This document shows positions 1-64,000 of a DNA stretch of 64,000 nucleotides, piece by piece (position 1 is the first letter of the stretch; every line of letters begins with the position of its first letter). The stretch covers positions 124,001-188,000 of IMG/VR virus record IMGVR_UViG_3300024503_000485. One strand, written 5' to 3'. The notes beneath the pieces are model-generated. The model was not told where the DNA came from and did no database searches. It saw only the letters and a list, made by a program, of their open reading frames with translations. The position numbers were made by a program, and so were the translations under genes.

Positions 1-2894
1 CTTATGTCTCCACCGGCAATTTGGCTTGTTGCTAACAAGTTTGCTTGTTCTTGAGATAATCCAGAAGTGCCCATACCAAGTTTGCTAGCCATTCCGGCTT
101 GACCTTTTTTCATATACCAAGCACTAACTTCCGCAGCAACCTGTGGATCGTTAACTAAATCTGGATTTTTAACTAATCTATCATCACCGTAGATGGCTTT
201 TGATGCAGCGGCATAATTATTTTTACCAGTTAACTGAATAAAACCTCTGCCTCTATATTTCCATCCATCTCCGGGTTCCGTATTCCCCATTTGACGACCC
301 ATTGCTGTGCCGGAACCATACATCATTTCGCCCATTTTTTGCTGGTCGCCTTTGATAGCATTTAGTTCTGCATCGGATTTTCCAGCAGCCCTACTACCAA
401 ATATTTTTCTAATACGATCGTTAGATGTATTAGCATAATTCATATTTTCAGAAATACTCTTACCGCCAGTTTCTTTCATTATGTTGCCTTTGACAGCAGC
501 AACATAAGCAGGATCAGTAATTCCTTGTTTTTTAAGAGCTGCTTCAACTAGAGCCATGTTTTTCTGTTGATCTTGATTTAACGGTCCAGCAGCTCCTGGG
601 GCCGGTCCTCCTGTTGGTGCAGCGGGTGCAGTAGCAGGTGTGGCAGGTGAAGGAGCTCCTCCTCCCATAGTTTTTCTTTCTTTAAAGGCTTTAAATGTTT
701 CTTCAGGACTTGTGTAATTAATTTTCTTCTGTGCTTCTACTTGAGCTTCTGTTGTTTTAGTTGCCTCTTGAGCCGCAGCGGTAGCAGCTTGTGTTGTTTT
801 AGTATGTTCTTGAGTAGCTTTCTTATCTTCCTCGTAAGTTCCACGTTCTATTGCTTTTTGTTTTCTCTTATCGTCTCTATCTTTTTCTTTAGCGTCAAGT
901 TCTTTACGTTGGTCATCCCTTAAGGCTCTACGTCTATCAGCTTCTGCTTTACTAATACCACCAATTGCATTTGGTATTTTCTCTAATAAAGAATCCATCC
1001 AATCTTGCAAAGTCATCCATAAACGTTGGAAATTATCTTTTAAAGCATCAATAATTGTTCCAAATGTCCAACCACTATCATATAATTTCTTAAAGAGATA
1101 AACAACACCTGCAACCGCTGCCGCTACTGCAATAAATGGCGCTGCGGCCGCTAGTACAGGAGCTACGGTTGCCCATACTGCTGATGCCAGTGCTGTTAAA
1201 CCTAAAACATTAACTGCTTGAACTAAATTTGCAGCAGCAGTAATGGCGCTTGAAACTACTATAAGTCCACCTAGTATTCCCATTCCTATAGCTACTTCTT
1301 TTGCATGGTCTGCCACCCAAGTCAATCCTTCAATTAATATAGGAGTTAGTTCTTCTATGGCCGCTGTAAATGACTGCAACATTTTATCTAACAACGGACT
1401 ATTAGCCAATGCTGCCATAAATTTATTTGAAAGGTCAGCTAACTTTTCCATGTTACTTTTCATTTTAGCAGGATCAAGACCTTTGGCGCCTTCTGTTAAT
1501 TGTTTTTGTCTGTCTAATTCTTGTTGTGCCGCTTGTGCTCTTAGACTTCCGTTATCTTTTTCTGCCCTGTTGGCTCGATCTAAATTAGAAACAATACCCT
1601 TGCCCCATTTTTCAGCATCATACGTGGCCAACGTTACTTGAGCAGCATTTTTTTGACTAGCAATAGCACCAGCATTGAATGCTTCGTCAATCTTAAATGC
1701 TCCTTCTCTAGTCATTGTTCCTGATTGTCTAATATCACGAGAAGCCTGTAGCAATGCTTTTGCGGCCTGCGGATTTGTAATCATTAATTGCTGAGCTGCT
1801 TCGCTGTTTAATGATCCTGTGGCTAAAATAGTTTGTGCTGCTTGTTTTTCAGATTCACTCATGCTATCCATTAGCATGTTTAAATTTTTAGCACCTTCTT
1901 TTCCAACTTTAGCCTGTAATATTCTAAACTGCGCATCGGCTTGTCTTGCTTCTTGTTCTCTTTGAAGTATTTCTTTATTCTTACCAGTAAGTTTTGAAAC
2001 AGCATCTAAATTTCTTAGATAGTCACCCGTATCTTTAACTAACTCTTCGTTTGAAACTCTTACTCCGCCGGCGCTCTTTGTGACTATTGCTGAATATCTA
2101 GCAATGCCATTATTAATATCTTCAGTTGAATAACCCAATCTTGCAAGTTCGTCTCCAAGTTGACTATTTCTAATCTTCTGAGACATTTCACTTAAACGTT
2201 TTGCACCTTGAGTTACACTACCGCCAAATAATGCTAAGTTCTCGCTGTTATTTTTAATAATGCTTGTGTACTGGTCAAGTGTTAGCCCTGTTGCCGAAAC
2301 TTGACGTTGCATTTCTTGAATGCTTCCTCCGAAGTTTGCACCAACACTTGCTGCTTTGTTAAACGATTCATAAGTTTTTGTAGCAGCGCCTGCTACAGCA
2401 CCAAAGGCCGACCCAAGAACTCCACCAAAAATTGGAATCTTGCCAATAATGCCGCCAACAGCATTGATGTTGTTTCCCATATTGGCAAGATCATTCATTA
2501 ACCCAAAGAATGATGATCCTAATGCACTGGCACTACTAGCAACTTTTGTAAATCCAGAAGCAACTAATTTTGTCCCTTCAATAAATTTTTCCTGGGCTCT
2601 AAGTTCTTCTTGATATTGTTTTATCTTTTCTTTTTGAGCTTTGTTTTCTTCTTCGTCTTGTTTTATCTTTTCTTTTTGCAGTTTGGTTAATTTTTTAAAT
2701 CCGTCCGATGATTCTTCAAGTTGCTTGTAGAATTTTTTCATCGACTCTGCAATTTGTTTTTCAGATTTGCCGTCTTTGCCTTGTTTAGCAGCCAACAGAG
2801 CAACAGCACGGACAAGTTCCTTGAGGGTGGCTTCGGTAGCCGCGTTGTTTAATTCAATTGGTTGACCGCCTAGATCACCGGTTACTTCTGCCAT
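1..2894 (-). CDS. Tape measure protein with C-terminal GH19 lysozyme/chitinase-like domain (3' end outside the window; absent from the ORF track)
   Basis: ATG at 2894 (MAEVTGDLGGQPIELNNAATEATLKEL); helical Ala/Gln-rich body; hydrophobic stretch near 1100-1300; Pro/Ala linker near 590-660; GH19 motif GDGWKYRGRGFIQLTGKNNY near 210-275 in the same frame. Confidence 0.85.
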   Translation of the reverse strand, partial: MAEVTGDLGGQPIELNNAATEATLKELVRAVALLAAKQGKDGKSEKQIAESMKKFYKQLEESSDGFKKLTKLQKEKIKQDEEENKAQKEKIKQYQEELRAQEKFIEGTKLVASGFTKVASSASALGSSFFGLMNDLANMGNNINAVGGIIGKIPIFGGVLGSAFGAVAGAATKTYESFNKAASVGANFGGSIQEMQRQVSATGLTLDQYTSIIKNNSENLALFGGSVTQGAKRLSEMSQKIRNSQLGDELARLGYSTEDINNGIARYSAIVTKSAGGVRVSNEELVKDTGDYLRNLDAVSKLTGKNKEILQREQEARQADAQFRILQAKVGKEGAKNLNMLMDSMSESEKQAAQTILATGSLNSEAAQQLMITNPQAAKALLQASRDIRQSGTMTREGAFKIDEAFNAGAIASQKNAAQVTLATYDAEKWGKGIVSNLDRANRAEKDNGSLRAQAAQQELDRQKQLTEGAKGLDPAKMKSNMEKLADLSNKFMAALANSPLLDKMLQSFTAAIEELTPILIEGLTWVADHAKEVAIGMGILGGLIVVSSAITAAANLVQAVNVLGLTALASAVWATVAPVLAAAAPFIAVAAAVAGVVYLFKKLYDSGWTFGTIIDALKDNFQRLWMTLQDWMDSLLEKIPNAIGGISKAEADRRRALRDDQRKELDAKEKDRDDKRKQKAIERGTYEEDKKATQEHTKTTQAATAAAQEATKTTEAQVEAQKKINYTSPEETFKAFKERKTMGGGAPSPATPATAPAAPTGGPAPGAAGPLNQDQQKNMALVEAALKKQGITDPAYVAAVKGNIMKETGGKSISENMNYANTSNDRIRKIFGSRAAGKSDAELNAIKGDQQKMGEMMYGSGTAMGRQMGNTEPGDGWKYRGRGFIQLTGKNNYAAASKAIYGDDRLVKNPDLVNDPQVAAEVSAWYMKKGQAGMASKLGMGTSGLSQEQANLLATSQIAGGDI

Positions 2895-2921
2895 TATTCA
2901 AAATCCCAGAAAAGTGCGTAC

Positions 2922-2928
2922 ATAAATA
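2922..2928 (+). promoter_or_regulatory. Late (gp55-type) promoter ATAAATA
   Basis: Matches the core of the T4 late consensus TATAAATA; 34 nt upstream of the ATG at 2963. Confidence 0.65.
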
Positions 2929-2943
2929 CGTATGATTACTTTT

Positions 2944-2950
2944 TATTTAT
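2944..2950 (-). promoter_or_regulatory. Late promoter ATAAATA for the tape measure gene
   Basis: tatttat on the + strand; 49 nt upstream of the ATG at 2894. Confidence 0.65.
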
Positions 2951-2962
2951 CGGGGTTAAAAA

Positions 2963-3823
2963 ATGGTAGAAAATCCATCAATTGCTAAACCAACAAATCC
3001 GTTGGCAGCGTTTTTTAGACAACCAAAGTTATATGTAACTTTACCAAGTCACGGCAAATATTATCCGCCGGGAGTATTGGATCAGAGTGAGAATGGCGAA
3101 TACGCTGTCTATGCTATGACCGCTAAGGACGAACTTATGTTTAAAACTCCCGATGCGTTAATGAATGGTCAAGCAACCGTTGAACTAATAAAAAGCTGTG
3201 TGCCTGCTATTAAAGATCCTTGGAAAATGCCAAGTTTAGATTTAGATGCTGTTTTAATTGCTATTAGAACAGCAACCTACGGTGAAATGATGGAAGTTGA
3301 TGCGGATTGCCCTGAATGCAGTAATCGAAGTACATTTGAAATTAATCTTGTGAGTTATCTTGATAAACTTAATAATTTTAGATATGTAGATCAACTTGAA
3401 GTTCCACCGTTAACTATTACTATTAGACCTTATTCATATCAAGAAATTACTAAGGCTAGTATTAAAGCATTAGAACAACAAAAAGTATTAAACGTTGTTA
3501 CTAACGATTCATTGTCAGATGAAGAAAAATTAGAGCAATTTGGCGAAAGTTTTATTAAATTAACCGAATTAACCGTAGATGTTATTGCAGGATGTATCAC
3601 TAGTATTACTACGCCAGAAGCTACCGTAACTGATTCTGTTATGATTAAAGAATTTATTAACAATGCATCAACTGATGTGTTTAATACAATTAATAAACAT
3701 GTAACAGAAATGAAAGGTAGAATTGATCTACAGACTCAAGAAGTCGAGTGTACAGAATGTCATCATCAATATACTATTAACTTAGTAATGGATCAATCAA
3801 ATTTTTTCGCAGTAAGGTCTTAA
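2963..3823 (+). CDS. Baseplate hub/tail assembly chaperone, T4 gp26-like
   Basis: 286 aa; N-terminus with KLYVTLPSHG and MTAKDEL segments resembling gp26-like proteins; two CxxC pairs (CPEC, CTEC); divergent from the tape measure gene. Confidence 0.6.
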   Translation: MVENPSIAKPTNPLAAFFRQPKLYVTLPSHGKYYPPGVLDQSENGEYAVYAMTAKDELMFKTPDALMNGQATVELIKSCVPAIKDPWKMPSLDLDAVLIAIRTATYGEMMEVDADCPECSNRSTFEINLVSYLDKLNNFRYVDQLEVPPLTITIRPYSYQEITKASIKALEQQKVLNVVTNDSLSDEEKLEQFGESFIKLTELTVDVIAGCITSITTPEATVTDSVMIKEFINNASTDVFNTINKHVTEMKGRIDLQTQEVECTECHHQYTINLVMDQSNFFAVRS

Positions 3824-4035
3824 ACCTCCCAAGGCCGGAGATCTTACATCTTGTTTCAAAATTAGAAAAAGAGGCTAGGGAGATTAAAAAGGATGTCCTC
3901 AAGGCTTGTTGGTATATGCGAGGACTTTCTTATAGTGAAGGTATGAATCTAAGTTATGAAGAGCGCCAAATTATTGGCGAGATTATCAAAGATAATTTAG
4001 AGACCACTAAGAAAAGCGGCCTCCCATTCTTTTAA
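3781..4035 (+). CDS. gp51-like small assembly ORF, probably reached by -1 frameshift (first ATG only at 3916); absent from the ORF track
   Basis: Open frame ...KLEKEAREIKKDVLKACWYMRGLSYSEGMNLSYEERQIIGEIIKDNLETTKKSGLPFF*; the tail resembles the gp51-like YS..E...M...ER pattern. Confidence 0.65.
   Translation, partial: LSNGSIKFFRSKVLNLPRPEILHLVSKLEKEAREIKKDVLKACWYMRGLSYSEGMNLSYEERQIIGEIIKDNLETTKKSGLPFF
3799..3808 (+). other. Candidate -1 programmed ribosomal frameshift site (A AAT TTT overlapping T TTT TTC)
   Basis: Two overlapping X XXY YYZ heptamers in the correct frame just before the stop of 2963..3823; the -1 frame is open 3781-4035. Confidence 0.7.
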
Positions 4036-5145
4036 TTACTTTTTAAAAATACTTGTTGCACCTGATTTAACATTTTCGGTGAACAATTTCTTTTTGTGTT
4101 CTTCAATTTTTCTTTCAAGTGCTTCTGCCAAAGGATTACCTGTGTTAACTTTGCCAGCGGCTTGCACCGAAGGCTGAGCAGGAGCCTTAGCTCTTGATTT
4201 TCTCGGAGCACGTTTCTTTGTCTGCATTGTAGGTTCAACTGCGGGTTCTTGTGTTGCAGCTGGCTGTTCCGGTGCTGGTTGTTGTTGCATATTAGGATTG
4301 TTTGGATTTGCTGTATGGGTTGTTGTTCCACCAACCTTTGATGTTGTTCCACCAGTTGAGCTTGTTCCAGTGCTTACTGCCGGATTTGGTTCGCCGGCTA
4401 AGTTTGCTGCCATTTGTCCAAATGCACCTCCGCCTGCTGCTGGTTTTTCTTGTGCTGCTGGTTGTGCGCCTAATTCTTTTTGTAGTCCTGCAAGGATTCG
4501 TTGTTTACCTTTTTTATCTAGTTTAGCAATCTTAGCTTTAACCTGTGCATAAGGCGTGCCTTGTTGAGCTTGATCTTGTCCTTGACCACCTGCTGCTTGA
4601 CCTTGTGCGGGTTCCATAGTTGGTTCAATTCTTCCAGATGCATCAGGTTGTGCTGCTCCGCCTGCTGCTGGTTTTCCTTTTGCAGGTGCTGGTTGTCCGC
4701 TAGCGGCCGGTTGTTGGCCTCCTGCTTGACCTTGTGCGGGTTCTTCTTGATCTGTATCTTGCATTCCTGCTTTCTTGGCTGCATTAAGGAAAGGATTATT
4801 TTGACCAATCTTTCCTTTTTTCCACATATCTTGAGCAACTTGACGTTTAGTTATGCCTCCTTGACCACCTGCTGCTTGTTGACCACCGGCACCACCTGCT
4901 GCTTGTTGACCACCTGCTGCTTGACCTTGTGCGGGCTCTTCGTCATCTCCTGCACCTGCTACCGTACTTTTACCTGCGGCAAATCCTTTTTTAGCGGCTG
5001 CACCAAGTCCAGCTATACCACCTGCAACTGCGCCAACGCCTTTGGCAGCAGTTCCTACAGCTTTGCCAACTGCACTACCAATTTTATTCATCAATGGGCC
5101 TTCGGCAAGTTCTTTATCTTCGGTTATGAATTCATTTAATCTCAT
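4036..5145 (-). CDS. Gln/Ala/Gly/Pro-rich low-complexity putative virion (internal/ejected) protein
   Basis: 369 aa; starts MRLNEFITE; repeats of EPAQGQAAGGQ; lies downstream of the late promoter at 6691. Confidence 0.75.
   Translation of the reverse strand: MRLNEFITEDKELAEGPLMNKIGSAVGKAVGTAAKGVGAVAGGIAGLGAAAKKGFAAGKSTVAGAGDDEEPAQGQAAGGQQAAGGAGGQQAAGGQGGITKRQVAQDMWKKGKIGQNNPFLNAAKKAGMQDTDQEEPAQGQAGGQQPAASGQPAPAKGKPAAGGAAQPDASGRIEPTMEPAQGQAAGGQGQDQAQQGTPYAQVKAKIAKLDKKGKQRILAGLQKELGAQPAAQEKPAAGGGAFGQMAANLAGEPNPAVSTGTSSTGGTTSKVGGTTTHTANPNNPNMQQQPAPEQPAATQEPAVEPTMQTKKRAPRKSRAKAPAQPSVQAAGKVNTGNPLAEALERKIEEHKKKLFTENVKSGATSIFKK
4582..4935. repeat. 30-bp exact direct repeat (4582-4611 and 4906-4935) plus a 20-bp partial copy at 4721-4740
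   Basis: ttgaccacctgctgcttgaccttgtgcggg occurs twice; it encodes PAQGQAAGGQ. Confidence 0.9.
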
Positions 5146-5146
5146 T

Positions 5147-6664
5147 TTAAGCAGTTCCTAATTGTTTTTGTAAGAAGCCCATGATACGCTTTTTACTTTT
5201 CTTATCTAACTTAGCTAACTCTGATTTAACTTCTGCATATAGTGTAGCTGTTTTTTTACCATTGGCGCCACCTTGGCCACCTTGATCGGCACCGCCCTGA
5301 CCGGGTGGTGGTAGTTTCATTTGACTATAAACTTGTGTAACAATACCTGCATCAATGCCCTGATCTTGTAAAAACTTTGCTAGTTCTTCTGAATCTGTAG
5401 GAGCACCTGCTTTTTGCCAAGCAGAATTTAACTTGTCTGCCGTGACCTGTGTGGTCATGTTATGACCTTTTGTCTTGGCCCAATCAACTGCTTTGCCTGC
5501 TCCAGCTTTAACCTTGTCCATAAAGCCAGCTTCTGATAACACACGATTAAACACTAGATATACTTGACCTTCACTTAAAGGTCTAGTTTGAATATAATAA
5601 CTTTCTTGTTTTGGTTGTTTGCTGCCTGTACCAGCTGCAACTGCGCCTTGCGCAGCCGCGCCTAAGAATTTAAACACTTCTTTAGCACCTTCGGCAGCAG
5701 ATTTTAACATTGCTCGCTTGTCTGCTGTGGCAGCAATCTGAGCAATATACTCTGGATTATTAAATTTATCATCAATCATGCCCTGAAGAACTTGCCATAC
5801 CTTGTCGCTTTGAGCATAATCTCCTGCTTGCCAAGCAGAAGTAGCATCCATGAATAACTCTTTAGCATCTGCAATATCTGCTGGTTGTCCTACTAGTCCT
5901 TTAATTTCAAAGTTAGCAGAACGTGATCCTAACTCTCCCCCAACTTCATCAAAGATTTGAGTCATGTTTAATCTTCTAGCACCAGGGAATAGATTATCTT
6001 TGATAATATCAACTCCGCCACTGAGTGCATCGCCAATAAGTTCAAAGGTCTTACCAGCAATAAAACCATAGGCTGCTGTTTTAATACCTTTGCCAATGGT
6101 AGTTGAAAGTTTTTCGCCTTTGATTAGTTCAGACGAATTACGAATAATAGCACCTGCAATAGCGCCACCTACTGGGCCACCTGCAAGAGCTGCTAGAGTG
6201 GTAAGCACACCAATAATCGCTGCTGACTTACCTGGATTTTCTTTCATCCAAGTTCCCCATCCAGTTAGAGTTTTATCTAGCTCAGGAAACTTAGCACCAA
6301 CTTTAGCCTTTAAATCTTCAAACTTTTGGTCCATGTTCTTAACAGGCGTAGTATCCTGTAGCCATTTACCAACTTTATTAACTACTTCATCTGCTTTTTT
6401 AGCAACATCGATGCCTTTGCCCAGCATTGTTCTATTACCACCACCTGCACTTACACTTTGCTCTACAGATCCAAATACCTGTTTAACCTGTTCAGGGCTT
6501 AGACTAGCTTCGATAAGAGGTAGCATTTCATTATAAATGCCTTCAACAATTCTGCGTTGTTCCTTATTAAGACCGTCACAGCTTTCCTCTAATATTAATC
6601 GTGAGTTGTGCATATGTCTTTCGACAAGTAACTGATGATTTTCTAATAATGTTGATATTTTCAT
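5147..6664 (-). CDS. Putative virion internal/ejection protein with a hydrophobic helical hairpin
   Basis: 505 aa; hydrophobic segment SAAIIGVLTTLAALAGGPVGGAIAGAII; C-terminal module shared with 4036..5145; late promoter just upstream. Confidence 0.7.
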   Translation of the reverse strand: MKISTLLENHQLLVERHMHNSRLILEESCDGLNKEQRRIVEGIYNEMLPLIEASLSPEQVKQVFGSVEQSVSAGGGNRTMLGKGIDVAKKADEVVNKVGKWLQDTTPVKNMDQKFEDLKAKVGAKFPELDKTLTGWGTWMKENPGKSAAIIGVLTTLAALAGGPVGGAIAGAIIRNSSELIKGEKLSTTIGKGIKTAAYGFIAGKTFELIGDALSGGVDIIKDNLFPGARRLNMTQIFDEVGGELGSRSANFEIKGLVGQPADIADAKELFMDATSAWQAGDYAQSDKVWQVLQGMIDDKFNNPEYIAQIAATADKRAMLKSAAEGAKEVFKFLGAAAQGAVAAGTGSKQPKQESYYIQTRPLSEGQVYLVFNRVLSEAGFMDKVKAGAGKAVDWAKTKGHNMTTQVTADKLNSAWQKAGAPTDSEELAKFLQDQGIDAGIVTQVYSQMKLPPPGQGGADQGGQGGANGKKTATLYAEVKSELAKLDKKSKKRIMGFLQKQLGTA

Positions 6665-6690
6665 AAAAGACTCAAAATTGATATACTACT

Positions 6691-6697
6691 TATTTAT
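6691..6697 (-). promoter_or_regulatory. Late promoter ATAAATA
   Basis: 26 nt upstream of the ATG at 6664. Confidence 0.65.
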
Positions 6698-6699
6698 TG

Positions 6700-6721
6700 A
6701 AAAGCGAGCTAACGCTCGCTT
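6700..6721 (-). terminator. Probable intrinsic terminator of the 47-46-GIY-YIG-ncRNA transcript
   Basis: Perfect 8-bp stem AAGCGAGC/GCTCGCTT with a 4-nt loop; only a short U-run follows on the - strand. Confidence 0.5.
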
Positions 6722-6788
6722 GCTTTATCGCTTCGCTCAAAGCACTTTTCTTTTTTTTAATTATTTCAAAGATGCAGTTGAAATATAT

Positions 6789-7175
6789 TTTGCGCGAAGC
6801 GCAAATTTAGCATTATCCAGATCGTTTCAGTCACACTTTGCCCGTTGCCGGGCAAAGAAAAAACATTATCCGAGTCGAACCATGTCACACAGCAGTAGAG
6901 CATTACAGAGGCGGTTGTCCGGTACCTCGAGCTCCGTCTTTACACAACGGCGGTATACATTAATCTGCTATCACTAATGTACACGTGGGGTTTTTCTCCC
7001 CTCATTTTACCTTTACATATCCTTTTCAAACAACTAAATCGCAGGTTTTAAGCGATCTTCATCCATAAATGGGTAGTAGTTGAGTACCATTGCGGCATGG
7101 AATTCCGTCCCTGCGACCACGATTGACCAGGTTTAGAGCGCATGAAGTTAAGGCCTGCGCTAGCCAAAAACCGCT
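6789..7175 (-). ncRNA. Candidate large structured non-coding RNA; family not recognised
   Basis: No credible CDS; many stems; 9-bp stem with a GCAA (GNRA) tetraloop on the - strand (6857-6836); 12-bp stem whose loop can pair 7 bp downstream (pseudoknot); boundaries approximate. Confidence 0.6.
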
Positions 7176-7610
7176 TTATTTTGCCTTTTTATGTTCTTCT
7201 AGGCGTTGCCTTAGTATGTTTGAACCGCCTACTCTGACGTTTATAATGCCATTATAATATTCGTCAGTTTCTAAAACTCTGCGTTCAAACTGCTCTCTTG
7301 CCTCTAAATAGGACATTTCTGCCTTGGATTTGCAAAGATAAAGTATTTCTCTAGTGAAGTTTCCGGGACCTAATGCTTGGACGTCTGCGTTTAACCTATC
7401 AGAAGAACCCCAGTAATCGCGCCAATCGCTTTCAACTACGGATCTACGTTTAAGTTTTTTGCCTTTGAGTGGTGGTTTAGTACGTTTAAATTGTGCTAAT
7501 TTCTTGCCTATGTACTTCTGCCCGGTTTGTGTGTTCGTGATGAGATAAACAAAGCCAATATAGCCTTCTGGTATTTCGTTTATTGGTTGATTTTGATACG
7601 TCCATTGCAC
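7176..7610 (-). CDS. Stand-alone GIY-YIG family endonuclease (Seg-like catalytic domain only)
   Basis: GFVYLITN...KYIGKK, YWGSS, REIL...YLEAREQ, YYNG motifs; GTG start; 144 aa. Confidence 0.85.
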   Translation of the reverse strand: MQWTYQNQPINEIPEGYIGFVYLITNTQTGQKYIGKKLAQFKRTKPPLKGKKLKRRSVVESDWRDYWGSSDRLNADVQALGPGNFTREILYLCKSKAEMSYLEAREQFERRVLETDEYYNGIINVRVGGSNILRQRLEEHKKAK

Positions 7611-7841
7611 TCACTTAGTTATTTTAGGCGGTCTTCCAACCATGCCTTTTCTGGCTAACTTTCGTTGTTCGCGTTTTTCTTGTATCTCAACTCGCCTTTT
7701 TGATGCCTCGTTGCGTATTTCTGATAGCCAATATCGTGCCTTAATGCCTGCTTCATCTGAGCCTTTGTATTCAAATCGTTCTTGCCACTTAAAATATTCC
7801 TGAAAAGCAGCAATCATACGATCGTGCGATTCTGTTGTCAT
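7611..7841 (-). CDS. Hypothetical helical protein
   Basis: 76 aa; translationally coupled to its neighbours. Confidence 0.75.
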   Translation of the reverse strand: MTTESHDRMIAAFQEYFKWQERFEYKGSDEAGIKARYWLSEIRNEASKRRVEIQEKREQRKLARKGMVGRPPKITK

Positions 7842-8392
7842 AACAAAGGAGGGCCTTCAAAGAATTGAATAAGTGTTTTTCTAGTGCCTTTGGTTACTGG
7901 ATCAACTTTATGAGGAACCCAGCTAGGAAAAACTAACAATGTTCCTGGCAATCTAAATTCTTCAATTACATGAGGACCGTTGAAAAATAAACTTATATCA
8001 CCGCCCTCATACGGTTCGTCAGATAAGTTTAGTAATGCTGTTAATTTAATATCCTTAATACCATCTCTTCTCCCGTCGGTGTGCCAATCATATTCGCCGT
8101 TGGTTTTAGAATCGTAGGTATTGTAACTTAATATTGACTCGTACCCAATTGCGTCAAGATGAAATCTAAAAGCAAGGTTGTTAATAACACCAATTGATTC
8201 ATAAAATTTTTCTAATTCGGGGGATATAAATTTTCTGTTGATAAATTTTACATCGGCAGTTTTAGTTGCTCCATCTGCAGGAACATCTTTTACAGAATCG
8301 TCTCTATTATAATGTAATAGAATTAAAGTCCTGAGTTCTTCACACATTTCTGGTGTATAAAGTTCTTTAACATAATAAAAGTCATAAATCAT
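7838..8392 (-). CDS. 2OG-Fe(II) oxygenase (PKHD/prolyl-hydroxylase-like)
   Basis: YDWHTD (HxD), KLTALLNL, YEGG, FPSWVPHKV and RKTL motifs. Confidence 0.9.
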   Translation of the reverse strand: MIYDFYYVKELYTPEMCEELRTLILLHYNRDDSVKDVPADGATKTADVKFINRKFISPELEKFYESIGVINNLAFRFHLDAIGYESILSYNTYDSKTNGEYDWHTDGRRDGIKDIKLTALLNLSDEPYEGGDISLFFNGPHVIEEFRLPGTLLVFPSWVPHKVDPVTKGTRKTLIQFFEGPPLL

Positions 8393-10167
8393 TCTATAAT
8401 CTCCACATCGTTGCTGTAACTGGTAAATCCGTTTTCTTTAATAACTTTTAACACATGATTTACTCGATTTGTTAGATCATCTCTGTGAGAAATTAAGAAA
8501 ACATTTTTATTTCTTTCTCTAGTCATCTTCTTAAGTACCGCAATACTTGATTCTACTCCGCTGGCATCCATGCCGCTGTCTACAAGCTCATCAATAAACA
8601 ACAGGTTGATAGGATGATAAAGATTTTCCCACACATCTCGGAACGCCCAAGATAGAGATAAAATCAATCTGTTGCGTTCACCTCGACTTAAATTATCAAA
8701 ATCTAGGTCCTGGCCTAATTGAGTAATAATAACACTAAGATCATTTTGAAATTCTACAATATGAGGCAATCCTATTCTATCTAGATAATGAGTTAATCGT
8801 TGATTTAAGAATGCTAAGTTTTGATCGATAATACGTTTACGTACAAAACTATCTTTATTTGTTAAAAGTTTATGTAAAAACTCCTGATGATCTTTAACTC
8901 TTACAAGTTCGTTTAGGTTATTCCAGTCAATTTCTTGAACAGCAGTATTTTTTAATTCTAAGATTTGATCATCATAAGGGTTTTCTTCTGCTTCTTTAAT
9001 AGTAGCATCTCTTTCTAACCCATCTAATGTGTTTTTATGATTAAGTGCTTCTTCTAAATTGTCATAAGTTACTTTTGGACAAGCAGTTAGCTCACCTAAT
9101 AATGCCATTGCTTCGTTAAGAGTTGATAGTTCTTCTAAGTGTTCGTTAATAGAACCTTTACTTTCTTCAACTTGTTGAGCTTTTGCTACAAGCATTTCTT
9201 CATGTTTGTCATCATGTAACTCTTGACCACAAGCATGGCATTTATGATCTGCAAGACTAATAAGCTCTTTTTCTAATTTAGAAAGGACTTTTTGTTCTTT
9301 TTCTAATGCCGCTGTTTGTTTAGCAATTAAAGAATTAAGGTTATCTTTTTCTTTTTTGTTTTTATTCCATTCAACTAATGCTCGTTGATTTGATATTTCT
9401 TCTTCAATGTCAATTTGCATTAAACGATCAATACTTTTAAGTATATTTTCAAGAGAGGACTCTTTTTGATCGTTCCACATTTTTTGTTTACGCTCTAACG
9501 CTTCAATGCTTTGTTGAATGCGTTCATTACTAGCTTTAATTGTTTCTATTTTAGTATTTTCTGAAGTAATAGCATCTTTTGTTTGTTTGATTTGTTCTTT
9601 TAAATTTTCTGCTTTTTCTGATAAAAGTGTAATACCTAGTAATTGTTCAATAACGCTTCTTTGATCAGCAGCCTTCATTGATAAGAACGGTTCAGTATAA
9701 GTGTTCAACGCTAAAATGTGTTTAAACATTTCGTGACTCATACCAAATACATCTTCAATTGCTTTTTGTGTTTCTCGACTATCGCCTTGAGATTCGTCAA
9801 GGTCCTGTAATTCTTGTTCTTGACCGTTAATGCTAAATTTTAACAAGTTTGGTTTTCTACCACGTTCAATGTGATATTCAACGCCGTGTTTTTCAAAACT
9901 AATTGTGACTAACATTCCCTTTTGATTAATCTTGTTGATAAGGTTGTCACGTTTAATATTAGTCAGGGCTTGACCGTAGATCGCATAACTCAAGCCATTG
10001 ATGATAGTTGTTTTGCCCGTACCGTTGCGAGCCCCAGAATCATCACCTCCTAGATCTAGATTTTCACCTAAGACTAGAGTTAATTGACCACGGTCAAAAT
10101 CGATGGCTTGAGTTTGATTACCCACGCTCATGAAATTTCTTACGGTTAGATTCTTAATTTTAATCAT
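8389..10167 (-). CDS. gp46: Recombination endonuclease ATPase subunit (SbcC/Rad50, T4 gp46-like)
   Basis: Walker A NGTGKTT, coiled coil with CHAC zinc hook, LSRGE signature, Walker B LLFIDE. Confidence 0.95.
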   Translation of the reverse strand: MIKIKNLTVRNFMSVGNQTQAIDFDRGQLTLVLGENLDLGGDDSGARNGTGKTTIINGLSYAIYGQALTNIKRDNLINKINQKGMLVTISFEKHGVEYHIERGRKPNLLKFSINGQEQELQDLDESQGDSRETQKAIEDVFGMSHEMFKHILALNTYTEPFLSMKAADQRSVIEQLLGITLLSEKAENLKEQIKQTKDAITSENTKIETIKASNERIQQSIEALERKQKMWNDQKESSLENILKSIDRLMQIDIEEEISNQRALVEWNKNKKEKDNLNSLIAKQTAALEKEQKVLSKLEKELISLADHKCHACGQELHDDKHEEMLVAKAQQVEESKGSINEHLEELSTLNEAMALLGELTACPKVTYDNLEEALNHKNTLDGLERDATIKEAEENPYDDQILELKNTAVQEIDWNNLNELVRVKDHQEFLHKLLTNKDSFVRKRIIDQNLAFLNQRLTHYLDRIGLPHIVEFQNDLSVIITQLGQDLDFDNLSRGERNRLILSLSWAFRDVWENLYHPINLLFIDELVDSGMDASGVESSIAVLKKMTRERNKNVFLISHRDDLTNRVNHVLKVIKENGFTSYSNDVEIIE

Positions 10168-11174
10168 AGTTCTTTATAAATCTCTAATAGGAGTCCTTTA
10201 TCGTATGTGTCGCTTTCAATAGCATTGATTTGATTGATAACAATGGTATCAACACTTTCAAATTCAATATCGATAGGCGAAGCACTCGATTCAACTTCTA
10301 CCTTTTCTGGAATAAGCATTAATTCTCGCAAATCGTATTGCGGCATGAATTGCTCTTTAATGAAATTTGCTTCTTCAAATGTAATAGGTAAGTCAATAGT
10401 AACACGACAATGCATTTTTGGTCTTAACAATGCGTCGGGAGTATCAATTATTTGACTTAGCTTGTAGGTACGATATACTGGTTGATTAGCCCAAGTTTTG
10501 TATTGGGGTTTGCCTCCCCACTCTAATAACATCATACCTCGATCGTCATCACCTGCATCGGCGTAATTGTGCGGAAATGCATTACCAATATACACTATGT
10601 TTCCTGTAGCTTGGCGTTTGTGAAAATGCCCGCTAAACACATAATCTTGATTTACAAAATGGTTTCTTTGCAACTGGCCATGATCGGGCATTTGAATCAT
10701 AGCATTCATGTAGAAGCTTGGTAATTCTAAATGTCCAAAAATATATTTGCTTTTAATTTTTGGAATATCTTTCCATTCGTCTCCTACTAACCAAGGGAGT
10801 ATTGTTACATTTCCATCTGTAAAGGGTTCTTTAATAGGAGTTACATTTGGAAACAATCGCATAAATTCAATTGAATTGATTTCTCGTTTGTCTTTATAAA
10901 ACAAATCGTGATTGCCTAAAATAAAATAGACTTTTTCAAAAGATGCGTTTAATCGTTCTAGGTTAGACACCGTATAATTCATAGTGCTAACATCTGTAGT
11001 TGATCGATTGTGATGCCAGTCGCCTAAGAAGATGCAAGTTTCTGCACCTTCTTCTTTAGCAGTATCACAAAACCATTTAACAAATTCTTCACAATCAATG
11101 TTGTGAGTTCTGCTTCCTGATTTTAATCCAAAGTGTATATCCGTAAAACATGCGGCTTTTTTAAATAGATTCAT
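10164..11174 (-). CDS. gp47: Recombination endonuclease nuclease subunit (SbcD/Mre11, T4 gp47-like)
   Basis: Metallophosphoesterase motifs DIHFG, LGDWHH, LGNHD, GHFH. Confidence 0.95.
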   Translation of the reverse strand: MNLFKKAACFTDIHFGLKSGSRTHNIDCEEFVKWFCDTAKEEGAETCIFLGDWHHNRSTTDVSTMNYTVSNLERLNASFEKVYFILGNHDLFYKDKREINSIEFMRLFPNVTPIKEPFTDGNVTILPWLVGDEWKDIPKIKSKYIFGHLELPSFYMNAMIQMPDHGQLQRNHFVNQDYVFSGHFHKRQATGNIVYIGNAFPHNYADAGDDDRGMMLLEWGGKPQYKTWANQPVYRTYKLSQIIDTPDALLRPKMHCRVTIDLPITFEEANFIKEQFMPQYDLRELMLIPEKVEVESSASPIDIEFESVDTIVINQINAIESDTYDKGLLLEIYKEL

Positions 11175-11180
11175 ATGACG

Positions 11181-11209
11181 AGTTTAATATAATTTTTATT
11201 AAAGGTCAA
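11181..11209 (-). promoter_or_regulatory. Sigma70-type promoter TTGACC-N17-TAAACT
   Basis: -35 at 11209-11204; -10 at 11186-11181; ATG of gp47 follows after 6 nt. Confidence 0.7.
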
Positions 11210-12054
11210 TCCCAATCATTACCATTATCGATAGTAACAGGAGCGGTAGCAGGACCACTACCACTACCCCATTGACGAGTCCAACTTGGATTCATACCGT
11301 TCATTTCCAGTATGTCGTCTCTGATGTTCTGGTTACGTTTTTCAATGTTAATGATCCGCACGAATGAATTAGTGACAGCAGCAGTATAATAAGCAAAAGG
11401 ATTATCGGATTTGCTTTCATCAAATTGTAGTCCTATCTGTGTTAGCTGTAAAATAGCCTGCCCTTTCATTTCGTCATTATAGGTATATCCTCTAACGTTG
11501 CCTCTAGTCGCATATCGGTCACATAATTTTAAAAACATTCGAGCTAGATTACTAGTCATTTGGCCGTGGTCTTTGCTAAATGCTCCGGTGTTAATATCAC
11601 CTTTCCAGTGGCTTTTTACAACACATATTAGATTACCGTTGGTATCAAATTTCCAATGTTGAAAGGGCGGAAAATTTACTTTTTCATGACCGTCGCTGGT
11701 ATTTTTAACGGTCTTTTTTCTTCCTGGAGCAAGAGGAATATGTTCAAAGGTCATAACTCTAAAGACTACATCATTCTTGTCAATTTTTTTATAGTCTATT
11801 TCAAATTCTTTTGCGGGAATTTTTTTACCTTGCGCTAACATTGCTGCTTCGTGGTTAATTTTTGCTAACCTAGAAGCTCTGTTTCTTTTTGCTTCGGCAA
11901 TTGTCCTGATATTAATTTTGGACAAGTTTGGTACAATCATATCATACTCTAAAAATGCTTTATCTGTGCATGAGCAGTATGTATTTTTGCTTAAATGTAT
12001 CTCTCTTAGTAAGTCTTTGTTTGTTAGGTACTTAATTTTAGGTACGGTATTCAT
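11206..12054 (-). CDS. gp55: Late-transcription sigma factor, T4 gp55-like
   Basis: YLTNKDLL N-terminus; region-2-like segment YTYNDEM...QFDESKSDNPFAYYT...NSFVRIINIEK. Confidence 0.85.
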   Translation of the reverse strand: MNTVPKIKYLTNKDLLREIHLSKNTYCSCTDKAFLEYDMIVPNLSKINIRTIAEAKRNRASRLAKINHEAAMLAQGKKIPAKEFEIDYKKIDKNDVVFRVMTFEHIPLAPGRKKTVKNTSDGHEKVNFPPFQHWKFDTNGNLICVVKSHWKGDINTGAFSKDHGQMTSNLARMFLKLCDRYATRGNVRGYTYNDEMKGQAILQLTQIGLQFDESKSDNPFAYYTAAVTNSFVRIINIEKRNQNIRDDILEMNGMNPSWTRQWGSGSGPATAPVTIDNGNDWD

Positions 12055-12080
12055 TCAGTATATATCTCCCTTTTATTAAT

Positions 12081-12089
12081 ATAATAGCA
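12081..12089 (-). promoter_or_regulatory. Possible extended -10 promoter (TG-C-TATTAT) for gene 55
   Basis: TGn-TATTAT followed by SD AAGGGAG and ATG at 12054; no good -35. Confidence 0.4.
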
Positions 12090-12102
12090 CATTTTGACAA
12101 GA

Positions 12103-12109
12103 ATAAATA
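12103..12109 (+). promoter_or_regulatory. Late promoter ATAAATA
   Basis: 19 nt upstream of the ATG at 12129; heads the baseplate operon. Confidence 0.65.
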
Positions 12110-12128
12110 GACTAAACGGAGTCTTTTT

Positions 12129-13262
12129 ATGCCATTATCGCTTAATCCATTAGCCCAATTAGTTAACAATGTTTCTCAAAGTATTAGCGGAGCCGCTAAC
12201 CAAGCAGGAGCCGGCTTAAACAACATGACCGCTTCTTTATCTAAAACAAATTTAGATTCTGTAACTTCTCGTCTTTCCGGCGGATTAGGCAGCGGATTAA
12301 ATGGAGTTACAGCGGGTGTTGGTAATGCAATTGACCAAGGAATGGCAGGCGTTAAAGGATTAACAGGCTCAATTGGAGGCGCCGGCCTTCCAGCATTAGG
12401 CGGCATAACAGGACAAGCACAAAACTTAGTATCTAAAGTTGGTACGGGTGTTGGTGCTATTAGTAACGTTACTTCTGACATTGCTACCTCTCTTAATAAA
12501 TTAGGCGGTGGAAATATTGCTGGCGGACTACTTGGTGTTGCAGGTGCTATTTCCAAAGCCGCTGGACAATTAAACAATATTCTAAGTCTTGCTAGAGGAA
12601 TAAACTTACCGTCAAATGCAGAGTTATTTCAAACACGAGGCGCGGTAGTATCAATGACACCAGTGCCAGGAAATGATTGGCGTGTTAGAATCAACTGCAA
12701 TTGGGAATTGTTTAACTCTCCTTTGTTTGACGCAACTCTTAAGGAAACCGGCGGACTCGCTTGGCCATACTTGCCAAACATCACGGTATCTTCAAAGGCA
12801 AACTACAGCCAATTAGATCCTGTGCATAATATATATCCATTCCAGGCCTATAAGAGTAGTGCTATTGAAGACATTCAAATTAGTGGAGAGTTTTCAGTTG
12901 AAACTGAAAAAGATGCTTACTACTGGATAGCTGCCACCACTTGGTTAAGAACCGTTACTAAAATGTTTTATGGTACAGGACCAAACGTTGGTAATCCGCC
13001 TATTATTTGTCAACTAACCGGCTATGGAAGTAATGTATTCAACACCGTTCCTGTAGTAATCAAAGCAACAAGTTTTGATTTTAAAGAAGATGTTCAATAC
13101 ATTAAATGTCAAACAGATACAATGTCGCAACCAACATGGGTACCGACACTAAGTACTATCTCGGTGACGGTATCGCCAATTTATAACAGAGCAAGACTAC
13201 GTCAATTTAGTTTAGAAGATTTTGCTTCTGGCAATACAGCAAACACAACAGGATTCCTATAA
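12129..13262 (+). CDS. Tail tube initiator/baseplate-tube junction protein (gp48/gp54-like) with a Gly-rich N-terminal extension
   Basis: Tube-like C-terminal domain (WPYLPNITV, IQISGEF, GNPPIICQLTGYG); position in the baseplate operon. Confidence 0.55.
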   Translation: MPLSLNPLAQLVNNVSQSISGAANQAGAGLNNMTASLSKTNLDSVTSRLSGGLGSGLNGVTAGVGNAIDQGMAGVKGLTGSIGGAGLPALGGITGQAQNLVSKVGTGVGAISNVTSDIATSLNKLGGGNIAGGLLGVAGAISKAAGQLNNILSLARGINLPSNAELFQTRGAVVSMTPVPGNDWRVRINCNWELFNSPLFDATLKETGGLAWPYLPNITVSSKANYSQLDPVHNIYPFQAYKSSAIEDIQISGEFSVETEKDAYYWIAATTWLRTVTKMFYGTGPNVGNPPIICQLTGYGSNVFNTVPVVIKATSFDFKEDVQYIKCQTDTMSQPTWVPTLSTISVTVSPIYNRARLRQFSLEDFASGNTANTTGFL

Positions 13263-13263
13263 C

Positions 13264-13563
13264 ATGGCAAAGTATAGACAAAGTTCACCTTATTTTCTTA
13301 CTAAACAAAACAATTTGTATCTTGAATTGTTGTCTATCAGACCCATTCCTGCAGAGACTGATGATTTCAAATACAAAATAGAAAATCAATACAAACACAG
13401 ACCGGATTTATTGTCCTATGATTTGTATGGAACACCAAAACTATGGTGGGTTTTTGTTCAAAGAAATATGGATGTTATTAAAGATCCAATATATGATTTT
13501 GAACCCGGAACAGAAATTTATCTTCCAAAAAAAAGCAATCTAGAAAGATTTTTAGGAATATAA
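13264..13563 (+). CDS. LysM-like baseplate wedge protein, gp53-like (start revised from 13222 to 13264)
   Basis: HRPDLLSYDLYGTPKLWWVF motif; the ATG at 13264 directly follows the upstream stop. Confidence 0.8.
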   Translation: MAKYRQSSPYFLTKQNNLYLELLSIRPIPAETDDFKYKIENQYKHRPDLLSYDLYGTPKLWWVFVQRNMDVIKDPIYDFEPGTEIYLPKKSNLERFLGI

Positions 13564-13564
13564 T

Positions 13565-15874
13565 ATGGCTTTAGGATTACGAGACATTGGTCAAGTATTT
13601 GGTGCAGCATTAACTAAACCAGACGGTACAGGAATCGATCCAACTGCAACAGCATCAAACCTTGGACTTGGTTTTGCAAAAACTTCATCAGACATAAAGT
13701 TAAGTTTATTGCAGGGAAAAACACCTGCAGGAACTGATGCCAGAGCAACTATTAGTGCAGGTAGCAAAGAAAATATTAAACCTAAACAACGAGGGTTTGC
13801 TAATCAGTTAGAACAATTTGCATCATATAATGTTTTATGGACGTTGGCATGTTTAAAACCCGAGGAAGCAAATAATCCTTACCTATACAGAAATTCTGCA
13901 TTCGTTGAAAAACAAGTTGTATTTTCGTCTGGCGGAAGATATGATCAGGAAAGAGCAGCAACAGCCTACGGAGCCCCTGAATACTTTATTCAAAACTTTT
14001 CTATGGATACCTTAATGACAGGTACTCCTGCTACAGGCTCTTCAAATGCTATTAACTTTACCTTTGAAATTATAGAACCTTACAGCATGGGATTGTTTTT
14101 ACAGAGTCTTCAGGTTGCGGCTCTGGCAGCAGGATATCCAAGTTATCTTGAAGAAGCAGTATATTGTTTAAAAATGGAATTTGTAGGATTTGATCAAGAT
14201 ATGAAATCCTATGCTTCTATAAAACCAAAATTCTTTTTAATGTTGTTAAAGAAAACAACTTTTAATGTTACAGAATCTGGAAGCACTTATAAATTTGAAG
14301 CCATTGTTTATAATCAAGAAGGATTTTCTGAAACCTACACAGCATTAAAAACTGATATAGCAATCACAGGAAGTACCGTAAAAGAATTATTAGCAGGCAG
14401 AGAAAGAAGTTTAACAACGGTTCTTAATGAGCACGAACAAAAATCTGTTCCTGAATTAAAAACGTACCCAGACAAGTACGAAATACATTTTCCAGAAAAT
14501 TCATTTGATCCAATCCCTGGAGTTGGACCAGACGATGCAGACAACAGAGCAGTAATAAACACATCAAATGAACGAGTAATTTCAAAAAGTGCATCTTATG
14601 CTAATCCAGAGGACGATCCGGCATTTTTTATTTCAAACGCTATAGGCAATGCAAGTTTTAATTTCCAGGCAGACTCAGGAGGAAACTATGTTGCCCCAAA
14701 AGCAGAAGATGCATATGACGAAAGCACAGGAAAAGTTAATAGAGATAAAGTTTCAATAAATGCAAAAGAAAGAACATTTAACTATGCTCAAAAACAATCA
14801 ATATTAGAAGTTATTACACAAGCCATTGAAGAATCCGATTATGCAGCTAAGGCATTAAAAGAATCTAATATTGATCCAACTGGTATGATTAATTGGTTTA
14901 GAATTGATGTTCAAACACAGCTTTTGAATTGGGATCCTAAATTTAAAAAATATTCAAAACGTATTATTTTTAGAGTAATGCCATACAAAATTCATAATTC
15001 GGTTTTTACAAATCCTAATGCAGTCCCTTTAGGATATGACCAGTTAGAAGAACAAATAGTTAAACAATACAATTACATCTATACAGGTACAAATAATGAT
15101 TTATTAAGATTTGATATACAAATTAATAATTCTTTTTATACCGCAGTTGCATCAAATAGAATTGAAGATGCAGGCCGCCTTGCAAATAAAGATTTACAAA
15201 CATCAGGCGATCCGCAACAAAACAAAGCAGAAGTTGAAAAAGGATCGGGAGGAGTAACAGCAGCTAAGAGTCCTACAGGAAGTAGGCCGGTTGCACAGGA
15301 TGTAAATGCTATTAAACTACCGTTTGGCGGTTCTGGAAATTTAACTGATGAACAAGTAGTTGCTAATAATTTTCACAAAGCATTCCTTGAAAGTTCTCAA
15401 GCTGAAATGGTAAAAATTTCAGCAGAAATTATTGGAGATCCTTACTGGATGGTAGATAGCGGCATGGGCGGATATTTTGCAGGCCCAGGAGCCACAGATC
15501 AAATTACCGAAGACGGGACAGCAAACTATGAAGCAGGTGATACATTCATCTATATGAGATTTAGAACACCGATTGAACCAATGGAAGAAAAAGGAACTTA
15601 TTTGTTTGTTGGAGAATCAGATAGTCCCTTTAGCGGCATTTATAAAGTTATTAAATGTCAAAATAATTTTTCTGAAGGATTGTTTAAACAAACACTAGAG
15701 TGTATTAGAATGCCTCTACAACCTAACGATCTTGATGACAAAGTTGATCCAGATAAACAAAGTACTCTTATGTACAATACAGATAAAGTTAAACCAGAAT
15801 CGTCATCTCCTGTTGACACTGATGATGCCGGTGATGAGGGTGAACCGTCAGATCCACCTACATATTTTGCTTGA
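13565..15874 (+). CDS. Baseplate hub protein (gp27/VgrG-N-like)
   Basis: 769 aa between the LysM-like and spike genes; C-terminal IIGDPYW...GIYKVIKCQNNFSEGLFKQTLEC pattern. Confidence 0.6.
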   Translation: MALGLRDIGQVFGAALTKPDGTGIDPTATASNLGLGFAKTSSDIKLSLLQGKTPAGTDARATISAGSKENIKPKQRGFANQLEQFASYNVLWTLACLKPEEANNPYLYRNSAFVEKQVVFSSGGRYDQERAATAYGAPEYFIQNFSMDTLMTGTPATGSSNAINFTFEIIEPYSMGLFLQSLQVAALAAGYPSYLEEAVYCLKMEFVGFDQDMKSYASIKPKFFLMLLKKTTFNVTESGSTYKFEAIVYNQEGFSETYTALKTDIAITGSTVKELLAGRERSLTTVLNEHEQKSVPELKTYPDKYEIHFPENSFDPIPGVGPDDADNRAVINTSNERVISKSASYANPEDDPAFFISNAIGNASFNFQADSGGNYVAPKAEDAYDESTGKVNRDKVSINAKERTFNYAQKQSILEVITQAIEESDYAAKALKESNIDPTGMINWFRIDVQTQLLNWDPKFKKYSKRIIFRVMPYKIHNSVFTNPNAVPLGYDQLEEQIVKQYNYIYTGTNNDLLRFDIQINNSFYTAVASNRIEDAGRLANKDLQTSGDPQQNKAEVEKGSGGVTAAKSPTGSRPVAQDVNAIKLPFGGSGNLTDEQVVANNFHKAFLESSQAEMVKISAEIIGDPYWMVDSGMGGYFAGPGATDQITEDGTANYEAGDTFIYMRFRTPIEPMEEKGTYLFVGESDSPFSGIYKVIKCQNNFSEGLFKQTLECIRMPLQPNDLDDKVDPDKQSTLMYNTDKVKPESSSPVDTDDAGDEGEPSDPPTYFA

Positions 15875-15882
15875 GGTAATAA

Positions 15883-17385
15883 ATGGCAGAGTCAGTTAGA
15901 AAACCGCAGAATCAAAAATCTAGTCAAGGCATAGGCAACGGCCCTTATCTTGCTAAGGTGGTAAGCCATCTTGATCCTTCTTTTATGTCGGGATTAGAAG
16001 TTACACTACTTAGAGATTCTGCAAACGAAATTGGTGACGAAAGCCAAACATATCCTGTAAAATACTTAACACCATTTTATGGAAGTACTGCCTACGAATT
16101 TATGGGCAAAAACACCGGCAATGCAGATGCCTATCACGATACACAAAAATCCTACGGCATGTGGTTTACCCCACCGGATATTGGCGTAACCGTAATGGTT
16201 ATATTTGTAGATGGCAATCCTTCTGAAGGATATTTTATTGGTTGTGTTCCTAGCCGTTTTGCCAATAACATGATTCCAGCAATCGGCGGTACTGATGTGG
16301 TAGATATTTCGTCTACAGATAAATCTAAGTATTCAACTAGTATGCCGTTACCAGTTGCAGAAGTCAATAGAAAAGCCAACGATCTAACTAAAAGTACTGC
16401 GGTAGACAAGATTAAAAAACCAGTGCATCCTATGGCAGATAGATTTTTAGAACAAGGGTTAATTGAAGATGATGCACGAGGAGTAACTACATCTACCGTA
16501 AGACGAAATGTACCAAATATGGTTTTTGGTATTTTAACTCCAGGTCCATTAGATCAAAGAGACGGTGCTAAAAAATCAAATATTGGTAGAAAAGATTCTG
16601 CAACAATATCTCCGGTTCCGGTAGGCCGACTAGGAGGAACACAATTAGTATTTGACGACGGCGATGACAGATATTACCGAAAAACTTCTGCAGGTGAAGG
16701 AGGAGTTGAATATCTCGAAGGAAATAAGGGAGATAAAAATATTCCTTATAACGAATACTTTAGGGTACGTACAAGAACAGGCCATCAGTTGTTGATGCAC
16801 AATTCCGAAGATTTGATTTATATTGGTAATGCTAGAGGAACAGCCTGGGTTGAATTAACCAGCAATGGAAAAATAGATATCTATGCTCAAGATAGCATTA
16901 GTATTCACTCTGAACAAGATTTAAACATTCGTGCTGATAGAGATATTAATTTAGAAGCAGGAAGAAACTTTAATGTTAGAAGTGTATTAGGAGCAGTTCA
17001 TATTGATGCAACTACTAATTTAGAATTAGTTGTTGGAGCTAACGGATATCTAACAACAGCAGGAAGTATTCATTTAAATGCAACCGGCGATGCAAACATT
17101 ACAGCAGCAGGAAACAGCAATATAAAAAGTGCTCACCACTTTGAAACTGCAAGTGCTATTGACATGAACGGTCCAGCTGCAACACCTGCTACAAAAGCAT
17201 TGCCGTTAACTTTAAATGACAATTTAGTAACAGACGGAACACTTGATTGGGCTAAAACAAAATATATTAAACCTGATCCTGTTAAAAGTATTATGAAACG
17301 TATACCAATGCACGAACCGTGGCCTTTGCATGAAAATCAAGCGCCACAATTTGTTACTCCGGATAACACGGATAGGGATGCTTAA
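15883..17385 (+). CDS. Central spike protein, gp5/VgrG-like (OB fold plus beta-helix), no lysozyme domain
   Basis: OB-fold motif GMWFTPPDIGVTVMVIFVDG; RTRTGHQLLM; C-terminal beta-helix repeats. Confidence 0.75.
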   Translation: MAESVRKPQNQKSSQGIGNGPYLAKVVSHLDPSFMSGLEVTLLRDSANEIGDESQTYPVKYLTPFYGSTAYEFMGKNTGNADAYHDTQKSYGMWFTPPDIGVTVMVIFVDGNPSEGYFIGCVPSRFANNMIPAIGGTDVVDISSTDKSKYSTSMPLPVAEVNRKANDLTKSTAVDKIKKPVHPMADRFLEQGLIEDDARGVTTSTVRRNVPNMVFGILTPGPLDQRDGAKKSNIGRKDSATISPVPVGRLGGTQLVFDDGDDRYYRKTSAGEGGVEYLEGNKGDKNIPYNEYFRVRTRTGHQLLMHNSEDLIYIGNARGTAWVELTSNGKIDIYAQDSISIHSEQDLNIRADRDINLEAGRNFNVRSVLGAVHIDATTNLELVVGANGYLTTAGSIHLNATGDANITAAGNSNIKSAHHFETASAIDMNGPAATPATKALPLTLNDNLVTDGTLDWAKTKYIKPDPVKSIMKRIPMHEPWPLHENQAPQFVTPDNTDRDA

Positions 17386-17387
17386 TT

Positions 17388-17825
17388 ATGGCAAAATTAT
17401 ATAATCAAAAAACGGTTGCAAGTAATATAGCATCTGTTGGAAATCAAAATATTACAGAATTTACCTATAAAGGTTTTTGTTCAGCAGAAACAAAAAAAGG
17501 ATATAAACTCTATGACATCGATCTTGTTAAACAAGATCTAATTAATCATTTTTACATTCGTAAGGGCGAAAAGTTAGAAAACCCAGAATTTGGTACGGTC
17601 ATTTGGGATTTATTATTTGAACAATTTACAGAAGAAGTAAAAAAATTAATTGCTAAAGACGTTGAAGAAATTATTAACTACGACCCTAGAATTGCTGTTA
17701 ATTCAGTAATTGTCGATAGCACAGATCAAGGAATTCGAATAGAAGCAGAGTTAGTATATCTGCCTTTTAATGTTAGCGAGCGTATGACTTTTGACTTTGA
17801 CAAGTTAAATTACTCAGTTAACTGA
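17388..17825 (+). CDS. gp25: Baseplate wedge protein, gp25-like
   Basis: LINHFYIRKGEKLENPEFGT...LFE...YDPRI motif. Confidence 0.9.
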   Translation: MAKLYNQKTVASNIASVGNQNITEFTYKGFCSAETKKGYKLYDIDLVKQDLINHFYIRKGEKLENPEFGTVIWDLLFEQFTEEVKKLIAKDVEEIINYDPRIAVNSVIVDSTDQGIRIEAELVYLPFNVSERMTFDFDKLNYSVN

Positions 17826-17842
17826 CCAGTTTATTTTCCGCG

Positions 17843-17849
17843 ATAAATA
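17843..17849 (+). promoter_or_regulatory. Late promoter ATAAATA
   Basis: 17 nt upstream of the ATG at 17867. Confidence 0.65.
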
Positions 17850-17866
17850 TTGAATAGGACTATAAA

Positions 17867-20800
17867 ATGACAGCTACATCAAGACAAAATAACTTAATTC
17901 TCAACGAAGACTGGACTAGAATTTATCAGACATTTAAAAATGCTGACTTCAAATCCTACGACTTTGAAAATCTTCGCAGGGTCATTATTGAATATATTCG
18001 CGAAAATTATCCTGAAGATTTTAATGATTATATTGAATCAAGCGAATACTTAGCTTTAATTGACGCCATTGCATTTTTAGGACAGAGTTTAAGTTTCCGT
18101 ATTGACTTAGCTAGTCGTGAAAATTTTATTGAACTAGCAGAGCGTAAAGAAAGTGTTTTAAAACTTGCTAGGATGTTGAGTTATACTCCTAAAAGAAATA
18201 TTCCGTCAAAGGGATTGTTAAAATTTGACACCATATCAACAACTGAAGATATTGTTGATAGTAACGGAAAAAATTTATCTAAACAAATTATCATCTGGAA
18301 CGATCCTACTAATTCAAATTGGAGCGAGCAATTCCTATTGGTCCTTAATGCAGCTATGGCAGACAATACAGAGTTTGGCCGAAGCCAAGGATCTGGTACT
18401 ATTGACGGTATTAGAACAGAACAATATAGATTAAGAACATCTAACAGAGATATTCCATTATACACATTTAGTAAAAATGTTGCAGGAAGAAGAATGTCTT
18501 TCGAGCTTGTTAGCACAACCTTTAAAGGCAAAGAAGAAATTTATGAAGAAGCACCTACGCCTGCTAATCAACTAGGATTTATATATAAAAATGACAATAA
18601 AGGACCAGCAAGTTTAAACAATGGTTTCTTCTTAATGTTTAAACAAGGTAGTTTAGAATTAGCAGATTTCTCAATCGCAGTTCCTACGACAAATGAAAAA
18701 GTTTCTATTGACGCCGAAGGAATTAATAACAACGATATTTGGTTATATTCTTTAAACTCTGTTGGAGCACAAACAACAGAATGGTTGCAAGTTCCAAATT
18801 TAATTGGAAACAATATTGCTTATAATAGTTTGGTCAATCAGGTCAAGAACATTTATTCTGTTGTAACTAAAGACAAAGACAAAGTTGATTTATTATTCTC
18901 AGACGGAGTATACGGAAACTTACCTCAAGGTAATTTTAGAATTTATTATCGTGTTTCAAATGGTTTGAGTTACTCTATAACTCCTAGCGACATGCGAGGA
19001 ATCAGCATATCTATACCTTATGTTAATAAATTAGGATCAGCTCATACATTAACAATTAGTATGAGTTTAAAATATACCGTATCGTCCTCAACTCCAAGTG
19101 AAAGTATTGATAGTATTCGTGCAAATGCACCAGCATCTTATTATACACAAAACAGAATGATCACAGGCGAAGATTATAATCTTGCGCCTTTAACCAGCAG
19201 TCAAGATATTCTTAAAGTTAAAGCAATTAATAGAACATCGAGCGGTATTAGCAGAAATTTTGATATTATTGATGCCAGCGGAAAATATTCAAGTATTGAT
19301 GTATTCGCTGACGACGGTTTAATTTATAAAAACGAAGTTGAGACAACATTAGGGTTTAAATTTACAAATAAGATTGAAATTTATAACTTTATTAGAAATA
19401 CTATTGAGCCATTAATTGACAGCACTGATGTTTTTAATTTTTATATAACAAAATATACAAAAATTTTGTTTACGGATCCAACATCGGTTTGGAATTCAGT
19501 AACCACATCAACTAATAGTTCAACAGGATATTTTATTAGTGGAGTTGACTCGTCATTATTAAAAACAGGTGTTTATACAAATAATACTTTGAAATATCTT
19601 TTACCTGATTCAATAGTTAAATTTGTTCCGCCCGCCGGCAAAGCATTTAAAAACGGAAAACTTGTTACTCAAGATTTAACAGATCCTTTACAAAAATCAT
19701 ATATTTGGTCTAAGGTTGTTAGAGTTGTTGGTGACGGTACAAATGCGGGCCGTGGAGTATTAAGTACAGGCCTAGGCCCAATTACATTTAGTGATAATAT
19801 TCCTTCGGGTTCGGTAGCTTTTCAAATAGTACCAAAGTGGGTTTCAAATTTACCTAATGCATTTGAAACTGAAATGGCAAACCTTGCATTTTCAAATTTA
19901 AACTTTGGTTTGCGATACGATATTGAATCTGCCGCCTGGAAAATTATTACAGCCGCAAATCTAGATTTAATCAATAGTTTTAGTCTTGGTAAAGCAGGCG
20001 ACACATCAAACTCTGGAATTGATTCTTCATGGATCATAGCGTTTGTTAAAGAACCAGACAAGTATGTTGTCCACGTTAGAAGCATGGAATATATTTTTGC
20101 TAGTATTAGAAAAAATCGTTTCTATTTTGATTCAAATCAAAAAATCTACGATAGCAAAACAAACAAGGTTGTTAAAGATCAAATCAAGGTATTAGGAATT
20201 AATACCGACAACGGTCTTTTAGATTATCTAAAACAAGATCTTGTTTTTGAAATTAGTGATAGTATTCGTTTTGAAGATGGATATCAAAGCACCGATGCAA
20301 TTAAAATTGCGTTTGCTGATTCTGACGACGACGGAGTTATTGATGACCCAGACGAGTTTATTAGAATTGTTGGAGAAGATTCAGCAAATAAATTTTTGTT
20401 TTTCCAAGAAACGGTCGACGACACCGGAGCAAAAATATTTCAATATTTCGATAATACAAACAATGACATTGTATTAGCGGCTAAAGAAATTGACGTCAAG
20501 GTTACAGATTATACCGATGGCCAACTTGTATATTTTTATGACATTGCTGAAGATGTTGTAAAAATGGTTGATAGAACAACAAATACATTTGTTCTTCAAA
20601 GTAATTTTAGAGCAAACATTGGTAGGGCTGGAATTAAATTCCAATATCTGCACCATGCAAATGTTGACCGCCGTATCGATCCAAGCGTAAGTAATATTAT
20701 TGATGTGTATCTATTAACACGTTCTTATGACACAGATTTTAGAAATTACTTGCAAGGTGTGTTAACAAAAATGCCCGAACCGCCAACAACAGAAAGTTTA

Positions 20801-21274
20801 AGAATTGCATTTGGCGGAAACTTGAGTGCAATTAAATCTATAAGCGATGATATTGTATATCATCCAGTTTCATATAAAGTGTTATTCGGAAAAACCGCAG
20901 ATGAAAAATTACAAGCAATATTTAAAATTGTTAAAAACTCATCAAAGACAATCAACGATAACGATTTAAAGGTTAGAATTATTGCAGCGATCAATGAATT
21001 TTTTGATTCGGCAAATTGGGACTTTGGAGATAAATTTTATCTTTCAGAATTAATAACCTATGTGATTAATTCAACAGCGCCTGACATTACTAACATGGTT
21101 ATTGTACCAAGACAACAATCTCAGGTGTTTGGTAGTCTGTTTGAAATTCAAAGTAGAGCAGATGAAATTTTTGTAAGCGGTGCTACCGTAGATGATATAG
21201 AAATAGTAACATCTATTAATGCAGCAGAAATTGGTGCAATTTCTGGAACAATTATTACTTCAACGAGTACTTAA
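17867..21274 (+). CDS. gp6: Baseplate wedge subunit, gp6-like
   Basis: DFENLR...FNDYIESSE...ENFIELAER..SVLKLARMLSY; ESIDSIRANAP...QNRMITGEDY. Confidence 0.9.
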   Translation: MTATSRQNNLILNEDWTRIYQTFKNADFKSYDFENLRRVIIEYIRENYPEDFNDYIESSEYLALIDAIAFLGQSLSFRIDLASRENFIELAERKESVLKLARMLSYTPKRNIPSKGLLKFDTISTTEDIVDSNGKNLSKQIIIWNDPTNSNWSEQFLLVLNAAMADNTEFGRSQGSGTIDGIRTEQYRLRTSNRDIPLYTFSKNVAGRRMSFELVSTTFKGKEEIYEEAPTPANQLGFIYKNDNKGPASLNNGFFLMFKQGSLELADFSIAVPTTNEKVSIDAEGINNNDIWLYSLNSVGAQTTEWLQVPNLIGNNIAYNSLVNQVKNIYSVVTKDKDKVDLLFSDGVYGNLPQGNFRIYYRVSNGLSYSITPSDMRGISISIPYVNKLGSAHTLTISMSLKYTVSSSTPSESIDSIRANAPASYYTQNRMITGEDYNLAPLTSSQDILKVKAINRTSSGISRNFDIIDASGKYSSIDVFADDGLIYKNEVETTLGFKFTNKIEIYNFIRNTIEPLIDSTDVFNFYITKYTKILFTDPTSVWNSVTTSTNSSTGYFISGVDSSLLKTGVYTNNTLKYLLPDSIVKFVPPAGKAFKNGKLVTQDLTDPLQKSYIWSKVVRVVGDGTNAGRGVLSTGLGPITFSDNIPSGSVAFQIVPKWVSNLPNAFETEMANLAFSNLNFGLRYDIESAAWKIITAANLDLINSFSLGKAGDTSNSGIDSSWIIAFVKEPDKYVVHVRSMEYIFASIRKNRFYFDSNQKIYDSKTNKVVKDQIKVLGINTDNGLLDYLKQDLVFEISDSIRFEDGYQSTDAIKIAFADSDDDGVIDDPDEFIRIVGEDSANKFLFFQETVDDTGAKIFQYFDNTNNDIVLAAKEIDVKVTDYTDGQLVYFYDIAEDVVKMVDRTTNTFVLQSNFRANIGRAGIKFQYLHHANVDRRIDPSVSNIIDVYLLTRSYDTDFRNYLQGVLTKMPEPPTTESLRIAFGGNLSAIKSISDDIVYHPVSYKVLFGKTADEKLQAIFKIVKNSSKTINDNDLKVRIIAAINEFFDSANWDFGDKFYLSELITYVINSTAPDITNMVIVPRQQSQVFGSLFEIQSRADEIFVSGATVDDIEIVTSINAAEIGAISGTIITSTST

Positions 21275-21276
21275 GA

Positions 21277-24200
21277 ATGGCAAAGTTTTTTCCAAAAAGT
21301 CAATTACCTATTAGAAAGTCATCTGATTTATTACCAAAGGTATTTCAAACAGATGCTAATGATAAATTTTTATCCGGCGTTTTAGATCCGTTACTGCAAC
21401 CTGGTACACTAGAGAAGAACGTAGGATATGTTGGGCGTAGATACGGTAAAACATACAACGGCTCAGACATTTATTTAGATACCGACGCTACTCTTAGAAG
21501 TAGATATCAGTTGGAGCCTGGCGTTGTTCTTAAAAAAGATGGTAAGACACAAAATTTTTATGACTTCATTGACTTTAAAAATATTTTAAAATATTTTGGA
21601 AATAATGAAGATAGAGATGATCTAATTGATCAACACCAGCACTATAGTTGGAACCCTCCTGTTGACTGGGATAAGTTTATTAATTATAGAGAATATTTTT
21701 GGATGCCAAGCGGTCCTCCACCAATTAGAATTTTAGGCCAAAGTTCTTCTGTAATAAGCACATATAGAGTTAAGCTCGGAGAAGCGTCTTCTTTTATTTT
21801 TTCTCCAGACGGCTATACAAACAATCCTAGAATAACATTATATAGAGGACAAAAATACAAATTTATTGTAAATGTTCCGGGTAACGGATTTGTTATTAGA
21901 ACATCATATGATACTGGTTCATTGACATTTAATCCTGATTTATTCTATCCTCAAGGATCTATTGTTGTATTCAATGGTTCTGTATGGAAAGCAAAAGTTC
22001 CAGTATCTCCGGCCGACGGTAGCACAATAACAACAGAATCTCAAGACTGGGAATTTGTTGAAATTGTAAATGCAAATTCAGCAGCACTTGACTACACTAA
22101 AGGAATTACAAATTTTGGCATTGAGAATGGAACACTAACATTTGATGTGCCTTACGATGCGCCGGATATTCTTTATTATCAAAGTATTACTGATCCAAAT
22201 AAATTTGGTCAGTTTATTATTTCCGACATTGAAGAAAATTCAAAAATTAATATTAACGATGATATTATTGGAAAGACAACATATACAAGTAGCAACGGAA
22301 TTGAACTAAGCAATGGTATGATTGTTAATTTTGGCGGTGTTGTTACCCCAGAGAAATATTCAAAAGGAAATTGGTTAGTTGAAGGTGTTGGTAAAGCAAT
22401 CTCATTGACCAACTTTGATGATTTAGTTGTTCCTGTATTAACATCAGATGTTCCAGAAGTATTATTTGATAATGAAGGTTTTGACACAGCACCTTTTGAT
22501 GATGCAAGCTCGTATCCGGGAACAAAAGATTATATCACAATAGCTAAAAGTAGTAAAGATTTAAATCCTTGGTCACGATATAATCGTTGGTTTCATAGAA
22601 GTGTATTGGAACTTTCTTTTAAATTATCAGGAGAAGATTTTTACCACGACGAAGCAGCTAGAGCAAAACGTCCTATTATAGAATTTTTACCAAATTTAAA
22701 ATTATACGAACACGGAGTATTTGCTAAGGAAACCGTAGATTACATTGACACATTTACGTCAGACGTATTTTCTAAAATTGAAGGAAGTACTGGTTATAGT
22801 ATTGACGGTGAGCCGTTGTTTAACGGAGCAAGAATTCTTGTAACGGCCGACACTGATAGTTTAGCTAATAATAAAATTTATCAAGTTAAATTCTTCACTC
22901 AAAACGGTCAAAATCAAATCACCTTAATAAAAGTTGATGATACTGAATCCATCATTGGAGAAACCTTATTAGTTCGCCGTGGAAAGAAAAATAAAGGAAC
23001 AATGTTCTACTATGATGGAACCGCTTGGTTAAGTAGCCAAGAAAAAACTAAAGTTAATCAAGCACCTTTATTTGATGCATTTGATGAAAATGGTGTAAGT
23101 TTTTCTGATAAAGATACGTATCCAGTTTCAACATTCCGCGGTACTAAAATTTTAGCATACAAAGAAAGCACAGGAGTTGTTGACCTAGAACTTGGATTTC
23201 CAATTAGCTATCTTAATATCAGCAACGTTGGAGATATAAGTTTTGAATTTGTATGGGATATAGAATCCTTTACCTATGAAGTTTTAAGAAAATCATATTC
23301 AAAAAATATTAATACTGGTTTCTGTAAATTTAACCTAACAGACGAATATGTTAATCATTGGATTGAAACTGAACAAAAATATCTACAACCAATCATTGAT
23401 TCGCAGGTAATTACCACAGCAACTGACACGGTTTATTTTAATACCGTTGATTGGTTTAAAGTAACTGATCAAGACGAAATTTATTTTTATAAGAACGGAG
23501 AGCGTTATACAGAATCATATACAAGACAAGGTGGAAATTTTATTTTTGCTACACCGTTTGCTGTAAAAGATGTTCTTGTAATAAAAATATTTTGTAATTT
23601 AATTCCAGAAGAAGGATATTATGAAATTCCTGTAGGTTTGGAAAAAAATCCGTTAAACAACGAACTAACAGATTTTACGTTTGGACAAGCAGTTGATCAT
23701 ATTTCGTCTGGATTAGAATTTTACAATGGATTCTCTGGACTTGTTGTAGGAAATAATTCTTTAAGAGACATTCATGGATTCCAGGCATATACTAAGAGAT
23801 TTTTAAAACATGAAAGTGTGGCACCTGTTGCATTAACATTGCTAGTTGATAAGCAGGTTAATTTAATTAAAGCTCTCCGATATGCTAAAAAGTCTTATAC
23901 TGATTTTAAACATAATTTTATTAAAATTTCTGGAGAATTAGATTTTGATGGAGATATTCCAAAGCTAGTTGACAATATTATTAATGAATTAACAAGAGGT
24001 AAAAATCCTTCAAGCCCGTTTGTAAATTCTGATATGATCGGTAGCGGAGCATATACAAATTTAATTTACGAAGTTGAAGATCCAGATATTAACACATTTG
24101 TTATTTCAGATAAATTTGATTTAAAAACTTTAAGTAATCGAGCTGTCTACCTATACATTAATAATCAACAATTAATTAATGGATTTGATTACGAATTTAA

Positions 24201-27200
24201 TAGTGACTTTTCTTTTGTTAATATTTTAAAAACACTTAATGTTGGAGACATACTTGAAATTAGAGAATATGTTTCTTCAGGATTTAATCATATCCCTCAA
24301 ACACCGACAAAGATTGGATTGTTTAAAAAGTTTGTACCTGAAAAATTCTTAGATGACACCTTTGTTGAACCAAAATATATGATTCAAGGACACGACGGTA
24401 GCCTTACAACAGCATTTAATGACTATCGAGACGATGCGCTTCTTGAATTAGAATTAAGAATTTTTAATAACATCAAAAAAGAATATGATGAAAATATATT
24501 TGATATTGATGCAACCGCTGGCGGATATTATAAGACTGGAATATTTGAATACAATCAAATTATACAAATAAACACACAAGAATTTTTAAAATGGATTGCA
24601 GATACAAATATCGATTATGTAAGTAATAGCTATTTTGACAGCGAAAATTCTTTCACTTATACATATTCTAATATGTCTGACCCAGCCGGATTAGAAAATT
24701 TACCAGGTTGGTGGAGAGGAGTCTACAAGTATTTTTACGATACAGATCGTCCACATCGCTGCCCATGGGAAATGTTAGGATTTTCTATTAAACCGACATG
24801 GTGGGAAAGTGAATACGGACCTGCACCATACACTAGAAACAATTTACTTTTATGGGAAGACCTGGCTGCCGGCCTAATTAGACAAGGTCCAAGAGCAGGT
24901 GTTCATAAACGATATGTAAGATCTACTTTGTTAACACACATTCCTGTAGATGGAGATGGTAAACTATTAAGCCCTCTAGATTCAAATCTAGCACAAAATT
25001 TTTCTTTGATTAATAATCAAGGGGATTTTAACTTTGGCGATATTTCCCCTGCAGAACATGCATGGTATAGCAGTAGTGAATATCCATTTGCAACAATTAT
25101 TGGAATGGCATTGTTAAGACCTTTTGAATTTGTAGGCAAAAATTTTGACAATTCAAAAATTGTAAGAAACAAATTAAATCAATTAGTACATACCGATACA
25201 GGTATCTTTGTTAAAGTTGAAGATTTAGTTGGATCAAGTTCTGGCGGATATTTAACCAGCGGATTAGTTTCTTATATTGTAGATTATTTAAAGAGCCATA
25301 ATATTAATGAAAATGTGTTGCAGGAAAAATTAGATGAAATCGATGTTTACCTAACACATAGATTATCTGGATTTGTTGATCAAACACAACAACGATTTAT
25401 TTTAGATTCAAAAAATCCTAATTCTACTTCGGCAAATATTTTTGTTCCGGTAGAAAATCAGGAAATTTATTATAATGTTAGTGCTCCAATTGCAAGTATA
25501 ATTTATAGCGCGGTCATTGTTGAAAAAATGACCAACGGTTGGAAAATTAGCGGCTATGACTTTTTAGATCCGCATTTTACATATTTTGCTCCGGTGATTA
25601 GTCAAATAGATCCTCTTATTTCAGTTGGCGGAGTTTCTGAAAATTTTGTTAATTGGACAGAAGATAAATTTTATGGAAATGGTGTAGTAGCAAGATATAA
25701 TAATGAATATTATAGAAGTGTTAAAAGCCATCAAAGCGGATCCACATTTGATTTAACCCTGTGGAAAAAACTTCCAGACCTTCCTAAGAAAGACGACGTT
25801 CAAGCATTTAAGAGAAGAACATTTAACACCATAAGAGAACAAAAAATAAGTTATGGAACTACCATCGGCACAATCCAAGGAGTAGTTGATTTCTTATTAG
25901 GTTATGAACAATATCTAATTTCTAAAGGATTTAAATTTGATAGATACGATACAGACAGCAAGGTAACTCAAGATTGGTTCACTAGTGCTAAAGAATTTAT
26001 GTACTGGACACAGCATAATTGGGCTCCTGGATCTTTATTAACTTTAAGTCCTGCTGCTGAAAAAATGGATGTATCTTATCCAATTGGTGTTCCTGATAAT
26101 CTATTAGATAGCTTTTATGAATATCAAGTGTTTAGAGGTGACGGTCAGCCATTGACTCCTAATTTCTTAAACATAAAAAGAGATTTTCAAAATATAACTA
26201 TTGAAACTACAAACACAGCAGAAGGAATTTATTTCTTTAAAGCTCACTTAGTGTTAAAAGAACACGTTGCTATTTTCGATGACCGAACCGTTTTCAATGA
26301 TGTTATCTATGATAAAACAACAGGCTATCGTCAAGAAAGAGTTAAGGCAAGAGGTTTTAGAACCGTTGACTGGGACGGTGATTATACAAGTCCCGGATTC
26401 TTATTTGATAATGTTAATATTATAGCATGGCAACCTTATACTGATTACAGATTGGGTGATATAGTTAATTACAAAAGTTATAACTGGGTAACAAAATCTA
26501 ATCACACATCTACCGATCAATTTGTAAATGCATTCTGGACTAAACTTGATTCAACACCGAACAAGAGATTAGTTCCAAACTTTGATTATAGAATTAATCA
26601 ATTTGAAGATTATTATAATCTTGATGCAGATGGTCTTGGGTCAAGCCAACGAGATCTTGGTCGACACGCCATCGGTTATCAAACTAGAGAATACTTACAA
26701 AATCTTGCAGAAGATGACGTAACACAATTTCAGTTATATCAAGGTTTTATTAGAGAAAAAGGTACATTAAATGCCGCTGTTAAAATATTTGATAAACTAA
26801 GCAAAACAACAGAAGATAGTATTGTTTTAAACGAAGAATGGGCGTTTAATGTTGGTACCTTAGGCGGAGTAGACGAGTTAAATGAAGTTGAATTTGCATT
26901 TAATAAAGACTCCTTACAAGTAAATCCTCAGCCAATGATATTTGTGTCATCGGCTTATACAGGAGTAATACTTGATCAATATCTAAGAATCCCTGCATCG
27001 GACTTTACAAATGCTCCGTCGCCTTTTACAACTTCGATTATTCCTAAAACAGATTTTGATCAATTTCAGTCTGCGGGTTACGTAAAACTTGACCAAGTTG
27101 ATTTTGTTATTAAGAATAGATCAGATTTAGAAACATTAGATATTACACAAGTAAAAGACGGCGACCATTTTTGGATTACATTCGATAATTCAGCATGGAC

Positions 27201-30200
27201 GGTTTTAAGATTTACTAGAAAGCCATTATTAACTTTAATTTCAGCAATTAAAACAGGTACAACAATTGAAATTACATTTAATCGTAGACACGCTTTTATT
27301 GTTGACGATTACATTGGCATTAACGATGTTCCTAACCTAACCGGCTTTTATAAAATTAATGAAGTAACTCTTACTTCTGTTATCATTGCCTGCGCATCTG
27401 ATGCTAAAGATCCATTAGTTGATACAAGTACATTAATTCGTGTTTACGGATTAGACAATGTTAGATTTTCTTCTGGATCGGATATAGATCAAGAATATGT
27501 TGCATTATTGCCTAACAATTCAAAATTGTGGTTTGATTCTAATGATAACGGACTATGGGAAGTTGTACAAAAAAATAAAGTCTTTAGCTATAAATCCTTA
27601 ACTGATTATGGAACTACCGTGCCCGAAGGAACAGGACATGCAGTTTGTTATGTTGAAAGATTACAACAAACTATTACAAGCATGCCTTCAAATTCAATGG
27701 TTCTTGTTTATGTTGAGGGACCTACAGGTTTAAAAATTAAACAGACATTTGCCCCTGAGCCTGAACTATATTTGTTGCTTTCTAATTCTTTTGGAGAAGA
27801 ACTTGCAGTAAGTCCTGACGGACATTTCTTAGCAGTTGGATGTCCTAGAGCATCGGGCGTGCCTTCAGCATATATTGGTGTTTTTGATCCTACAGCAAAT
27901 TATGAAATAGGTGATGTTGTTGAATATGCTGGAAAATTGTGGAAGGCTACAACAGCAGTAGTAGGAGACGGCAGTACAATTGATATTCAAAGTAATGATT
28001 GGGAGCCTACATCTTTATTAACTTATGATCCAAATTTTGGCCGTGGCGAAGGATTTAGAAATCAAGGAGCTGTTTCGATTTATGTTTGGAATAATCAAAA
28101 CTGGTCATTAACAACTACACTAGTAAGTCCAAGACCTGCGTTTGATGAAAATTTTGGATCTAATATTTCTATTTCAAAATCTGGTTCAGATTATTGGATG
28201 GCTGTTTCAGCTCCTGGTTCGTTAGATAGCAGGGGTAGAATTTATCTTTACAGGTATAATAGTGAAACTTTGGCCTGGGAACAACACGAAAATAACAATT
28301 ATATTGGAGTATATGTTTCAGATCCTGCTAGACAATATCCAAAAGGATCAATTGTATGGTGGAATAATTCCTACTGGAAAGCGGTTGAGGATACCAACGG
28401 TGACGGTAGTACCATTAGTATCAGTTCACCCGACTGGATAAAAATTGATGACATATCTAGTCAATCATCTTTACCAACAAACGTTTCTATTGAAGATGAC
28501 GGATCAACAATTTCGTCTGGATTATTAAGTGAAAGTGATCTAGCAGAACTTACAAAACAAGGTGATATGTTTGGTTCTGCAATGGCAATGAATAAAGATG
28601 GATCTATATTAGTTGTCGGTGTTGCTGATAGTGATGGTATTTACTTTGCAAATTATAAAGGAATCTGGTCAGCCACCCAAGAATATATTGCAGGAGATGT
28701 TGTAAAATATCAAGGTTACTATCATAGACTAACAAATGTTCGTCCTGAAGATCCTGTAGATTCAGCAACCTATAGAAGTTTTGGAGAATACCCAGACGAT
28801 GGATTGCCATGGACTAACGTGGGCGACAGCACTATTCCGTATTCAACAGGTAAAGTTTATATCTACCAAAGAGATAGTAATAGTGTTTACAAACTAAAAC
28901 AAACAATAACTGCTGGATCAATTGGATTATTTGATGATACTGGCAATAACGAATCTATCACCGTTGGTGATAAATTTGGATTCTCTGTTGATGTTGATGC
29001 AACAGGTCAACACATTGTTATTAGTGCTCCTCAGGCAGATATTAATTTACAAAATCAAGGTGCAGTATATTATTTCTCTGCAACTAGTTTAACAAATCCA
29101 GAATGGAGATTAAAACAAAAATTAGAAAGTTTTGAAGAATATAATAATTTGTTGTTTGGTTCTGATGTATCTATTAGTTCTGGAACAGAAAGAATAGTTG
29201 TTGGCGCAAAAAATGCTCCATACAAATCTTATGCATATTTTGAAACAGGAACTACATTTGATAAAAATTCAACAATATTTTCAACATTTAACGGTTATTC
29301 GGGACAGGTATATTCTTTTGAAAGAGTTAGTGGAAAATATTTCTTAACAGAAAAATTAGAAGCAGACGTAACCAATAATGAATCTTTTGGTTATGCCATT
29401 GATGCAACATCCGATGTTATTGTAGTTGGTTCTCCTAACTACAATAACGGTGACGGTTTAGTTAGAACATTTAGAAAAGATACTTCTGTTAAATCTTTAA
29501 AAACATTAGCCGTTCAAGAACAATTAATTGATATTTCTAAAATTAAAAATATTTCTTTAATTGATGCAGATAAAAATGTTAAGATAAGCGACATTGATTT
29601 TATTGATCCAATTAAATTAAAAATATTAGGACTTGCAGAACAGGAACTTAATTTTAAAACACCGTACGATCCAGCAATTTATACCAACGGAACAGAAGAA
29701 ACCGTAGTAGATCCTGACGCAGCTTGGTTTACAAAGAACGTTGGAAAACTATGGTGGAATTTAAACACAGCTAAGTGGTTGTACTATGAGCAAGGCGATA
29801 TTGCTTATAGAAACGGTAATTGGGGACAATTAGCTAAAGGATCTACTATTGATGTTTATGAATGGGTTGAAACTACTCTATTACCTAGCGAATGGAGTGC
29901 CCTTGCTGACACCACTGCAGGATTAACTGAAGGAATCTCTGGACAGCCATTATATCCTAATGATGATGTATATTCTGTAAAACAATTTTATAATGAAATT
30001 ACACAACAGGTAACAGAAATAAAATATTATTATTGGGTTAAGGGCAGCACCGTTGTCCCACAAAAAGTTAATAGAAAATTGTCAGCAGGAGAAGTTGCAG
30101 CGTTGATTGAGACGCCAATTTCAAGCGGATATCCAATATTAGCATTGTTAGATAGTGATAAAATTTTAGCATACAATTTTAATAAATTTGTAACTTCTGG

Positions 30201-33200
30201 AAGAGCATTATTAAACATTGAATTCTACACAAATGAATCTTCAGTTAATCCTGTGCATAGAGAATATGTATTATTAGCTGAAGGCGTTGCAGACAACCTT
30301 CCTCCAGAAACTTTAGAGACTAAATGGATCGATAGTTTAGTTGGATTTGATCAAGCAGGTAATACCGTGCCTGATCCTAAACTTTCTACTAAAGAAAAAT
30401 ACGGATTATCATTCAGACCTCGTCAGAGTATGTTTGTAAATCGTTCTGAAATTTTAAAAATTGTTATTACTAATATTAATTCATTATTACTAACAAATCC
30501 ATATTCTGAAATTTTAAATTTTGATAATTTAAATTCAACAGATTTAGAACCAGATGAAAAATTAAACGAATATGATGTAGCAGTAGATACAATAACTGAC
30601 TTAGAACAAATTGGTGCAATTCGTGTTCGCCAAGCAGTATTACAAGCAAATATTGTTAACGGCGAAGTTGATACAATTGATATTGTAGATTCTGGATTTG
30701 GTTATAAAAATGCTCCGTACATTGAAATACAAGGTGACGGAACAGGAGCCAGGGCTTATATTACAATTGATAATCAAGGTAGAGTAAGTAGTGTTAAAAT
30801 TCAAACAACCGGAAGAAAATATACAACCGCCACCGTTAAAATTCGAGAGTATTCAGTATTAGTTAGAACTGATGAAACAATTAATAATTTCTGGAGTATC
30901 TATTCTTGGGATCAACAAAGAAGAATTTTCTATAAGAGTAAGTCTCAAGGTTATGATGTAAGAAACTATTGGTCATATATCGATTGGTGGAAACCAGGAT
31001 ACTCAACCTCAACTAGAATATTATATGAAGTTCCAAGTTTGTATTTAGAACCAACAATATATACTGAGCCAGGAGATTTAATTAGAGTTAAAGAATATGC
31101 TAACGGCGGATGGGCAGTACTTGAAAGAACAGCAGACGGCTCTGGTGAAATTTTAGGAAAATATCTGTTAGTTGCTAGACAAAACGGAACAATTGAATTT
31201 AAAGATTCTCTTTATAATACTAAAACAACCGCTATTGGTTTTGATAATGTTGGATATTATGATACAGCATTATATGACTTAGAACCTTCAAGAGAATTAA
31301 GGATTATTTTAAATTCTATTAAAACTGATTTATTTGTTGGAGATCTTAAAGTTGAGTGGAATAAATTATTCTTCACTTGTGTAAGATATGCTTTCTCAGA
31401 AAATCAGCCAATTTTCTGGGCATTTAAAACAAGTTTTATTAATGCATTACATAATGTTGGATCGTTAGAACATAAAGTTTCTTACAAGAACGATAACCTT
31501 CCTGCGTATCAAAAATATCTTGAAGAAATTAAACCATACAAAACTTCTATTAGAGAATATACAAGTCGTTATGTAAATCAAGAATCAACAAATACAGATA
31601 TTTTAGATTTTGATTTACCTCCCGTATATTCCACACGCGATAATAAAATTGTTCCAGTGAATAATGGATACAATTTATTTGATCAGTATCCATGGAAGTG
31701 GTGGTATGACAACAAAGGATTCTCAGTAGTATCTATTGAAGTTTCATATGCAGGTGCAGATTATACATCTGTTCCTACCGTTCTTATTGAGGGCAACGGA
31801 ACAGGAGCAAAAGCTAAAGCATATATTTCAAATGGTAAAGTTTCTGGTATCACAATGGTTGATATTGGAGAAGGGTATACTGAAACACCAACAATTACGT
31901 TAGTTGGTGGCAACGGTTCGTCTTTATTAAAAGCAAAAGCAATTGCAATTTTAGGTCAAACAAAAGCAAGAACATTTAATCTTGGAATTAAGTTTGACAG
32001 AATTTCTAAAGAAGGCATTTATAACGCATTTACGCATTCTCAAACATTTACTGCATCAGGACGTACTGCGGTTTTTGATTTAGCATTTGCGCCAACAAGA
32101 GATAAATCGAAAATTACTATTGTTAAAAACAAACAATTAATATTGAATAATGAATATAGTTTATCATTGTTCAAAACATCTACCGATGATTATAAGATCC
32201 TAAAAGGTAGATTGATTTTTGTTGACCCGCCAGCTAAAGATGATGTTATTACAATAACATATGAAAAGAATGATGAATTGTTAGATGCTGTTAACAGAAT
32301 TAACAAGTATTATTCACCAACTAGCGGAATGATTGGAAATGAAGTTGGACAATTAATGACCGGTATTGATTTTGGCGGAGTTCAAGTTCAAGGAACAACA
32401 TTTGATGTAACTGGCGGATGGGACGCTCTTCCGTGGTTTACTGATAGCTGGGACAGCGTTGACTCTAACGACGATTATTATGTAATTGTTGACGGTAGTA
32501 CCTCTGGGATTGAACTACCAGAAGCTCCTGTAGAAAATCAAATAATTACAATTTATCTACAAAGAGCAGGAACATCTAAACCGATTAGAATTGACGATCC
32601 ACACTTTGATCATGCCGGCGACTCGGCATTAGTAACAAATTCTAATGCTCTTATGCCAACGTTTGTTGGAGATGGTTCTACAAAAATTGTTTCTATTGAA
32701 AATTATTTCCAAACATATGCAGGCGATGTATTAATTTTCCGTCCTGCAGAAAGCGACGGATCTGTTAATATTACAGATACAAACCTTCTCGATTCTAAGA
32801 TTAGTGGCGGAACATTAGCATCAATGAGCGGTGCATATTCAACTGCTACAGGAATGACAGCAGAAGAAATTGTAATTAGCGGTGGCGCATTTAATACGCC
32901 AGATCATACACCTGCTCCTGAAGAAAATGTACCGGGACAAATACTTGATAGTGTTTCTATTAAGGTGTTCCAAACTACAATCAGTGGTGCTGCAACTATT
33001 CAAAATAAAGTTGTTATTTCAGATGGAATTACTTCTCGATATGCCATTGATTTAACTATAATAGAAGAAGCATCAATATTGGTCTATGTAGATAAAATTT
33101 CCTATGTTTCATTTGGAGATAGCACAACCAGTTATAGCATAGATTTTACAACCAACGAAATTGTGTTTAATACTCCACCTGCGCTAGGCTCTACAATTGA

Positions 33201-34962
33201 GATCATTGCAATTGGTCGTGGGGGTATTGCATTATTAGATTTCCAAGAGTTTGTTGCAGATGGCAATACAAGATTGTTCTTAACAAAAGCAGATTATTCT
33301 TTAACACAAAATATTTTAGTAACCGTTGACGGTCATCAAGTCGACACAGGATTTACTAATAGTACTATTGTTGCTGAAGATACAGGAACAACTATTGAAC
33401 CTGGAAAAACAATGGTAGAATTTGGATTAACACCAGATGCAAATTCAATTATTAAAATCATTTGTTTGGGTTCAACATCAAATGTTGATAGTTCTGGATT
33501 GTCTGTAATTCGTGTTAATAAACAAATTTTAACATATGAGGGATCAACACGATCTTTTATGCTAGACAAATTTGTAGATCCATCTAGAAGTTCAGCAATT
33601 GCGTCTATGGTTGTTTTGTTAAACAATAAAAAATTAAAAGGCCCAGATACTTATTATAGAATATACGACGGATCAAATAACGAAGTTGAAGTAGGTGTAG
33701 ATCCAACATCTGTGGTAACATCAGTTGATGTTAGAGTTTATATTAATAATATATTACAGCCATTTGTTACGGCATATATCTATGACGGCACTACCGGAAC
33801 CGTGGTTGTTAATACAGAATATCTAGAATTGCAAGATGTTATTAGAATAGAAATTATTAATAATGCAGAATATTCTGTTACAGATAACATTTTACAAATT
33901 TCTGATTTAGTAACCTTAGTAGACGAAGATCAAATAGAAGTAACTTGGTTTAGCGAATATCCAACGTTTGACATTGTTTCTGACGTTCATTCAGGAGGAA
34001 AAGTTCAATATCAATTGAATAGAGCCCCATTAGATTCTCATTATGTATGGGTTTATAAGAATGGCGAGAGACTAGTTCAAGGAAAAGAATTTGTTGTTTC
34101 AACACCAAGGAATGTTGTATATCTGAATATTCCTTCTTTGTTAACTGACAAAATTGAAATTATGGAATTTGGTAATAATGTTTATAAAACTCCAAGAGCT
34201 TTTGAAATGTATAAAGACATGTTTAACGTAACTCATTATAAGCGTTATGCTATTAATGATGTTCAGTTATCAAAAGAATTAAATTATTACGATACTACTA
34301 TTGAAGTTAATGATGCTTCGGCTCTTGACGAACCTAATATGTCTAAAAATATTCCTGGAGTGGTAACAATCAACAAAGAACGCATCGAGTTCTTAACTAA
34401 ATCCGGAAACGTGTTAGGACAATTAAGAAGAGGAACGTTAGGATCTTCAATCGGTCAAACTTATCCTGCAGGAACCCCAGTAATCAGTGCAGGTGTTGAT
34501 GACATTATTCCTTATATTGATTCTCAAGAAAAAGAAGAGTTTGTTAGCGACGGAAGTACATTGTTGATTGGACCATTATCTTTTGTTCCAACAAAATCAA
34601 CAAGATCTAGCTTTACCAGAAAAACAATTCCAGAAGATTTTGGAGCCTGCGATCAAGTAGAAATATTTGTTGCAGGCAAAAGATTAAGAAAAGATCAGTT
34701 ATCTGTTTATAACGAATCTTTAGGATCAGTAAGTCCATCGGCAGATGAAATTTTAGAAGCAGAATTTTCTGTAGACGGAGCAACACCTTATATAAGATTA
34801 ACTAAGCCAGCAACTGAAGGTACACGAATTTTAATAATTAGAAAAGTTGGTAGATTATGGTACGAGAGAGCTGAAACTACAGCAAGTAGAGGTATTACGC
34901 TGCTTGATAACAATACAGCTATTGCTCGTTTCATTGATCAAAAGCCAACGGAATTGCCATAA
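21277..34962 (+). CDS. Giant (4561 aa) baseplate/virion structural protein, gp7-like position; beta-propeller repeats and CBM5/12-like modules
   Basis: Uninterrupted ORF after gp6; FG-GAP-like repeats (FGSAMAM, FGFSVDV, FGSDVSI, FGYAIDA); GxGYxxxPxIxxxGxG motifs; aromatic carbohydrate-binding-like repeats. Confidence 0.8.
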   Translation: MAKFFPKSQLPIRKSSDLLPKVFQTDANDKFLSGVLDPLLQPGTLEKNVGYVGRRYGKTYNGSDIYLDTDATLRSRYQLEPGVVLKKDGKTQNFYDFIDFKNILKYFGNNEDRDDLIDQHQHYSWNPPVDWDKFINYREYFWMPSGPPPIRILGQSSSVISTYRVKLGEASSFIFSPDGYTNNPRITLYRGQKYKFIVNVPGNGFVIRTSYDTGSLTFNPDLFYPQGSIVVFNGSVWKAKVPVSPADGSTITTESQDWEFVEIVNANSAALDYTKGITNFGIENGTLTFDVPYDAPDILYYQSITDPNKFGQFIISDIEENSKININDDIIGKTTYTSSNGIELSNGMIVNFGGVVTPEKYSKGNWLVEGVGKAISLTNFDDLVVPVLTSDVPEVLFDNEGFDTAPFDDASSYPGTKDYITIAKSSKDLNPWSRYNRWFHRSVLELSFKLSGEDFYHDEAARAKRPIIEFLPNLKLYEHGVFAKETVDYIDTFTSDVFSKIEGSTGYSIDGEPLFNGARILVTADTDSLANNKIYQVKFFTQNGQNQITLIKVDDTESIIGETLLVRRGKKNKGTMFYYDGTAWLSSQEKTKVNQAPLFDAFDENGVSFSDKDTYPVSTFRGTKILAYKESTGVVDLELGFPISYLNISNVGDISFEFVWDIESFTYEVLRKSYSKNINTGFCKFNLTDEYVNHWIETEQKYLQPIIDSQVITTATDTVYFNTVDWFKVTDQDEIYFYKNGERYTESYTRQGGNFIFATPFAVKDVLVIKIFCNLIPEEGYYEIPVGLEKNPLNNELTDFTFGQAVDHISSGLEFYNGFSGLVVGNNSLRDIHGFQAYTKRFLKHESVAPVALTLLVDKQVNLIKALRYAKKSYTDFKHNFIKISGELDFDGDIPKLVDNIINELTRGKNPSSPFVNSDMIGSGAYTNLIYEVEDPDINTFVISDKFDLKTLSNRAVYLYINNQQLINGFDYEFNSDFSFVNILKTLNVGDILEIREYVSSGFNHIPQTPTKIGLFKKFVPEKFLDDTFVEPKYMIQGHDGSLTTAFNDYRDDALLELELRIFNNIKKEYDENIFDIDATAGGYYKTGIFEYNQIIQINTQEFLKWIADTNIDYVSNSYFDSENSFTYTYSNMSDPAGLENLPGWWRGVYKYFYDTDRPHRCPWEMLGFSIKPTWWESEYGPAPYTRNNLLLWEDLAAGLIRQGPRAGVHKRYVRSTLLTHIPVDGDGKLLSPLDSNLAQNFSLINNQGDFNFGDISPAEHAWYSSSEYPFATIIGMALLRPFEFVGKNFDNSKIVRNKLNQLVHTDTGIFVKVEDLVGSSSGGYLTSGLVSYIVDYLKSHNINENVLQEKLDEIDVYLTHRLSGFVDQTQQRFILDSKNPNSTSANIFVPVENQEIYYNVSAPIASIIYSAVIVEKMTNGWKISGYDFLDPHFTYFAPVISQIDPLISVGGVSENFVNWTEDKFYGNGVVARYNNEYYRSVKSHQSGSTFDLTLWKKLPDLPKKDDVQAFKRRTFNTIREQKISYGTTIGTIQGVVDFLLGYEQYLISKGFKFDRYDTDSKVTQDWFTSAKEFMYWTQHNWAPGSLLTLSPAAEKMDVSYPIGVPDNLLDSFYEYQVFRGDGQPLTPNFLNIKRDFQNITIETTNTAEGIYFFKAHLVLKEHVAIFDDRTVFNDVIYDKTTGYRQERVKARGFRTVDWDGDYTSPGFLFDNVNIIAWQPYTDYRLGDIVNYKSYNWVTKSNHTSTDQFVNAFWTKLDSTPNKRLVPNFDYRINQFEDYYNLDADGLGSSQRDLGRHAIGYQTREYLQNLAEDDVTQFQLYQGFIREKGTLNAAVKIFDKLSKTTEDSIVLNEEWAFNVGTLGGVDELNEVEFAFNKDSLQVNPQPMIFVSSAYTGVILDQYLRIPASDFTNAPSPFTTSIIPKTDFDQFQSAGYVKLDQVDFVIKNRSDLETLDITQVKDGDHFWITFDNSAWTVLRFTRKPLLTLISAIKTGTTIEITFNRRHAFIVDDYIGINDVPNLTGFYKINEVTLTSVIIACASDAKDPLVDTSTLIRVYGLDNVRFSSGSDIDQEYVALLPNNSKLWFDSNDNGLWEVVQKNKVFSYKSLTDYGTTVPEGTGHAVCYVERLQQTITSMPSNSMVLVYVEGPTGLKIKQTFAPEPELYLLLSNSFGEELAVSPDGHFLAVGCPRASGVPSAYIGVFDPTANYEIGDVVEYAGKLWKATTAVVGDGSTIDIQSNDWEPTSLLTYDPNFGRGEGFRNQGAVSIYVWNNQNWSLTTTLVSPRPAFDENFGSNISISKSGSDYWMAVSAPGSLDSRGRIYLYRYNSETLAWEQHENNNYIGVYVSDPARQYPKGSIVWWNNSYWKAVEDTNGDGSTISISSPDWIKIDDISSQSSLPTNVSIEDDGSTISSGLLSESDLAELTKQGDMFGSAMAMNKDGSILVVGVADSDGIYFANYKGIWSATQEYIAGDVVKYQGYYHRLTNVRPEDPVDSATYRSFGEYPDDGLPWTNVGDSTIPYSTGKVYIYQRDSNSVYKLKQTITAGSIGLFDDTGNNESITVGDKFGFSVDVDATGQHIVISAPQADINLQNQGAVYYFSATSLTNPEWRLKQKLESFEEYNNLLFGSDVSISSGTERIVVGAKNAPYKSYAYFETGTTFDKNSTIFSTFNGYSGQVYSFERVSGKYFLTEKLEADVTNNESFGYAIDATSDVIVVGSPNYNNGDGLVRTFRKDTSVKSLKTLAVQEQLIDISKIKNISLIDADKNVKISDIDFIDPIKLKILGLAEQELNFKTPYDPAIYTNGTEETVVDPDAAWFTKNVGKLWWNLNTAKWLYYEQGDIAYRNGNWGQLAKGSTIDVYEWVETTLLPSEWSALADTTAGLTEGISGQPLYPNDDVYSVKQFYNEITQQVTEIKYYYWVKGSTVVPQKVNRKLSAGEVAALIETPISSGYPILALLDSDKILAYNFNKFVTSGRALLNIEFYTNESSVNPVHREYVLLAEGVADNLPPETLETKWIDSLVGFDQAGNTVPDPKLSTKEKYGLSFRPRQSMFVNRSEILKIVITNINSLLLTNPYSEILNFDNLNSTDLEPDEKLNEYDVAVDTITDLEQIGAIRVRQAVLQANIVNGEVDTIDIVDSGFGYKNAPYIEIQGDGTGARAYITIDNQGRVSSVKIQTTGRKYTTATVKIREYSVLVRTDETINNFWSIYSWDQQRRIFYKSKSQGYDVRNYWSYIDWWKPGYSTSTRILYEVPSLYLEPTIYTEPGDLIRVKEYANGGWAVLERTADGSGEILGKYLLVARQNGTIEFKDSLYNTKTTAIGFDNVGYYDTALYDLEPSRELRIILNSIKTDLFVGDLKVEWNKLFFTCVRYAFSENQPIFWAFKTSFINALHNVGSLEHKVSYKNDNLPAYQKYLEEIKPYKTSIREYTSRYVNQESTNTDILDFDLPPVYSTRDNKIVPVNNGYNLFDQYPWKWWYDNKGFSVVSIEVSYAGADYTSVPTVLIEGNGTGAKAKAYISNGKVSGITMVDIGEGYTETPTITLVGGNGSSLLKAKAIAILGQTKARTFNLGIKFDRISKEGIYNAFTHSQTFTASGRTAVFDLAFAPTRDKSKITIVKNKQLILNNEYSLSLFKTSTDDYKILKGRLIFVDPPAKDDVITITYEKNDELLDAVNRINKYYSPTSGMIGNEVGQLMTGIDFGGVQVQGTTFDVTGGWDALPWFTDSWDSVDSNDDYYVIVDGSTSGIELPEAPVENQIITIYLQRAGTSKPIRIDDPHFDHAGDSALVTNSNALMPTFVGDGSTKIVSIENYFQTYAGDVLIFRPAESDGSVNITDTNLLDSKISGGTLASMSGAYSTATGMTAEEIVISGGAFNTPDHTPAPEENVPGQILDSVSIKVFQTTISGAATIQNKVVISDGITSRYAIDLTIIEEASILVYVDKISYVSFGDSTTSYSIDFTTNEIVFNTPPALGSTIEIIAIGRGGIALLDFQEFVADGNTRLFLTKADYSLTQNILVTVDGHQVDTGFTNSTIVAEDTGTTIEPGKTMVEFGLTPDANSIIKIICLGSTSNVDSSGLSVIRVNKQILTYEGSTRSFMLDKFVDPSRSSAIASMVVLLNNKKLKGPDTYYRIYDGSNNEVEVGVDPTSVVTSVDVRVYINNILQPFVTAYIYDGTTGTVVVNTEYLELQDVIRIEIINNAEYSVTDNILQISDLVTLVDEDQIEVTWFSEYPTFDIVSDVHSGGKVQYQLNRAPLDSHYVWVYKNGERLVQGKEFVVSTPRNVVYLNIPSLLTDKIEIMEFGNNVYKTPRAFEMYKDMFNVTHYKRYAINDVQLSKELNYYDTTIEVNDASALDEPNMSKNIPGVVTINKERIEFLTKSGNVLGQLRRGTLGSSIGQTYPAGTPVISAGVDDIIPYIDSQEKEEFVSDGSTLLIGPLSFVPTKSTRSSFTRKTIPEDFGACDQVEIFVAGKRLRKDQLSVYNESLGSVSPSADEILEAEFSVDGATPYIRLTKPATEGTRILIIRKVGRLWYERAETTASRGITLLDNNTAIARFIDQKPTELP

Positions 34963-34968
34963 TAAATA
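34962..34968 (+). promoter_or_regulatory. Late promoter ATAAATA
   Basis: Immediately upstream of 34973; the real start may be the in-frame ATG at 34994. Confidence 0.55.
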
Positions 34969-34972
34969 ACAT

Positions 34973-35641
34973 ATGGAGATAAAAGAGTCTAAAATGCCAC
35001 AAGATCAAAACACAAATAGCAAGGTAACCGAACAAAAACCCAACGAAACGGGCGGGTTTCACTTCGAAGGTCATATTAAAATATTTGATCCGCAGACCAA
35101 AGAGGTTTTTGTGGATAAGAGAAACGCCATTCACTATGAAAATATGTCAGTAGCAATGGTAAACAGCCTTTCAAATCAAGGGCTAGGAACAATATATCAA
35201 ATGGCTTTTGGAACAGGAGGAACAATTGTTGATCCTACAGGGCTTATTTCGTATTTGACCCCAAATACCGTTGGTGTTAATTCTAGCTTGTATAATCAAA
35301 CTTATCAGAAAATTGTTGACCAAAACGCTTCTGAAAACACCGACCCTGTTCGAAATAAAATGGAAATTCGACATGTAAGCGGAGCAACATATTCAGATAT
35401 TGTTGTTAGTTGTTTACTTGATTACGGAGAGCCCGACGGTCAAGAAGCATTTGATAATAGTCAAGATATGAGCGGAAATTTTGTGTTTGACGAGCTTGGG
35501 CTAAAAAGTTATGATCCAAACGGTAACGGAAAACTATTAACTCATGTAATTTTCCACCCAGTGCAAAAATCATTGAATAGATTATTGCAAGTTGATTATA
35601 CAATTCGAGTTCAAAGTTTAACTGGATATAATGAGGTTTAA
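34973..35641 (+). CDS. Putative baseplate-fibre adaptor / virion structural protein
   Basis: 222 aa between the giant baseplate gene and the fibres; MAFGTGG and FDELGL motifs resemble fibre-attachment N-terminal domains. Confidence 0.55.
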   Translation: MEIKESKMPQDQNTNSKVTEQKPNETGGFHFEGHIKIFDPQTKEVFVDKRNAIHYENMSVAMVNSLSNQGLGTIYQMAFGTGGTIVDPTGLISYLTPNTVGVNSSLYNQTYQKIVDQNASENTDPVRNKMEIRHVSGATYSDIVVSCLLDYGEPDGQEAFDNSQDMSGNFVFDELGLKSYDPNGNGKLLTHVIFHPVQKSLNRLLQVDYTIRVQSLTGYNEV

Positions 35642-35643
35642 TC

Positions 35644-37731
35644 ATGCCGTATAGCGTAAATTACACAGATAAAAATACAAAATCGCCAATTACGGTATAT
35701 GACAATACTTCAAGTACCGATACAACATTAACATTTCCCGGACGAAATGTTACAGGCTACGGCCAGATTATTGCAGAAAATTTTCTCCACCTATTAGAAA
35801 ATTTTGCTAGCCCCACCGAACCAGTTAATCCAGTTGAAGGGCAATTGTGGTATGAAAGTGAAACTGGTACACTGATGATCTTTGACAACACCAGTTGGAA
35901 AGCAGCAGGCAGTATTCAGAAAAGCCCAACACAACCATCTGTTAGTGCAGACAAGGTTGGAGAGATCTGGGTCGACACCGTTAAACAACAATTATATGTT
36001 TGGTCAGGTGAAACATGGGTGTTGGTTGGTCCTCAATTCAGTACAACTAGCGGTTTAAGAACTGGACCAATTGTTGACATTATTGACGACTCGGACAACA
36101 CAGCTCGTAAAATTATTAAATTTTTAGTAGATGAAACGCCAATTGCTATTATTAGCGAAGATAGTTTTACTCCTAAAATTAGTATTCCTGGTTTTATCGA
36201 TATTAAATCAGGAATTAATTTAACAACCGTTGCATCGGGCGACGGTAATTATGCTCCAAAATTGTACGGAACTGCTCAAGCAGCAGATGCATTGATTGTT
36301 AATGATGTAGAAGTTGTTGCTTCAAAGTTTTTAAGATCTGATATTACTAATACAACTGAATATGGAATTAACGTTAAAAGTAATAGCGGTATTACATTAG
36401 GAGTTGACAGCGGATTTAGAATTTCATCTTCTGCAACATCGGCAAAAATTTATAATGCCAATCCTGGAAGTAGTATTGATTTACAAGTTAATAGAAACGG
36501 TAGTCAATCAACAATTTTAAGAGTTATTGATAATAAGATTGGTATTAATATTGAAACTCCTCAGCGTGAACTTGACGTAGGTGGCGATATTGGTGTTAGC
36601 GGTGATGTTATTATCACAAGCACAGATCCAAGTACAAATTTTAATAACGGATCTTTGAGAACAGCAGGCGGAGCCGCAGTTACAAAAAATTTAATTGTTG
36701 GAACAGAATTAGAAGTTGGCGGAACAACTACTATTAAAAATCTTCTTCCAAAGACAACTGAAACATATAGTTTAGGTGCAGATCCTACAACCGGCGGAAA
36801 ACGTTGGGATACGGTTTACGCTAAAACTATCAAAGCAGATTTCTTAAAGGGTGTGTTAGACGGTGACGTTGCAGGTAATGCTAGAACAGCCACTAATTTA
36901 AGAACGGTTACTAGTTTTCAAATTAAAGGCGACGTAACATCTCAGGTTATTAATTTTGACGGTTCTGTTGGCGGAAGTATTAAAGAGTTTACAACAACAT
37001 TAACTTCAAACATTATTGAAGGAAAAGAATTTCCTTTTCCAAATGTATCAAAATCAGACGATTTGGTTTTAGTTTTTAGATCTGGTACAGGTCTAATAAA
37101 AGAATCAAGGGATGTATTTGTTGGTGACCTTGGAATTCCAATTGGCGGAATTTTACCGTACGCAGGCATCGATATTCCAGACGGATTTTTATTATGTGAC
37201 GGATCAGAGGTTGAAAAATCAAAATATAGTAAACTATACGATGCTATTGGTAACACATATGGTTTGCCAACTAGGGGTGTAAACACTTTTGTATTGCCGG
37301 ATCTACGTGGTAGATTCCCCCTAGGTCGAGATAATATGGATAATTATGGCACCGTTCCTGAAGAAAACGGCGGCTTCATTGACGCAGGTGGCGGCAACAT
37401 TGATCGTGTTGCAGGTACAGAAGCAGATACATTAGGTGCCGGTGCAGGAGATGCTGAAAGCGTATTAGAAGTTAGAAATCTGCCTGAACATGAACATAAT
37501 TTAAAACCGCCTGGAGTTGATAGACAATTTGCTGTTGTTAGAGTTGATTCGGCGGTCGTTCCGGGAACTTCTCCTGGTTCAGGACTAGGACCAACAGCAG
37601 CTGGTCAAGCTCAGTATCTTAATACATCCGGAGGTATCAAAACAAGTGCTACTTTAGCAACCCCGTTTAGTATTATGAATCCGTTCTTGACTATTAACTA
37701 TATCATAAGATCTGGTCCACCAGCATTCTAA
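35644..37731 (+). CDS. Tail fibre with phage tail-collar domain
   Basis: PIGGILPYAG..IPDGFLLCDGS...YSKLYDAIG...LPDLRGRFPLG collar motif. Confidence 0.85.
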   Translation: MPYSVNYTDKNTKSPITVYDNTSSTDTTLTFPGRNVTGYGQIIAENFLHLLENFASPTEPVNPVEGQLWYESETGTLMIFDNTSWKAAGSIQKSPTQPSVSADKVGEIWVDTVKQQLYVWSGETWVLVGPQFSTTSGLRTGPIVDIIDDSDNTARKIIKFLVDETPIAIISEDSFTPKISIPGFIDIKSGINLTTVASGDGNYAPKLYGTAQAADALIVNDVEVVASKFLRSDITNTTEYGINVKSNSGITLGVDSGFRISSSATSAKIYNANPGSSIDLQVNRNGSQSTILRVIDNKIGINIETPQRELDVGGDIGVSGDVIITSTDPSTNFNNGSLRTAGGAAVTKNLIVGTELEVGGTTTIKNLLPKTTETYSLGADPTTGGKRWDTVYAKTIKADFLKGVLDGDVAGNARTATNLRTVTSFQIKGDVTSQVINFDGSVGGSIKEFTTTLTSNIIEGKEFPFPNVSKSDDLVLVFRSGTGLIKESRDVFVGDLGIPIGGILPYAGIDIPDGFLLCDGSEVEKSKYSKLYDAIGNTYGLPTRGVNTFVLPDLRGRFPLGRDNMDNYGTVPEENGGFIDAGGGNIDRVAGTEADTLGAGAGDAESVLEVRNLPEHEHNLKPPGVDRQFAVVRVDSAVVPGTSPGSGLGPTAAGQAQYLNTSGGIKTSATLATPFSIMNPFLTINYIIRSGPPAF

Positions 37732-37746
37732 TATTGGAAATAAGAC

Positions 37747-39576
37747 ATGTCATACACAATAAACAAAACTGATGGAAGTATTTTAGCAACGGTTGCCGAC
37801 GGTCAAGTCGATCAACTATCTTCTGATATTACATTAATTGGAAAAAACTACAGCGGATTTGGCGAAGCATTAAACGAAAACTTTGTTAAGATGCTAGAAA
37901 ATTTTGCTGATACAGGTGAACCAGAAAGACCTATCCGAGGACAAATATGGTTTGATGTAAGCGAATTAAAATTAAAAGTTTACAACGGGACTCAATTTCA
38001 ACCAGTAAGTTCGGCAACAATATCAAACACACAACCTTCAACATTAGGTACAGGCGATTTATGGTTTAATGACACTGACAAACAATTATTTTTCTATGAT
38101 GGAACAAATACAATATTGTTAGGACCGTCATACTCTCAAAGTCAAGGTCTTAGCGGACTTAAAGTAGCAAGTATACTTGATTCATTAAATCAAACTCGTG
38201 TTATAACATATCTATACACCAACGGTGTGTTGTTAGGAATATTTTCAAAAGATAGTTTTACTCCTAAAATTGCTATTCCGGGGTTTTCCGGAGACATTGG
38301 TCCAGGATTTAATGCTGGTACATTAACAAATTTAAAATTTAATGTTACATCTAGTAACGCCGATAAACTTGGAAACCAACCAGCTTCGAAATATTTAAGA
38401 CAAGATACTGATAACATTATTGACGGACAATTAACAATTACCTCAAATAGAGGTTTGTTAGTTGGTGATGCACAGCAAGGACAATTTGTTGTTGTAGATG
38501 GTGATGTTGAGTTTCGTAACGATGCAGAAAATAAAAACATTTCTGTAAAAGTAAAACGAGGTGCTGCGGTTGATAGTGTTTTATCTGTAGACACAATTAA
38601 TCAAACACTAAACATTTATAAAGATAATCCCGGCAGTGAAACATTCATTGGTGGAAATTTAGTAGTTGCTGGCGATTTTACAATTCAAGGCGATACTACA
38701 ACAATTAATACTTCAACAATTAATGTTGAAGATAAAAATATTGAATTAGCAAAAACAGATACTCCAACAGACGCTTATGCAGATGGCGGCGGTATTATTT
38801 TAAAAGGCGCTAGCGATCATGAATTTTTATGGACACAGGCAAGCACAGCATGGAATAGTACCGAACATATAAATTTAGCCACAGGAAAAGCATTTAAGAT
38901 TAACGGTGTTGAAGTTATTACAGCAACATCATTAGGTCCTGGAATTACTAGTATCCCTGGTGTTACATCTTTTGGTACACAAACTTTATTAACGGTTGGT
39001 CCAGAACTTCCGCCTGGTTCAGGTAATCCTCCAACACCTTACCTACGCCTTGAAGATAATAGAATTGCAACCGTTCAGACTAATCAGGATCTTGAATTAG
39101 CCCCAGACGGAACAGGAAATGTTAGTTTAATTAACTATCCTAGAATTACAGGATTGAACGATCCTATCGATCAACAAGATGCAGCAACAAAAGAATATGT
39201 TGATAATACAATAGAAACAAGAAGTTTAGTTTTTAGCATGGATATTTCAGATGCTATTTCTAATTCTGGTATTGCAGCATACTTAACGTTAGTTGCGCCA
39301 CCGGCAGATTTTAGAGACGGCACGGTAGCACGAATTTTATGTACATCGTTATCAAACGGTTCATCAAGTTTAAACATTAATACATACTTAAATTCACTTC
39401 CAACAACTGAATTTATTACACCAGATGCTCCAAGTTCTTTAGTTCCAGGCGGAACAGCGTTTGGAGTTACAGGCGTTTCTTTTTCAACAGCAACGGTTCC
39501 TGCTCCTGTAGTGTCGGTATTTAGAATTGTAAAAACATTCCAGCTAGTTGCTGGCAACTGGACGTTTGTATCATAA
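37747..39576 (+). CDS. Tail fibre protein
   Basis: N-terminal domain shared with neighbouring fibres (GKNYSGFGEALNENFVKMLENFA, GQIWFD). Confidence 0.75.
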   Translation: MSYTINKTDGSILATVADGQVDQLSSDITLIGKNYSGFGEALNENFVKMLENFADTGEPERPIRGQIWFDVSELKLKVYNGTQFQPVSSATISNTQPSTLGTGDLWFNDTDKQLFFYDGTNTILLGPSYSQSQGLSGLKVASILDSLNQTRVITYLYTNGVLLGIFSKDSFTPKIAIPGFSGDIGPGFNAGTLTNLKFNVTSSNADKLGNQPASKYLRQDTDNIIDGQLTITSNRGLLVGDAQQGQFVVVDGDVEFRNDAENKNISVKVKRGAAVDSVLSVDTINQTLNIYKDNPGSETFIGGNLVVAGDFTIQGDTTTINTSTINVEDKNIELAKTDTPTDAYADGGGIILKGASDHEFLWTQASTAWNSTEHINLATGKAFKINGVEVITATSLGPGITSIPGVTSFGTQTLLTVGPELPPGSGNPPTPYLRLEDNRIATVQTNQDLELAPDGTGNVSLINYPRITGLNDPIDQQDAATKEYVDNTIETRSLVFSMDISDAISNSGIAAYLTLVAPPADFRDGTVARILCTSLSNGSSSLNINTYLNSLPTTEFITPDAPSSLVPGGTAFGVTGVSFSTATVPAPVVSVFRIVKTFQLVAGNWTFVS

Positions 39577-39596
39577 TGAATAAGGAGCGAAATTAA

Positions 39597-41720
39597 ATGC
39601 CATACGTTATAAACCGATACAACGGTACACAATTAGTTGTCTTAGAAGACGGCACATTAGATACAACAACTAGTTTAGGTTTACTAGGTAGAAATTACTC
39701 CGGCTACGGTGAAGTTCAAAATGAAAACTTTCTATTTTTATTAGAAAATTTTGCAAATGGTGCTGCACCAATTAGACCTCTTAGCGGGCAATTATGGTAC
39801 AATAGTACAACCAGCACTTTAAACATTTATGATGGTGCATCGTGGAAGTCGGCTTCAGCCGCTGATGTAAGCACATCAGAACCTCCAACAGGAACAGGTT
39901 CTTTTTGGTTCAATCCAGACACAAATCAACTTTTTGTGTATGACGGAGCAGAATGGAAATTAGTTGGCCCAGAAGCTGTTGACGGATTCCCTGGCACCAA
40001 AATGGAATCTACAACCTTATATGATACAAGTAATTTGGCCCATGCTGTAATTTTAATGAAAGTAAACAACATTGTTCAAGGTATTGTATCAAAGACATTT
40101 TTTACTATTCGTTCGTCAGATTCTATTTCTGGATTTTCAACTATAGTTCCAGGATTAAACATTTCTTCTCTAGTAGTTATTAAAGGAAATGTTGAAGGAA
40201 ATTCAACAACTGCTTCTAGGTTGCAAACATCAAGAACAATTAATGGTGTAGTATTTGATGGCGGATCTGATGTAACAATTAAATCTGCAACCACTAACAA
40301 ATTAATTAAAGGTACATATCTTACAGGTGCCGATTTTGATGGTAGCGTAACAAGAACATGGGCCGTTGATGCATCGTCAACTAATGATATTGGAAAAGTT
40401 GTTGCTAGAGATAGTTCTGGAAACTTCTCAGCAGGAACAATCACAGCTAATTTAATAGGAAATGTGGTAGGTAATGTTAGTGTTGCTACCGGATCAAGCT
40501 CATTTAATAGAGTAATTGCTAATGAATTTATTGGTGCATCGTTGTCTGGAAATGCATTTTCAGCCACACAATTAGAAACAACAAGAAAAATTAACGGCGT
40601 TAATTTTAACGGTACATCTGATATTACAATAACATCTGCGGCAAGCACGTTAACCGGTGATACATTAGCATCAAACGTAGTAACTTCATTTTTAACCAGC
40701 GTTGGAACATTAAATTCATTAGAAGTTAGTGATGCCGGTATTACACTTGGCAGCAACACTTTAAAATTATATTATGATGCTGATGTTACATTACCAGTAA
40801 TCTCAGCAACTAGTTACGGTGAATTAGTTTTTAGAGTTAACGACACAAGCGTTCCGTCAGAATTAGCTGAAGTTTCGTTAGTATCCGGACAGGTTGCCGC
40901 TGGACTAGGAGCCGATACCAAAGCAATGCTTGCTCCAAGAGTAACTGGCGGTGCAAATTTAGGATCTAGTGCTTATAGATATAATAAAGTATATTCAAAT
41001 TATATTAATGCACCAATAGTTAATACAGAAACAATTAATACAACAGCCGAAACAAACAGCGTAACCGTATCAAGTGACCTTATAATTCAAGGCAATTTAG
41101 TTGTAAACGGCATTACAACAACAATTAATTCAACTGATGTTATGGTCCATGACCTAACATTTACGGTTGCAAAAGACGTAGAAAGTCCTATCAATGCAGA
41201 CGGTGCAGGATTTATAGTTGGTGGAGCAAATGCTAGATTAGTTTATAGCGCCACTGGAGATAAGTGGACTATTAATAAACGTTTAGATGCAGGAACTAAC
41301 GATATTATTACCACTGGATTATTCCAAGGAACAGCTACTTCTGCTAGATATGCTGACTTAGCTGAAAATTACATTGCTGATGCGGCATACGAACCTGGTA
41401 CCGTATTAGAATTTGGTGGTTCTGCAGAAGTTAGAATAGCTGAAGATGCAACTACTCGTGTAGCAGGAGTTGTATCTACAGATCCTGCTTATTTGATGAA
41501 TTCTCATTGTACTGGGCAATATGTAGTTGCCCTAGCATTACAGGGTCGAGTTCCGTGTAAAGTACGAGGCAAAATTTCTAAGGGCGATATGCTAATCAGC
41601 GGTGGTAGCGGGTATGCAAGACCGTGTACAACCCCGCAAATTGGTACTATTATTGGTAAAGCCTTAGAAGATTTTGAAGGGATTGAGGGCATTATTGAAG
41701 TTGCTGTGGGCAGGATCTAA
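39597..41720 (+). CDS. Tail fibre with C-terminal intramolecular chaperone-like domain
   Basis: Shared N-terminal domain; C-terminal ATSARYADLAENY...YEPGTV...VALALQGRVPCKV. Confidence 0.75.
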   Translation: MPYVINRYNGTQLVVLEDGTLDTTTSLGLLGRNYSGYGEVQNENFLFLLENFANGAAPIRPLSGQLWYNSTTSTLNIYDGASWKSASAADVSTSEPPTGTGSFWFNPDTNQLFVYDGAEWKLVGPEAVDGFPGTKMESTTLYDTSNLAHAVILMKVNNIVQGIVSKTFFTIRSSDSISGFSTIVPGLNISSLVVIKGNVEGNSTTASRLQTSRTINGVVFDGGSDVTIKSATTNKLIKGTYLTGADFDGSVTRTWAVDASSTNDIGKVVARDSSGNFSAGTITANLIGNVVGNVSVATGSSSFNRVIANEFIGASLSGNAFSATQLETTRKINGVNFNGTSDITITSAASTLTGDTLASNVVTSFLTSVGTLNSLEVSDAGITLGSNTLKLYYDADVTLPVISATSYGELVFRVNDTSVPSELAEVSLVSGQVAAGLGADTKAMLAPRVTGGANLGSSAYRYNKVYSNYINAPIVNTETINTTAETNSVTVSSDLIIQGNLVVNGITTTINSTDVMVHDLTFTVAKDVESPINADGAGFIVGGANARLVYSATGDKWTINKRLDAGTNDIITTGLFQGTATSARYADLAENYIADAAYEPGTVLEFGGSAEVRIAEDATTRVAGVVSTDPAYLMNSHCTGQYVVALALQGRVPCKVRGKISKGDMLISGGSGYARPCTTPQIGTIIGKALEDFEGIEGIIEVAVGRI

Positions 41721-41732
41721 AAAAGGGTTCAG

Positions 41733-41739
41733 ATAAATA
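41733..41739 (+). promoter_or_regulatory. Late promoter ATAAATA
   Basis: 23 nt upstream of the ATG at 41763. Confidence 0.65.
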
Positions 41740-41762
41740 ATAATAGTTTATGGAGCAGGGTA

Positions 41763-43589
41763 ATGGCATACCAAGTTGATAATTTTAACGGAACGTTTTT
41801 AGTATCTGTAGAAGATGGTACGATTGATACAACTACGGATTTACGTTTCGTAGGTAAGAACTACGCCGGTTATGGCGAAGTACAAAACGAGAATTTTTTA
41901 CATCTTTTACAGAATTTTTCTAATACATCGGCTCCGCCCAAGGCAATCACCGGACAAATTTGGTATGATAGCTCTACTAAAAAGTTAAAATTTTACGACG
42001 GCTCTCGATTTAAAGTTGCCAGCGGTGCTGAAGTTAGCGCAAGTGCTCCAACTGGATTAGCTAAGGGTGATTTTTGGTTTGACGAAAGTGCAAATCAACT
42101 ATACACATGGAGCGGAACAGAGTATGTTTTAATTGGACCAGCAGCCGCTCCGGAATTTGGTACTTCAGCAGCAGTAGGTCAAGTAGTACAAGACAACACC
42201 GGCGGCCCACAAACTATTGTTAAATTAGTTTCAGGTGGCGACACAATTGCTATTGCAAGTAAAACAGATTTTGTTTTAGGATCAGTTAATCCTATTACCG
42301 GATTTAGCAGAATTAAAAAGGGTATTACTTTAGTCAACACTGATAGTTTAACTGGAGTAACTACTGCATCATCGCAATATTACTTCTGGGGTACAGCAAG
42401 TAACTCGTTAAAATTAAACGGAATTGCAGCAGATCAGTTTTTAACCAAAGGTGATTTAAGATTTACAGAACAAATTGCTTTTCCTGATGCAGGAATTACC
42501 GTAGGCGATAGCGATGACTTACTAGTATTTGTTGAAACACAAGATCCTTTTTACAATGAAGTTGGTGGTAATCCGTTAAGAGACGAAGATCAAGTTGTTA
42601 TTGAACAAGCTATTGCAGGACAACCAATTACTTTTAGAATTCGTGTAAACGAAACAACTAAATCAAACGTATTAAAAGTTAAATCTAGCGGAGTATATCC
42701 AGGCTCAGATGGTAATTTATATCTTGGATCAGCATCAAAACGTTGGGGACAAATTTATTCTACAGATATTTACGGTGCATTAACTGGTAACGTTACAGGA
42801 AATACAACAGGTACACACATCGGTGCAGTATATGCCAGTGACGAAACTGAAGCCTTTGACCCAGAAACTAAAACATTTTATGGAACATTAGGTACTCCAA
42901 GTCAGCGTAGTTTAGTTTACGGAGATTTAGTAGGTGAAGTAACAGGATCAGCCCAAACTGCAAGTAAATTGGGATCTTATAGTCCAAGTATTTCAACATC
43001 TCCTGATACCGTAGTAGTTAGAGATTCCGAAGGAAATATTTACGGTACAACCTTTCAAGGAACTGCTTTACTTGCAGACCGTTTAAAAATTGATAATTTA
43101 GCAGTTGATACAGATGCAACTTATAGAACAGCTAAAACTACAGCGGTTGCAAATTCAATTGCAGCACGTGATGGTAGCGGAAACTTATCAGCAGTTTTAT
43201 TTGATGGTACAGCAACCGCAGCTCGATATGCTGACCTAGCAGAAAAATACTTAACAGATAAAGAATACGAGCCTGGCACGGTTGTTTCTGTTTGCGAACA
43301 TGGCGACCACGAAGTAGAAGCCTGTCAGTGGGGACAACGTGCTATTGGTGTAGTAAGTACAAATCCAGCGTTTATGATGAATAAAGATCTAGAAGGCGGA
43401 ACATATATTGCTCTTAAAGGTCGCGTTCCAGTTAAAGTAACAGGCGCAGTTAAAAAAGGACAACGCCTAATAGCAGGAAATGATGGAACAGCAGTAGCTG
43501 GAGTCCCACATGCAAATGATGTATTTGCTATTGCATTAGAAACAAACAACGAAACTTCTGTTAAATTAATAGAAGCGGTTATATTATAA
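41763..43589 (+). CDS. Tail fibre with C-terminal intramolecular chaperone-like domain
   Basis: Shared N-terminal domain; C-terminal ATAARYADLAEKY...YEPGTV...IALKGRVPVKV. Confidence 0.75.
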   Translation: MAYQVDNFNGTFLVSVEDGTIDTTTDLRFVGKNYAGYGEVQNENFLHLLQNFSNTSAPPKAITGQIWYDSSTKKLKFYDGSRFKVASGAEVSASAPTGLAKGDFWFDESANQLYTWSGTEYVLIGPAAAPEFGTSAAVGQVVQDNTGGPQTIVKLVSGGDTIAIASKTDFVLGSVNPITGFSRIKKGITLVNTDSLTGVTTASSQYYFWGTASNSLKLNGIAADQFLTKGDLRFTEQIAFPDAGITVGDSDDLLVFVETQDPFYNEVGGNPLRDEDQVVIEQAIAGQPITFRIRVNETTKSNVLKVKSSGVYPGSDGNLYLGSASKRWGQIYSTDIYGALTGNVTGNTTGTHIGAVYASDETEAFDPETKTFYGTLGTPSQRSLVYGDLVGEVTGSAQTASKLGSYSPSISTSPDTVVVRDSEGNIYGTTFQGTALLADRLKIDNLAVDTDATYRTAKTTAVANSIAARDGSGNLSAVLFDGTATAARYADLAEKYLTDKEYEPGTVVSVCEHGDHEVEACQWGQRAIGVVSTNPAFMMNKDLEGGTYIALKGRVPVKVTGAVKKGQRLIAGNDGTAVAGVPHANDVFAIALETNNETSVKLIEAVIL

Positions 43590-43598
43590 GGATTAAAA

Positions 43599-44501
43599 AT
43601 GGCAGGCGTTGGAACACAGATTCTTGCATCAGATTATAATAATATTCGAGACAAGATAATTGAGGTAATGGGTACCGGTGCCGGAACTTACGGGTACGGA
43701 CAAGTAATTGCTAGCACAGCAGTAGTTCAAGAAAAAGTAACCAAAGCTCAGTGGGATTATCTTCGATTTGATATTGTTAACGCTAGATTACATCAAACTG
43801 GCACACTCCCAACAATTAGAGAAATTCAAACAACTGATCCAATACGTTACGATGCTGATCATCCAAATTATCAGTATAATACTATTGCTGAACAAGCAAG
43901 AACTGATAGATTTTCAATTGGAGCAGGACAATTTCATACATTAGCAGCAGGGGATGTTTCTAGATCCTCGGCATGGGCTAATAGCGTGTCGTCAAATGTA
44001 GTTGTTGATTTTGGAACGGTTGACCAGTGTAGGTTCTTTTTTAATTCTGGCGGAAAAATTCGATTATATTCTTCAAGAACTGGCGGATCCTCTACTGCTC
44101 AAAATGCTGCCTGGACTAGCCTACTTAGCGCAGTAGGTTCACGAGATTTTTCAGTAAGTTCGTCCGGAGTGTCTTTTTATCAATTGACAAATAGTTACCA
44201 AACATTCTATACATCTACATCGTCATCACCGTATGCATCAAATAGATATACAATTGATGTAAAGTGTAATGTTGCTGATAATTCTGGCGGAACAACTAAT
44301 CAATTAACATTTAGAATTACTTGGCTTGATTCATATACTGATCCAAGTCCTGGAAATCCTCCTCCACCGGGCGATAGTGTTGACGGAACATTAACATTAA
44401 CTATCGAAGAAATTAAAGCTTCGGGAACCCTGTTACCTTCTGGTTCTTTTACAATCACAAGTCCAACAAGTTATTCAATATCTGCAATTGCAGGCTCGTA
44501 A
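43599..44501 (+). CDS. Ser/Thr-rich putative virion structural protein (paralogue of the next gene)
   Basis: DYNNIRDKI, QWDYLRFD and FFNSGGKIR motifs shared with 44530..45435. Confidence 0.7.
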   Translation: MAGVGTQILASDYNNIRDKIIEVMGTGAGTYGYGQVIASTAVVQEKVTKAQWDYLRFDIVNARLHQTGTLPTIREIQTTDPIRYDADHPNYQYNTIAEQARTDRFSIGAGQFHTLAAGDVSRSSAWANSVSSNVVVDFGTVDQCRFFFNSGGKIRLYSSRTGGSSTAQNAAWTSLLSAVGSRDFSVSSSGVSFYQLTNSYQTFYTSTSSSPYASNRYTIDVKCNVADNSGGTTNQLTFRITWLDSYTDPSPGNPPPPGDSVDGTLTLTIEEIKASGTLLPSGSFTITSPTSYSISAIAGS

Positions 44502-44529
44502 TTGTTTAAATACCTAACGGAGGAATTTA

Positions 44530-45435
44530 ATGGCGGCCTATGATTATATTAGCGTACCGGATTATAACAATATTAGAAATAAAATTTCTGGAGTAATGTC
44601 TACCGGGTCAGCCACACTTGGATACGGGCAGGCCTTACAATCTTCGTTGGTTGCAACTGGCGATGCTGTTACAAAGACACAATGGGATAATTTAAGATTT
44701 GATGTAGTTAATGCAATAGTGCATCAATCAGGTTCAGTTCCAACAATAACTACAATTAACGAAGGCGAATTACTTAGATATGCAGCTGATCAGCCAAATT
44801 ATCAATATAGCACATTAGCATCGTTAGCAGAAACAAATCGTTTTGATTTAGGAACAGGTCAGTATGTTACTGAAGCAGGAACATCAAGATCTAACTCTGT
44901 TTCTTTTAGTGGCGAGGTAGCAAGTACCTGTACAATATCATTTACAAGTGCTGATCAAGCAAGATATTTTTTTAATTCTGGCGGAAAAATAAGATTTACT
45001 TCAGCATTTACTCAAGGTGCTTCTCCTACACAACAAGATAATTCTTGGAACACTACTTTATCTGCAACATCTGCAAGTCCTGCTGTGTTTGGGGGTAATT
45101 CTCCCGCAGTTAATTTTTATACTTTAACCAATTCTTATCAAACATTTTATCAACTTTCATCATCATCTCCATATTCATCTAATAGATGGCAAATAGATGT
45201 ATTATGTAATATTGGTAATAATAATTCAGGCGGCGCAACATCTATAACTTTTAGATCTAGATGGATTGACGGATATACTGATCCCGGATTTCCTCCCCCT
45301 GGAGATGCAGTTAACGGAACAATGTCCTGGACCATAACCCATGTTAGAGCGTCCGGAGCTTTATATCCAAATTTAACACCTCAGAGTTTTAATGCTCCTT
45401 CTCCTGCTTATGCTGCACCTAGCACCATAGCATAA
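44530..45435 (+). CDS. Ser/Thr-rich putative virion structural protein (paralogue of the previous gene)
   Basis: DYNNIRNKI, QWDNLRFD and FFNSGGKIR motifs; SD GGAGG. Confidence 0.7.
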   Translation: MAAYDYISVPDYNNIRNKISGVMSTGSATLGYGQALQSSLVATGDAVTKTQWDNLRFDVVNAIVHQSGSVPTITTINEGELLRYAADQPNYQYSTLASLAETNRFDLGTGQYVTEAGTSRSNSVSFSGEVASTCTISFTSADQARYFFNSGGKIRFTSAFTQGASPTQQDNSWNTTLSATSASPAVFGGNSPAVNFYTLTNSYQTFYQLSSSSPYSSNRWQIDVLCNIGNNNSGGATSITFRSRWIDGYTDPGFPPPGDAVNGTMSWTITHVRASGALYPNLTPQSFNAPSPAYAAPSTIA

Positions 45436-45459
45436 TTTTTCACCCCATCTATACCCCAC

Positions 45460-45466
45460 ATAAATA
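45460..45466 (+). promoter_or_regulatory. Late promoter ATAAATA heading the 45494-58097 operon
   Basis: 27 nt upstream of the ATG at 45494; SD GGGAG follows. Confidence 0.65.
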
Positions 45467-45493
45467 ATATACTCATATTATTAGGGAGTATGT

Positions 45494-45844
45494 ATGGAAT
45501 CTTTATTAACAAAAGCCTTAGAGTTTTCAAACTATAAGCAATCTCTAGCCATTCAACGCAAAGCGTTAAAAGAAAAAGTTGATGCAAAATTAACTTTTGG
45601 ATTCAATGGCGGTATTTTTAAAATTAACAGAGAATTAATTAATTTTGTTCAATTTTTAATTGATCAAGATAGATCTACAGATGTAGTTCTTATCGACGCA
45701 AACGACAATCCTGTTTTAGTTAATGATTTGTCAAAATTCAAAGATGAAATTTTTGACAGATACTTTACAGCGACCAACGAATATTATCAAGAATACGAAG
45801 TGATTAAAAAAGCTCGTTCTGTAGAAGCATTGGTGGATCTATGA
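45494..45844 (+). CDS. Hypothetical protein (possibly a fibre-assembly chaperone)
   Basis: 116 aa with good SD; function inferred only from position. Confidence 0.6.
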   Translation: MESLLTKALEFSNYKQSLAIQRKALKEKVDAKLTFGFNGGIFKINRELINFVQFLIDQDRSTDVVLIDANDNPVLVNDLSKFKDEIFDRYFTATNEYYQEYEVIKKARSVEALVDL

Positions 45845-46701
45845 AAAAAGGCGGCCTAATTTTTGCTCATAATAGCAGAGAAGTTGACTATGCTTTATTG
45901 GCAGTGATTTCTGGTGGCCTTGCAAAAAAGAATCTTGAAATTCCGTTTACTTTAGTAACAGATGATGCTACAATTGAATGGATGAAGACTTCAAATATTT
46001 GGGATAAAGCAAATGACGTTTTTGAAAACATTATTTCTACCCCACGTCCAGAAACTCTGAACACAAGACGTTTAAATGACGGTAACGAATCGAAAACAAT
46101 TCCTTTCATTAATGCCGATAGAGCATCGGTATGGGATCTAACACCATATGATAGAACACTTCTTCTAGATAGCGATTATTTGATTTTTTCTAACGCCCTG
46201 AATAATTATTGGGATATTGATGAAAGTATTTTAATATCAAAATCTATGAATGATATTAGAGGTGATCGAATTGGTTTCTTAGATAAACATGTATCTGAAA
46301 CAGGAGTTCATTTGTTTTGGGCTACCGCTGTCATTTTTACAAAAAACGAGGAAAGCAAAACATTTTTTGAATATGTAAAACATATTCGAAACAACTACGA
46401 ACAATACGGTGACATTTACAGATTTAATCCTCATCAGTATAGAAACGATATTTCTTTCAGCGTTGCAAAACATTTCTTAGAAGGTTTTACAACAGATACT
46501 TCAAATGCTTTACCGTCATTATTAACTACAACTGATAAAGATATGTTAGCCGATGTTAAGGGAAATAAATTATACTTCCTAATAAATGATCCTTTAAATC
46601 AAGAAGCATTTACAGCATGTTCTATTAATAATACCGATGTTCATGTAATGAATAAACAAAGCATTGTTAGAAATAAAGATAAATTGTTGGAGTTAATATG
46701 A
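45841..46701 (+). CDS. GT-A fold nucleotide-diphospho-sugar transferase-like protein
   Basis: TPYDRTLLLDSDY (DxD) and YRNDISFS motifs. Confidence 0.7.
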   Translation: MKKGGLIFAHNSREVDYALLAVISGGLAKKNLEIPFTLVTDDATIEWMKTSNIWDKANDVFENIISTPRPETLNTRRLNDGNESKTIPFINADRASVWDLTPYDRTLLLDSDYLIFSNALNNYWDIDESILISKSMNDIRGDRIGFLDKHVSETGVHLFWATAVIFTKNEESKTFFEYVKHIRNNYEQYGDIYRFNPHQYRNDISFSVAKHFLEGFTTDTSNALPSLLTTTDKDMLADVKGNKLYFLINDPLNQEAFTACSINNTDVHVMNKQSIVRNKDKLLELI

Positions 46702-47537
46702 CATTTGGATATTTAATTGTAGTTGCCAAACACGAAACAATTGACTACACAAAATTAGCCTATTCTTTGGCATTAAGTATTAAAAATACACAGAAGTGGG
46801 GTTATAATAATGTAGCTTTAGTTACAGATGATGTTTCTGCTGTAGAACAATTAAAAAGTCCTTGGGTATTTGATAAAGTAATTCCTTGGAACAAAGAAAA
46901 GGGATGGGACGGTCGATCATGGATGGATCATTTAACACCTTGGGATAACACAATATGTTTAGATGCTGACATGTTGTTTACAAGAGATGTTAGTCATTGG
47001 GCAGAATATTTTATTAATAACTCAGAATTGTATGTAGCAAACAAAGCATTTACATACAGAGGAGAAGTTATTACAGGCGATTTTTATAGAAAAGCATTTG
47101 TAAAAAATAATTTGCCTAATTTATATTCTTTCTATACGTTCTTTAAGAAAGATAGCGAACTAGCAAAAGAATTTTTTACCTTAGCAAGACATATTATAAA
47201 AAATCCTAACGAATTTAAAAATACTTTCTTTCCAGATTTTAAACCTAAAGTAATTGGAACCGATGAAGCATTTGCATTATCATCTAAAATTTTAGATATT
47301 ACTGATCAAATTGCATATGATTTAGATTTTCCTAAAATTGTTCACATGAAGCCAATGATTCAAAATTGGCCATGGCCGTCAGATAGATACACAGATCATG
47401 TAGGATTTTATTTCAATGTAAACAACGAACTTAAGATTGGAAATTATAGACAATATGATGTAGTTCATTATGTTGAAAAAGAATTGATTACAGATGAAAT
47501 TATCAGCATACAGGAAGAGAAATTATGGCAGAAATAA
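46698..47537 (+). CDS. GT-A fold glycosyltransferase-like protein
   Basis: TPWDNTICLDADML (DxD) and GTDEAFAL motifs; paralogous to the previous gene. Confidence 0.7.
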   Translation: MTFGYLIVVAKHETIDYTKLAYSLALSIKNTQKWGYNNVALVTDDVSAVEQLKSPWVFDKVIPWNKEKGWDGRSWMDHLTPWDNTICLDADMLFTRDVSHWAEYFINNSELYVANKAFTYRGEVITGDFYRKAFVKNNLPNLYSFYTFFKKDSELAKEFFTLARHIIKNPNEFKNTFFPDFKPKVIGTDEAFALSSKILDITDQIAYDLDFPKIVHMKPMIQNWPWPSDRYTDHVGFYFNVNNELKIGNYRQYDVVHYVEKELITDEIISIQEEKLWQK

Positions 47538-48121
47538 TAGACTTTGACGAATGGTTAGCAAATTATAAACCGCCAGAAGTAAAATTTTACGCTGCATTTG
47601 ATCCTAATACAGGCGATGTAACAGGAGTGTATCCGTCACACGCTCTAACAGATCAAAAAAATGTTGTAGAAATTGATCAAGAAACAGCACAATTAATTAA
47701 TGAAGGCGCATTAAAATTAAATTCGTGTTTTGTTGATATTAGCTCAGGCAAATTTGAAATTGCAGAAATAAGAAGTCTTATAAAGATAGACGATGTGCTC
47801 CATAGGATTGTTGATAAAAAATGGTCTGATGTAGAAGACCCCGATGTAATTGTTTCCTATGTAGAAGGAACAGACAAATTAGTTTTTGACCTTTCTCCTA
47901 AGTATAGAGAATTAAAAAGAAAGATTCACTGGGACGGAAGTACCGAGCTTTGTTTTTTTATTACAGAATATAACGATCCAAATATTGTTAGATTTATAGT
48001 AAAATTTAGTATCAGTGATTTAACAGAAAAACAAATTTCACTAACCGGTTTACCTTTAGAAGGTAGATTTAGTGTTTACACAAGAAGATTATTCCCCAAA
48101 TACGTGATCGAGACAAAATGA
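47525..48121 (+). CDS. Hypothetical protein
   Basis: 198 aa; overlaps both neighbours. Confidence 0.7.
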   Translation: MAEIIDFDEWLANYKPPEVKFYAAFDPNTGDVTGVYPSHALTDQKNVVEIDQETAQLINEGALKLNSCFVDISSGKFEIAEIRSLIKIDDVLHRIVDKKWSDVEDPDVIVSYVEGTDKLVFDLSPKYRELKRKIHWDGSTELCFFITEYNDPNIVRFIVKFSISDLTEKQISLTGLPLEGRFSVYTRRLFPKYVIETK

Positions 48122-49029
48122 AAGTTATTGAATTTGATGTTGTATTTTTAAGTTATGATGAACCTAATGCAGACTTGCATTATGCGGACCTGTGTAATAA
48201 AGTACCTTGGGCAAAACGTATTCACGGTGTTAAAGGTTCAGACCATGCACATAAAGCCGCAGCAGAAAGTAGTGACACTGATTGGTTTGTTACCGTCGAT
48301 GCTGACAATATTGTAGATCCAAGATTTTTTAATCTCGATTTAAAAATGGATGATCCAAAGATACAGGTCTATGGATGGTGTGGCCGCAACGTTATCAATG
48401 GACTACGATATGGTAATGGTGGTTTAAAAATCTGGAAAAAAGATTTTGTTCTTAACATGAAAACACATGAAAATTCTGATAGCGATAGAGGACAAGTTGA
48501 TTTTTGCTGGGAAGATGGATACAAAAACTTTCCTTTAAGTTTTAGTGATAGCATTATTACAGGAAGTCCATTTCAAGCATGGAGAGCAGGATTCCGTGAA
48601 GGTGTTAAAATGACGTTGCTCGACGGAGTCAAAGTTCCTCCGGCTGAAATACAAGAACGCATTTGGTGGCATAACATTCATAGACTGCGTATGTGGTCTA
48701 CGGTAGGCGCTCACGAAGAAAACGGTCTATATGCTGTATACGGTGCTAGACTAGGAACATGGATGGCTAATTGCACAGACTGGAATTATATAGAAGTTAG
48801 AGATTTTGAAATTCTTAGAGGAATCTGGAATCAATATGGACGTCCCTACGAAGAAGTAAACGGTGAAGGATTAGTTGATGCAACAAAGGACCTAGGTGAA
48901 AAAATTAAAGTTGGTTTAGGTTTGCACTGGCCTTATTTAGATCCTAACCAAAGCAAGTACACACTAGATTTATATAATGAAACTATGAATTTAAACGATA
49001 CTTATTTTAGAATGCCCGAAAATGTATGA
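48118..49029 (+). CDS. GT-A (family 2-like) glycosyltransferase
   Basis: FDVVFLSYDEPNAD, WFVTVDADN (DxD), AWRAGFREGVKM motifs. Confidence 0.75.
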   Translation: MKVIEFDVVFLSYDEPNADLHYADLCNKVPWAKRIHGVKGSDHAHKAAAESSDTDWFVTVDADNIVDPRFFNLDLKMDDPKIQVYGWCGRNVINGLRYGNGGLKIWKKDFVLNMKTHENSDSDRGQVDFCWEDGYKNFPLSFSDSIITGSPFQAWRAGFREGVKMTLLDGVKVPPAEIQERIWWHNIHRLRMWSTVGAHEENGLYAVYGARLGTWMANCTDWNYIEVRDFEILRGIWNQYGRPYEEVNGEGLVDATKDLGEKIKVGLGLHWPYLDPNQSKYTLDLYNETMNLNDTYFRMPENV

Positions 49030-51289
49030 TATTTTTTATGTTTCAAAAAATTCCATTAACGACTATAACTGGAACTCAGTCAAGTCAAAATATCCCACAG
49101 CTAGAAAATTTGAAAACATAAATTCTTTTGATCAATTAAAAAAACAAGCATTTACTAAAATGTTTTGGGTTGTGTGGGACGACCTTACCTTATTAGACAA
49201 TCTTAATTTAAACACATACAGAGCTACCCAGTGGGACGATATGTATGTTCATGTATTTAAAAATAGTGATCATTACGACGGAGTTTGTTTATTTCCTAAG
49301 TCAGTTACAATTTCTCAAAGAGAATTTGATAATCGGTTTTTTACAGATAAAAAAGAAATAGATATTGTTGCTAGTATTCCACTAGGATATGATAAATTTA
49401 ATATTACAACTTACGATGATTATCTAAACGCTGTTGAACAATCAAGTACAGACATGTTTTGGGCAATTTGGCCTGATGTAAATGTCAAAGAAGATTTTAA
49501 ATTTAATTATAAAGTTCCTAAGCATAATTCTAATATTGTTCATATTTTTAAAAATGGAGAATTTTTTGACGGCATTTGCTTATTTCCAAAAAATGTAAAA
49601 GTTTCTAAGAGAGAATTTTATCATAGATTTTTTGCAGAAAAAAAAGAAATAGATATTGTTGCTAGTATTCCAAAACAATACAACATCTATTCTCCTAAAA
49701 CATTTGATGAGTATAAACAAATTACAGACGATATGTTTTGGATTGTGTGGCCTGAGGTAAAAATTATTAACAATGAAATTTTTGATTTATATTTTAGCCA
49801 TCACAATACCTATGACAGAAGAGAAAATCATGTTTTTAAAAATTTGTGTAATTACGACGAATCTTACCTAAGCGGAATTTTGTTATGCAGCAAATTTAAA
49901 CCTTTAACACAAGAAGAGTTTGATAAACAATATCCTACTGATAAAAAAGAATATAATATAATCGCTAGTAAATTTCAATATCCTATATATACAATCACAT
50001 CTTACGAGCAATATTTAGATATATGTAAAACTGAATCTCAAAATATGTTTTGGTGTGTATGGCCAGAAATTAAAATATTAGATGATAAACTATTTGATTT
50101 GTATTTTGATCCAAATAGTGGGGCATTTGATTATGATAGAAAAGAAAATCATGTTTTTAAAAATTTATGTAACGACAAAGAATCTTTTCTAAACGGTGTA
50201 GTATTATTTTCTAAAGAAAAAATCATATCTAAAAAAGAATTTAATAGAAGATTTTTAATTGATAAAAAAGAACATAATTTTGTAGCAAGTCGTTATGCGT
50301 ATCCTGTTTACAATATTGATACTTATGACGATTACAAACAAATTATAGACACCGAATCTCAACCTTTATTCTGGGCAATTTGGCCTGAAATAGAAATTAT
50401 TGATTCTGAAATTTTTAATTTATATTTTGAACCTAATAATGGCGTATATGATTATGATAGAAATATCAATCATGTATTTCAGCATAAATTTAGAAACGAA
50501 TTAACATATAACGGATTGATGTTAATGTCTACATCAACGCCAGTTAGTCCTAAAGAAATTGATTTTAGGTTTTTAATTAATAAAAAACAATATGAACAAG
50601 TTGTTTCTAAGCATAAAGACTATGATATAATATTTGTAAGTTATAACGAACCTAATGCTGAAGAAAATTATAATAAACTAATTAACAAATTTCCAAGAGC
50701 TAAACGAGTACATGGTGTTAAAGGTATTCATCAAGCGCATATAAAGGCAGCTGAACTTGCCACAACAGACATGTTCTGGGTTGTTGATGCCGATGCACAT
50801 ATAATAGATGATTTTAATTTTAATCATCAGGCAACGCGATACGAAAAAGATGTTGTTCATGTGTGGAGAAGTAAAAATCCAATAAATGATTTAATATATG
50901 GTTATGGTGGAGTAAAACTATTACCAAGAAAATTAACATTAGATATGGATGTAAATACAGCCGACATGACAACATCGATTAGTAAAAAATTTAAAGCAAT
51001 GCCGGAAGTCAGTAATATATCTGCATTCAATACAGATCCTTTTAATACTTGGAAATCGGCATTTAGAGAATGTGTAAAACTTTCTAGTAGAACAATTGCT
51101 GGACAAGTTGATGAGGAAACACAAAAGAGATTAGACATATGGTGTTCTGTAGCAAAAGACAAATTTGCTAATGATGCACTTAGCGGTGCAATTGCAGGAC
51201 GTAAGTACGGAGAAGAAAATAAAAACAATCCAGAAGCCCTTGCAAAAATTAATGATTTTGATTGGTTAAAAACACAATATGGAATTTAA
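49022..51289 (+). CDS. Glycosyltransferase-like protein with five degenerate tandem modules and one intact C-terminal GT-A domain
   Basis: Repeated FWxxW(D/P)(D/E) modules; final domain has MFWVVDAD and TWKSAFRECVKL, like 48118..49029. Confidence 0.75.
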   Translation: MYDIFYVSKNSINDYNWNSVKSKYPTARKFENINSFDQLKKQAFTKMFWVVWDDLTLLDNLNLNTYRATQWDDMYVHVFKNSDHYDGVCLFPKSVTISQREFDNRFFTDKKEIDIVASIPLGYDKFNITTYDDYLNAVEQSSTDMFWAIWPDVNVKEDFKFNYKVPKHNSNIVHIFKNGEFFDGICLFPKNVKVSKREFYHRFFAEKKEIDIVASIPKQYNIYSPKTFDEYKQITDDMFWIVWPEVKIINNEIFDLYFSHHNTYDRRENHVFKNLCNYDESYLSGILLCSKFKPLTQEEFDKQYPTDKKEYNIIASKFQYPIYTITSYEQYLDICKTESQNMFWCVWPEIKILDDKLFDLYFDPNSGAFDYDRKENHVFKNLCNDKESFLNGVVLFSKEKIISKKEFNRRFLIDKKEHNFVASRYAYPVYNIDTYDDYKQIIDTESQPLFWAIWPEIEIIDSEIFNLYFEPNNGVYDYDRNINHVFQHKFRNELTYNGLMLMSTSTPVSPKEIDFRFLINKKQYEQVVSKHKDYDIIFVSYNEPNAEENYNKLINKFPRAKRVHGVKGIHQAHIKAAELATTDMFWVVDADAHIIDDFNFNHQATRYEKDVVHVWRSKNPINDLIYGYGGVKLLPRKLTLDMDVNTADMTTSISKKFKAMPEVSNISAFNTDPFNTWKSAFRECVKLSSRTIAGQVDEETQKRLDIWCSVAKDKFANDALSGAIAGRKYGEENKNNPEALAKINDFDWLKTQYGI
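49350..50166 (+). repeat. Intragenic direct repeats: 32 bp (49350-49381 = 49641-49672) and 24 bp (49822-49845 = 50143-50166)
   Basis: Exact matches read from the sequence; periods of 291 and 321 nt are in frame. Confidence 0.85.
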
Positions 51290-52697
51290 TAGAAATATAA
51301 AAGGTAATGAACTTAGAAAGATTGATGGAAAATATCAGTCTCGATATCTATTAGATGCAGAATTTGTTCATAAGGAATTAAACGAAGTAAGTCCAAGTTT
51401 TTGTTTGGCCAAATGGTTTAATGTTAGTATACACATTCCGTCTGGAAGAACACATAGTTGTTATCATCCTAGAAGTCATGCAATTCCATTAGATGAAGTA
51501 AAGATCGATGTTAGTGCATTGCATAATACAAAATATAAAAAATCTCAACGTGCATTGATGTTACAGGGTATACGACCTAAAGAATGCGAATTTTGTTGGC
51601 AAATTGAAGATAGCGGAAACCAACTAAGCGATCGAGCATATCGAAGCAAAGATGTATGGGAACCAGGGTTAATTGATGAAGCATTAGAGCTTGGTTACGA
51701 GGGAAATGCTAAACCAAGATATGTTGAAGTAAATTTTAATCAAGCATGTAATTTTAAATGTAGTTATTGTAGCCCTCATCTTAGCACAGCATGGTATGAT
51801 GAAATTAAAAAAGAAGGCCCGTACCTTTTAACTGACCGTGTGCATAATGATATTCTATGGATTCAAAACGAATCACCAATCGACAATAGTCCTGAAAATC
51901 CTTATGTAAAAGCATTCTGGGAATGGCTTCCAGAAATTTATCCAACCTTACAAACATTCCGCATGACTGGCGGAGAACCGCTTATGGATAAAAATACCTT
52001 TAGGATGTTTGAATATGTAAAAAATAATCCTAAAAGTGATCTTCATTTAAGTATTACAAGTAATTGCTGTCCTCCAAAAGACCAATGGTCAAAATTTATG
52101 TCTAGTTTAAAAGAAATTACAGATGCAGAGGCTGTTGATCATTTTATGTTATTTTGTAGTTTAGATAGTTGGGGTAAGCAAGCAGAATATATACGTAATG
52201 GAATGGATTTTGAAATGTTAAAGGCAAACGTCACTGACTATCTTGCAAATAGTCAGAAACATTCACTTACTTTTATCATAACATTTAATGCTTTGAGTTA
52301 TACTCGTATTGTTGAATATTTGCAGAACATTATTAAATTGAGAAGAAAATTTAGTAAACGTAGACAACTAATTTGGTTTGATATCCCTCCGCTCCATGAT
52401 CCAGATTTTTTAAATCCCAAAGTAATGCCAGAAATGGTAACAGAACTTAAATTGGCATTAAAATATATGTTAGAAAATAAAGAAGGTCGTGGTAATCAGT
52501 TTATGGGATTTAGCGACTTTGAAGTGAGTAAAGTTCGAAGATTAATTGATTGGATTGAATCAGATACAGGATTTGACAAAGATAAAGCTATGAAAAATTT
52601 TTATGAATTTTTCTCAGAACACGATAGAAGACGAAATACAAATTTTTTAAATACATTTCCTGAACTAACAGATTTTTGGAATAGGTGTAAAGAATAA
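51279..52697 (+). CDS. Radical SAM protein with N-terminal Cys-rich auxiliary (twitch/SPASM-like) domain
   Basis: CNFKCSYC; TGGEPL; N-terminal FCLAKW...HSCYH...CEFCW. Confidence 0.9.
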   Translation: MEFNRNIKGNELRKIDGKYQSRYLLDAEFVHKELNEVSPSFCLAKWFNVSIHIPSGRTHSCYHPRSHAIPLDEVKIDVSALHNTKYKKSQRALMLQGIRPKECEFCWQIEDSGNQLSDRAYRSKDVWEPGLIDEALELGYEGNAKPRYVEVNFNQACNFKCSYCSPHLSTAWYDEIKKEGPYLLTDRVHNDILWIQNESPIDNSPENPYVKAFWEWLPEIYPTLQTFRMTGGEPLMDKNTFRMFEYVKNNPKSDLHLSITSNCCPPKDQWSKFMSSLKEITDAEAVDHFMLFCSLDSWGKQAEYIRNGMDFEMLKANVTDYLANSQKHSLTFIITFNALSYTRIVEYLQNIIKLRRKFSKRRQLIWFDIPPLHDPDFLNPKVMPEMVTELKLALKYMLENKEGRGNQFMGFSDFEVSKVRRLIDWIESDTGFDKDKAMKNFYEFFSEHDRRRNTNFLNTFPELTDFWNRCKE

Positions 52698-54064
52698 TGG
52701 ATGATAGAGTAAATTATATTAAAGGTGTTAGAGATCGTTTAAACAAAATAGGTCCAGGTTTTTGTGCAATGAAATGGTTGCATCAAACTTTGTATCTTCA
52801 CACCGGTGATAACCATAGTTGTTACCATCCTCGTCCTCATCACATTCCATTAGATGAAATTAAAATAGATGCAAGTGCTTTACACAATACTAAATGGAAA
52901 AAACAACAACGTAAAAAAATGTTAGAAGGTGAAAGACCAGAAGAATGTTATTATTGTTGGAATATTGAAGACTTGCCGGGAGAGCATATAAGTGATCGAA
53001 TGATTCATAGTTCTAGCGATTTTTCAGAACCTTACATAGAAAAATTAGCAGAATTACCATGGGACGCTCCGGTAAACCCACGCTATCTAGAAGTAAGTTT
53101 TGGTAACGGATGCAACTATCGCTGTGGTTATTGTTGCCCACAGGCTAGTACTATGTGGATGGAAGAGATCAAGAAACACGGTAATTATGATTTAACTTAT
53201 AATCAATATGGTATTGAGTTTTTAAAAAATGGAACATATTATGGGCCTAAAGATGAAAACCCTTACATCGAAGCATTCTGGAAGTGGTGGCCAAGTTTAC
53301 GTAATGATTTACATACTTTACGTATTACAGGCGGTGAACCATTAATGAATCCTGGTGCTATGCAGTTTTTTGATTTACTAGAAGATGAGCCAGCTCCCCA
53401 TTTAGAGATTACACTTAATAGTAATCTTGGAGTAACTTTTGATCGAGTTGATCGATTAATAGCTCGAGTAAAAAGTTTAATAGAACAGAAAAAAATTAGA
53501 AAGTTTAGTTTCTTTACTAGCATTGATAGCTGGGGAGAACAAGCAGAATATATGCGTACAGGATTAAAATGTGATCACTGGGAACGCAATATGAAAGAAG
53601 TAATTAAAGCCGGTGCAACGGTAAATCTAATGTGTACTTATAACGTATTATGTGTAACTAATTTTCAAAAGTTATTACACAAAGTTATCGAATGGAGAAA
53701 AGAATACGGCAAGGAAGCTGTATCTTTTGATACACCATATTTAAAAGAACCGCCACACTGGATGATTAATATTTTGCCTGAAGAATTTATTAAACATCAA
53801 GAAGACACTTTAAAATTTATTGAAGATAATATGGATTGGTTTACAGGCGTCGAATACGAAAAGTTTAAACGTGTAACAGATTACATGAAAGAAAATCCAG
53901 TTAGCGATTTAAAAATTCTTCAAGGAAGAAGAGATTTTTATAGTTTCTTTTCTGAAAATGATAGAAGATTAGGAACTAATTTATTAGAGGTTTTTCCAGA
54001 GTATAGTAACTTTTATAACTTATGTAAAAACATTTACGAAAATTATGATAACAGAAACAAATAA
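52697..54064 (+). CDS. Radical SAM protein, close paralogue of the previous gene
   Basis: CNYRCGYC; TGGEPL; N-terminal FCAMKW...HSCYH...CYYCW. Confidence 0.9.
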   Translation: MDDRVNYIKGVRDRLNKIGPGFCAMKWLHQTLYLHTGDNHSCYHPRPHHIPLDEIKIDASALHNTKWKKQQRKKMLEGERPEECYYCWNIEDLPGEHISDRMIHSSSDFSEPYIEKLAELPWDAPVNPRYLEVSFGNGCNYRCGYCCPQASTMWMEEIKKHGNYDLTYNQYGIEFLKNGTYYGPKDENPYIEAFWKWWPSLRNDLHTLRITGGEPLMNPGAMQFFDLLEDEPAPHLEITLNSNLGVTFDRVDRLIARVKSLIEQKKIRKFSFFTSIDSWGEQAEYMRTGLKCDHWERNMKEVIKAGATVNLMCTYNVLCVTNFQKLLHKVIEWRKEYGKEAVSFDTPYLKEPPHWMINILPEEFIKHQEDTLKFIEDNMDWFTGVEYEKFKRVTDYMKENPVSDLKILQGRRDFYSFFSENDRRLGTNLLEVFPEYSNFYNLCKNIYENYDNRNK

Positions 54065-55268
54065 AAATTCTTGGTGTGTTAATGCGTTCCATGGAATGAG
54101 CGCAAATAACAACGGAAGTTCTAAAATGTGTTGTATGATTATTGAAGAATACAACAGAATGAAAGAATTACAACCAATTTATTTTGTAGACAAAATGTCT
54201 ATCGAACAAAATTTTAATAATCCTGTAGCAATACAAATTCGAAAAGATTTAGAAAACGGAATAAGAAATTATGCCTGCAAAAATTGTTGGGAAGAAGAAA
54301 ATGCTGGACGTAAAAGTAAGCGTCTTCGAGATAATGAAATATATTTTAGATCGATAGAAAGGGGAGAAAAACCATTTACCGGTCTTGCTAAGTTTGAATT
54401 AAATCTAGGAAATAATTGTAACATAAAGTGTAGAACCTGTGCTCCTCAGATTAGTTCAACATGGATGAAAGAAGATTACGATCTGCATCATTCAAAAATT
54501 TCTTATAAAGAATATGCAGAAATGATGAGAGTGTTTCATCAGAGCTACGACGACGAAAGTGTTTTCTGGGAAGATTTAAAAAATAATTTAGTCAATATTA
54601 GACAATTTGATTTTTATGGCGGCGAACCGTTTTTAAGTAAAAAGATGTGGGAAATTCTAAGTATATGTGTTGACAAAGGATATGCTAAAGATATTGAATT
54701 GCATTATAATACTAACGGTACAACTTGGCCAGAAGATAAAATTTCTATGTTTAAACATTTTAAAGGTGTTAATTTATCTTTTAGTATTGACGGTATAGAA
54801 GAACAATTTGAATATATGAGATTTCCAGCAAAATGGAATGAAGTATTAGAAAATATGAATAAGGCAAAAGAGCTTGCTAATAGTTTAAAAACTCTTAAAA
54901 TTAGTTGGTGCATTACTTTAAGTACACTGAACATATATGACTTACCTAAAACAATAAATTTTTATTACGATCATTTTTCTAGTTTTGGTTTTTATCTAAA
55001 TTTAGTTCACGGACCCCGACATTATAATATTTCAACTCTCCCAACAGATATTAAAGAAAAAATTATTCAACATATTAATGATGTTGTGCCTAAGACGCAG
55101 AATCAAGCATGGATGTATCTAGATGGCATTTTAAATTTTATAAAAAACGGACACTACGAGCCTTCAAGTTTTACTTCTCTAAAGGAAGTAACAAAAAAAC
55201 ACGATCAATATCGAGGACAAGAATTTAATAAAGTTTTTCCTGACTATTCAAAAATTATAGGTATGTAA
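54045..55268 (+). CDS. Radical SAM protein with N-terminal auxiliary Cys cluster
   Basis: CNIKCRTC; YGGEPF; N-terminal WCV...MCC...CKNCW. Confidence 0.9.
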   Translation: MITETNKNSWCVNAFHGMSANNNGSSKMCCMIIEEYNRMKELQPIYFVDKMSIEQNFNNPVAIQIRKDLENGIRNYACKNCWEEENAGRKSKRLRDNEIYFRSIERGEKPFTGLAKFELNLGNNCNIKCRTCAPQISSTWMKEDYDLHHSKISYKEYAEMMRVFHQSYDDESVFWEDLKNNLVNIRQFDFYGGEPFLSKKMWEILSICVDKGYAKDIELHYNTNGTTWPEDKISMFKHFKGVNLSFSIDGIEEQFEYMRFPAKWNEVLENMNKAKELANSLKTLKISWCITLSTLNIYDLPKTINFYYDHFSSFGFYLNLVHGPRHYNISTLPTDIKEKIIQHINDVVPKTQNQAWMYLDGILNFIKNGHYEPSSFTSLKEVTKKHDQYRGQEFNKVFPDYSKIIGM

Positions 55269-55270
55269 AA

Positions 55271-56536
55271 ATGAGTTTTTGGAATTTTAATGAATTAATA
55301 CAAGTACATATTGAACTTACAAATCATTGTAATGCTGCTTGTCCTATGTGCGTAAGATTTTATAATTCTTCAGAGTTAATTAGACCAGATTTAAATTTAA
55401 GTCAAATTTCTTTAGAAGATTTTAAAAAATGGTTCCCTCAAGAAGTATTAGATAGAGTTAAACTTTGGTTATTCTGTGGCGTTCATGGAGATCCGTGTAT
55501 GGCTAAAGATTTTTATGAAATATGCGAGTACATCATTAATAATAGTCCTGGGGTCATAGCTGTGCATACAAATGGCGGCATGAGAAATCCTGAATGGTGG
55601 GCAAAATTAGGTAATCTTTTTGCAAAAGGAAAAGCATCAAATCAATATAGGCTTACTTTTTCCATTGACGGGTTAGAAGATACAAATCACATTTATCGAA
55701 GAAACGTTAAATGGGATAAACTTATAGCAAATGCACAAGCATTTATTGATGCGGGTGGGAGAGCTCTTTGGGACTTTTTAATTTTTAAACACAACGAGCA
55801 TCAACTAGATACTGCAAAAAAATTATCTGAGGATATGGGATTTACTGAATTTGTTCCTAAAAAAGCATTAGGCGTTGATAATGGAACAGAATTAATATAT
55901 ATGGTAGCTCTTAATAAAGAAGGACAATTAGATTACTATATTGAAGCTCCTACAAATCCCAAAAATAGAAATTTAGAAAATCCAACAGGAATCCAACCTT
56001 TAAAATTTTATCCTTTTTCAAAAGATGATTATAATAAGATGAAAGAAAATTCAGAATTTAAAAATTCTTATTATAAAAGAACAGAAGAAATTGTTGATAT
56101 AATAGCAAGTTCTAAATATGACGAACACGACTCGTGTAATATTAAGTGTAAATCGCATATTGATGATGGGTATAAACGTGGAAAAGAAATTTTTGTCGAT
56201 AGTGCTGGTAACGTTATGCCTTGTTGTTATATTGGAACACATTTAAATGGAATTTATTCTGATCCTCCAAGTATGCAACTTGTTCGTAATTTAAATAATT
56301 ATGGACCAGAAAAACTTAATTTAAATAACCATTCTTTAGAAGAAATTTTATCAGCGGAGCATTTAGATAGATTATATGCAGACACATGGGATAAAACAAC
56401 AAAAGAAGGAAAACTTGTTTATTGTTCTAAAACCTGCGGAACATTTTCATCTATAGATAAAATTTTTACACATGAAATTGTTTTAAAAAATAGAAAAAAA
56501 AGATATTTAGAATCACAAAAACCAAATGAAAGTTGA
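55271..56536 (+). CDS. Radical SAM protein with C-terminal SPASM/twitch-like domain
   Basis: CNAACPMC; GDPC; C-terminal CKS...GNVMPCC...CSKTC. Confidence 0.9.
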   Translation: MSFWNFNELIQVHIELTNHCNAACPMCVRFYNSSELIRPDLNLSQISLEDFKKWFPQEVLDRVKLWLFCGVHGDPCMAKDFYEICEYIINNSPGVIAVHTNGGMRNPEWWAKLGNLFAKGKASNQYRLTFSIDGLEDTNHIYRRNVKWDKLIANAQAFIDAGGRALWDFLIFKHNEHQLDTAKKLSEDMGFTEFVPKKALGVDNGTELIYMVALNKEGQLDYYIEAPTNPKNRNLENPTGIQPLKFYPFSKDDYNKMKENSEFKNSYYKRTEEIVDIIASSKYDEHDSCNIKCKSHIDDGYKRGKEIFVDSAGNVMPCCYIGTHLNGIYSDPPSMQLVRNLNNYGPEKLNLNNHSLEEILSAEHLDRLYADTWDKTTKEGKLVYCSKTCGTFSSIDKIFTHEIVLKNRKKRYLESQKPNES

Positions 56537-58097
56537 TGTATTATACTCCGGACAATTAAGATATGCTGAGGCATGTTCTCGACAAAAAGAATTTTTTAAA
56601 AATACTGAGTGTCGAAATGTTTTTAGTTTATTAGACATCGTACAAGATTCTCATGCAAAAATGGCATTACGATCTTCCTACATGTTTGATGCTGACAAAG
56701 ATTTTCGATATGCTTTAAATTATATTACAGAACAATTGAATCCAGAGGTCACTGCTGTATATTCAAAATATCAAATTTCTGAATGGTTTCAAAATGCATA
56801 TGGGGAAATAGATACCTATAAAGTCTATTATATTCAACACTTATATACATTCATCGAAGGATTAAAACAAACTAAAAATGATGTTGTTGTTTCAATAACA
56901 ACAGATTTAATATTAGAAGGAGATTTAAATTCTTTTCTTATTGGAGTAGATTTAGAAACTCCTCAGGTTTATTGTCATTATAAAAATTTATTAATTCCGC
57001 ATGTTATTATTTTAAACAATAAGGCAAGAGAAATAATTCTTAATAAAAGCAGTGAGTTTTTATCTACATTTTTTACAACAAATCCTCCAGAAACTTGGTT
57101 CAAGGCTGAAACACTTTGGGAAAAACTTTTTGAATATTGTGGAATAAAAATTAAAATATTAAAGACAATACATCAATGTAAGGTAAGACCCACAATGGTT
57201 ATTACAGATTTAAAAAAATCTATTAATCAATTGAGTATTATGTTTGAAAATTGGAGAAAGTATAAAGATACCGCAAGTAAACAATCTAAATTTAAATTTG
57301 ATAAAAAATTAATATCAAGGATTGTTGCTTATGGATGTAGTTATACAGCAGGAGATGAATTTTTAGATACTTTATATCGAGCCGATGCGGAAGAAATTAA
57401 AAAACGAAACATTAGAGAATGGTTTGATCTTAAAGTTAATTTTGATAAAAATTTAATTGCAACCATTAATGAAAAACAAAGAAATATGGCTTGGCCTGCA
57501 ATCTTAGCAAATAGATTATCGATGTTAATTGATAATAGAGCTAAAGCAGGAAATTCATTAGCAAATATAGTTTGGCAAATTGAAAAAGATTTTGCCAACG
57601 GAGATATTACTGAAAAAGATTTAATAATTGTTGGATTAACATCATACGAAAGAAATATATATTTTTCACATAAAGAACCAGTTTCGGTTCTGATGCATAT
57701 GAGAGAAAATTTTCCAAAACAATTTCAAAAGTATCAAGGACCAATTGCGGATTTTAATAATTCTATGTTTATGTATTATTTTTATTACTTGTGTCTTTCA
57801 CGACTAATACAATTATCATCAAACCATTTAAAAGGAAGATTGTTAATTGTTCCGTGTATTAACGACGACAATTATAAAAATTTTGATCCTGTGTTAGAAA
57901 AATACTTTCAAACAGATATTTTAAATTTTAGAGATGAATGTTTAAACAGCGAGTATTTTATTACTGATAAAAATCTTTATGATTTTGTTGAACTGCAAGA
58001 GGATGATATTCATGCTGGTGGCCATCCAAAACAAATCGTGCATGAAAGATTTGTTGACCACTTACTAGAGATTTTTCCAACTAAAGAAATTTCTTAG
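56526..58097 (+). CDS. Two-domain protein: putative glycosyltransferase-like N-terminus plus SGNH/GDSL-like hydrolase/acyltransferase C-terminus
   Basis: N-terminal YSGQLR motif; C-terminal IVAYGCSYTAG (block I, GCS for GDS), AGNS, and terminal GHP. Confidence 0.6.
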   Translation: MKVDVLYSGQLRYAEACSRQKEFFKNTECRNVFSLLDIVQDSHAKMALRSSYMFDADKDFRYALNYITEQLNPEVTAVYSKYQISEWFQNAYGEIDTYKVYYIQHLYTFIEGLKQTKNDVVVSITTDLILEGDLNSFLIGVDLETPQVYCHYKNLLIPHVIILNNKAREIILNKSSEFLSTFFTTNPPETWFKAETLWEKLFEYCGIKIKILKTIHQCKVRPTMVITDLKKSINQLSIMFENWRKYKDTASKQSKFKFDKKLISRIVAYGCSYTAGDEFLDTLYRADAEEIKKRNIREWFDLKVNFDKNLIATINEKQRNMAWPAILANRLSMLIDNRAKAGNSLANIVWQIEKDFANGDITEKDLIIVGLTSYERNIYFSHKEPVSVLMHMRENFPKQFQKYQGPIADFNNSMFMYYFYYLCLSRLIQLSSNHLKGRLLIVPCINDDNYKNFDPVLEKYFQTDILNFRDECLNSEYFITDKNLYDFVELQEDDIHAGGHPKQIVHERFVDHLLEIFPTKEIS

Positions 58098-58386
58098 TTT
58101 CGTCTGAAATGTCTTGTTTAAGACGTTCTACATCAACTTCAAAATCTATTTTTTTAATAGTGTCGTGATATTCTTGCATTGTTTCTAATAGCTTATCGGC
58201 AACTTCTTCTGCATCAGAAACAGACAATAACTCTGCAACTTCTATTTTCCAAACTCTGCCATTATCAAATTCTAATTTAATAGCATTAAGATAAGCGACC
58301 GGCATGGTGTTCATATACATATCCTCGAACACCTCCGGCCACTCTTTGATTAGATGCTTTGGTGGTTTAAAGAGACGCTTAGGCAC
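58081..58386 (-). CDS. Hypothetical protein
   Basis: 101 aa; coupled to the upstream gene. Confidence 0.75.
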   Translation of the reverse strand: MPKRLFKPPKHLIKEWPEVFEDMYMNTMPVAYLNAIKLEFDNGRVWKIEVAELLSVSDAEEVADKLLETMQEYHDTIKKIDFEVDVERLKQDISDETKKFL

Positions 58387-59029
58387 TTGCTTCTTCTTTA
58401 GCCTTAGTAGTCTTTTTAACTGGTGGATCTAATTCATCTGCTTGTTTACGTAGTCTTGCAGCTTCTTTATACATAGCATCTGCTTGACTGCGATAACTTT
58501 TAGCAAGGTCTTTATCAGTTAATGCTTCTGTAGTTGATGCTTGTGCTCTTACTGGAGCAGGAACATCTGGATCTACATTAGGAACAGCTTCTGATTTTTG
58601 TTGTTTCTTTTTAAAATCTTGATCTCTTGCTGGTGCGCCGGAAACAAGATTTGATAATTCGTCAACGGTGCAATTTTTTTGTTCTGCGATAAGAACATTT
58701 AATTCAGACAACACAATATTGGTGCTAGACGTTGGAGTCATAATAACCATATCAGTTGCAACTTTTTGTAATCTTCCGTCTGCTTGCATAGCTTGAAGCA
58801 TAGGACGACCATCTGGAAACAATCGAGTATGCATGATTTCGCCAAACTCATTTACCTCTTGCCCCTGGTCGCTTTCAAGCAATCCCATCAGAGCATCGTG
58901 ATAGGAATCAGTTAAGTTTGCTGTTCCTACTACAAGAGCTGATCCTGAATCGCCCGGTATTGTTCTAAATACGGTGATTACTTTCGCTCCAGTATTTTTC
59001 ATTCTTCCGATGTGCTTGATTTGTCTCAT
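58379..59029 (-). CDS. Hypothetical protein
   Basis: 216 aa in a coupled minus-strand block. Confidence 0.8.
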   Translation of the reverse strand: MRQIKHIGRMKNTGAKVITVFRTIPGDSGSALVVGTANLTDSYHDALMGLLESDQGQEVNEFGEIMHTRLFPDGRPMLQAMQADGRLQKVATDMVIMTPTSSTNIVLSELNVLIAEQKNCTVDELSNLVSGAPARDQDFKKKQQKSEAVPNVDPDVPAPVRAQASTTEALTDKDLAKSYRSQADAMYKEAARLRKQADELDPPVKKTTKAKEEASA

Positions 59030-59031
59030 GA

Positions 59032-59262
59032 TTATTGTTCCTTTTTGCTAACAGAATCTAAAAATGTTGAAAGTCTATTATAAACTTTACCAACTGCTTC
59101 TAGTTCGTTTGCTTTAAATGCTCCACGTTGGCTAGCAACGTCGATAATGCTTTTTAGTGCTGTAAGGTCACTAACGTTTAAATCTGCAGAGTTTGCGGCC
59201 GGAGCTTCTGGAGCAGAAGCAGCTGGAGCAGTAGTTTGCAAATCTTTGTTTTCTTCAGTCAT
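59032..59262 (-). CDS. Hypothetical protein
   Basis: 76 aa; SD AAGGAG. Confidence 0.8.
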   Translation of the reverse strand: MTEENKDLQTTAPAASAPEAPAANSADLNVSDLTALKSIIDVASQRGAFKANELEAVGKVYNRLSTFLDSVSKKEQ

Positions 59263-59264
59263 TG

Positions 59265-59534
59265 TTATCTCCTTAATTTTGTACAGGCTAATGCAAAGAA
59301 TGTCATTTCTTTTTCATCTTCAAATCCAACATACGTTGAAGTTTTTAGATTTCCGTTCTCATCAAAAGACGGTATTTGTTTAATACAATATCTTCCTTTT
59401 AATTTAGAACGAATCCAATCATCTAATTCGTTATTATAAACATCTCTTTCGCTTAATTTCATTTTTAAAAAATGTGGCGGAATCCTAGTAAGTTTTCTAG
59501 TGTTCAAAACGTCTAACGGATTAAGATCATTCAT
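59265..59534 (-). CDS. Hypothetical protein
   Basis: 89 aa; preceded by tandem promoters. Confidence 0.75.
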   Translation of the reverse strand: MNDLNPLDVLNTRKLTRIPPHFLKMKLSERDVYNNELDDWIRSKLKGRYCIKQIPSFDENGNLKTSTYVGFEDEKEMTFFALACTKLRR

Positions 59535-59540
59535 ACGTGA

Positions 59541-59592
59541 TATTTATAGTAGTAGTTTATAATATTATACAGAATTGAAATGAAAATTTCAA
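59541..59592 (-). promoter_or_regulatory. Tandem promoters: sigma70-type TTGAAA-N17-TATAAT (59592-59564) and perfect T4 late consensus TATAAATA (59548-59541)
   Basis: Both motifs read directly from the sequence; 17-nt spacer counted. Confidence 0.75.
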
Positions 59593-59981
59593 TCTGCGTT
59601 TAATCGTTTGCTCATAGCTTTTGAATATCCCATTTTCATAACATCGCCGGAAAATAGATAAAGTTCAAATGCTGCTTTTTCGGATAACACCGATAACGTA
59701 TGTTTTTCAAGATACCACGGGGCATGAATAAAGTTATCTAACCAAACTAGTATTTGGGGTGTTATTTTAATTTCTTTGGGAATTTTTATACTATAGGTCT
59801 TTATGTCTGCTTCTTCTTGAATAAATCTAAGACCTTCTTCTGTGAGGCGTAGTCCGCCTTCGTTTTTTGTGCGCAAGTTGTACCACCAACTTGTTTTTAA
59901 TTGATCAAATGTGCGGTCGTCTACTTCTTTATTTGCCGCTTTCAAGAACACCGCAGTATAGGTATTCTTGGTATAAGTCAT
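59589..59981 (-). CDS. Hypothetical protein
   Basis: 130 aa; coupled to the upstream gene. Confidence 0.75.
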   Translation of the reverse strand: MTYTKNTYTAVFLKAANKEVDDRTFDQLKTSWWYNLRTKNEGGLRLTEEGLRFIQEEADIKTYSIKIPKEIKITPQILVWLDNFIHAPWYLEKHTLSVLSEKAAFELYLFSGDVMKMGYSKAMSKRLNAD

Positions 59982-60262
59982 TTTATCGGTTCACCTTGTG
60001 TTAATTTATATACTGCAAAATCTGTTGTTTTAAAAAGTTTGTTTAATTTTTTTGCTAGATTGTGTGCATGGCCTGGATTTGAAAAACTAACCTTTTTGTA
60101 TTTTGGTCCAGGATAGCTAGCCAACAGGCTTCCGCTCTTTAAATTAAAAGGCTGGCCTTTGTAGAATACTGCCCATATAGCTTCACTTTCAAGAATCTGT
60201 TCAACCTTGTAGTTTTCTTTATTGGCATATTCGAGTATTATCTTCGGTTTTGGTCTACTCAT
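59978..60262 (-). CDS. Hypothetical late protein
   Basis: 94 aa; late promoter and hairpin upstream. Confidence 0.8.
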   Translation of the reverse strand: MSRPKPKIILEYANKENYKVEQILESEAIWAVFYKGQPFNLKSGSLLASYPGPKYKKVSFSNPGHAHNLAKKLNKLFKTTDFAVYKLTQGEPIK

Positions 60263-60299
60263 TATATACGTGTTCCTAATTAACCACGTATATATTTAT
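60263..60299 (-). promoter_or_regulatory. Late promoter ATAAATA (60299-60293) overlapping a perfect 10-bp RBS-proximal hairpin
   Basis: Arms tatatacgtg (60263-60272) and cacgtatata (60285-60294); AGGA lies in the loop on the - strand. Confidence 0.7.
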
Positions 60300-60304
60300 C
60301 ACCT

Positions 60305-60553
60305 TTAGAACGTTCCGCCGTCAAACTTTACATCGATTTGAGTGGTTGATTCTTTAATTTCTTTCAATAAATCGCGAATTTCGGCAACCGTAGAACCTAA
60401 TTTAGTCGTTATAATAGCTAGTTCTTGTACTAGCTCTTTTCCTTCTTGAATAGATATACGTATATCTTTCTGTTGACTTTTTTCTGCTACATTTAATCGT
60501 TGAATAAGCCTTTCAACACTAGGTAATTTATCTGGTATATTATTTGCTGACAT
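60305..60553 (-). CDS. Hypothetical coiled-coil protein
   Basis: 82 aa; coupled to the upstream gene. Confidence 0.75.
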   Translation of the reverse strand: MSANNIPDKLPSVERLIQRLNVAEKSQQKDIRISIQEGKELVQELAIITTKLGSTVAEIRDLLKEIKESTTQIDVKFDGGTF

Positions 60554-61016
60554 TTGATAATACCTGTTTCATTTCCATTTCTGTTTTAAATGGACCTTTA
60601 AAATCATATCTTTGTAAAGTAATCATTTTTGGACAAAATGATTTTACCCAACCTTTATCGAAACGGATGACATAGTATCCGGCACAATATAAACTTTTAC
60701 TATCTTTACTTTTTGTGAACAACGGTAGTTTACGTTTGATGTCGAACATAGCATTATGAGGTTCAACACTAGTTGAATAGCCATGAACTTCATTTGGTAA
60801 TGAACCATTGGCTTCTTTAACAATTTTAGCAACAAAGAAATCTTTGCCAAATTGTTTCGTCAGGCTTTCTTTATTATCATAAATTTTAATACCTGTTTCA
60901 TTACTAAGTACAAATCGCTCGTCTTCAATCTTTCGAAGAGTTGCAAATTTTTCTCCGTCCTTTTCAACAATCCAAAATTTATCTTTAATGATTGGTTTAG
61001 CGTGTATCTCTGTCAT
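60540..61016 (-). CDS. Hypothetical protein (start revised to 61016)
   Basis: SD GGGAG precedes MTEIHAKPII; the longer call would overlap rnh. Confidence 0.7.
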   Translation of the reverse strand: MTEIHAKPIIKDKFWIVEKDGEKFATLRKIEDERFVLSNETGIKIYDNKESLTKQFGKDFFVAKIVKEANGSLPNEVHGYSTSVEPHNAMFDIKRKLPLFTKSKDSKSLYCAGYYVIRFDKGWVKSFCPKMITLQRYDFKGPFKTEMEMKQVLSNVSK

Positions 61017-61059
61017 GTGATTCTCCCAACATGTTGCTGACTTGTTTTCACAAGTATTT

Positions 61060-62070
61060 TCATACTGACAAAACTCTAGTTTCATCATAGTTGTATCTAG
61101 CATTTAATGGCTCCGCATAAGATTGTGCCTGCTCTGCAATTTTTTTCAAATCGTAGAGATGACAAAATTTCATTAATCTAATTCCAACTTGATTAACATT
61201 TTTGTTAGCAGTTGTAGCAGTATTAATTGTTTCTACAATAATTTTTTTAATTTCTTCTGGTTGATAAGACAAATCGATTAGTCGCCGATTTCTCTCATAG
61301 TCTTCCAAAACTCTGTGTTCTTTGCCTTCGTGGTCAGTCCATCTCTGAAGCATGAGATTGTTCCACGCAAATCCTTTGGTTTTACGATCTTCGAACGCTT
61401 CAGCAAGACCCACTTTTTTGCTTGTGCCTTTAGTACGCACACCTGGATACGCTGAGAAGACATTATCACTGGTATCACCACGCATACATTTTTCAAATAG
61501 TTGCCATTCTGGATTGGGTGCTGCTTTAGCTTCTTTAGTTTTTTTGTCAACAATGGGCTTACCTTTGTCATCAAAATACCCCTCATGTGTAATAGTCATT
61601 TCCATTACACCGTTATATTGTTTCACATTGGGTGCAATAAGTTGTGCAAAATCGGTATCTGTAGAAATAATAACATGGTTATCATCTGGATGATTTTGAA
61701 TCCAGCCTGCAATTAAATCATCTGCTTCTAATTGCGGATGATGCATAACGGTGCAATTTGTTTTATCTTTAATGAATTCTTTAAAGGTATCAAATGCTTC
61801 CCAAAATAGTGTATCTTCTTCTTGTTCTTTTTCGCTGTGTGCCGCACGAGCTTCTGCACGATTTCTTTTGTAGGGGGCGTAAAAATCTTTGCGCCAGCTA
61901 CGACCTTCTAAGCAGAAAATAACGTGACTGCCGTTAAACTGCTGCCAGGCTTTACGAATTGAATTTAAAGTTATATGAAAAGCCATGCCAAGTTTAATAT
62001 CAGCATCGCCGTTGATCACATGCCGTGCGCGAAAAAAAGTATTCGCAGTATCAACTAAAATGTAGGTCAT
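61060..62070 (-). CDS. rnh: T4-type RNase H / 5'-3' flap exonuclease
   Basis: ILVDTAN, SWRKDFYAPYKRNR, EADDLIA, STDTDFAQL, GDTSDNV motifs. Confidence 0.92.
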   Translation of the reverse strand: MTYILVDTANTFFRARHVINGDADIKLGMAFHITLNSIRKAWQQFNGSHVIFCLEGRSWRKDFYAPYKRNRAEARAAHSEKEQEEDTLFWEAFDTFKEFIKDKTNCTVMHHPQLEADDLIAGWIQNHPDDNHVIISTDTDFAQLIAPNVKQYNGVMEMTITHEGYFDDKGKPIVDKKTKEAKAAPNPEWQLFEKCMRGDTSDNVFSAYPGVRTKGTSKKVGLAEAFEDRKTKGFAWNNLMLQRWTDHEGKEHRVLEDYERNRRLIDLSYQPEEIKKIIVETINTATTANKNVNQVGIRLMKFCHLYDLKKIAEQAQSYAEPLNARYNYDETRVLSV

Positions 62071-62504
62071 TTATTATTTCTTTTTACACTCTGTATGTCC
62101 AAAGTCCCTGTTTGTAAAGGACCACCGTAATCACCGTCAACAACAACATTAGCACATAGTTCACGGAACCAACGATCGACAATTTCTTCGTCCAAATCAC
62201 CGTCAGCACCATAACCTTCTTGCTTTAATTGTAGCACAAAATGTTCATTCCAGTCAAGTTCAAAAAAACCGTTACGAACATTGTCTTTGTTTATATGTGT
62301 ATTTAACACGCCTACCCATGGTTCTTTCTTTCGAGTAGCACGATCTTTTGGACTCAATTTAGCCAATTCTTGTTCTTGAGCAATTTCTTTTAGGCTATTT
62401 TCGGCTTCTTCTTTTAATTTGTTAGCCTGTTCAAGTGCTAATCTTGCTTCTTCAATGTTGGCTTCGATTTTATCTAAACCAAATAATTTTTTAATAAATT
62501 TCAT
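62067..62504 (-). CDS. Hypothetical protein (start revised to 62504, TAATG overlap with queE)
   Basis: N-terminal coiled coil; C-terminal GFFELDWN motif. Confidence 0.75.
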   Translation of the reverse strand: MKFIKKLFGLDKIEANIEEARLALEQANKLKEEAENSLKEIAQEQELAKLSPKDRATRKKEPWVGVLNTHINKDNVRNGFFELDWNEHFVLQLKQEGYGADGDLDEEIVDRWFRELCANVVVDGDYGGPLQTGTLDIQSVKRNNK

Positions 62505-63367
62505 TAAGTTCCCCACTCATTTTTAAATAATGGTACTTGTAGTCTATCACTATAGCGCAAGCCATTTTTCATCGCTAGTTCAGCGACCCTACGATTATTA
62601 AGAGTATAAACAGACTCCACCCCACCAACTGGCATAAGATATACGGGTCCTGTAAACCCTTCGGCTCTGTAAATGTCTGCTGTTTCAATTGCTTCTTCTG
62701 CATCTTCTTCTGTCGCTACTACAAACTTAAGGTAAGTGTAGCCAACCTCCTCATATTCACATACAATGTCTGGACGAATAGCTTCACTGCGTTCTTCACC
62801 GGAACAACTTAGTTTAGCACTTACACTAAATGTAATTTCTTTATTATATTCTGGATGCGGCATCAACCATTCGATAGAAAGAAATTCTTTAAACTCTGGC
62901 GTTAGTTTTTGAGTACCATTAGTTTCAAAGGTAATCTCTTTTAAACCAGCCATCTTAGGATGGCGCAACAGATCTGGATAAGCACGTTGCCAACCTAGTA
63001 ACGGCTCGCCGCCTGTAATGACCAAGTGTTCGTCCTGCCACTGATTAAATGGAAGGATTTCGCAGATACGTTCTGCAATACCATCTGTTGTAAGCATAGG
63101 ACTAAGATCTTTAAAACGAGGATCCCAACTAGCGTAACTATCACAGCCTGTGCTAACAAGCGGAAGTTCTTCGTATTTTGTATAAGGTTTTCTTTCGTGC
63201 TGGATAGCAATATCTTCAACTTCTGCACTTAGTTCGCCCTTTGGCATACCAAAGCCTGCACATTTAAAGTTACAACCAAATGTACGTAAGAAAACAGAAG
63301 GCACACCCATAAAGCGTCCTTCACCTTGAATGCTATAAAATAGCTCTGCGATTTTAATTTTGCTCAT
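62504..63367 (-). CDS. queE: 7-carboxy-7-deazaguanine synthase (radical SAM)
   Basis: ELFYSIQGEG...VFLRTFGC, LVITGGEPLL, ETNGT, YLKFVV, VYLMP and RLQV motifs. Confidence 0.85.
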   Translation of the reverse strand: MSKIKIAELFYSIQGEGRFMGVPSVFLRTFGCNFKCAGFGMPKGELSAEVEDIAIQHERKPYTKYEELPLVSTGCDSYASWDPRFKDLSPMLTTDGIAERICEILPFNQWQDEHLVITGGEPLLGWQRAYPDLLRHPKMAGLKEITFETNGTQKLTPEFKEFLSIEWLMPHPEYNKEITFSVSAKLSCSGEERSEAIRPDIVCEYEEVGYTYLKFVVATEEDAEEAIETADIYRAEGFTGPVYLMPVGGVESVYTLNNRRVAELAMKNGLRYSDRLQVPLFKNEWGT

Positions 63368-63545
63368 TGTTTATTATACCTTTATATATGAAATTTGTCA
63401 AGTCCTCTTTGACCAAACTCCATGTTCCGTCTTTATTATCAATCCAATTTATAGTATCGCCTTCTTTCCAACCCATCTCATTTAGTAAATCTTGAGGCAA
63501 TGGTAATATTCCATCTTCGTTAATCGTTAATGTCCAACTTTTCAA
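63354..63545 (-). CDS. AbrB/MazE/SpoVT-type DNA-binding protein
   Basis: GILPLPQDLLNEMGWKEGDTINW pattern. Confidence 0.7.
   Translation of the reverse strand: MKSWTLTINEDGILPLPQDLLNEMGWKEGDTINWIDNKDGTWSLVKEDLTNFIYKGIINNEQN
63373..63401 (-). promoter_or_regulatory. Perfect consensus sigma70 promoter TTGACA-N17-TATAAT
   Basis: -35 at 63401-63396; -10 at 63378-63373; queE ATG follows after 5 nt. Confidence 0.85.
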
Positions 63546-64000
63546 CTTTTACTCCGGATTTTTCAAGAAATTTAATTCCATCATCATTACGATAAGATTC
63601 GCGATAGAAAACACTATTAATCCCGCTTTGATAAATGAGTTTGGCACAATCAAGGCAAGGACTATGAGTAACAAACATAGTAGCATTCGCACCAGACTCA
63701 GTACTTTTAGCCAATTTGGCAATTGCATTTGTTTCTGCATGTAATACCTCGGGTTTAGTTTTTAATCCAAAATGAACGTTACATCCTGCTTCTTCATTCC
63801 ATTCTTCGTATGGATATTTAGAAAGAAATTCGTCGGGACTCAGCCATCCGCCTGCTCCGGTGTCATAATCTCTATATTCGCAGTTATTTTCCCAACCAGC
63901 CGGCATACCATTATAGCCAATACTGATAATTCTATCATCTTTGACTACAATAGCACCAACATGTAATCTTTGTGCATGACTAAGCTCGGAGAATAATTGA
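63520..64000 (-). CDS. cd: dCMP deaminase (5' end outside the window)
   Basis: Frame open to the window edge: HVGAIVVKDDRIISIGYNG...HAETNAI...SPCLDC zinc motifs. Confidence 0.92.
   Translation of the reverse strand, partial: QLFSELSHAQRLHVGAIVVKDDRIISIGYNGMPAGWENNCEYRDYDTGAGGWLSPDEFLSKYPYEEWNEEAGCNVHFGLKTKPEVLHAETNAIAKLAKSTESGANATMFVTHSPCLDCAKLIYQSGINSVFYRESYRNDDGIKFLEKSGVKVEKLDIND

Follow-up and report, generated by a model that had tools for sequence, protein, structure and literature searches.

Does the baseplate-hub assembly gene of a giant T4-related phage encode one protein, or does the start-less reading frame that follows it belong to the same gene? The question arises from a 64,000-nucleotide stretch of the IMG/VR virus record IMGVR_UViG_3300024503_000485 (positions 124,001 to 188,000 of that record), hereafter the window, in which an ORF at 2963..3823 on the plus strand ends in a putative slippery sequence. 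The initial annotation proposed that a -1 ribosomal frameshift fuses a gp26-like and a gp51-like chaperone, as in the G/GT system of phage lambda. Our comparative analysis confirms the sequence features and strongly supports this interpretation, although the frameshift itself has not been shown experimentally and neither the longer product nor its junction peptide has been detected directly. The phage, however, is a jumbo phage with T4-type core genes rather than a T4-like phage in the narrow sense, and its nearest cultured relatives are Phosso, Atu_ph07, PA5oct and Rak2-like phages.

ORF 2963..3823 encodes a 286-aa protein of the gp26/gp51 family of baseplate-hub assembly proteins (PF12322, 74.1 bits against a cut-off of 24.5, E 1.7e-20; phrog_150, E 1.5e-23). 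gp26 and gp51 of T4 are paralogues that both belong to PF12322. The match to phrog_150 covers profile positions 9-234 of 282, so that the product ends where T4 gp26 also ends (235), whereas gp51 runs to position 280. The protein contains two CxxC pairs (C116/C119 and C263/C266), a putative zinc ribbon, which are nearly invariant in 68 cores and have corresponding Cys pairs in T4 gp26 and gp51. The structure predicted by AlphaFold2 has a pLDDT of 91 and a pTM of 0.85.

The last codons of the ORF are CAA TCA AAT TTT TTC GCA GTA AGG TCT TAA, and contain the overlapping heptamers A AAT TTT (3799-3805) and T TTT TTC (3802-3808), both of which are in X XXY YYZ phase. The -1 frame is open from 3781 to 4035, and its first ATG, GTG or TTG is at position 3916. 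A slip at either heptamer gives the same product of 357 aa, composed of 282 zero-frame residues and 75 residues from the -1 frame, with the junction ...DQSNFFRSK.... The extension at 3808..4035 on the plus strand comprises these 75 codons and the stop codon.

An in-phase slippery heptamer and a -1 ORF of 62-97 aa are present at the same place in all 205 related loci examined, of which 124 are jumbo-phage loci with a complete gene end, including those of Rak2-like, PA5oct and Atu_ph07 phages, and 81 are from T4-like cyanophages. The heptamer is located 1-11 codons before the stop. In-phase X XXY YYZ heptamers occur at 0.0044 per codon elsewhere in these genes, yet one is present at the homologous position in 74 of 74 jumbo-phage representatives with under 70% amino-acid identity. 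T TTT TTC is in phase in 61 of the 74 representatives and in 81 of 81 cyanophage loci, and the other jumbo-phage representatives have A AAT TTT (10) or T TTT TTT (3). Of 44 sites preceded by AAT, 42 form the full decamer. Among the 64 representatives with T TTT TTY, the preceding codon varies (AAT, AGT, GAT, CAT, GGT, GTT, GCT) but always ends in T, against 64% elsewhere; the first Phe codon is always TTT, against 73% elsewhere; and the second Phe codon is TTC in 61 of 64, against 27% expected (binomial p 3e-31). The conservation in more than 200 loci from independent samples led us to reject a sequencing error or a pseudogene.

The zero-frame tail after the slip site and its stop codon (3809..3823, plus strand; AVRS) are unconstrained in the zero frame. 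In relatives the tail is 1-11 codons long and varies in sequence, whereas the same nucleotides read in the -1 frame give the conserved R-x-(K/R)-(I/L)-L. The -1 peptide is conserved from the first residue after the slip (FFR-x-K/R-I/L-L..PEEI...) in about 110 distinct sequences. In 39 of the 74 representatives there is no ATG, GTG or TTG in the -1 frame from -30 to +45 nt of the heptamer, and PA5oct has none anywhere in the -1 ORF. The initial annotation held that an independent start in homologues would count against a frameshift; an ATGA stop/start overlap does occur, but in only 6 of 74 representatives, and those loci still keep the heptamer.

A hairpin downstream of the slip site (3812..3847, plus strand) is the putative stimulator of the frameshift. 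The stem AAGGUCU/AGAUCUU proposed in the initial annotation is part of a longer 10-bp stem formed by 3812-3821 with 3838-3847, which starts 3 nt after T TTT TTC, a short spacing, and 6 nt after A AAT TTT, a normal one. The 60 nt after the heptamer have a minimum free energy of -14.8 kcal/mol (z -2.6). RNAalifold applied to all 23 relatives of the window clade returned no consensus structure, and the hairpin became visible only when its pairs were counted explicitly: 84% of cells pair, against 32-55% when the partner is slid, 6 of 10 pairs change on both sides, and 0 of 500 shuffles reach the observed score. Across the 74 representatives, the mean folding z after the heptamer is -1.72, against -0.31 for an upstream control (p 1.6e-9), although Rak2-like phages have only weak predicted structures after the site.

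The gene is a monocistronic unit flanked by genes on the opposite strand, 3..2894 with a lysozyme-like domain and 4036..5145 of unknown function. The sequence CATAAATA at 2921..2928 on the plus strand, about 35 nt before the start codon, resembles a T4-type late promoter, and this role is inferred; a gp55-like late sigma factor is encoded at 11206..12054. Metatranscriptome contigs begin at 2950-2961 and end at 4020-4104, at both gene borders. They cover about 2950-4050 with no mismatch or indel, and in three of four runs there is no coverage on the flanks. One transcript thus spans both ORFs.

The extension is predicted to form a four-helix domain (AlphaFold2 pLDDT 89; core and extension were analysed apart) and belongs to a family with 4406 members. 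It matches only the C-terminal ~35-45 residues of gp51, and for the clade of the window this similarity is weak, with hhalign probabilities of 66% and 34% (E 5.7e-5 and 4.3e-4), always on gp51 residues 224-257. A profile of the extension hits gp51 C-termini consistently at 10-13 bits, with no reversed decoy in the top 25, and one of 64 extensions hits phrog_634. Scans of the extension of the window alone gave nothing significant in PHROGs or in a copy of Pfam without PF28602, which is carried by gp51 homologues, and hhalign of full-length in-frame long forms against gp51 reported only the N-terminal local match. Sequence searches of the PDB with core, extension and gp51 profiles gave no relatives. 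Foldseek comparison of the extension model with BFVD found only small uncharacterised phage ORFs, and did not link it to gp51.

The link to gp51 is clear for the cyanophages, the extension of which matches the gp51 C-terminus with a probability of 90.5% (E 1.4e-6), but is only distantly similar in sequence to that of the window. The cyanophage -1 ORF contains, in the same frame, the short "gp51" of the databases, the baseplate hub assembly catalyst of about 45-70 aa (phrog_634) that is annotated in cyanophages and marine vibriophages. In S-RIM8 the annotated 45-aa gp51 is in the -1 frame, which is open from AGT TTT TTC at the end of the gp26-like gene, and the same holds in 81 of 81 related loci. 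This ORF has been discussed as an independent truncated gene, and Sullivan et al. 2010 (PMC3037559) reported it as ~20% of the normal length and lacking the first ~200 residues, with no mention of a frameshift. Our literature searches for frameshifting of gp26/gp51 or in the baseplate hub found nothing relevant.

Some jumbo phages provide a natural control, as they carry two tandem genes at the same syntenic locus (L126, L127, L131 and L132). A profile search found proteins of 319-351 aa with the extension fused in frame at the C-terminus, and in 4 of 4 informative contigs each is directly preceded by a short PF12322 paralogue. The long form is a continuous ORF with the junction ..xF-R-x-K-I/L-L, with one Phe and no slippery site, and the short paralogues keep the heptamer in only 1 of 5 cases. 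T4 likewise uses two genes, which encode diverged paralogues on opposite strands, with gp26 short and gp51 long. T4 gene 26, which also has an annotated internal-start product, 26', is followed by gene 25 and has the non-slippery GAG TTC TTT. The control on the T4 side is small, because a search for relatives of T4 gp26 in IMG/VR returned only near-identical T4-type loci; it consists of T4 itself and the annotation of three other T4-type phages that have gene 25 downstream and a divergent upstream family member. The family acts in baseplate hub assembly in T4 (PMC3004832); according to the T4 review, both gp26 and gp51 are needed for hub assembly, and gp51 is absent from virions.

The resemblance to lambda G/GT and to E/E+E' of P2 (Xu, Hendrix and Duda 2004; Christie et al. 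2002) is in mechanism only. In these systems, as at the locus studied here, an in-phase heptamer is positioned a few codons before the stop of an assembly-factor gene, the short and the extended product share the N-terminal part, and the arrangement is conserved while the sequences diverge; P2 also appears to use a T-rich slippery run. At our locus this likeness is one of sequence architecture; the products were not observed. No tail-assembly-chaperone family in Pfam or PHROGs hits the locus, and Foldseek against the PDB gives best E values of 0.6 for the core and 6.5 for the extension, while BFVD lists a "tape measure chaperone" only at E 2.5. The gene is not located between tube and tape-measure genes, nor next to a co-oriented tape-measure gene, and its family functions in hub assembly and not in coating the tape measure.

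It is very likely that gene 2963..3823 and the start-less -1 ORF are one gene decoded in two ways. In this model, most ribosomes terminate at 3821-3823 and produce the 286-aa gp26-like protein, whereas a fraction slip back one base on A AAU UUU UUC (3799-3808), probably helped by the hairpin, and continue to 4033-4035 to produce the 357-aa protein with the same core and a helical C-terminal domain that may be equivalent to the C-terminus of T4 gp51. UUUUUUC is probably not one of the classic high-efficiency bacterial sites such as A AAA AAG, and both the occurrence of slippage and its efficiency are inferred, as is the joint action of the two forms in hub assembly. The phage would thereby obtain a short and a long form of one assembly factor at a ratio fixed by the efficiency of the slip.

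The alternative that survives best, although it is unlikely, is that the -1 ORF is a separate small gene for a free gp51-like peptide of about 40-75 aa, translated by termination-reinitiation or coupling at the gp26 stop, or from a non-canonical or internal start. Atu_ph07, Phosso, and a few metagenomic relatives, 6 of 74 representatives in all, have an ATG overlapping the stop, and Phosso, Turkey5, and the cyanophages are annotated in this way, many cyanophages having an internal Met that annotators use. The window itself has GAGG 8 nt before an ATT at 3883, and an internal Met at 3916. A separately initiated small protein is thus possible in some lineages. However, more than half of the representatives have no start codon near the junction, and the conservation of the peptide begins exactly at the slip site, upstream of any candidate start. 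A separate gene also gives no reason for the nucleotide-level conservation of an in-phase heptamer, nor for its loss in most short paralogues where a separate long-form gene exists, and the natural in-frame fusions show, and full-length T4 gp51 suggests, that the domain works as a C-terminal extension of the core.

Less likely still is a change of frame in the RNA, in which RNA polymerase slips on the T6 run, T7 in a few relatives, and deletes or adds one U in a fraction of transcripts. The RNA contigs show an unaltered T6, although assembled contigs drop rare variants and cannot exclude a minority of edited transcripts. One clade has only five T's (GTA AAT TTT TCA), yet keeps the arrangement through the in-phase A AAT TTT. 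The run is strictly conserved in phase, which transcriptional slippage does not need, and slippage of bacterial RNA polymerase may usually require runs of about 8 or more. In addition, the covarying hairpin is positioned where a ribosomal stimulator would be. Finally, although an FF motif also ends T4 gp26 (EFFELL) and some short paralogues, and the short paralogue of L126 keeps TCT TTT TTC with no -1 ORF following, the reading of the heptamer as a by-product of a conserved Asn/Ser-Phe-Phe motif and AT-rich codon usage, with the open -1 frame a coincidence or a decaying remnant, is effectively refuted by the codon choices at the site, by the conserved and confidently folding extension domain, and by the A AAT TTT clade, in which the zero frame reads NFS* and the second Phe exists only in the shifted product.

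A broader reading, which we consider somewhat more likely than not, is that the gp26/gp51 pair is the counterpart of the G/GT principle in the T4 superfamily, and that the single frameshifted gene is the widespread arrangement, perhaps the ancestral one. A hub-assembly factor would have to be made as a short and a long form in a fixed ratio, which cyanophages and most jumbo phages would achieve by a -1 slip on UUUUUUC, whereas T4 and some jumbo phages would have replaced the slip by gene duplication. If so, every "truncated gp51" annotation is wrong, T4 gp26 and gp51 should act as one hetero-oligomeric chaperone, and frameshift-programmed stoichiometry arose independently in two unrelated tail-assembly systems.

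The arrangement gives a concrete, testable model in which gp26 and gp51 are the short and long versions of one factor, and would explain the long-noted "truncated gp51" of cyanophages and vibriophages. It would mean that thousands of database entries split one gene into two or miss the second part; the extension family alone has 4406 small "hypothetical proteins". The contrast between a putative frameshift and duplicated genes at the same locus offers a natural experiment on why the fixed-ratio expression of nested proteins is selected in virion assembly.

The ORF at 2963..3823 (+) encodes 286 aa and ends with the codons GAT CAA TCA AAT TTT TTC GCA GTA AGG TCT TAA. Two overlapping heptamers, A AAT TTT (3799-3805) and T TTT TTC (3802-3808), are both in the X XXY YYZ phase. 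The -1 frame is open from 3781 to 4035, and its first ATG, GTG, or TTG codon is located at position 3916. A slip at either heptamer gives the same 357-aa product, composed of 282 zero-frame residues and 75 residues from the -1 frame, with the junction DQSNFFRSK. The initial annotation, which described the heptamers, the start-less -1 frame, and a possible downstream stem, is accurate in every detail.

The ORF belongs to the family PF12322 (74 bits against a cut-off of 24.5) and to phrog_150, "baseplate hub". Both gp26 and gp51 of phage T4 belong to these same families, and are therefore paralogues. On the phrog_150 profile of 282 positions, gp26 covers positions 14-235, gp51 covers positions 13-280, and the ORF from the window covers positions 9-234. 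Therefore, the zero-frame product ends where gp26 ends, a few residues after a conserved Phe-Phe, whereas gp51 carries about 45 more residues. The phage is not T4-like in the narrow sense. Its best matches, with 33-37% identity, are the jumbo phages Phosso, Atu_ph07, the PA5oct group, and Rak2-like phages. The window also encodes a gp55-like late sigma factor, SbcCD-like gp46/47, and gp5- and gp6-like baseplate proteins. In addition, a single ORF of 4561 aa (21277..34962, +) lies inside the structural gene block. An ORF of at least 964 aa (3..2894, -), which runs off the start of the window, is divergent from the gp26-like gene and contains a lysozyme or chitinase-like domain near residues 865-935 (phrog_181, 3.9e-33; Pfam Glyco_hydro_19, 1.1e-6). 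The gene at the same position in phage CBB (CBB_251) encodes a virion protein identified by mass spectrometry, and the ORF may encode a hub, tape-measure-like, or lytic structural protein.

The peptide encoded after the slip has tblastn matches directly downstream of the gp26 homologue, in the -1 frame, in Atu_ph07, Phosso, and PA5oct. We examined 37 IMG/VR loci with 39-100% identity to the window, three Rak2-like phages, 80 more distant IMG/VR loci out of at least 596 that exist, and 81 loci related to T4-like cyanophages. Every locus with a complete gene end has an in-phase slippery heptamer 1-11 codons before the stop, which is followed by a -1 ORF of 62-97 aa. Among 74 jumbo-phage representatives with less than 70% amino-acid identity, the site is T TTT TTC in 61, A AAT TTT in 10, and T TTT TTT in 3, whereas elsewhere in the same genes in-phase heptamers occur at 0.0044 per codon. 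The codon choices in the 64 representatives with T TTT TTY point to selection on the nucleotides rather than on the protein. The codon before the T run encodes N, S, D, H, G, V, or A, but always ends in T, whereas elsewhere 64% of comparable codons end in T. The first Phe codon is always TTT, against 73% elsewhere, and the second Phe codon is TTC in 61 of 64, against 27% expected (p 3e-31). Of 44 sites preceded by AAT, 42 form the double site A AAT TTT TTC. In the clade with the sequence GTA AAT TTT TCA TAA, the T run has only five bases, the zero frame reads NFS followed by the stop, and the second Phe exists only in the shifted product.

The -1 ORF is coding from the slip site onward. About 70 distinct jumbo-phage extensions all begin with FF(R/H/I/Y/Q)-x-x-(L/I)-(L/I)-..-P-E-E-(I/V) and share later motifs such as WYMRG.SY.E..NLS.EER, and the 77 distinct cyanophage extensions begin with FFR(I/V/L)(A/G)(L/M).H. 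By contrast, the zero-frame tail after FF varies in length and sequence. In 39 of the 74 representatives there is no ATG, GTG, or TTG codon in the -1 frame from -30 to +45 nt of the heptamer, and only 6 have an ATG overlapping the stop. PA5oct has no canonical start codon anywhere in the -1 ORF, which is unannotated there. The extension belongs to a large family, with 4406 proteins at E <= 0.01 in a collection of 5.8 billion proteins and no Pfam annotation. It is confidently predicted to fold as four helices (pLDDT 89), and the model of the core is also confident (pLDDT 91, pTM 0.85). Some marine relatives (loci L071, L079, L087, and L096), with extensions of 93-97 aa, carry an additional 15-20-residue acidic, Pro/Ser-rich tail after the conserved extension. 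The extension in locus L032 (3319..3582) ends in a different 88-aa tail (..KKSVCLFSNYLVKILEFL) from that of its near-identical sister L031, which is likely due to a late indel or an assembly error.

A profile of 64 extensions, searched against 1.84 billion representative proteins, identified 796 hits. The top 150 include some 25 proteins of 319-351 aa in which the extension is the in-frame C-terminus of a PF12322 core. Their junction, x-F-R-x-K-(I/L)-(I/L), contains a single Phe and no slippery run, and they are therefore not homopolymer sequencing errors. In all four contigs with enough upstream sequence, the long gene is directly preceded by a short PF12322 paralogue of 276-297 aa. The syntenic locus is the same as in the window, with a divergent large structural gene upstream, and SbcCD downstream in L132. 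Some jumbo phages carry tandem short and long paralogues (loci L126 820..2744, L127 196..2114, L131 1959..3790, and L132 4171..6002) instead of one frameshifted gene. The short paralogues end with SFFND, DFFQKK, NFLSST, DYIKTK, and NFLPETK.., and only one of the five keeps T TTT TTC. The gp26 of T4 ends with KEFFELL, encoded with GAG TTC TTT, and its gene is followed by gene 25, with gene 51 divergent on the other strand. The annotations of the three other T4-type phages examined show the same layout, with a gp26-like gene followed by gene 25 and a divergent upstream gene of gp51 size or family. The T4 record also annotates an internal-start product, 26' (2303..2590, -, in the T4 locus L004), inside gene 26, so that T4 gene 26 also yields two nested products by a different route. 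The heptamer is thus conserved where a -1 extension follows, and is mostly lost where the long form has its own gene, which is the strongest argument that the site is functional.

The 60 nt after the heptamer fold into a 10-bp hairpin, formed by positions 3812-3821 and 3838-3847 (dG -14.8 kcal/mol, z -2.6), which contains the AAGGUCU/AGAUCUU stem proposed in the initial annotation. In 23 relatives, 84% of cells pair, against 32-55% when the 3' partner is slid. Six of the ten pairs show changes on both sides, for example G-C to A-U through synonymous Lys and Ile codon changes, and none of 500 shuffles reaches the observed score. Other clades have hairpins of their own 2-7 nt after the site, or 18 nt after it in Atu_ph07, whereas Rak2-like phages have only weak ones. 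Over the 74 representatives, the mean folding z after the site is -1.72, against -0.31 for a control segment (Mann-Whitney p 1.6e-9). Riverine metatranscriptome contigs from three runs begin at 2950-2961 and end at 4020-4104, with no mismatch, no indel, and no coverage of the opposite-strand flanks, whereas a fourth run also covers the flanks. The sequence CATAAATA at 2921-2928, located about 35 nt before the ATG, resembles a T4 late promoter. This suggests a discrete monocistronic late transcript that spans both ORFs with an unedited T6 run in its consensus, although rare variants cannot be excluded from contigs.

It is highly likely that the mechanism is -1 ribosomal frameshifting, as the initial annotation had proposed, although this has not been demonstrated directly. 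Separate initiation or reinitiation of a small protein is possible in the few lineages with ATGA, but it cannot explain the heptamer, the start-less majority, or the conservation upstream of any start. Transcriptional slippage is unlikely given the five-T clade, the strict phase, and the unedited RNA consensus. That the site is a by-product of coding is effectively excluded by the codon statistics and by the loss of the heptamer where the long form has its own gene. We found no description of a frameshift in gp26/gp51 or baseplate-hub genes in the literature outside subscription sources, so that an earlier description cannot be excluded, and public records annotate the two parts separately or omit the second.

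The architecture is the same as that of lambda G/GT, to which the initial annotation had likened it, with a heptamer a few codons before the stop, predicted nested short and long products, and an assembly factor. However, there is no hit to a tail-assembly-chaperone family and no fold match, and the gene is flanked by opposite-strand genes rather than positioned before a tape-measure gene. It probably works like G/GT but is not a member of that family. It is a member of the gp26/gp51 family, the T4 members of which are listed as hub assembly chaperones, with gp51 absent from virions (PMC3004832). Neither CBB_250 nor CBB_249 appears in the retrieved part of the mass-spectrometry table of the CBB virion, whereas the neighbouring CBB_251 does (PMC5259590).

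The evidence that the extension from the clade of the window is gp51-like is weak but consistent. Residues 42-75 of the extension were placed by hhalign on residues 224-257 of gp51 with 66% probability and E 5.7e-5, and with 34% and 4.3e-4 when a broader alignment was used. This match is about as strong as that of the core to gp51 in the same test (E 1.7e-5), where homology is independently established through Pfam, and the two matches are colinear. An extension HMM hits the last ~30 residues of gp51 homologues, with no reversed decoy among the top 25, and one extension hits phrog_634, "baseplate hub assembly catalyst". By eye, gp51 IFKLLLNPDEVF lines up with FFR-x-KLL..PEEI. The gp51 homologues (P0001-P0092) all carry the Pfam family PF28602 alongside PF12322 in the precomputed annotation.

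For cyanophages the link to gp51 is clear. In S-RIM8, the gp26-like gene ends with AGT TTT TTC GGA TAG, and the -1 frame is open from that heptamer to the stop of the annotated 45-aa "baseplate hub assembly catalyst" (gp51), the ATG of which lies in the same frame. The cyanophage extension matches the C-terminus of gp51 with 90.5% probability and E 1.4e-6. The 45-70-aa gp51 of T4-like cyanophages lies in the -1 frame, open from an in-phase T TTT TTC at the end of the gp26-like gene, in 81 of 81 loci (L140 1869..2069 and L144-L223), and the annotated Met is not always present (for example in L147). It was previously recorded, without mention of frameshifting, that gp51 of cyanophages and marine vibriophages is about 20% of the normal length and lacks the first ~200 residues, yet resembles the C-terminus of gp51 (Sullivan et al. 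2010, PMC3037559). The position of the cyanophage gp51 in the -1 frame accounts for this truncation, as the probable frameshift supplies the "missing" part from the gp26-like gene.

What the first reader, a model, noticed from the sequence alone, without database searches (positions are those of the whole stretch)
6789..7175. Candidate ornate non-coding RNA of about 390 nt, with a pseudoknot and GNRA tetraloop, at the 3' end of the 47-46 operon
This is the only long non-coding stretch in an otherwise densely coding 64 kb window, and on the minus strand it is packed with stems. (1) AGCGCA/UGCGCU near 7161-7137. (2) A three-way junction closed by CAACUA/UAGUUG enclosing CCAU/AUGG and AUCGC/GCGAU stems (about 7083-7031). 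(3) GGGG/CCCC. (4) A 12-bp stem GUGUACAUUAGU/AUUAAUGUAUAC (6984-6953) whose loop AUAGCAG (6971-6965) can pair 7 bp with CUGCUGU (6895-6889), forming a pseudoknot across two further hairpins. (5) A 9-bp stem capped by GCAA (6857-6836). G-U pairs and the GNRA loop make sense only on the minus strand, the sense of the upstream operon. I do not recognise it as tRNA, tmRNA, RNase P RNA, an intron or a small ribozyme. It could be a new large phage RNA in the spirit of GOLLD or ROOL (inference).
Basis: partly seen in the sequence, partly recalled or inferred. Interest (0 to 1): 0.85.

Follow-up and report, generated by a model that had tools for sequence, protein, structure and literature searches.

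The report
Large phage RNA extending Polynucleobacter-1 motif
The stretch encodes a real, heavily knotted non-coding RNA of about 465 bases whose first third is the known Rfam motif Polynucleobacter-1 of unknown function; the rest is undescribed, rides behind a small GIY-YIG nuclease gene in hundreds of phage contigs, and carries two short segments that always mutate in step.

Summary
Window 7165-6700 (minus strand) is a structured non-coding RNA. Its 5' 138 nt (7165-7028) match Rfam RF01718, Polynucleobacter-1, at 100 bits (cut-off 37), so it is not wholly new. Conservation and compensatory base changes continue about 330 nt further in more than 70 non-redundant viral homologues. The RNA therefore ends near 6700, not 6789. 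The GNRA loop is not conserved.

In phage contigs a roughly 144-aa GIY-YIG gene lies just upstream in most loci (68 of 83 in an independent sample). Bacterial copies in freshwater Burkholderiales lack it. The nuclease family also occurs without the RNA.

The most widespread part is the undescribed 3' module. Two 16-nt single-stranded segments (6877-6862 and 6824-6809) have identical variable letters in 191 of 193 loci (at least 16 variants). No complementary partner was found nearby.

Best reading: an autonomous large RNA, co-transcribed with the nuclease gene, that acts through these twin segments on one shared partner. That mechanism is inferred and the function is unknown.

The parts
6700..7165 (-). 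Whole conserved non-coding RNA (about 465 nt), domains D1-D3
   Evidence: Conservation runs along the whole stretch in 100 viral homologues. nhmmer profiles of all three domains hit relatives at E 1e-23 to 1e-36. There is no conserved ORF.
7028..7165 (-). D1 = Rfam RF01718 Polynucleobacter-1. Contains P1 7160-56/7142-38, P2 7130-24/7119-11, P3 7100-97/7090-87, a three-way junction P4 7082-77/7036-31, P5, and P6 7057-52/7042-37. A 5' pseudoknot pairs 7165-63 with 7154-52.
   Evidence: cmscan 100.2 bits against a gathering score of 37, model positions 1-141 of 141. Compensatory changes.
6882..7027 (-). D2. Contains hairpin P8 7001-6998/6990-87, long hairpin P9 6984-73/6964-53, P10 6934-31/6901-6898 and P11 6928-25/6911-08. 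It carries the conserved GGUACCGG..AACCGCC.
   Evidence: No Rfam match.
6889..6971 (-).
   Evidence: 93% canonical, all 7 pairs with changes on both sides, slid controls 24-45%. High mutual information.
6914..6948 (-). Pseudoknot PK-D: 6948-6944 pairs with the P11 loop 6918-6914
   Evidence: 98% canonical, with 24, 15 and 11 double changes. The competing local hairpin 6950-46/6938-34 has none.
6862..6877 (-). Twin segment 1 (CG ACUC GG AU A A U G UU)
   Evidence: Its variable letters are identical to those of segment 2 in 99 of 100 and 92 of 93 loci. Mutual information equals the full entropy.
6836..6857 (-). Hairpin P13 between the twin segments. Its lower 4 bp (6857-54) can pair instead with 6941-6938.
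   Evidence: 96% canonical. The alternative pairing is 93.5% canonical with double changes.
6809..6824 (-). Twin segment 2 (CG AUCU GG AU A A U G CU)
   Evidence: As for segment 1. The fixed differences CUC/UCU and G/A hold in every homologue.
6789..6805 (-). Variable UUCG-capped hairpin. It is poorly conserved and absent in some homologues.
6720..6745 (-). Hairpin P15 with the conserved loop GAGCG-NN-AGCGA
   Evidence: Double changes at all 7 pairs. The loop is conserved in marine and bacterial variants.
6702..6721 (-). Terminal hairpin followed by a U-rich tract (probable 3' end or terminator)
   Evidence: 94.5% canonical, 8 of 8 pairs with double changes. It does not meet the strict terminator scan, having only 3-4 U.
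7176..7610 (-). GIY-YIG nuclease gene (144 aa, catalytic domain only), immediately upstream of the RNA
   Evidence: Pfam PF19835 at 3.6e-36. PHROG 447. AF2 model with pLDDT 84, best PDB match the I-TevI catalytic domain. Same-strand upstream neighbour in nearly all phage loci.
6691..6698 (-). AATAAATA, similar to the T4 late promoter, ahead of the 505-aa ORF (inference)
   Evidence: Read directly from the sequence. Similar motifs occur in L140 and L135.

Best explanation
Window 7165-6700 (minus strand) is the gene for a large, modular, pseudoknot-rich non-coding RNA.

- D1 is the Rfam motif Polynucleobacter-1.
- D2 and D3 are undescribed.
- D3 is the part shared by the widest range of homologues. 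It holds two single-stranded 16-nt twin segments either side of hairpin P13, then hairpin P15 and a terminal hairpin.

The RNA is made on the minus strand as the tail of the GIY-YIG transcription unit and ends at the terminal hairpin (inferred). It is an autonomous functional RNA rather than a regulator of its neighbours. Homologues sit in bacterial chromosomes next to quite different genes, and the nuclease family exists without the RNA.

My proposed mode of action is inferred, at about 0.3-0.35 on its own. The pseudoknotted core presents the two twin segments, and both base-pair with the same kind of trans partner. That partner would be two sites or two molecules of one nucleic acid, roughly 5'-U N U Y A U N N G G G U-3'. 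G.U wobble would absorb the four fixed differences between the copies.

In phages the linkage to the GIY-YIG gene most likely reflects co-transcription, and travel together with a Seg-like endonuclease. It probably does not reflect an obligate ribonucleoprotein.

The confidence of 0.5 is for the package as a whole. A real structured RNA with an RF01718 5' domain is above 0.95. Autonomy from the nuclease is about 0.65. The shared nucleic-acid partner is about 0.3-0.35.
For: Structured RNA:
- Rfam gives 100.2 bits.
- 28 of 47 RNAalifold pairs carry compensatory changes.
- The curated helices and pseudoknots are 93-100% canonical with many double changes, far above the slid and shuffled controls.
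- There is no conserved ORF.
- G.U pairs and the Rfam strand point to the minus strand.

Full length:
- D1, D2 and D3 profiles all hit relatives.
- The flanks of the original 2010 alignment already show the same 3' sequence.

Autonomy:
- 30 bacterial contigs, mostly Burkholderiales, carry the RNA at 85-102 bits. They have no GIY-YIG gene and instead a divergent DUF6641 gene.
- GIY-YIG homologues at 46-64% identity in cultured phages have no such RNA downstream.

Linkage in phages:
- A same-strand ORF of about 144 aa ends 20-55 nt before D1 in nearly all of 121 loci.
- In an independent sample, 68 of 83 loci have GIY-YIG directly upstream. Of the 15 without a detectable homologue, four were checked: one has a longer GIY-YIG+NUMOD3 protein and one has an intervening ORF.

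Twin segments:
- The variable letters are identical in 99 of 100 and 92 of 93 loci, with at least 16 variants. The second sample was found without using segment 1.
- The label changes at least 30 times on a tree built from the 5' domain.
- All four fixed differences are transitions, which is compatible with wobble pairing to one partner.
- The same rule holds in bacterial and marine variants.
Against: - Transcription, RNA ends and stability are not shown. Metatranscriptome contigs cover the locus, but a DNA run shows the same profile.
- No partner for the twin segments was found in the RNA, within +-6 kb, or in the 64-kb window. Pairing with a trans nucleic acid is therefore only the simplest reading of identity covariation.
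- A dimeric protein reader is not excluded.
- The terminal hairpin has a short U tract and fails the terminator scan.
- Recombination between elements could inflate the count of independent co-changes. The hard minimum is about 6 double events.
- The strict adjacency to GIY-YIG in phages could still mean a functional partnership.
Confidence: 0.5

Rival explanations
1. RNA-guided or RNA-scaffolded nuclease. The 144-aa GIY-YIG protein has no DNA-binding domain. It would use the RNA as scaffold and the twin segments as paired guides, for example one for each strand of a near-palindromic DNA site.
For: - The RNA sits next to the nuclease gene in phage lineages with very different gene orders.
- The protein is a catalytic domain only.
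- The two guide-like single-stranded segments vary in step.
- There is a precedent: the HEARO RNA next to an HNH nuclease gene turned out to be the guide RNA of IscB (my own knowledge).
Against: - Bacterial copies keep the twin-segment rule but have no GIY-YIG gene.
- The same nuclease family is present in 520 phage records, and the two I checked downstream (Melnitz and S-SRM01) have no such RNA.
- One RNA-linked homologue carries its own NUMOD3 DNA-binding motif.
- Segment diversity is low for a guide.
- A search for inverted-repeat targets gave chance-level results.
- No protein residue tracks the segment variants.
Confidence: 0.1
2. Protein decoy or platform. The twin segments are two identical binding sites for a homodimeric or tandem RNA- or DNA-binding protein of the host or phage. 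That protein's specificity would differ between lineages, and the RNA would sequester or assemble it.
For: - Two equal sites lie 53 nt apart. Each sits about 14 nt downstream of a helix's 3' strand and follows a conserved GUGAC or GUGGC.
- No nucleic-acid partner was found.
Against: - At least 16 variants and at least 30 apparent switches would need a matching change of protein specificity each time.
- The fixed differences are all wobble-compatible transitions, which base pairing explains but protein reading does not.
- No linked protein is common to the phage and bacterial loci.
Confidence: 0.15
3. The RNA is a cis-acting 3' UTR element that controls stability, processing or translation of the GIY-YIG mRNA, or the read-through into the next gene.
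For: - The RNA starts 10-50 nt after the stop codon and ends in a hairpin.
- The alternative pairing of 6941-38 with the base of P13 looks like a switch.
Against: - About 465 nt with five tertiary pairings is far beyond known 3' UTR elements.
- Bacterial copies are not downstream of any gene on the same strand.
- The downstream genes vary in identity and strand.
Confidence: 0.07
4. It is not an RNA gene in its own right. It would be a self-splicing intron or ribozyme remnant, or a DNA-level element such as iterons, an origin or recombination sites, with the direct repeats acting as DNA.
For: - GIY-YIG genes often live inside group I introns (my own knowledge).
- Direct repeats that change in step are typical of protein-bound DNA iterons.
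Against: - No Rfam intron hit appears even at E 10.
- There is no split host gene, and the flanking genes are complete and variable.
- Dozens of compensatory, G.U-containing, strand-specific pairs show selection at the RNA level.
Confidence: 0.03

Closest known systems
Polynucleobacter-1 RNA motif (Rfam RF01718; Weinberg et al. 2010, PMC2864571)
   Same: Window 7165-7028 matches the whole 141-position model at 100.2 bits. It has the same helices and the same freshwater setting. The function is unknown in both.
   Different: - The published motif stops after 141 nt. Its authors noted that its own 3' half was not always detected, and they found it in no purified phage.
- Here the conserved RNA is about 465 nt. 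It has two further domains, several pseudoknots and twin co-varying segments.
- It is abundant in T4-like and jumbo-phage contigs.
- By a sequence-profile (nhmmer) search, which is less sensitive than a covariance model, D1 is detectable in only about 40-55% of loci that carry the 3' module.
GOLLD and ROOL large ornate RNAs (bioRxiv 10.1101/2024.12.08.627333)
   Same: Both are large, pseudoknotted, non-coding RNAs of unknown function. Both are found in phages or prophages and in bacteria, and both were discovered by comparative genomics.
   Different: - There is no sequence or structure match (Rfam).
- This RNA is smaller.
- Nothing here shows multimer formation.
- As far as I know, GOLLD and ROOL are not tied to a nuclease gene and have no twin co-varying segments.
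HEARO / omega RNA of IscB, and TnpB guide RNAs (my own knowledge)
   Same: A structured RNA of a few hundred nt is encoded next to a small nuclease gene in a mobile context.
   Different: - Those nucleases are RuvC/HNH rather than GIY-YIG.
- Their guide lies at an RNA end and derives from flanking DNA, and it is hypervariable.
- Here the RNA ends in a hairpin and the variable letters are few and internal.
- Bacterial copies have no nuclease.
T4 Seg-type free-standing GIY-YIG homing endonucleases, e.g. SegB in the tRNA gene cluster (my own knowledge)
   Same: A GIY-YIG catalytic domain of the SegE family sits beside stable-RNA genes in a T4-like genome, so linkage may arise by co-conversion.
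   Different: - The window protein lacks the C-terminal DNA-binding region.
- The gene is syntenic and more conserved than gene 46 across distant relatives: 68-77% against 57-60%.
- It is near-universal in cyanomyoviruses. That is unlike a sporadic selfish gene.

Membership tests
Rfam RF01718 Polynucleobacter-1 | Covariance-model score at or above the curated gathering score (37 bits) over the full model | tested here: met
   100.2 bits, E 1.7e-20, model positions 1-141 of 141, window 7028-7165 minus strand
Rfam RF01718 Polynucleobacter-1 | The model's helices are kept through compensatory changes among homologues | tested here: met
   P1, P2, P4 and P6 are 94-100% canonical with double changes. 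P3 covaries on a local re-alignment.
Rfam RF01718 Polynucleobacter-1 | Context given by the authors: next to GOS11034-family genes, with possible homology to P-SSM2 ORF 218 | not testable with these tools
   The neighbour here is a GIY-YIG gene whose family is common in cyanophages. I could not check whether it is the same as GOS11034.
GOLLD, ROOL, HEARO, OLE, raiA and all other Rfam 15 families | Covariance-model match | tested here: not met
   RF01718 is the only hit at gathering score. In 6600-7300 nothing else scores better than E 0.05 or comes near its cut-off.
Group I intron with homing-endonuclease ORF | Intron core (Rfam RF00028) and a host gene split into two exons | tested here: not met
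   No Rfam hit. The upstream and downstream ORFs are complete, unrelated and variable in strand.
tRNA / tmRNA | tRNA-like domain detectable by ARAGORN | tested here: not met
   ARAGORN found 0 genes in the whole window
OMEGA-type guide RNA (IscB/TnpB) | Adjacent RuvC-family nuclease, with a terminal hypervariable guide taken from flanking DNA | tested here: not met
   The nuclease is GIY-YIG. The RNA ends in a conserved hairpin. The variable letters are internal and number only 4-8.
Type III toxin-antitoxin RNA | Tandem head-to-tail repeats of about 36 nt upstream of an endoribonuclease toxin gene | tested here: not met
   There are two 16-nt repeats 53 nt apart, embedded in a 465-nt structured RNA downstream of a GIY-YIG gene.
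Seg-type free-standing GIY-YIG homing endonuclease (the neighbouring protein) | GIY-YIG catalytic fold with the conserved Tyr/Arg/Glu/Asn residues | tested here: met
   PF19835 at 3.6e-36. The invariant residues are Y22, Y33, R87, E103 and N120. Foldseek's best hit is I-TevI 1ln0, probability 0.98.
Seg-type free-standing GIY-YIG homing endonuclease (the neighbouring protein) | C-terminal DNA-binding module (NUMOD or helix-turn-helix) and a sporadic, mobile distribution | tested here: inconclusive
   The window protein has only about 20 residues after the catalytic domain. One relative has NUMOD3. The gene is syntenic across distant relatives yet sits in several unrelated contexts.

The most novel reading that the evidence does not exclude
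The RNA and the domain-only GIY-YIG protein form a ribonucleoprotein endonuclease. The two co-varying segments would act as paired guides, one for each strand or half-site of a DNA target. This would be a new, GIY-YIG-based class of RNA-guided nuclease in phages.
Probability: 0.08. Interest if true: 0.95.

Novelty: new variant of a known kind. Interest (0 to 1): 0.62.

Why it matters
- It redefines a 15-year-old orphan Rfam motif as the 5' third of a much larger RNA, and it puts that RNA into phage biology. There are hundreds of copies in T4-like and jumbo-phage contigs, plus related copies in the probable freshwater hosts.
- Large, multiply pseudoknotted RNAs are rare. They have repeatedly turned out to be ribozymes, guide RNAs or self-assembling particles.
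- The twin segments give a concrete handle on function. Two sites change together at least 16 ways without a visible partner, so that partner can be looked for directly.
- Cultured carriers exist for the bacterial form (Polynucleobacter and Limnohabitans isolates). The unknown function is therefore experimentally approachable.

Tried and rejected
- **blastn against cultured phages.** A blastn (distant) search of the intergenic region found no match, so there is no isolate with the window-type RNA.
- **The 505-aa downstream ORF.** It has no Pfam, PHROG or phage tblastn hit. It is not consistently linked to the RNA.
- **Coding potential.** The 45-aa ORF 6766-6903 is not conserved.
- **A helix between the two N7 spacers, which would give a two-fold symmetric fold.** Complementarity is no better than with mismatched partners: 3.47 against 3.37. 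Rejected.
- **Direct pairing of segment 1 with segment 2.** This works only for the GG variant. Rejected by hand analysis.
- **The U-rich joiner 7033-7026 as partner.** It pairs through G.U with most variants, but it is invariant and cannot explain the identity.
- **Protein residues tracking the segment variants.** None were found beyond phylogenetic signal.
- **A complementary site in gene 46 mRNA (8777-8790).** It is 12 of 12 pairs, but only in the window lineage, so it is at chance level.
- **Inverted-repeat DNA targets in viral contigs.** One hit against about 0.7 expected. The second pattern was too loose.
- **Metatranscriptome contigs.** They have the same profile as a DNA run, so they give no evidence either way.
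- **DUF6641 against GIY-YIG.** A profile comparison shows no relation.
- **PADLOC and NCBIfam.** Nothing informative.
- **PDB sequence search with the nuclease.** No hit.
- **Column-wise counts for P3, P8 and the pseudoknot 7046-43/7012-09.** They are unreliable in the MAFFT alignment because of indels. My hairpin finder for P8 mostly picked P9 instead.

Full report
**What is there**

The window has a 511-nt gap (6665-7175). It lies between the stop of a 144-aa ORF (7176-7610, minus) and the start of a 505-aa ORF (5147-6664, minus).
- The upstream ORF is a GIY-YIG nuclease of the SegE type (Pfam PF19835, 3.6e-36).
- Further upstream lie a 76-aa ORF, a 2OG-Fe(II) oxygenase and homologues of T4 genes 46 and 47.
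- Gene 46 is 49% identical to that of Pseudomonas jumbo phage PA5oct and 48% to Agrobacterium phage Atu_ph07. The window is therefore from an uncultured jumbo phage with T4-like core genes.
- No conserved ORF lies in the gap, and ARAGORN finds no tRNA or tmRNA.

**It is partly a known RNA**

A scan of the whole window against Rfam 15 gives one hit, RF01718 Polynucleobacter-1. It covers 7028-7165 on the minus strand at 100.2 bits against a gathering score of 37, over the full model.

The family was described by Weinberg et al. 2010 (PMC2864571). Their description says:
- There were 16 examples, from environmental sequence and from one Polynucleobacter genome.
- The function was unknown.
- The examples lay near genes of one GOS family with possible homology to a cyanophage ORF.
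- The motif was not detected in any sequenced purified phage.

The full-text library holds no later paper naming the motif.

**The RNA is three times longer than the Rfam model**

Conservation in these runs from 7165 to about 6700, with one variable insert. The flanks printed in the 2010 alignment already show the same downstream sequence.

On 74 sequences below 92% identity (alignment A1):
- RNAalifold predicts 47 pairs, and 28 of them carry compensatory changes.
- My own counts on a curated structure give 93-100% canonical pairing with many double changes for P1, P2, P4, P5, P6, P10, P11 and P13, for the terminal hairpin and for the pseudoknots below. P9 is 88% canonical and P15 is 79%, in both cases with double changes at every pair.
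- Slid-partner controls fall to 1-73% canonical, almost always far below the observed value, and shuffled partners also score lower.

Four further pairings cross these helices:
- 7165-63 with 7154-52.
- 6971-65 with 6895-89. It is 93% canonical and all seven pairs covary.
- 6948-44 with 6918-14. This is 98% canonical. The competing local hairpin has no double change.
- 6941-38 with 6857-54, which competes with the base of P13.

A fifth candidate is 7046-43 with 7012-09. It has mutual-information support but aligns badly.

G.U pairs and the Rfam strand fix the sense as minus. The MFE z-scores are -2.74 on minus and -2.06 on plus.

**The RNA is modular**

Sequence profiles of D1 (7168-7027), D2 (7026-6882) and D3 (6881-6700) all hit the closer relatives at E 1e-23 to 1e-36.
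- Marine relatives with the same gene order match only D3, at E down to 1e-18. Rfam does not see them.
- Read by eye, they keep the twin segments, P13, P15 and the terminal hairpin behind a different 5' part.
Of its 95 usable loci, 37 have D1+D2+D3, 14 have D2+D3, and 31 have D3 alone.

D3 has no Rfam family and is the common denominator.

**Twin segments**

The two 16-nt stretches are 6877-6862 and 6824-6809. Each lies about 14 nt downstream of a helix's 3' strand and follows a conserved GUGAC or GUGGC.

They share the form NN-A-(CUC or UCU)-NN-AU-R-A-N-(G or A)-NN.
- The variable letters are the same in both copies in 99 of 100 loci of the first sample.
- They are the same in 92 of 93 loci of the second sample, which was found without reference to segment 1.
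- Mutual information equals the full column entropy.
- At least 16 variants exist.
- On a tree built from the 5' 287 nt, the label changes at least 30 times, and both copies change together each time. Recombination could inflate this figure. About six double events is the floor.
- The rule also holds in bacterial copies (ACUCAKCGAAAG and AUCUAKCGAAAG) and in marine copies.
- The differences between the two copies are fixed in all homologues. All four are transitions (CUC against UCU, G against A).

That is what one expects if both copies pair, with G.U wobble, to one sequence. It is not what gene conversion or a protein reader would predict.

No complementary, covarying partner exists in the RNA, within +-6 kb, or in the 64-kb window. 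The segments cannot pair with each other across variants. No helix joins their spacers.

**Neighbours**

In phage loci:
- A same-strand ORF of about 144 aa ends 20-55 nt before D1 in nearly every case. The downstream gene varies in size and strand, and the upstream context falls into several unrelated groups.
- In the independent sample, 68 of 83 loci have the GIY-YIG gene directly upstream. Of the 15 without a detectable homologue, four were checked: one has a 397-aa GIY-YIG+NUMOD3 protein and one has an extra ORF in between.
- The protein is a catalytic domain only. The AF2 model has pLDDT 84, and its best PDB match is the I-TevI catalytic domain.
- The order gene 46, orf76, GIY-YIG, RNA, orf505 is kept in relatives whose gene 46 is only 57-60% identical, while GIY-YIG is 68-77% identical.

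The link is not mutual:
- The nuclease family (PHROG 447, widely mislabelled NAD synthetase) is in 520 phage records, including 339 Synechococcus phages.
- The nearest isolate is Methylophilales phage Melnitz, at 64% identity. It has no such RNA downstream, and neither does S-SRM01.
- A scan of one genome per species found the D1 pattern in 30 bacterial contigs, most of them freshwater Burkholderiales. Examples are Limnohabitans, Polynucleobacter, Comamonadaceae and a complete 2.4-Mb chromosome. The six I scanned score 85-102 bits against RF01718.
- The Burkholderiales-type bacterial copies have no GIY-YIG gene. The only two contigs that do (L271, L273) are short MAG contigs carrying the phage-type RNA.
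- Where I examined the neighbours, a DUF6641 gene (PHROG 31551) lies divergently upstream. In two loci (L296, L276) a short tyrosine recombinase lies nearby, and housekeeping genes flank the module.

**Interpretation**

Shown:
- A conserved, strand-specific, pseudoknotted RNA structure of about 465 nt.
- Membership of its 5' domain in RF01718.
- The GIY-YIG linkage in phages, and its absence in bacteria.
- The identity covariation of the twin segments.

Inferred:
- Co-transcription with GIY-YIG.
- A 3' end at the terminal hairpin.
- A late-type promoter for the next gene.
- Action in trans through the twin segments on one shared nucleic-acid partner.

The twin-segment rule survives in bacterial copies that lack the nuclease, and the nuclease family lives without the RNA. 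I therefore rank an autonomous RNA above an RNA-guided GIY-YIG nuclease (about 0.1), a protein decoy (about 0.15), a cis-acting UTR (about 0.07) and an intron or DNA element (about 0.03).

Transcription itself is untested. Metatranscriptome contigs from riverine samples cover the locus, but a DNA run from the same kind of sample gives the same profile.

**Verdict**

The finding is real and the structural reading was good. The RNA is not wholly new, because its 5' third is Polynucleobacter-1.

The full-length architecture, the phage and GIY-YIG association, the wider D3 module and the twin segments appear undescribed. This rests on Rfam 15 and a full-text search.

I file it as a new variant of a known kind, with interest 0.62.

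Noticed in passing
window 7176-7610; phage records: The GIY-YIG family (PHROG 447) is annotated as NAD synthetase in many GenBank phage records and in PHROGs. Pfam, the conserved residues and the predicted fold all say GIY-YIG nuclease, so this looks like a propagated misannotation.
   Followed up: partly
L294:1396-1857, L296:7274-7711, L276:5329-5769: In the bacterial loci whose neighbours I examined, the RNA has a divergently oriented DUF6641 (PF20346, PHROG 31551) gene just upstream and a 137-142-aa ORF beyond it. In two loci (L296, L276) a 188-194-aa tyrosine recombinase lies nearby. The module sits between housekeeping genes, like a small island.
   Followed up: partly
L270 (Limnohabitans sp. 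Bal53, second copy): This genome has two copies. One follows the full RNA for about 190 nt and then diverges completely, so it is a truncated or disrupted copy. This fits the 2010 remark that the 3' half is not always detected.
   Followed up: no
window 8777-8790 (within gene 46): The gene 46 mRNA carries CAUUAUCUAGAU, which pairs 12 of 12 (one G.U) with twin segment 2. It is present only in the window lineage and is at chance level for 64 kb.
   Followed up: yes
window 5147-6664 and 4036-5145: The 505-aa and 369-aa ORFs share a 30-residue stretch at 63% identity (505-aa residues 474-503 against 369-aa residues 197-226). Neither protein has any Pfam, PHROG or cultured-phage match.
   Followed up: no
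window 59030-59588 and 59982-60539: These are two further stretches of about 560 nt without any ORF of 100 aa or more. Only 60-99-aa ORFs cover them, and there is no Rfam hit.
   Followed up: no
window 7176 (loose ends): Contigs in three metatranscriptome runs and one DNA run match the GIY-YIG ORF up to its stop, then continue with unrelated sequence (...CACCGGTGCGGGTTTTTTTGGCGA). This implies close GIY-YIG relatives in the same community with something other than this RNA downstream.
   Followed up: no
L135-L147 versus window 7176-10167: Between the window and the marine relatives, the GIY-YIG protein is more conserved (68-77%) than gene 46 (57-60%) or the 505-aa ORF (about 38%). This could mean strong constraint or recent horizontal spread.
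   Followed up: no
L335:9338-10531: One RNA-linked homologue is a 397-aa protein with the same GIY-YIG domain plus a NUMOD3 DNA-binding motif, the classic homing-endonuclease layout.
   Followed up: partly
L149:4514-4566: An unrelated small phage has a perfect 14-bp inverted repeat, CATTATCCGAGTTG ... CAACTCGGATAATG, inside a 148-aa ORF. It matches segment 1 of the window in 13 of 14 positions. About one such hit is expected by chance.
   Followed up: partly
window 7073 and 7061: There is non-Watson-Crick covariation in the P5 internal loop: C/U in 47 sequences switches to U/C in 28, never to a canonical pair. This suggests a conserved non-canonical contact.
   Followed up: no

What the first reader, a model, noticed from the sequence alone, without database searches (positions are those of the whole stretch)
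45460..58097. Eleven-gene late operon of glycosyltransferases, four radical SAM enzymes and an SGNH protein right after the tail fibres: candidate virion-modification pathway
The genes from 45494 to 58097 all overlap or nearly abut and follow a single late-type promoter (ATAAATA, 45460). They include four GT-A-like proteins, four radical SAM proteins with auxiliary Fe-S domains and a GT-like/SGNH fusion. Late timing and position beside Ser/Thr-rich fibre genes argue against DNA modification, which must act during replication; queE here has a sigma70 promoter instead. Radical SAM twitch/SPASM enzymes are known to oxidise or epimerise sugars (BtrN, NeoN) and to modify peptides, and SGNH proteins add or remove sugar O-acetyl groups. 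A phage-encoded pathway building an unusual glycan on virion proteins (or the host surface) is a plausible, largely uncharacterised system.
Basis: inference. Interest (0 to 1): 0.8.

Follow-up and report, generated by a model that had tools for sequence, protein, structure and literature searches.

The report
Late fibre-linked sugar-tailoring operon in jumbo phage
A giant freshwater phage carries, right after its tail-fibre genes and under a late promoter, a conserved eleven-gene set of sugar-transferring and radical-chemistry enzymes that probably builds an unusual sugar decoration, most likely on the virus particle, though the target is unproven.

Summary
Eleven overlapping or abutting + strand genes (45494-58097) follow an ATAAATA motif. 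That motif is four-fold depleted in the window and occurs only upstream of genes, and a gp55-like late sigma factor is encoded at 11206-12054. River metatranscriptome contigs begin about 35-45 nt after the motif.

The genes are two GT8/glycogenin-like proteins, two GT2/A64R-like GT-A proteins, three N-terminal-twitch radical SAM paralogues (NF033640), one radical SAM/SPASM-like protein and one protein with an SGNH-like C-terminal half. All are soluble and acidic.

The order fibre, A300/B301-like protein, g1, g2, g3, (g4), g5 recurs in more than 60 longer fetched loci of uncultured phages, in a distant marine relative and in cultured Ralstonia phage RsoM2USA. The number of radical SAM genes varies from 1 to 7. 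Relatives add NDP-sugar enzymes or fuse the radical SAM to a GT2 or a carbamoyltransferase.

A glycan-building and glycan-tailoring pathway is therefore well supported. The virion-protein target is only the best guess (about 0.4). Published DNA-glycosylating phage GT-A enzymes have the same fold matches and also sit near structural genes, so DNA hypermodification remains a live rival. No member of the radical SAM family has been characterised.

The parts
45460..45466 (+). ATAAATA, core of a T4-like late promoter for the cassette
   Evidence: The motif is depleted in the window (10 copies against 38.8 expected) and every copy lies upstream of a start codon, structural genes included. A gp55-like sigma factor is encoded in the window. 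RNA-library contigs begin at 45499-45504 in 3 of 4 runs.
45494..45844 (+). g1, 116 aa, small acidic protein of unknown function that always heads the cassette
   Evidence: No Pfam, PHROG or NCBIfam hit. Orthologues share 26-74% identity in about 60 loci, in RsoM2USA_354 and in marine locus L167. It has no cysteine and no core resembling a RiPP precursor.
45841..46701 (+). g2, 286 aa, GT8-like GT-A glycosyltransferase with an invariant DxD
   Evidence: Atlas neighbours carry Glyco_transf_8 or Mannosyl_trans3. The profile hits glycogenin weakly at E 0.07. D110 and D112 are invariant.
46698..47537 (+). g3, 279 aa, GT8/glycogenin-like GT-A glycosyltransferase
   Evidence: The profile hits glycogenin-1 and glycogenin-2 at E 4e-5 over residues 5-105, which include the DxD region.
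47525..48121 (+). g4, 198 aa, unknown protein, the least conserved member of the GT module
   Evidence: No family hit. It shares 21-61% identity with orthologues and is undetected in several distant loci.
48118..49029 (+). g5, 303 aa, GT-A (GT2-like) domain plus a helical C-terminal domain. It is the most conserved GT, at up to 91% identity
   Evidence: The AlphaFold model has pLDDT 89. Foldseek against the PDB gives PBCV-1 A64R at E 4e-5, then RmlT and SunS, with low TM scores. D61xD63 is invariant. It is 41% identical to RsoM2USA_350.
49022..51289 (+). g6, 755 aa: five degenerate GT-like repeats of about 100 aa without DxD, then a g5-like GT domain (533-755) with a VDADA motif
   Evidence: Repeats were found by motif scan, and the C-terminus is 36% identical to g5 at E 7e-30. 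The Pfam Glycos_transf_2 hit is weak, 17.2 bits against a cutoff of 23.3. Orthologues range from 441 to 1084 aa, so repeat number probably varies.
51279..52697 (+). g7, 472 aa, radical SAM with an N-terminal twitch domain
   Evidence: NF033640 at 325.6 bits against a cutoff of 170. It has CNFKCSYC and four N-terminal cysteines. Its clade is sister to g8.
52697..54064 (+). g8, 455 aa, N-terminal-twitch radical SAM. It is the core radical SAM of the system, at 72-93% identity
   Evidence: NF033640 at 308.6 bits. In the tree, the only radical SAM of the one-radical-SAM relatives falls on the g8 side, and the RsoM2USA copies fall in the g7/g8 superclade.
54045..55268 (+). g9, 407 aa, N-terminal-twitch radical SAM from a separate clade
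   Evidence: NF033640 at 307.1 bits. C11, C29, C30, C78, C81, C125, C129 and C132 are invariant. 783 homologues were found.
55271..56536 (+). g10, 421 aa, radical SAM with a C-terminal SPASM-like cysteine domain and no N-terminal twitch
   Evidence: Pfam Radical_SAM at 34.2 bits. SPASM at 19 bits, below the 21.5 cutoff. C20, C24, C27, C293, C318, C319, C385 and C389 are invariant.
56526..58097 (+). g11, 523 aa: divergent N-terminal domain plus an SGNH-like C-terminal domain. It is a variable accessory gene
   Evidence: GCSxTAG, NR..G and H..HP blocks are conserved. Atlas neighbours carry Lipase_GDSL or DUF6071. Relatives of about 590 aa carry DUF6492 at the N-terminus. No PDB or Pfam hit for g11 itself. 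Full-length orthologues occur only in the closest relatives.
43599..45435 (+). A300 and B301, two paralogous proteins of about 300 aa that always lie immediately upstream of g1. They are candidate acceptors or distal fibre components
   Evidence: They are conserved before g1 in all loci long enough to show it, and in RsoM2USA_355 and L167. The model (pLDDT 90) shows a helical N-terminus and a beta-sandwich. It has no significant PDB match and only uncharacterised phage relatives in BFVD. S+T content is 25%.
35644..43589 (+). Four tail-fibre genes (F1-F4) with a shared N-terminal anchor, upstream of the cassette
   Evidence: PHROG hits to tail fibre, tail collar and virion structural families.
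11206..12054 (-). gp55-like sigma factor for late transcription
   Evidence: phrog_12791 at E 1.8e-82 and phrog_234 at E 6.5e-23.

Best explanation
The cassette is a late-expressed, cytoplasmic pathway that builds and tailors a glycan and is functionally tied to the tail-fibre module.

Proposed mechanism:
- Four GT-A glycosyltransferases assemble a short oligosaccharide from host NDP-sugars. Two are GT8/glycogenin-like (g2, g3) and two are GT2/A64R-like (g5 and the C-terminus of g6).
- The acceptor is made at the same time. The most likely candidates are the adjacent A300/B301 proteins or other exposed virion fibre proteins.
- The radical SAM enzymes then alter sugar residues by hydrogen-atom abstraction, for example epimerisation, oxidation, deoxygenation or C-C chemistry. 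The g8 type is the core enzyme. g7, g9 and g10 are lineage-specific additions.
- g11 adds or removes an O-acyl group.
- g1 and g4 are accessory or adaptor proteins.

Shown here: the gene order, the enzyme classes, the late-type promoter, transcription in nature, conservation, linkage to fibre genes, and association of the radical SAM family with sugar enzymes.

Inferred: that sugars are the radical SAM substrates, the order of steps, and above all that the acceptor is a virion protein.
For: - Operon and promoter. In 3 of 4 river metatranscriptomes, RNA-library contigs start at 45499-45504 while upstream contigs stop before 45426, and depth rises 2-3 fold there.
- GT-A folds.
- Radical SAM classes.
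- Sugar link of the N-terminal-twitch family: a fusion to a GT2/GT7C domain (P0147) and a fusion to a NodU/CmcH-type carbamoyltransferase (P0211). Neighbours include UDPG/GDP-mannose dehydrogenase, GT2, a CTP-transferase/cupin protein and a sugar C-methyltransferase.
- Fibre linkage in four architectures: the window clade with more than 60 loci; cultured RsoM2USA ORFs 355-348; marine locus L167; and L002-type phages, where the four radical SAM genes are followed by DUF6492 proteins and a fibre-like structural protein.
- Cytoplasmic location: none of the 11 proteins has a transmembrane segment, and all are acidic.
- Contrast with a DNA-modification gene: queE sits in the opposite-strand block behind a perfect sigma-70 promoter.
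- Variable content: the number of radical SAM genes (1-7) and the length of g6 (441-1084 aa, presumably from repeat number) vary among otherwise syntenic relatives. This pattern is expected for a surface glycan under diversifying selection.
Against: - No acceptor is identified. A300/B301 have no informative structural match.
- No virion glycoprotein has been reported for any relative. The RsoM2USA proteomics covered only abundant gel bands.
- The fold evidence does not favour protein over DNA. Published DNA-glycosylating phage GT-A enzymes also match A64R best and also sit near structural genes.
- The chemistry of the radical SAM enzymes is unknown. PDB matches are generic, and SPASM/twitch enzymes often act on peptides.
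- A late promoter does not exclude action on DNA before packaging.
- The RNA data are assembler contigs from metatranscriptome libraries, which can contain DNA.
Confidence: 0.4

Rival explanations
1. DNA hypermodification. The GT-A enzymes glycosylate a modified base in phage DNA after replication, such as a hydroxymethylpyrimidine or a 7-deazaguanine derivative. The radical SAM and SGNH enzymes then tailor the DNA-bound glycan before packaging.
For: - Phage GT-A enzymes, including GT8-like ones that add second and third sugars, glycosylate 5hmC in DNA after replication. Their best PDB match is PBCV-1 A64R, the same top hit as g5. Their clusters occur near structural genes (bioRxiv 10.1101/2023.12.21.572611).
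- The phage has queE and a dCMP deaminase in the same window.
- L002-type relatives have a PTPS/QueD-like gene and DNA ligase near the radical SAM module.
Against: - No C5-methyltransferase, TET/5mYOX or thymidylate-synthase-like hydroxymethylase was found among window genes or in the annotated flanks of L001 and L002.
- The cassette uses the late motif shared with baseplate and fibre genes, whereas queE has a sigma-70 promoter.
- All cassette proteins are acidic, pI 4.8-6.9.
- Adjacency to fibre-like genes persists through genome rearrangements.
Confidence: 0.2
2. Host envelope remodelling. The enzymes alter LPS, O-antigen or capsule precursors on the cytoplasmic face of the membrane. The purpose would be to block superinfection or to stop progeny from re-adsorbing to lysing cells, as proposed for pelagimyophage host-recognition clusters.
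For: - GT8 is typical of LPS synthesis.
- The pelagimyophage paper reports fibres, GT8 genes and radical SAM cassettes together and proposes modification of the host O-chain (PMC7029224).
- Relatives encode NDP-sugar enzymes.
- One related locus has an ABC-2 exporter pair.
Against: - The window cassette has no membrane protein, flippase, polymerase or ligase.
- Late expression leaves little time for export and surface display.
- The cassette is highly conserved (g5 and g8 up to about 90% identity) across phages whose fibres differ, whereas host O-antigens vary.
Confidence: 0.15
3. Protein or peptide maturation of the RiPP type. The SPASM/twitch radical SAM enzymes install crosslinks or epimerise residues in fibre proteins or in the small proteins g1 or g4. 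The glycosyltransferases act as glycocin-like peptide glycosyltransferases.
For: - Most characterised SPASM/twitch enzymes modify peptides. g9 and g10 give weak NCBIfam hits to peptide maturases.
- g5 has fold matches to the SunS and ThuS S-glycosyltransferases.
- A related locus holds PqqD beside a SPASM enzyme.
- YydG is among the weak PDB profile hits.
Against: - The window holds no PqqD/RRE domain and no protease or exporter.
- g1 has no cysteine and no conserved core-like segment.
- The radical SAM family is fused to, or sits beside, sugar enzymes rather than peptide-processing genes.
Confidence: 0.1
4. Synthesis of a soluble small molecule, such as a modified sugar nucleotide, a nucleoside or an aminoglycoside-like compound, used during late infection.
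For: - The weak nearest solved relatives include enzymes that act on nucleotides or on sugar-nucleosides: MoaA, BlsE and viperin.
- All proteins are soluble.
- A cyanophage paper interpreted similar genes as antibiotic synthesis genes (PMC12801897).
Against: - Four transferases without any scaffold-forming or export gene are hard to reconcile with a small-molecule product.
- The conserved position next to fibre genes would be unexplained.
Confidence: 0.08

Closest known systems
Mycobacteriophage virion glycosylation (Freeman et al. 2023, cited in PMC12619734; named from that citation and my own knowledge)
   Same: Phage-encoded GT-A glycosyltransferases lie next to structural genes, are expressed late, and act in the cytoplasm on virion proteins.
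   Different: In that system, one to a few GTs modify the C-termini of the capsid and tail-tube proteins. It has no radical SAM, no SGNH protein and no fibre linkage, and the hosts are Actinobacteria. Here the glycan itself has not been demonstrated.
Chlorovirus PBCV-1 A64R and giant-virus capsid or fibril glycosylation
   Same: A virus-encoded cytoplasmic GT-A decorates virion proteins. A64R is the best PDB fold match of g5.
   Different: The match covers only about 130-190 residues with TM 0.24-0.38. Those are eukaryotic viruses, and no radical SAM tailoring is known in them. The same fold match is reported for DNA-modifying phage GTs.
Phage 5hmC glycan hypermodification clusters (bioRxiv 10.1101/2023.12.21.572611)
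   Same: Several consecutive GT-A enzymes, GT8-like ones included, build mono- to trisaccharides. The clusters are sometimes near structural genes and act after replication.
   Different: Those clusters are defined by an adjacent C5-methyltransferase plus 5mYOX, or by a ThyS-like hydroxymethylase. None was seen here. They contain no radical SAM genes. The promoter here is of the late structural type.
Host-recognition clusters of pelagimyophages and cyanomyophages (PMC7029224)
   Same: Aquatic T4-superfamily myophages with tail fibres, GT8 genes and radical SAM cassettes in one variable region. Marine locus L167 shows direct homology to g1, g2, g3, g5, g7 and g8.
   Different: That paper only described the cluster and proposed modification of the host O-antigen. 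It defined neither the operon and promoter structure nor the radical SAM family.
Twitch/SPASM radical SAM enzymes acting on carbohydrates (BtrN, NeoN, HygY; from my own knowledge)
   Same: A radical SAM core plus an auxiliary Fe-S cluster domain, with plausible action on sugar C-H bonds.
   Different: Here the twitch domain is N-terminal (NF033640). No sequence relationship beyond the generic radical SAM core was detected, and no member of the family is characterised.

Membership tests
Radical SAM superfamily | CxxxCxxC motif binding the SAM-cleaving [4Fe-4S] cluster, plus the GGEP region | tested here: met
   CNFKCSYC, CNYRCGYC, CNIKCRTC and CNAACPMC are present. Pfam PF04055 scores are 27.1, 31.7, 41 and 34.2 bits against a cutoff of 29.5, so g7 is just below it. 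The cysteines are invariant in the alignments.
NF033640 N_Twi_rSAM (radical SAM with an N-terminal twitch domain) | Full-length match above the curated cutoff of 170 bits, with four N-terminal cysteines | tested here: met
   g7 scores 325.6, g8 308.6 and g9 307.1 bits. C23, C42, C84 and C87 (g8 numbering) are invariant. g10 scores 49.5 bits and is not a member.
SPASM domain (PF13186), tested for g10 | C-terminal cysteine-rich domain binding auxiliary clusters, scoring above the gathering cutoff | tested here: inconclusive
   The score is 19.0 bits against a cutoff of 21.5. Five invariant C-terminal cysteines (C293, C318, C319, C385, C389) fit a twitch or partial SPASM domain.
Glycosyltransferase family 8 (glycogenin/LgtC type), tested for g2 and g3 | GT-A fold with a DxD motif and sequence membership in PF01501 | tested here: inconclusive
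   No Pfam hit. The g3 profile hits glycogenin at E 4e-5 over the N-terminal 100 residues, and the g2 profile at E 0.07. The DxD motif is conserved. Atlas neighbours carry PF01501.
Glycosyltransferase family 2 / GT-A fold, tested for g5 and the C-terminus of g6 | GT-A Rossmann-like fold with DxD, plus PF00535 membership | tested here: inconclusive
   The fold criterion is met: Foldseek probability is 1.0 to A64R, RmlT and SunS, but TM is at most 0.38. D61xD63 is invariant. PF00535 matches only g6, at 17.2 bits against a cutoff of 23.3.
SGNH/GDSL hydrolase, tested for the C-terminus of g11 | Block I GDS(x) serine nucleophile, block II Gly, block III Asn, block V DxxH | tested here: inconclusive
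   S272 is invariant within GCSxTAG, N337 and Gly are conserved, and H496 and H500 are invariant. Block III is atypical (VGxTS) and the block V Asp is not conserved. No Pfam or PDB hit. Atlas neighbours carry Lipase_GDSL or DUF6071.
T4-type late transcription unit | gp55-type sigma factor, a TATAAATA-like promoter upstream of virion genes, and late timing | tested here: inconclusive
   The sigma factor is present. The ATAAATA motif is depleted and confined to positions upstream of genes. RNA-library contigs start just downstream of it. Timing cannot be tested with these tools.
Phage virion glycosylation system | A glycan covalently attached to a virion protein that depends on the phage GTs | not testable with these tools
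   This needs glycoproteomics. Only the gene position beside fibre genes was tested, and that criterion is met.
Phage DNA glycan-hypermodification cluster | GTs clustered with a C5-methyltransferase plus 5mYOX/TET, or with a ThyS-like hydroxymethylase | tested here: not met
   No such family appears among the window genes tested or in the precomputed Pfam annotation of the L001 and L002 flanks. The rest of the 219-kb genome was not examined, so a distant partner gene is not excluded.

The most novel reading that the evidence does not exclude
Large aquatic and soil myophages decorate their distal fibre proteins with an oligosaccharide. A previously uncharacterised family of N-terminal-twitch radical SAM enzymes then rewrites that protein-bound glycan. 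The number of such enzymes (1-7) sets a phage-specific glycan code that affects adsorption, or evasion of host or grazer recognition. This would be the first radical-SAM-tailored virion glycan and would define a new class of carbohydrate-modifying radical SAM enzymes.
Probability: 0.3. Interest if true: 0.8.

Novelty: new variant of a known kind. Interest (0 to 1): 0.62.

Why it matters
Phage virion glycosylation has been demonstrated only in mycobacteriophages, to my knowledge. Glycan chemistry in phages is otherwise known mainly from DNA. This cassette is abundant: more than 600 IMG/VR stretches matched g5 alone, and 783 homologues of g9 were found. It is strongly conserved and transcribed in rivers.

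It contains a large radical SAM family with no characterised member (468 clusters at E below 1e-30 among 50%-identity representatives). Finding its substrate would assign a function to that family. It would also explain the unexplained GT and radical SAM content of the host-recognition regions of marine myophages, and show whether fibre glycans influence host range.

A cultured carrier, Ralstonia phage RsoM2USA, makes the question directly testable.

Tried and rejected
- Near-identical DNA search of the cassette against GenBank phages found no match.
- Pfam, PHROG and NCBIfam gave nothing for g1, g2, g3, g4, g5 and g11.
- A single-sequence PDB search with g5 gave nothing. Profile PDB searches for A300/B301 and g11 gave nothing useful.
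- The PDB profile search for the radical SAM family returned only generic core matches, so no chemistry could be transferred.
- I considered an intron in g9 because the tblastn match in the source contig was 464 nt too long. I rejected it: the extra length is spill-over into the paralogue g10, and the locus is 100% collinear with the window.
- I considered g1 as a RiPP precursor and rejected it. It has no cysteine and no conserved core, and its conservation is helical and spread over the whole length.
- I tested whether the 279-aa protein upstream of g7 in L002 is a g5-like GT. hhalign gave no similarity.
- I tested direct similarity between the N-terminus of g11 and a DUF6492 protein. BLASTP found none. 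Only the longer relatives score for DUF6492.
- I looked for collagen-like repeats in the fibres, as a possible hydroxylation and glycosylation target. There are none.
- I tried to link the cassette to 7-deazaguanine genes through the distribution of QueE in cultured phages. The result was not informative.
- The 'moraphage' paper reports four core GT orthogroups in a lineage of aquatic jumbo phages (PMC12619734). I could not establish whether that lineage is this one.

Full report
**What the window is.** The window is part of IMG/VR contig IMGVR_UViG_3300024503_000485 (219 kb). Locus L004 from that contig is 100% identical to window 44045-64000. The phage is a jumbo myovirus. Its baseplate wedge protein is 33-37% identical to those of Agrobacterium phage Atu_ph07, Salicola phage SCTP-2 and the Rak2-like E. 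coli phages. A + strand structural block runs from about 12.1 kb to 45.4 kb. It holds baseplate hub and wedge genes, a 4561-aa protein and four tail-fibre genes. No close DNA relative exists among GenBank phages.

Nine junctions overlap by 1-20 nt and one has a 2-nt gap.
- The 58-nt gap before the first gene holds ATAAATA at 45460-45466.
- That heptamer occurs 10 times in the window against 38.8 +/- 6.4 expected.
- Every copy lies about 5-45 nt (mostly 20-35 nt) upstream of a start codon. The genes served include a T4-type baseplate gene, the wedge gene, the gene after the giant protein, fibre F4 and g1.
- The exact T4 octamer TATAAATA occurs only once, so the element is T4-like rather than identical.
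- A gp55-type late sigma factor is encoded at 11206-12054 on the - strand (phrog_12791, E 1.8e-82).

**Transcription in nature.** River metatranscriptome libraries hold the region. In three of the four runs laid on it, the contigs covering the cassette begin at 45499, 45504 and 45502. The upstream contigs stop at 45425, 45042 and 45270, and word depth rises two- to three-fold at that point. This fits a transcript start at the proposed promoter. These are assembler contigs, and DNA carry-over cannot be excluded.

**What the genes encode.**
- g7, g8 and g9 match NCBIfam NF033640, the radical SAM family with an N-terminal twitch domain. They score 307-326 bits against a cutoff of 170.
- g10 is a different radical SAM. 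It has a weak SPASM hit and five invariant C-terminal cysteines. All four have CxxxCxxC.
- g2 and g3 are GT8-like. The g3 profile hits glycogenin at E 4e-5, the g2 profile hits it weakly, and both keep a DxD motif. Language-model neighbours carry Glyco_transf_8.
- g5 was modelled at pLDDT 89. It is a GT-A domain followed by a helical domain. Its best solved matches are the PBCV-1 capsid glycosyltransferase A64R (E 4e-5), then RmlT and SunS, all with low TM scores.
- g6 consists of five degenerate GT-like repeats that lack DxD, followed by a g5-like domain that is 36% identical to g5.
- The C-terminal half of g11 keeps SGNH-like blocks and has GDSL or DUF6071 neighbours. It gives no Pfam or PDB hit. 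Its N-terminal half only aligns distantly with DUF6492 domains of longer relatives.
- g1 and g4 remain unknown.
- None of the eleven proteins has a transmembrane segment, and all are acidic.

**Conservation and modularity.** A scan with g9 and a scan with g5 each returned 80 viral loci.
- In every locus long enough to show it, the order is fibres, one or two A300/B301-like genes, g1, g2, g3, (g4), g5, g6.
- g5 and g8 are the most conserved genes, up to about 90% identical. This is similar to replication genes in the same loci and much higher than the fibres.
- The radical SAM complement varies. It is four in the window. Many syntenic relatives have a single g8-type gene (45% identical). L089 has two. 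Others have five, and in L116 and L127 the genes are on the opposite strand.
- In a maximum-likelihood tree, g7 and g8 are sister clades. The lone radical SAM of the minimal loci falls on the g8 side, and the RsoM2USA copies fall in the g7/g8 superclade. g9 is a separate clade. The g8 type is therefore the core enzyme and the others are additions.
- g6 ranges from 441 to 1084 aa among orthologues.

**Relatives outside the clade.**
- *Cultured Ralstonia phage RsoM2USA.* It has the same arrangement: ORF355 (fibre anchor plus a B301-like domain), 354 (g1), 353 (g2), 352 (g3), 351 (g4), 350 (g5), 349 (N-terminal-twitch radical SAM) and 348 (g6 C-terminal domain).
- *Marine contig L167.* It reads giant protein, g222, fibre, A300-like, g1, g2, g3, x, g5. 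These are followed by a nucleotidyltransferase/cupin protein, seven radical SAM genes, a SnoaL-like protein, a UDP-glucose/GDP-mannose dehydrogenase and a sugar C-methyltransferase.
- *L002-type phages.* Orthologues of g7-g10 lie away from g1-g6, next to DNA ligase. They are nevertheless followed by DUF6492 proteins and a fibre-like virion protein.
- *Fusions of the radical SAM family.* Among the family's 50%-identity representatives, 468 score better than E 1e-30. One is fused to a GT2/GT7C domain and one to a NodU/CmcH carbamoyltransferase. The closest members examined all come from contigs of at most 250 kb, consistent with large phages.

Together these contexts make a carbohydrate substrate the best-supported reading. 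They also tie both modules to fibre genes.

**What is not settled.** The acceptor is unknown.
- A300 was modelled at pLDDT 90 as a helical N-terminus plus a beta-sandwich. It has no significant PDB match and only uncharacterised phage relatives.
A preprint on phage DNA glycosylation shows post-replicative building of mono- to trisaccharides on 5hmC by GT-A enzymes, GT8-like ones included. Their best PDB match is also A64R, and their clusters can lie among structural genes.
- Against that rival: no methyltransferase, 5mYOX or ThyS-like gene was seen in the window or in the annotated flanks of relatives. The promoter is of the late type, the proteins are acidic, and the fibre adjacency persists.
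- Host-envelope modification was proposed for the similar regions of pelagimyophages (PMC7029224). It is disfavoured by the absence of any membrane or export component and by the late timing.
- A peptide-maturation role for the SPASM/twitch enzymes cannot be excluded.

**Verdict.** It is a widespread, modular, late-expressed, fibre-linked GT plus radical SAM system with a cultured representative. My estimates:
- about 0.75 that it builds and tailors a glycan;
- about 0.4 that the glycan ends up on virion (fibre) proteins;
- about 0.2 for DNA as the target;
- about 0.15 for host envelope precursors;
- the remainder for peptide or small-molecule roles.

It is a new variant of known kinds of viral glycosylation, and it contains an enzymatically uncharacterised radical SAM family.

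Noticed in passing
window 11206-12054 (-): A gp55-like sigma factor for late transcription (phrog_12791, E 1.8e-82). It diverges from the start of the structural block, whose first gene (12129) has an ATAAATA motif 26 nt upstream.
   Followed up: partly
window 2922, 2944, 6691, 12103, 17843, 34962, 41733, 45460, 59541, 60293: ATAAATA is four-fold depleted (10 copies against 38.8 expected) and every copy is upstream of a gene. Three copies serve - strand genes of unknown function (5147-6664, 59265-59534, 59978-60262), which would then also be late genes.
   Followed up: partly
window 45463-45482: An inverted repeat, AATAATAT-ACTC-ATATTATT, overlaps the promoter motif and lies just before the ribosome-binding site of g1. 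It could form a hairpin in the 5' leader or act as an operator.
   Followed up: no
window 21277-34962 (+): A single ORF of 4561 aa in the structural block. Relatives have ORFs of 4946 and 3765 aa at the same position (L002, L167).
   Followed up: no
window 62504-63367 (-) and 63520-63906 (-): queE has a perfect 12/12 sigma-70 promoter whose -10 box ends only 5 nt before the annotated ATG. The mRNA may therefore be leaderless, or the true start may lie further downstream. A dCMP deaminase gene sits just upstream. The phage probably has 7-deazaguanine in its DNA.
   Followed up: partly
window 7838-11174 (-): A 2OG-Fe(II) oxygenase (PF13640) lies directly next to an SbcCD-like pair (AAA_23/SMC and Metallophos).
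   Followed up: no
window 49022-51289; orthologues in L073, L053, L052 and others: g6 orthologues range from 441 to 1084 aa, apparently through gain and loss of the degenerate GT-like repeat of about 100 aa.
   Followed up: partly
L086 (Logan SRR22387760 contig, 82 kb): A locus with nine radical SAM genes. It includes g7-, g8- and g10-like genes, a B12-binding radical SAM and a radical SAM-carbamoyltransferase fusion. Beside them are PqqD, an amidohydrolase, a GT1, an ABC-2 exporter pair and a Peptidase_S74 gene.
   Followed up: no
P0121 (1203 aa, NCBI, 30-kb contig): A single protein with three consecutive N-terminal-twitch radical SAM units, resembling a fusion of the g7-g8-g9 type.
   Followed up: no
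L002 16548-19525: In the 345-kb relative, a PTPS/QueD-like gene, UvdE, an Fe superoxide dismutase and an IscA-like Fe-S assembly gene lie between the radical SAM module and the giant structural gene. The last two could support Fe-S enzymes during infection.
   Followed up: no
L087 (Vibrio phage K566, OZ196521.1, 160-168 kb): This cultured KVP40-like phage has a cluster with at least four distant twitch-type radical SAM genes that are not next to fibre genes. Three of them are annotated as radical SAM in the record.
   Followed up: no
L001 (NCBI GCA_013565695.1, contig JACCDT011047613.1, 272 kb): A phage contig syntenic with the window sits inside a very large, highly fragmented assembly in GenBank, presumably as a contaminant or an associated phage.
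   Followed up: no
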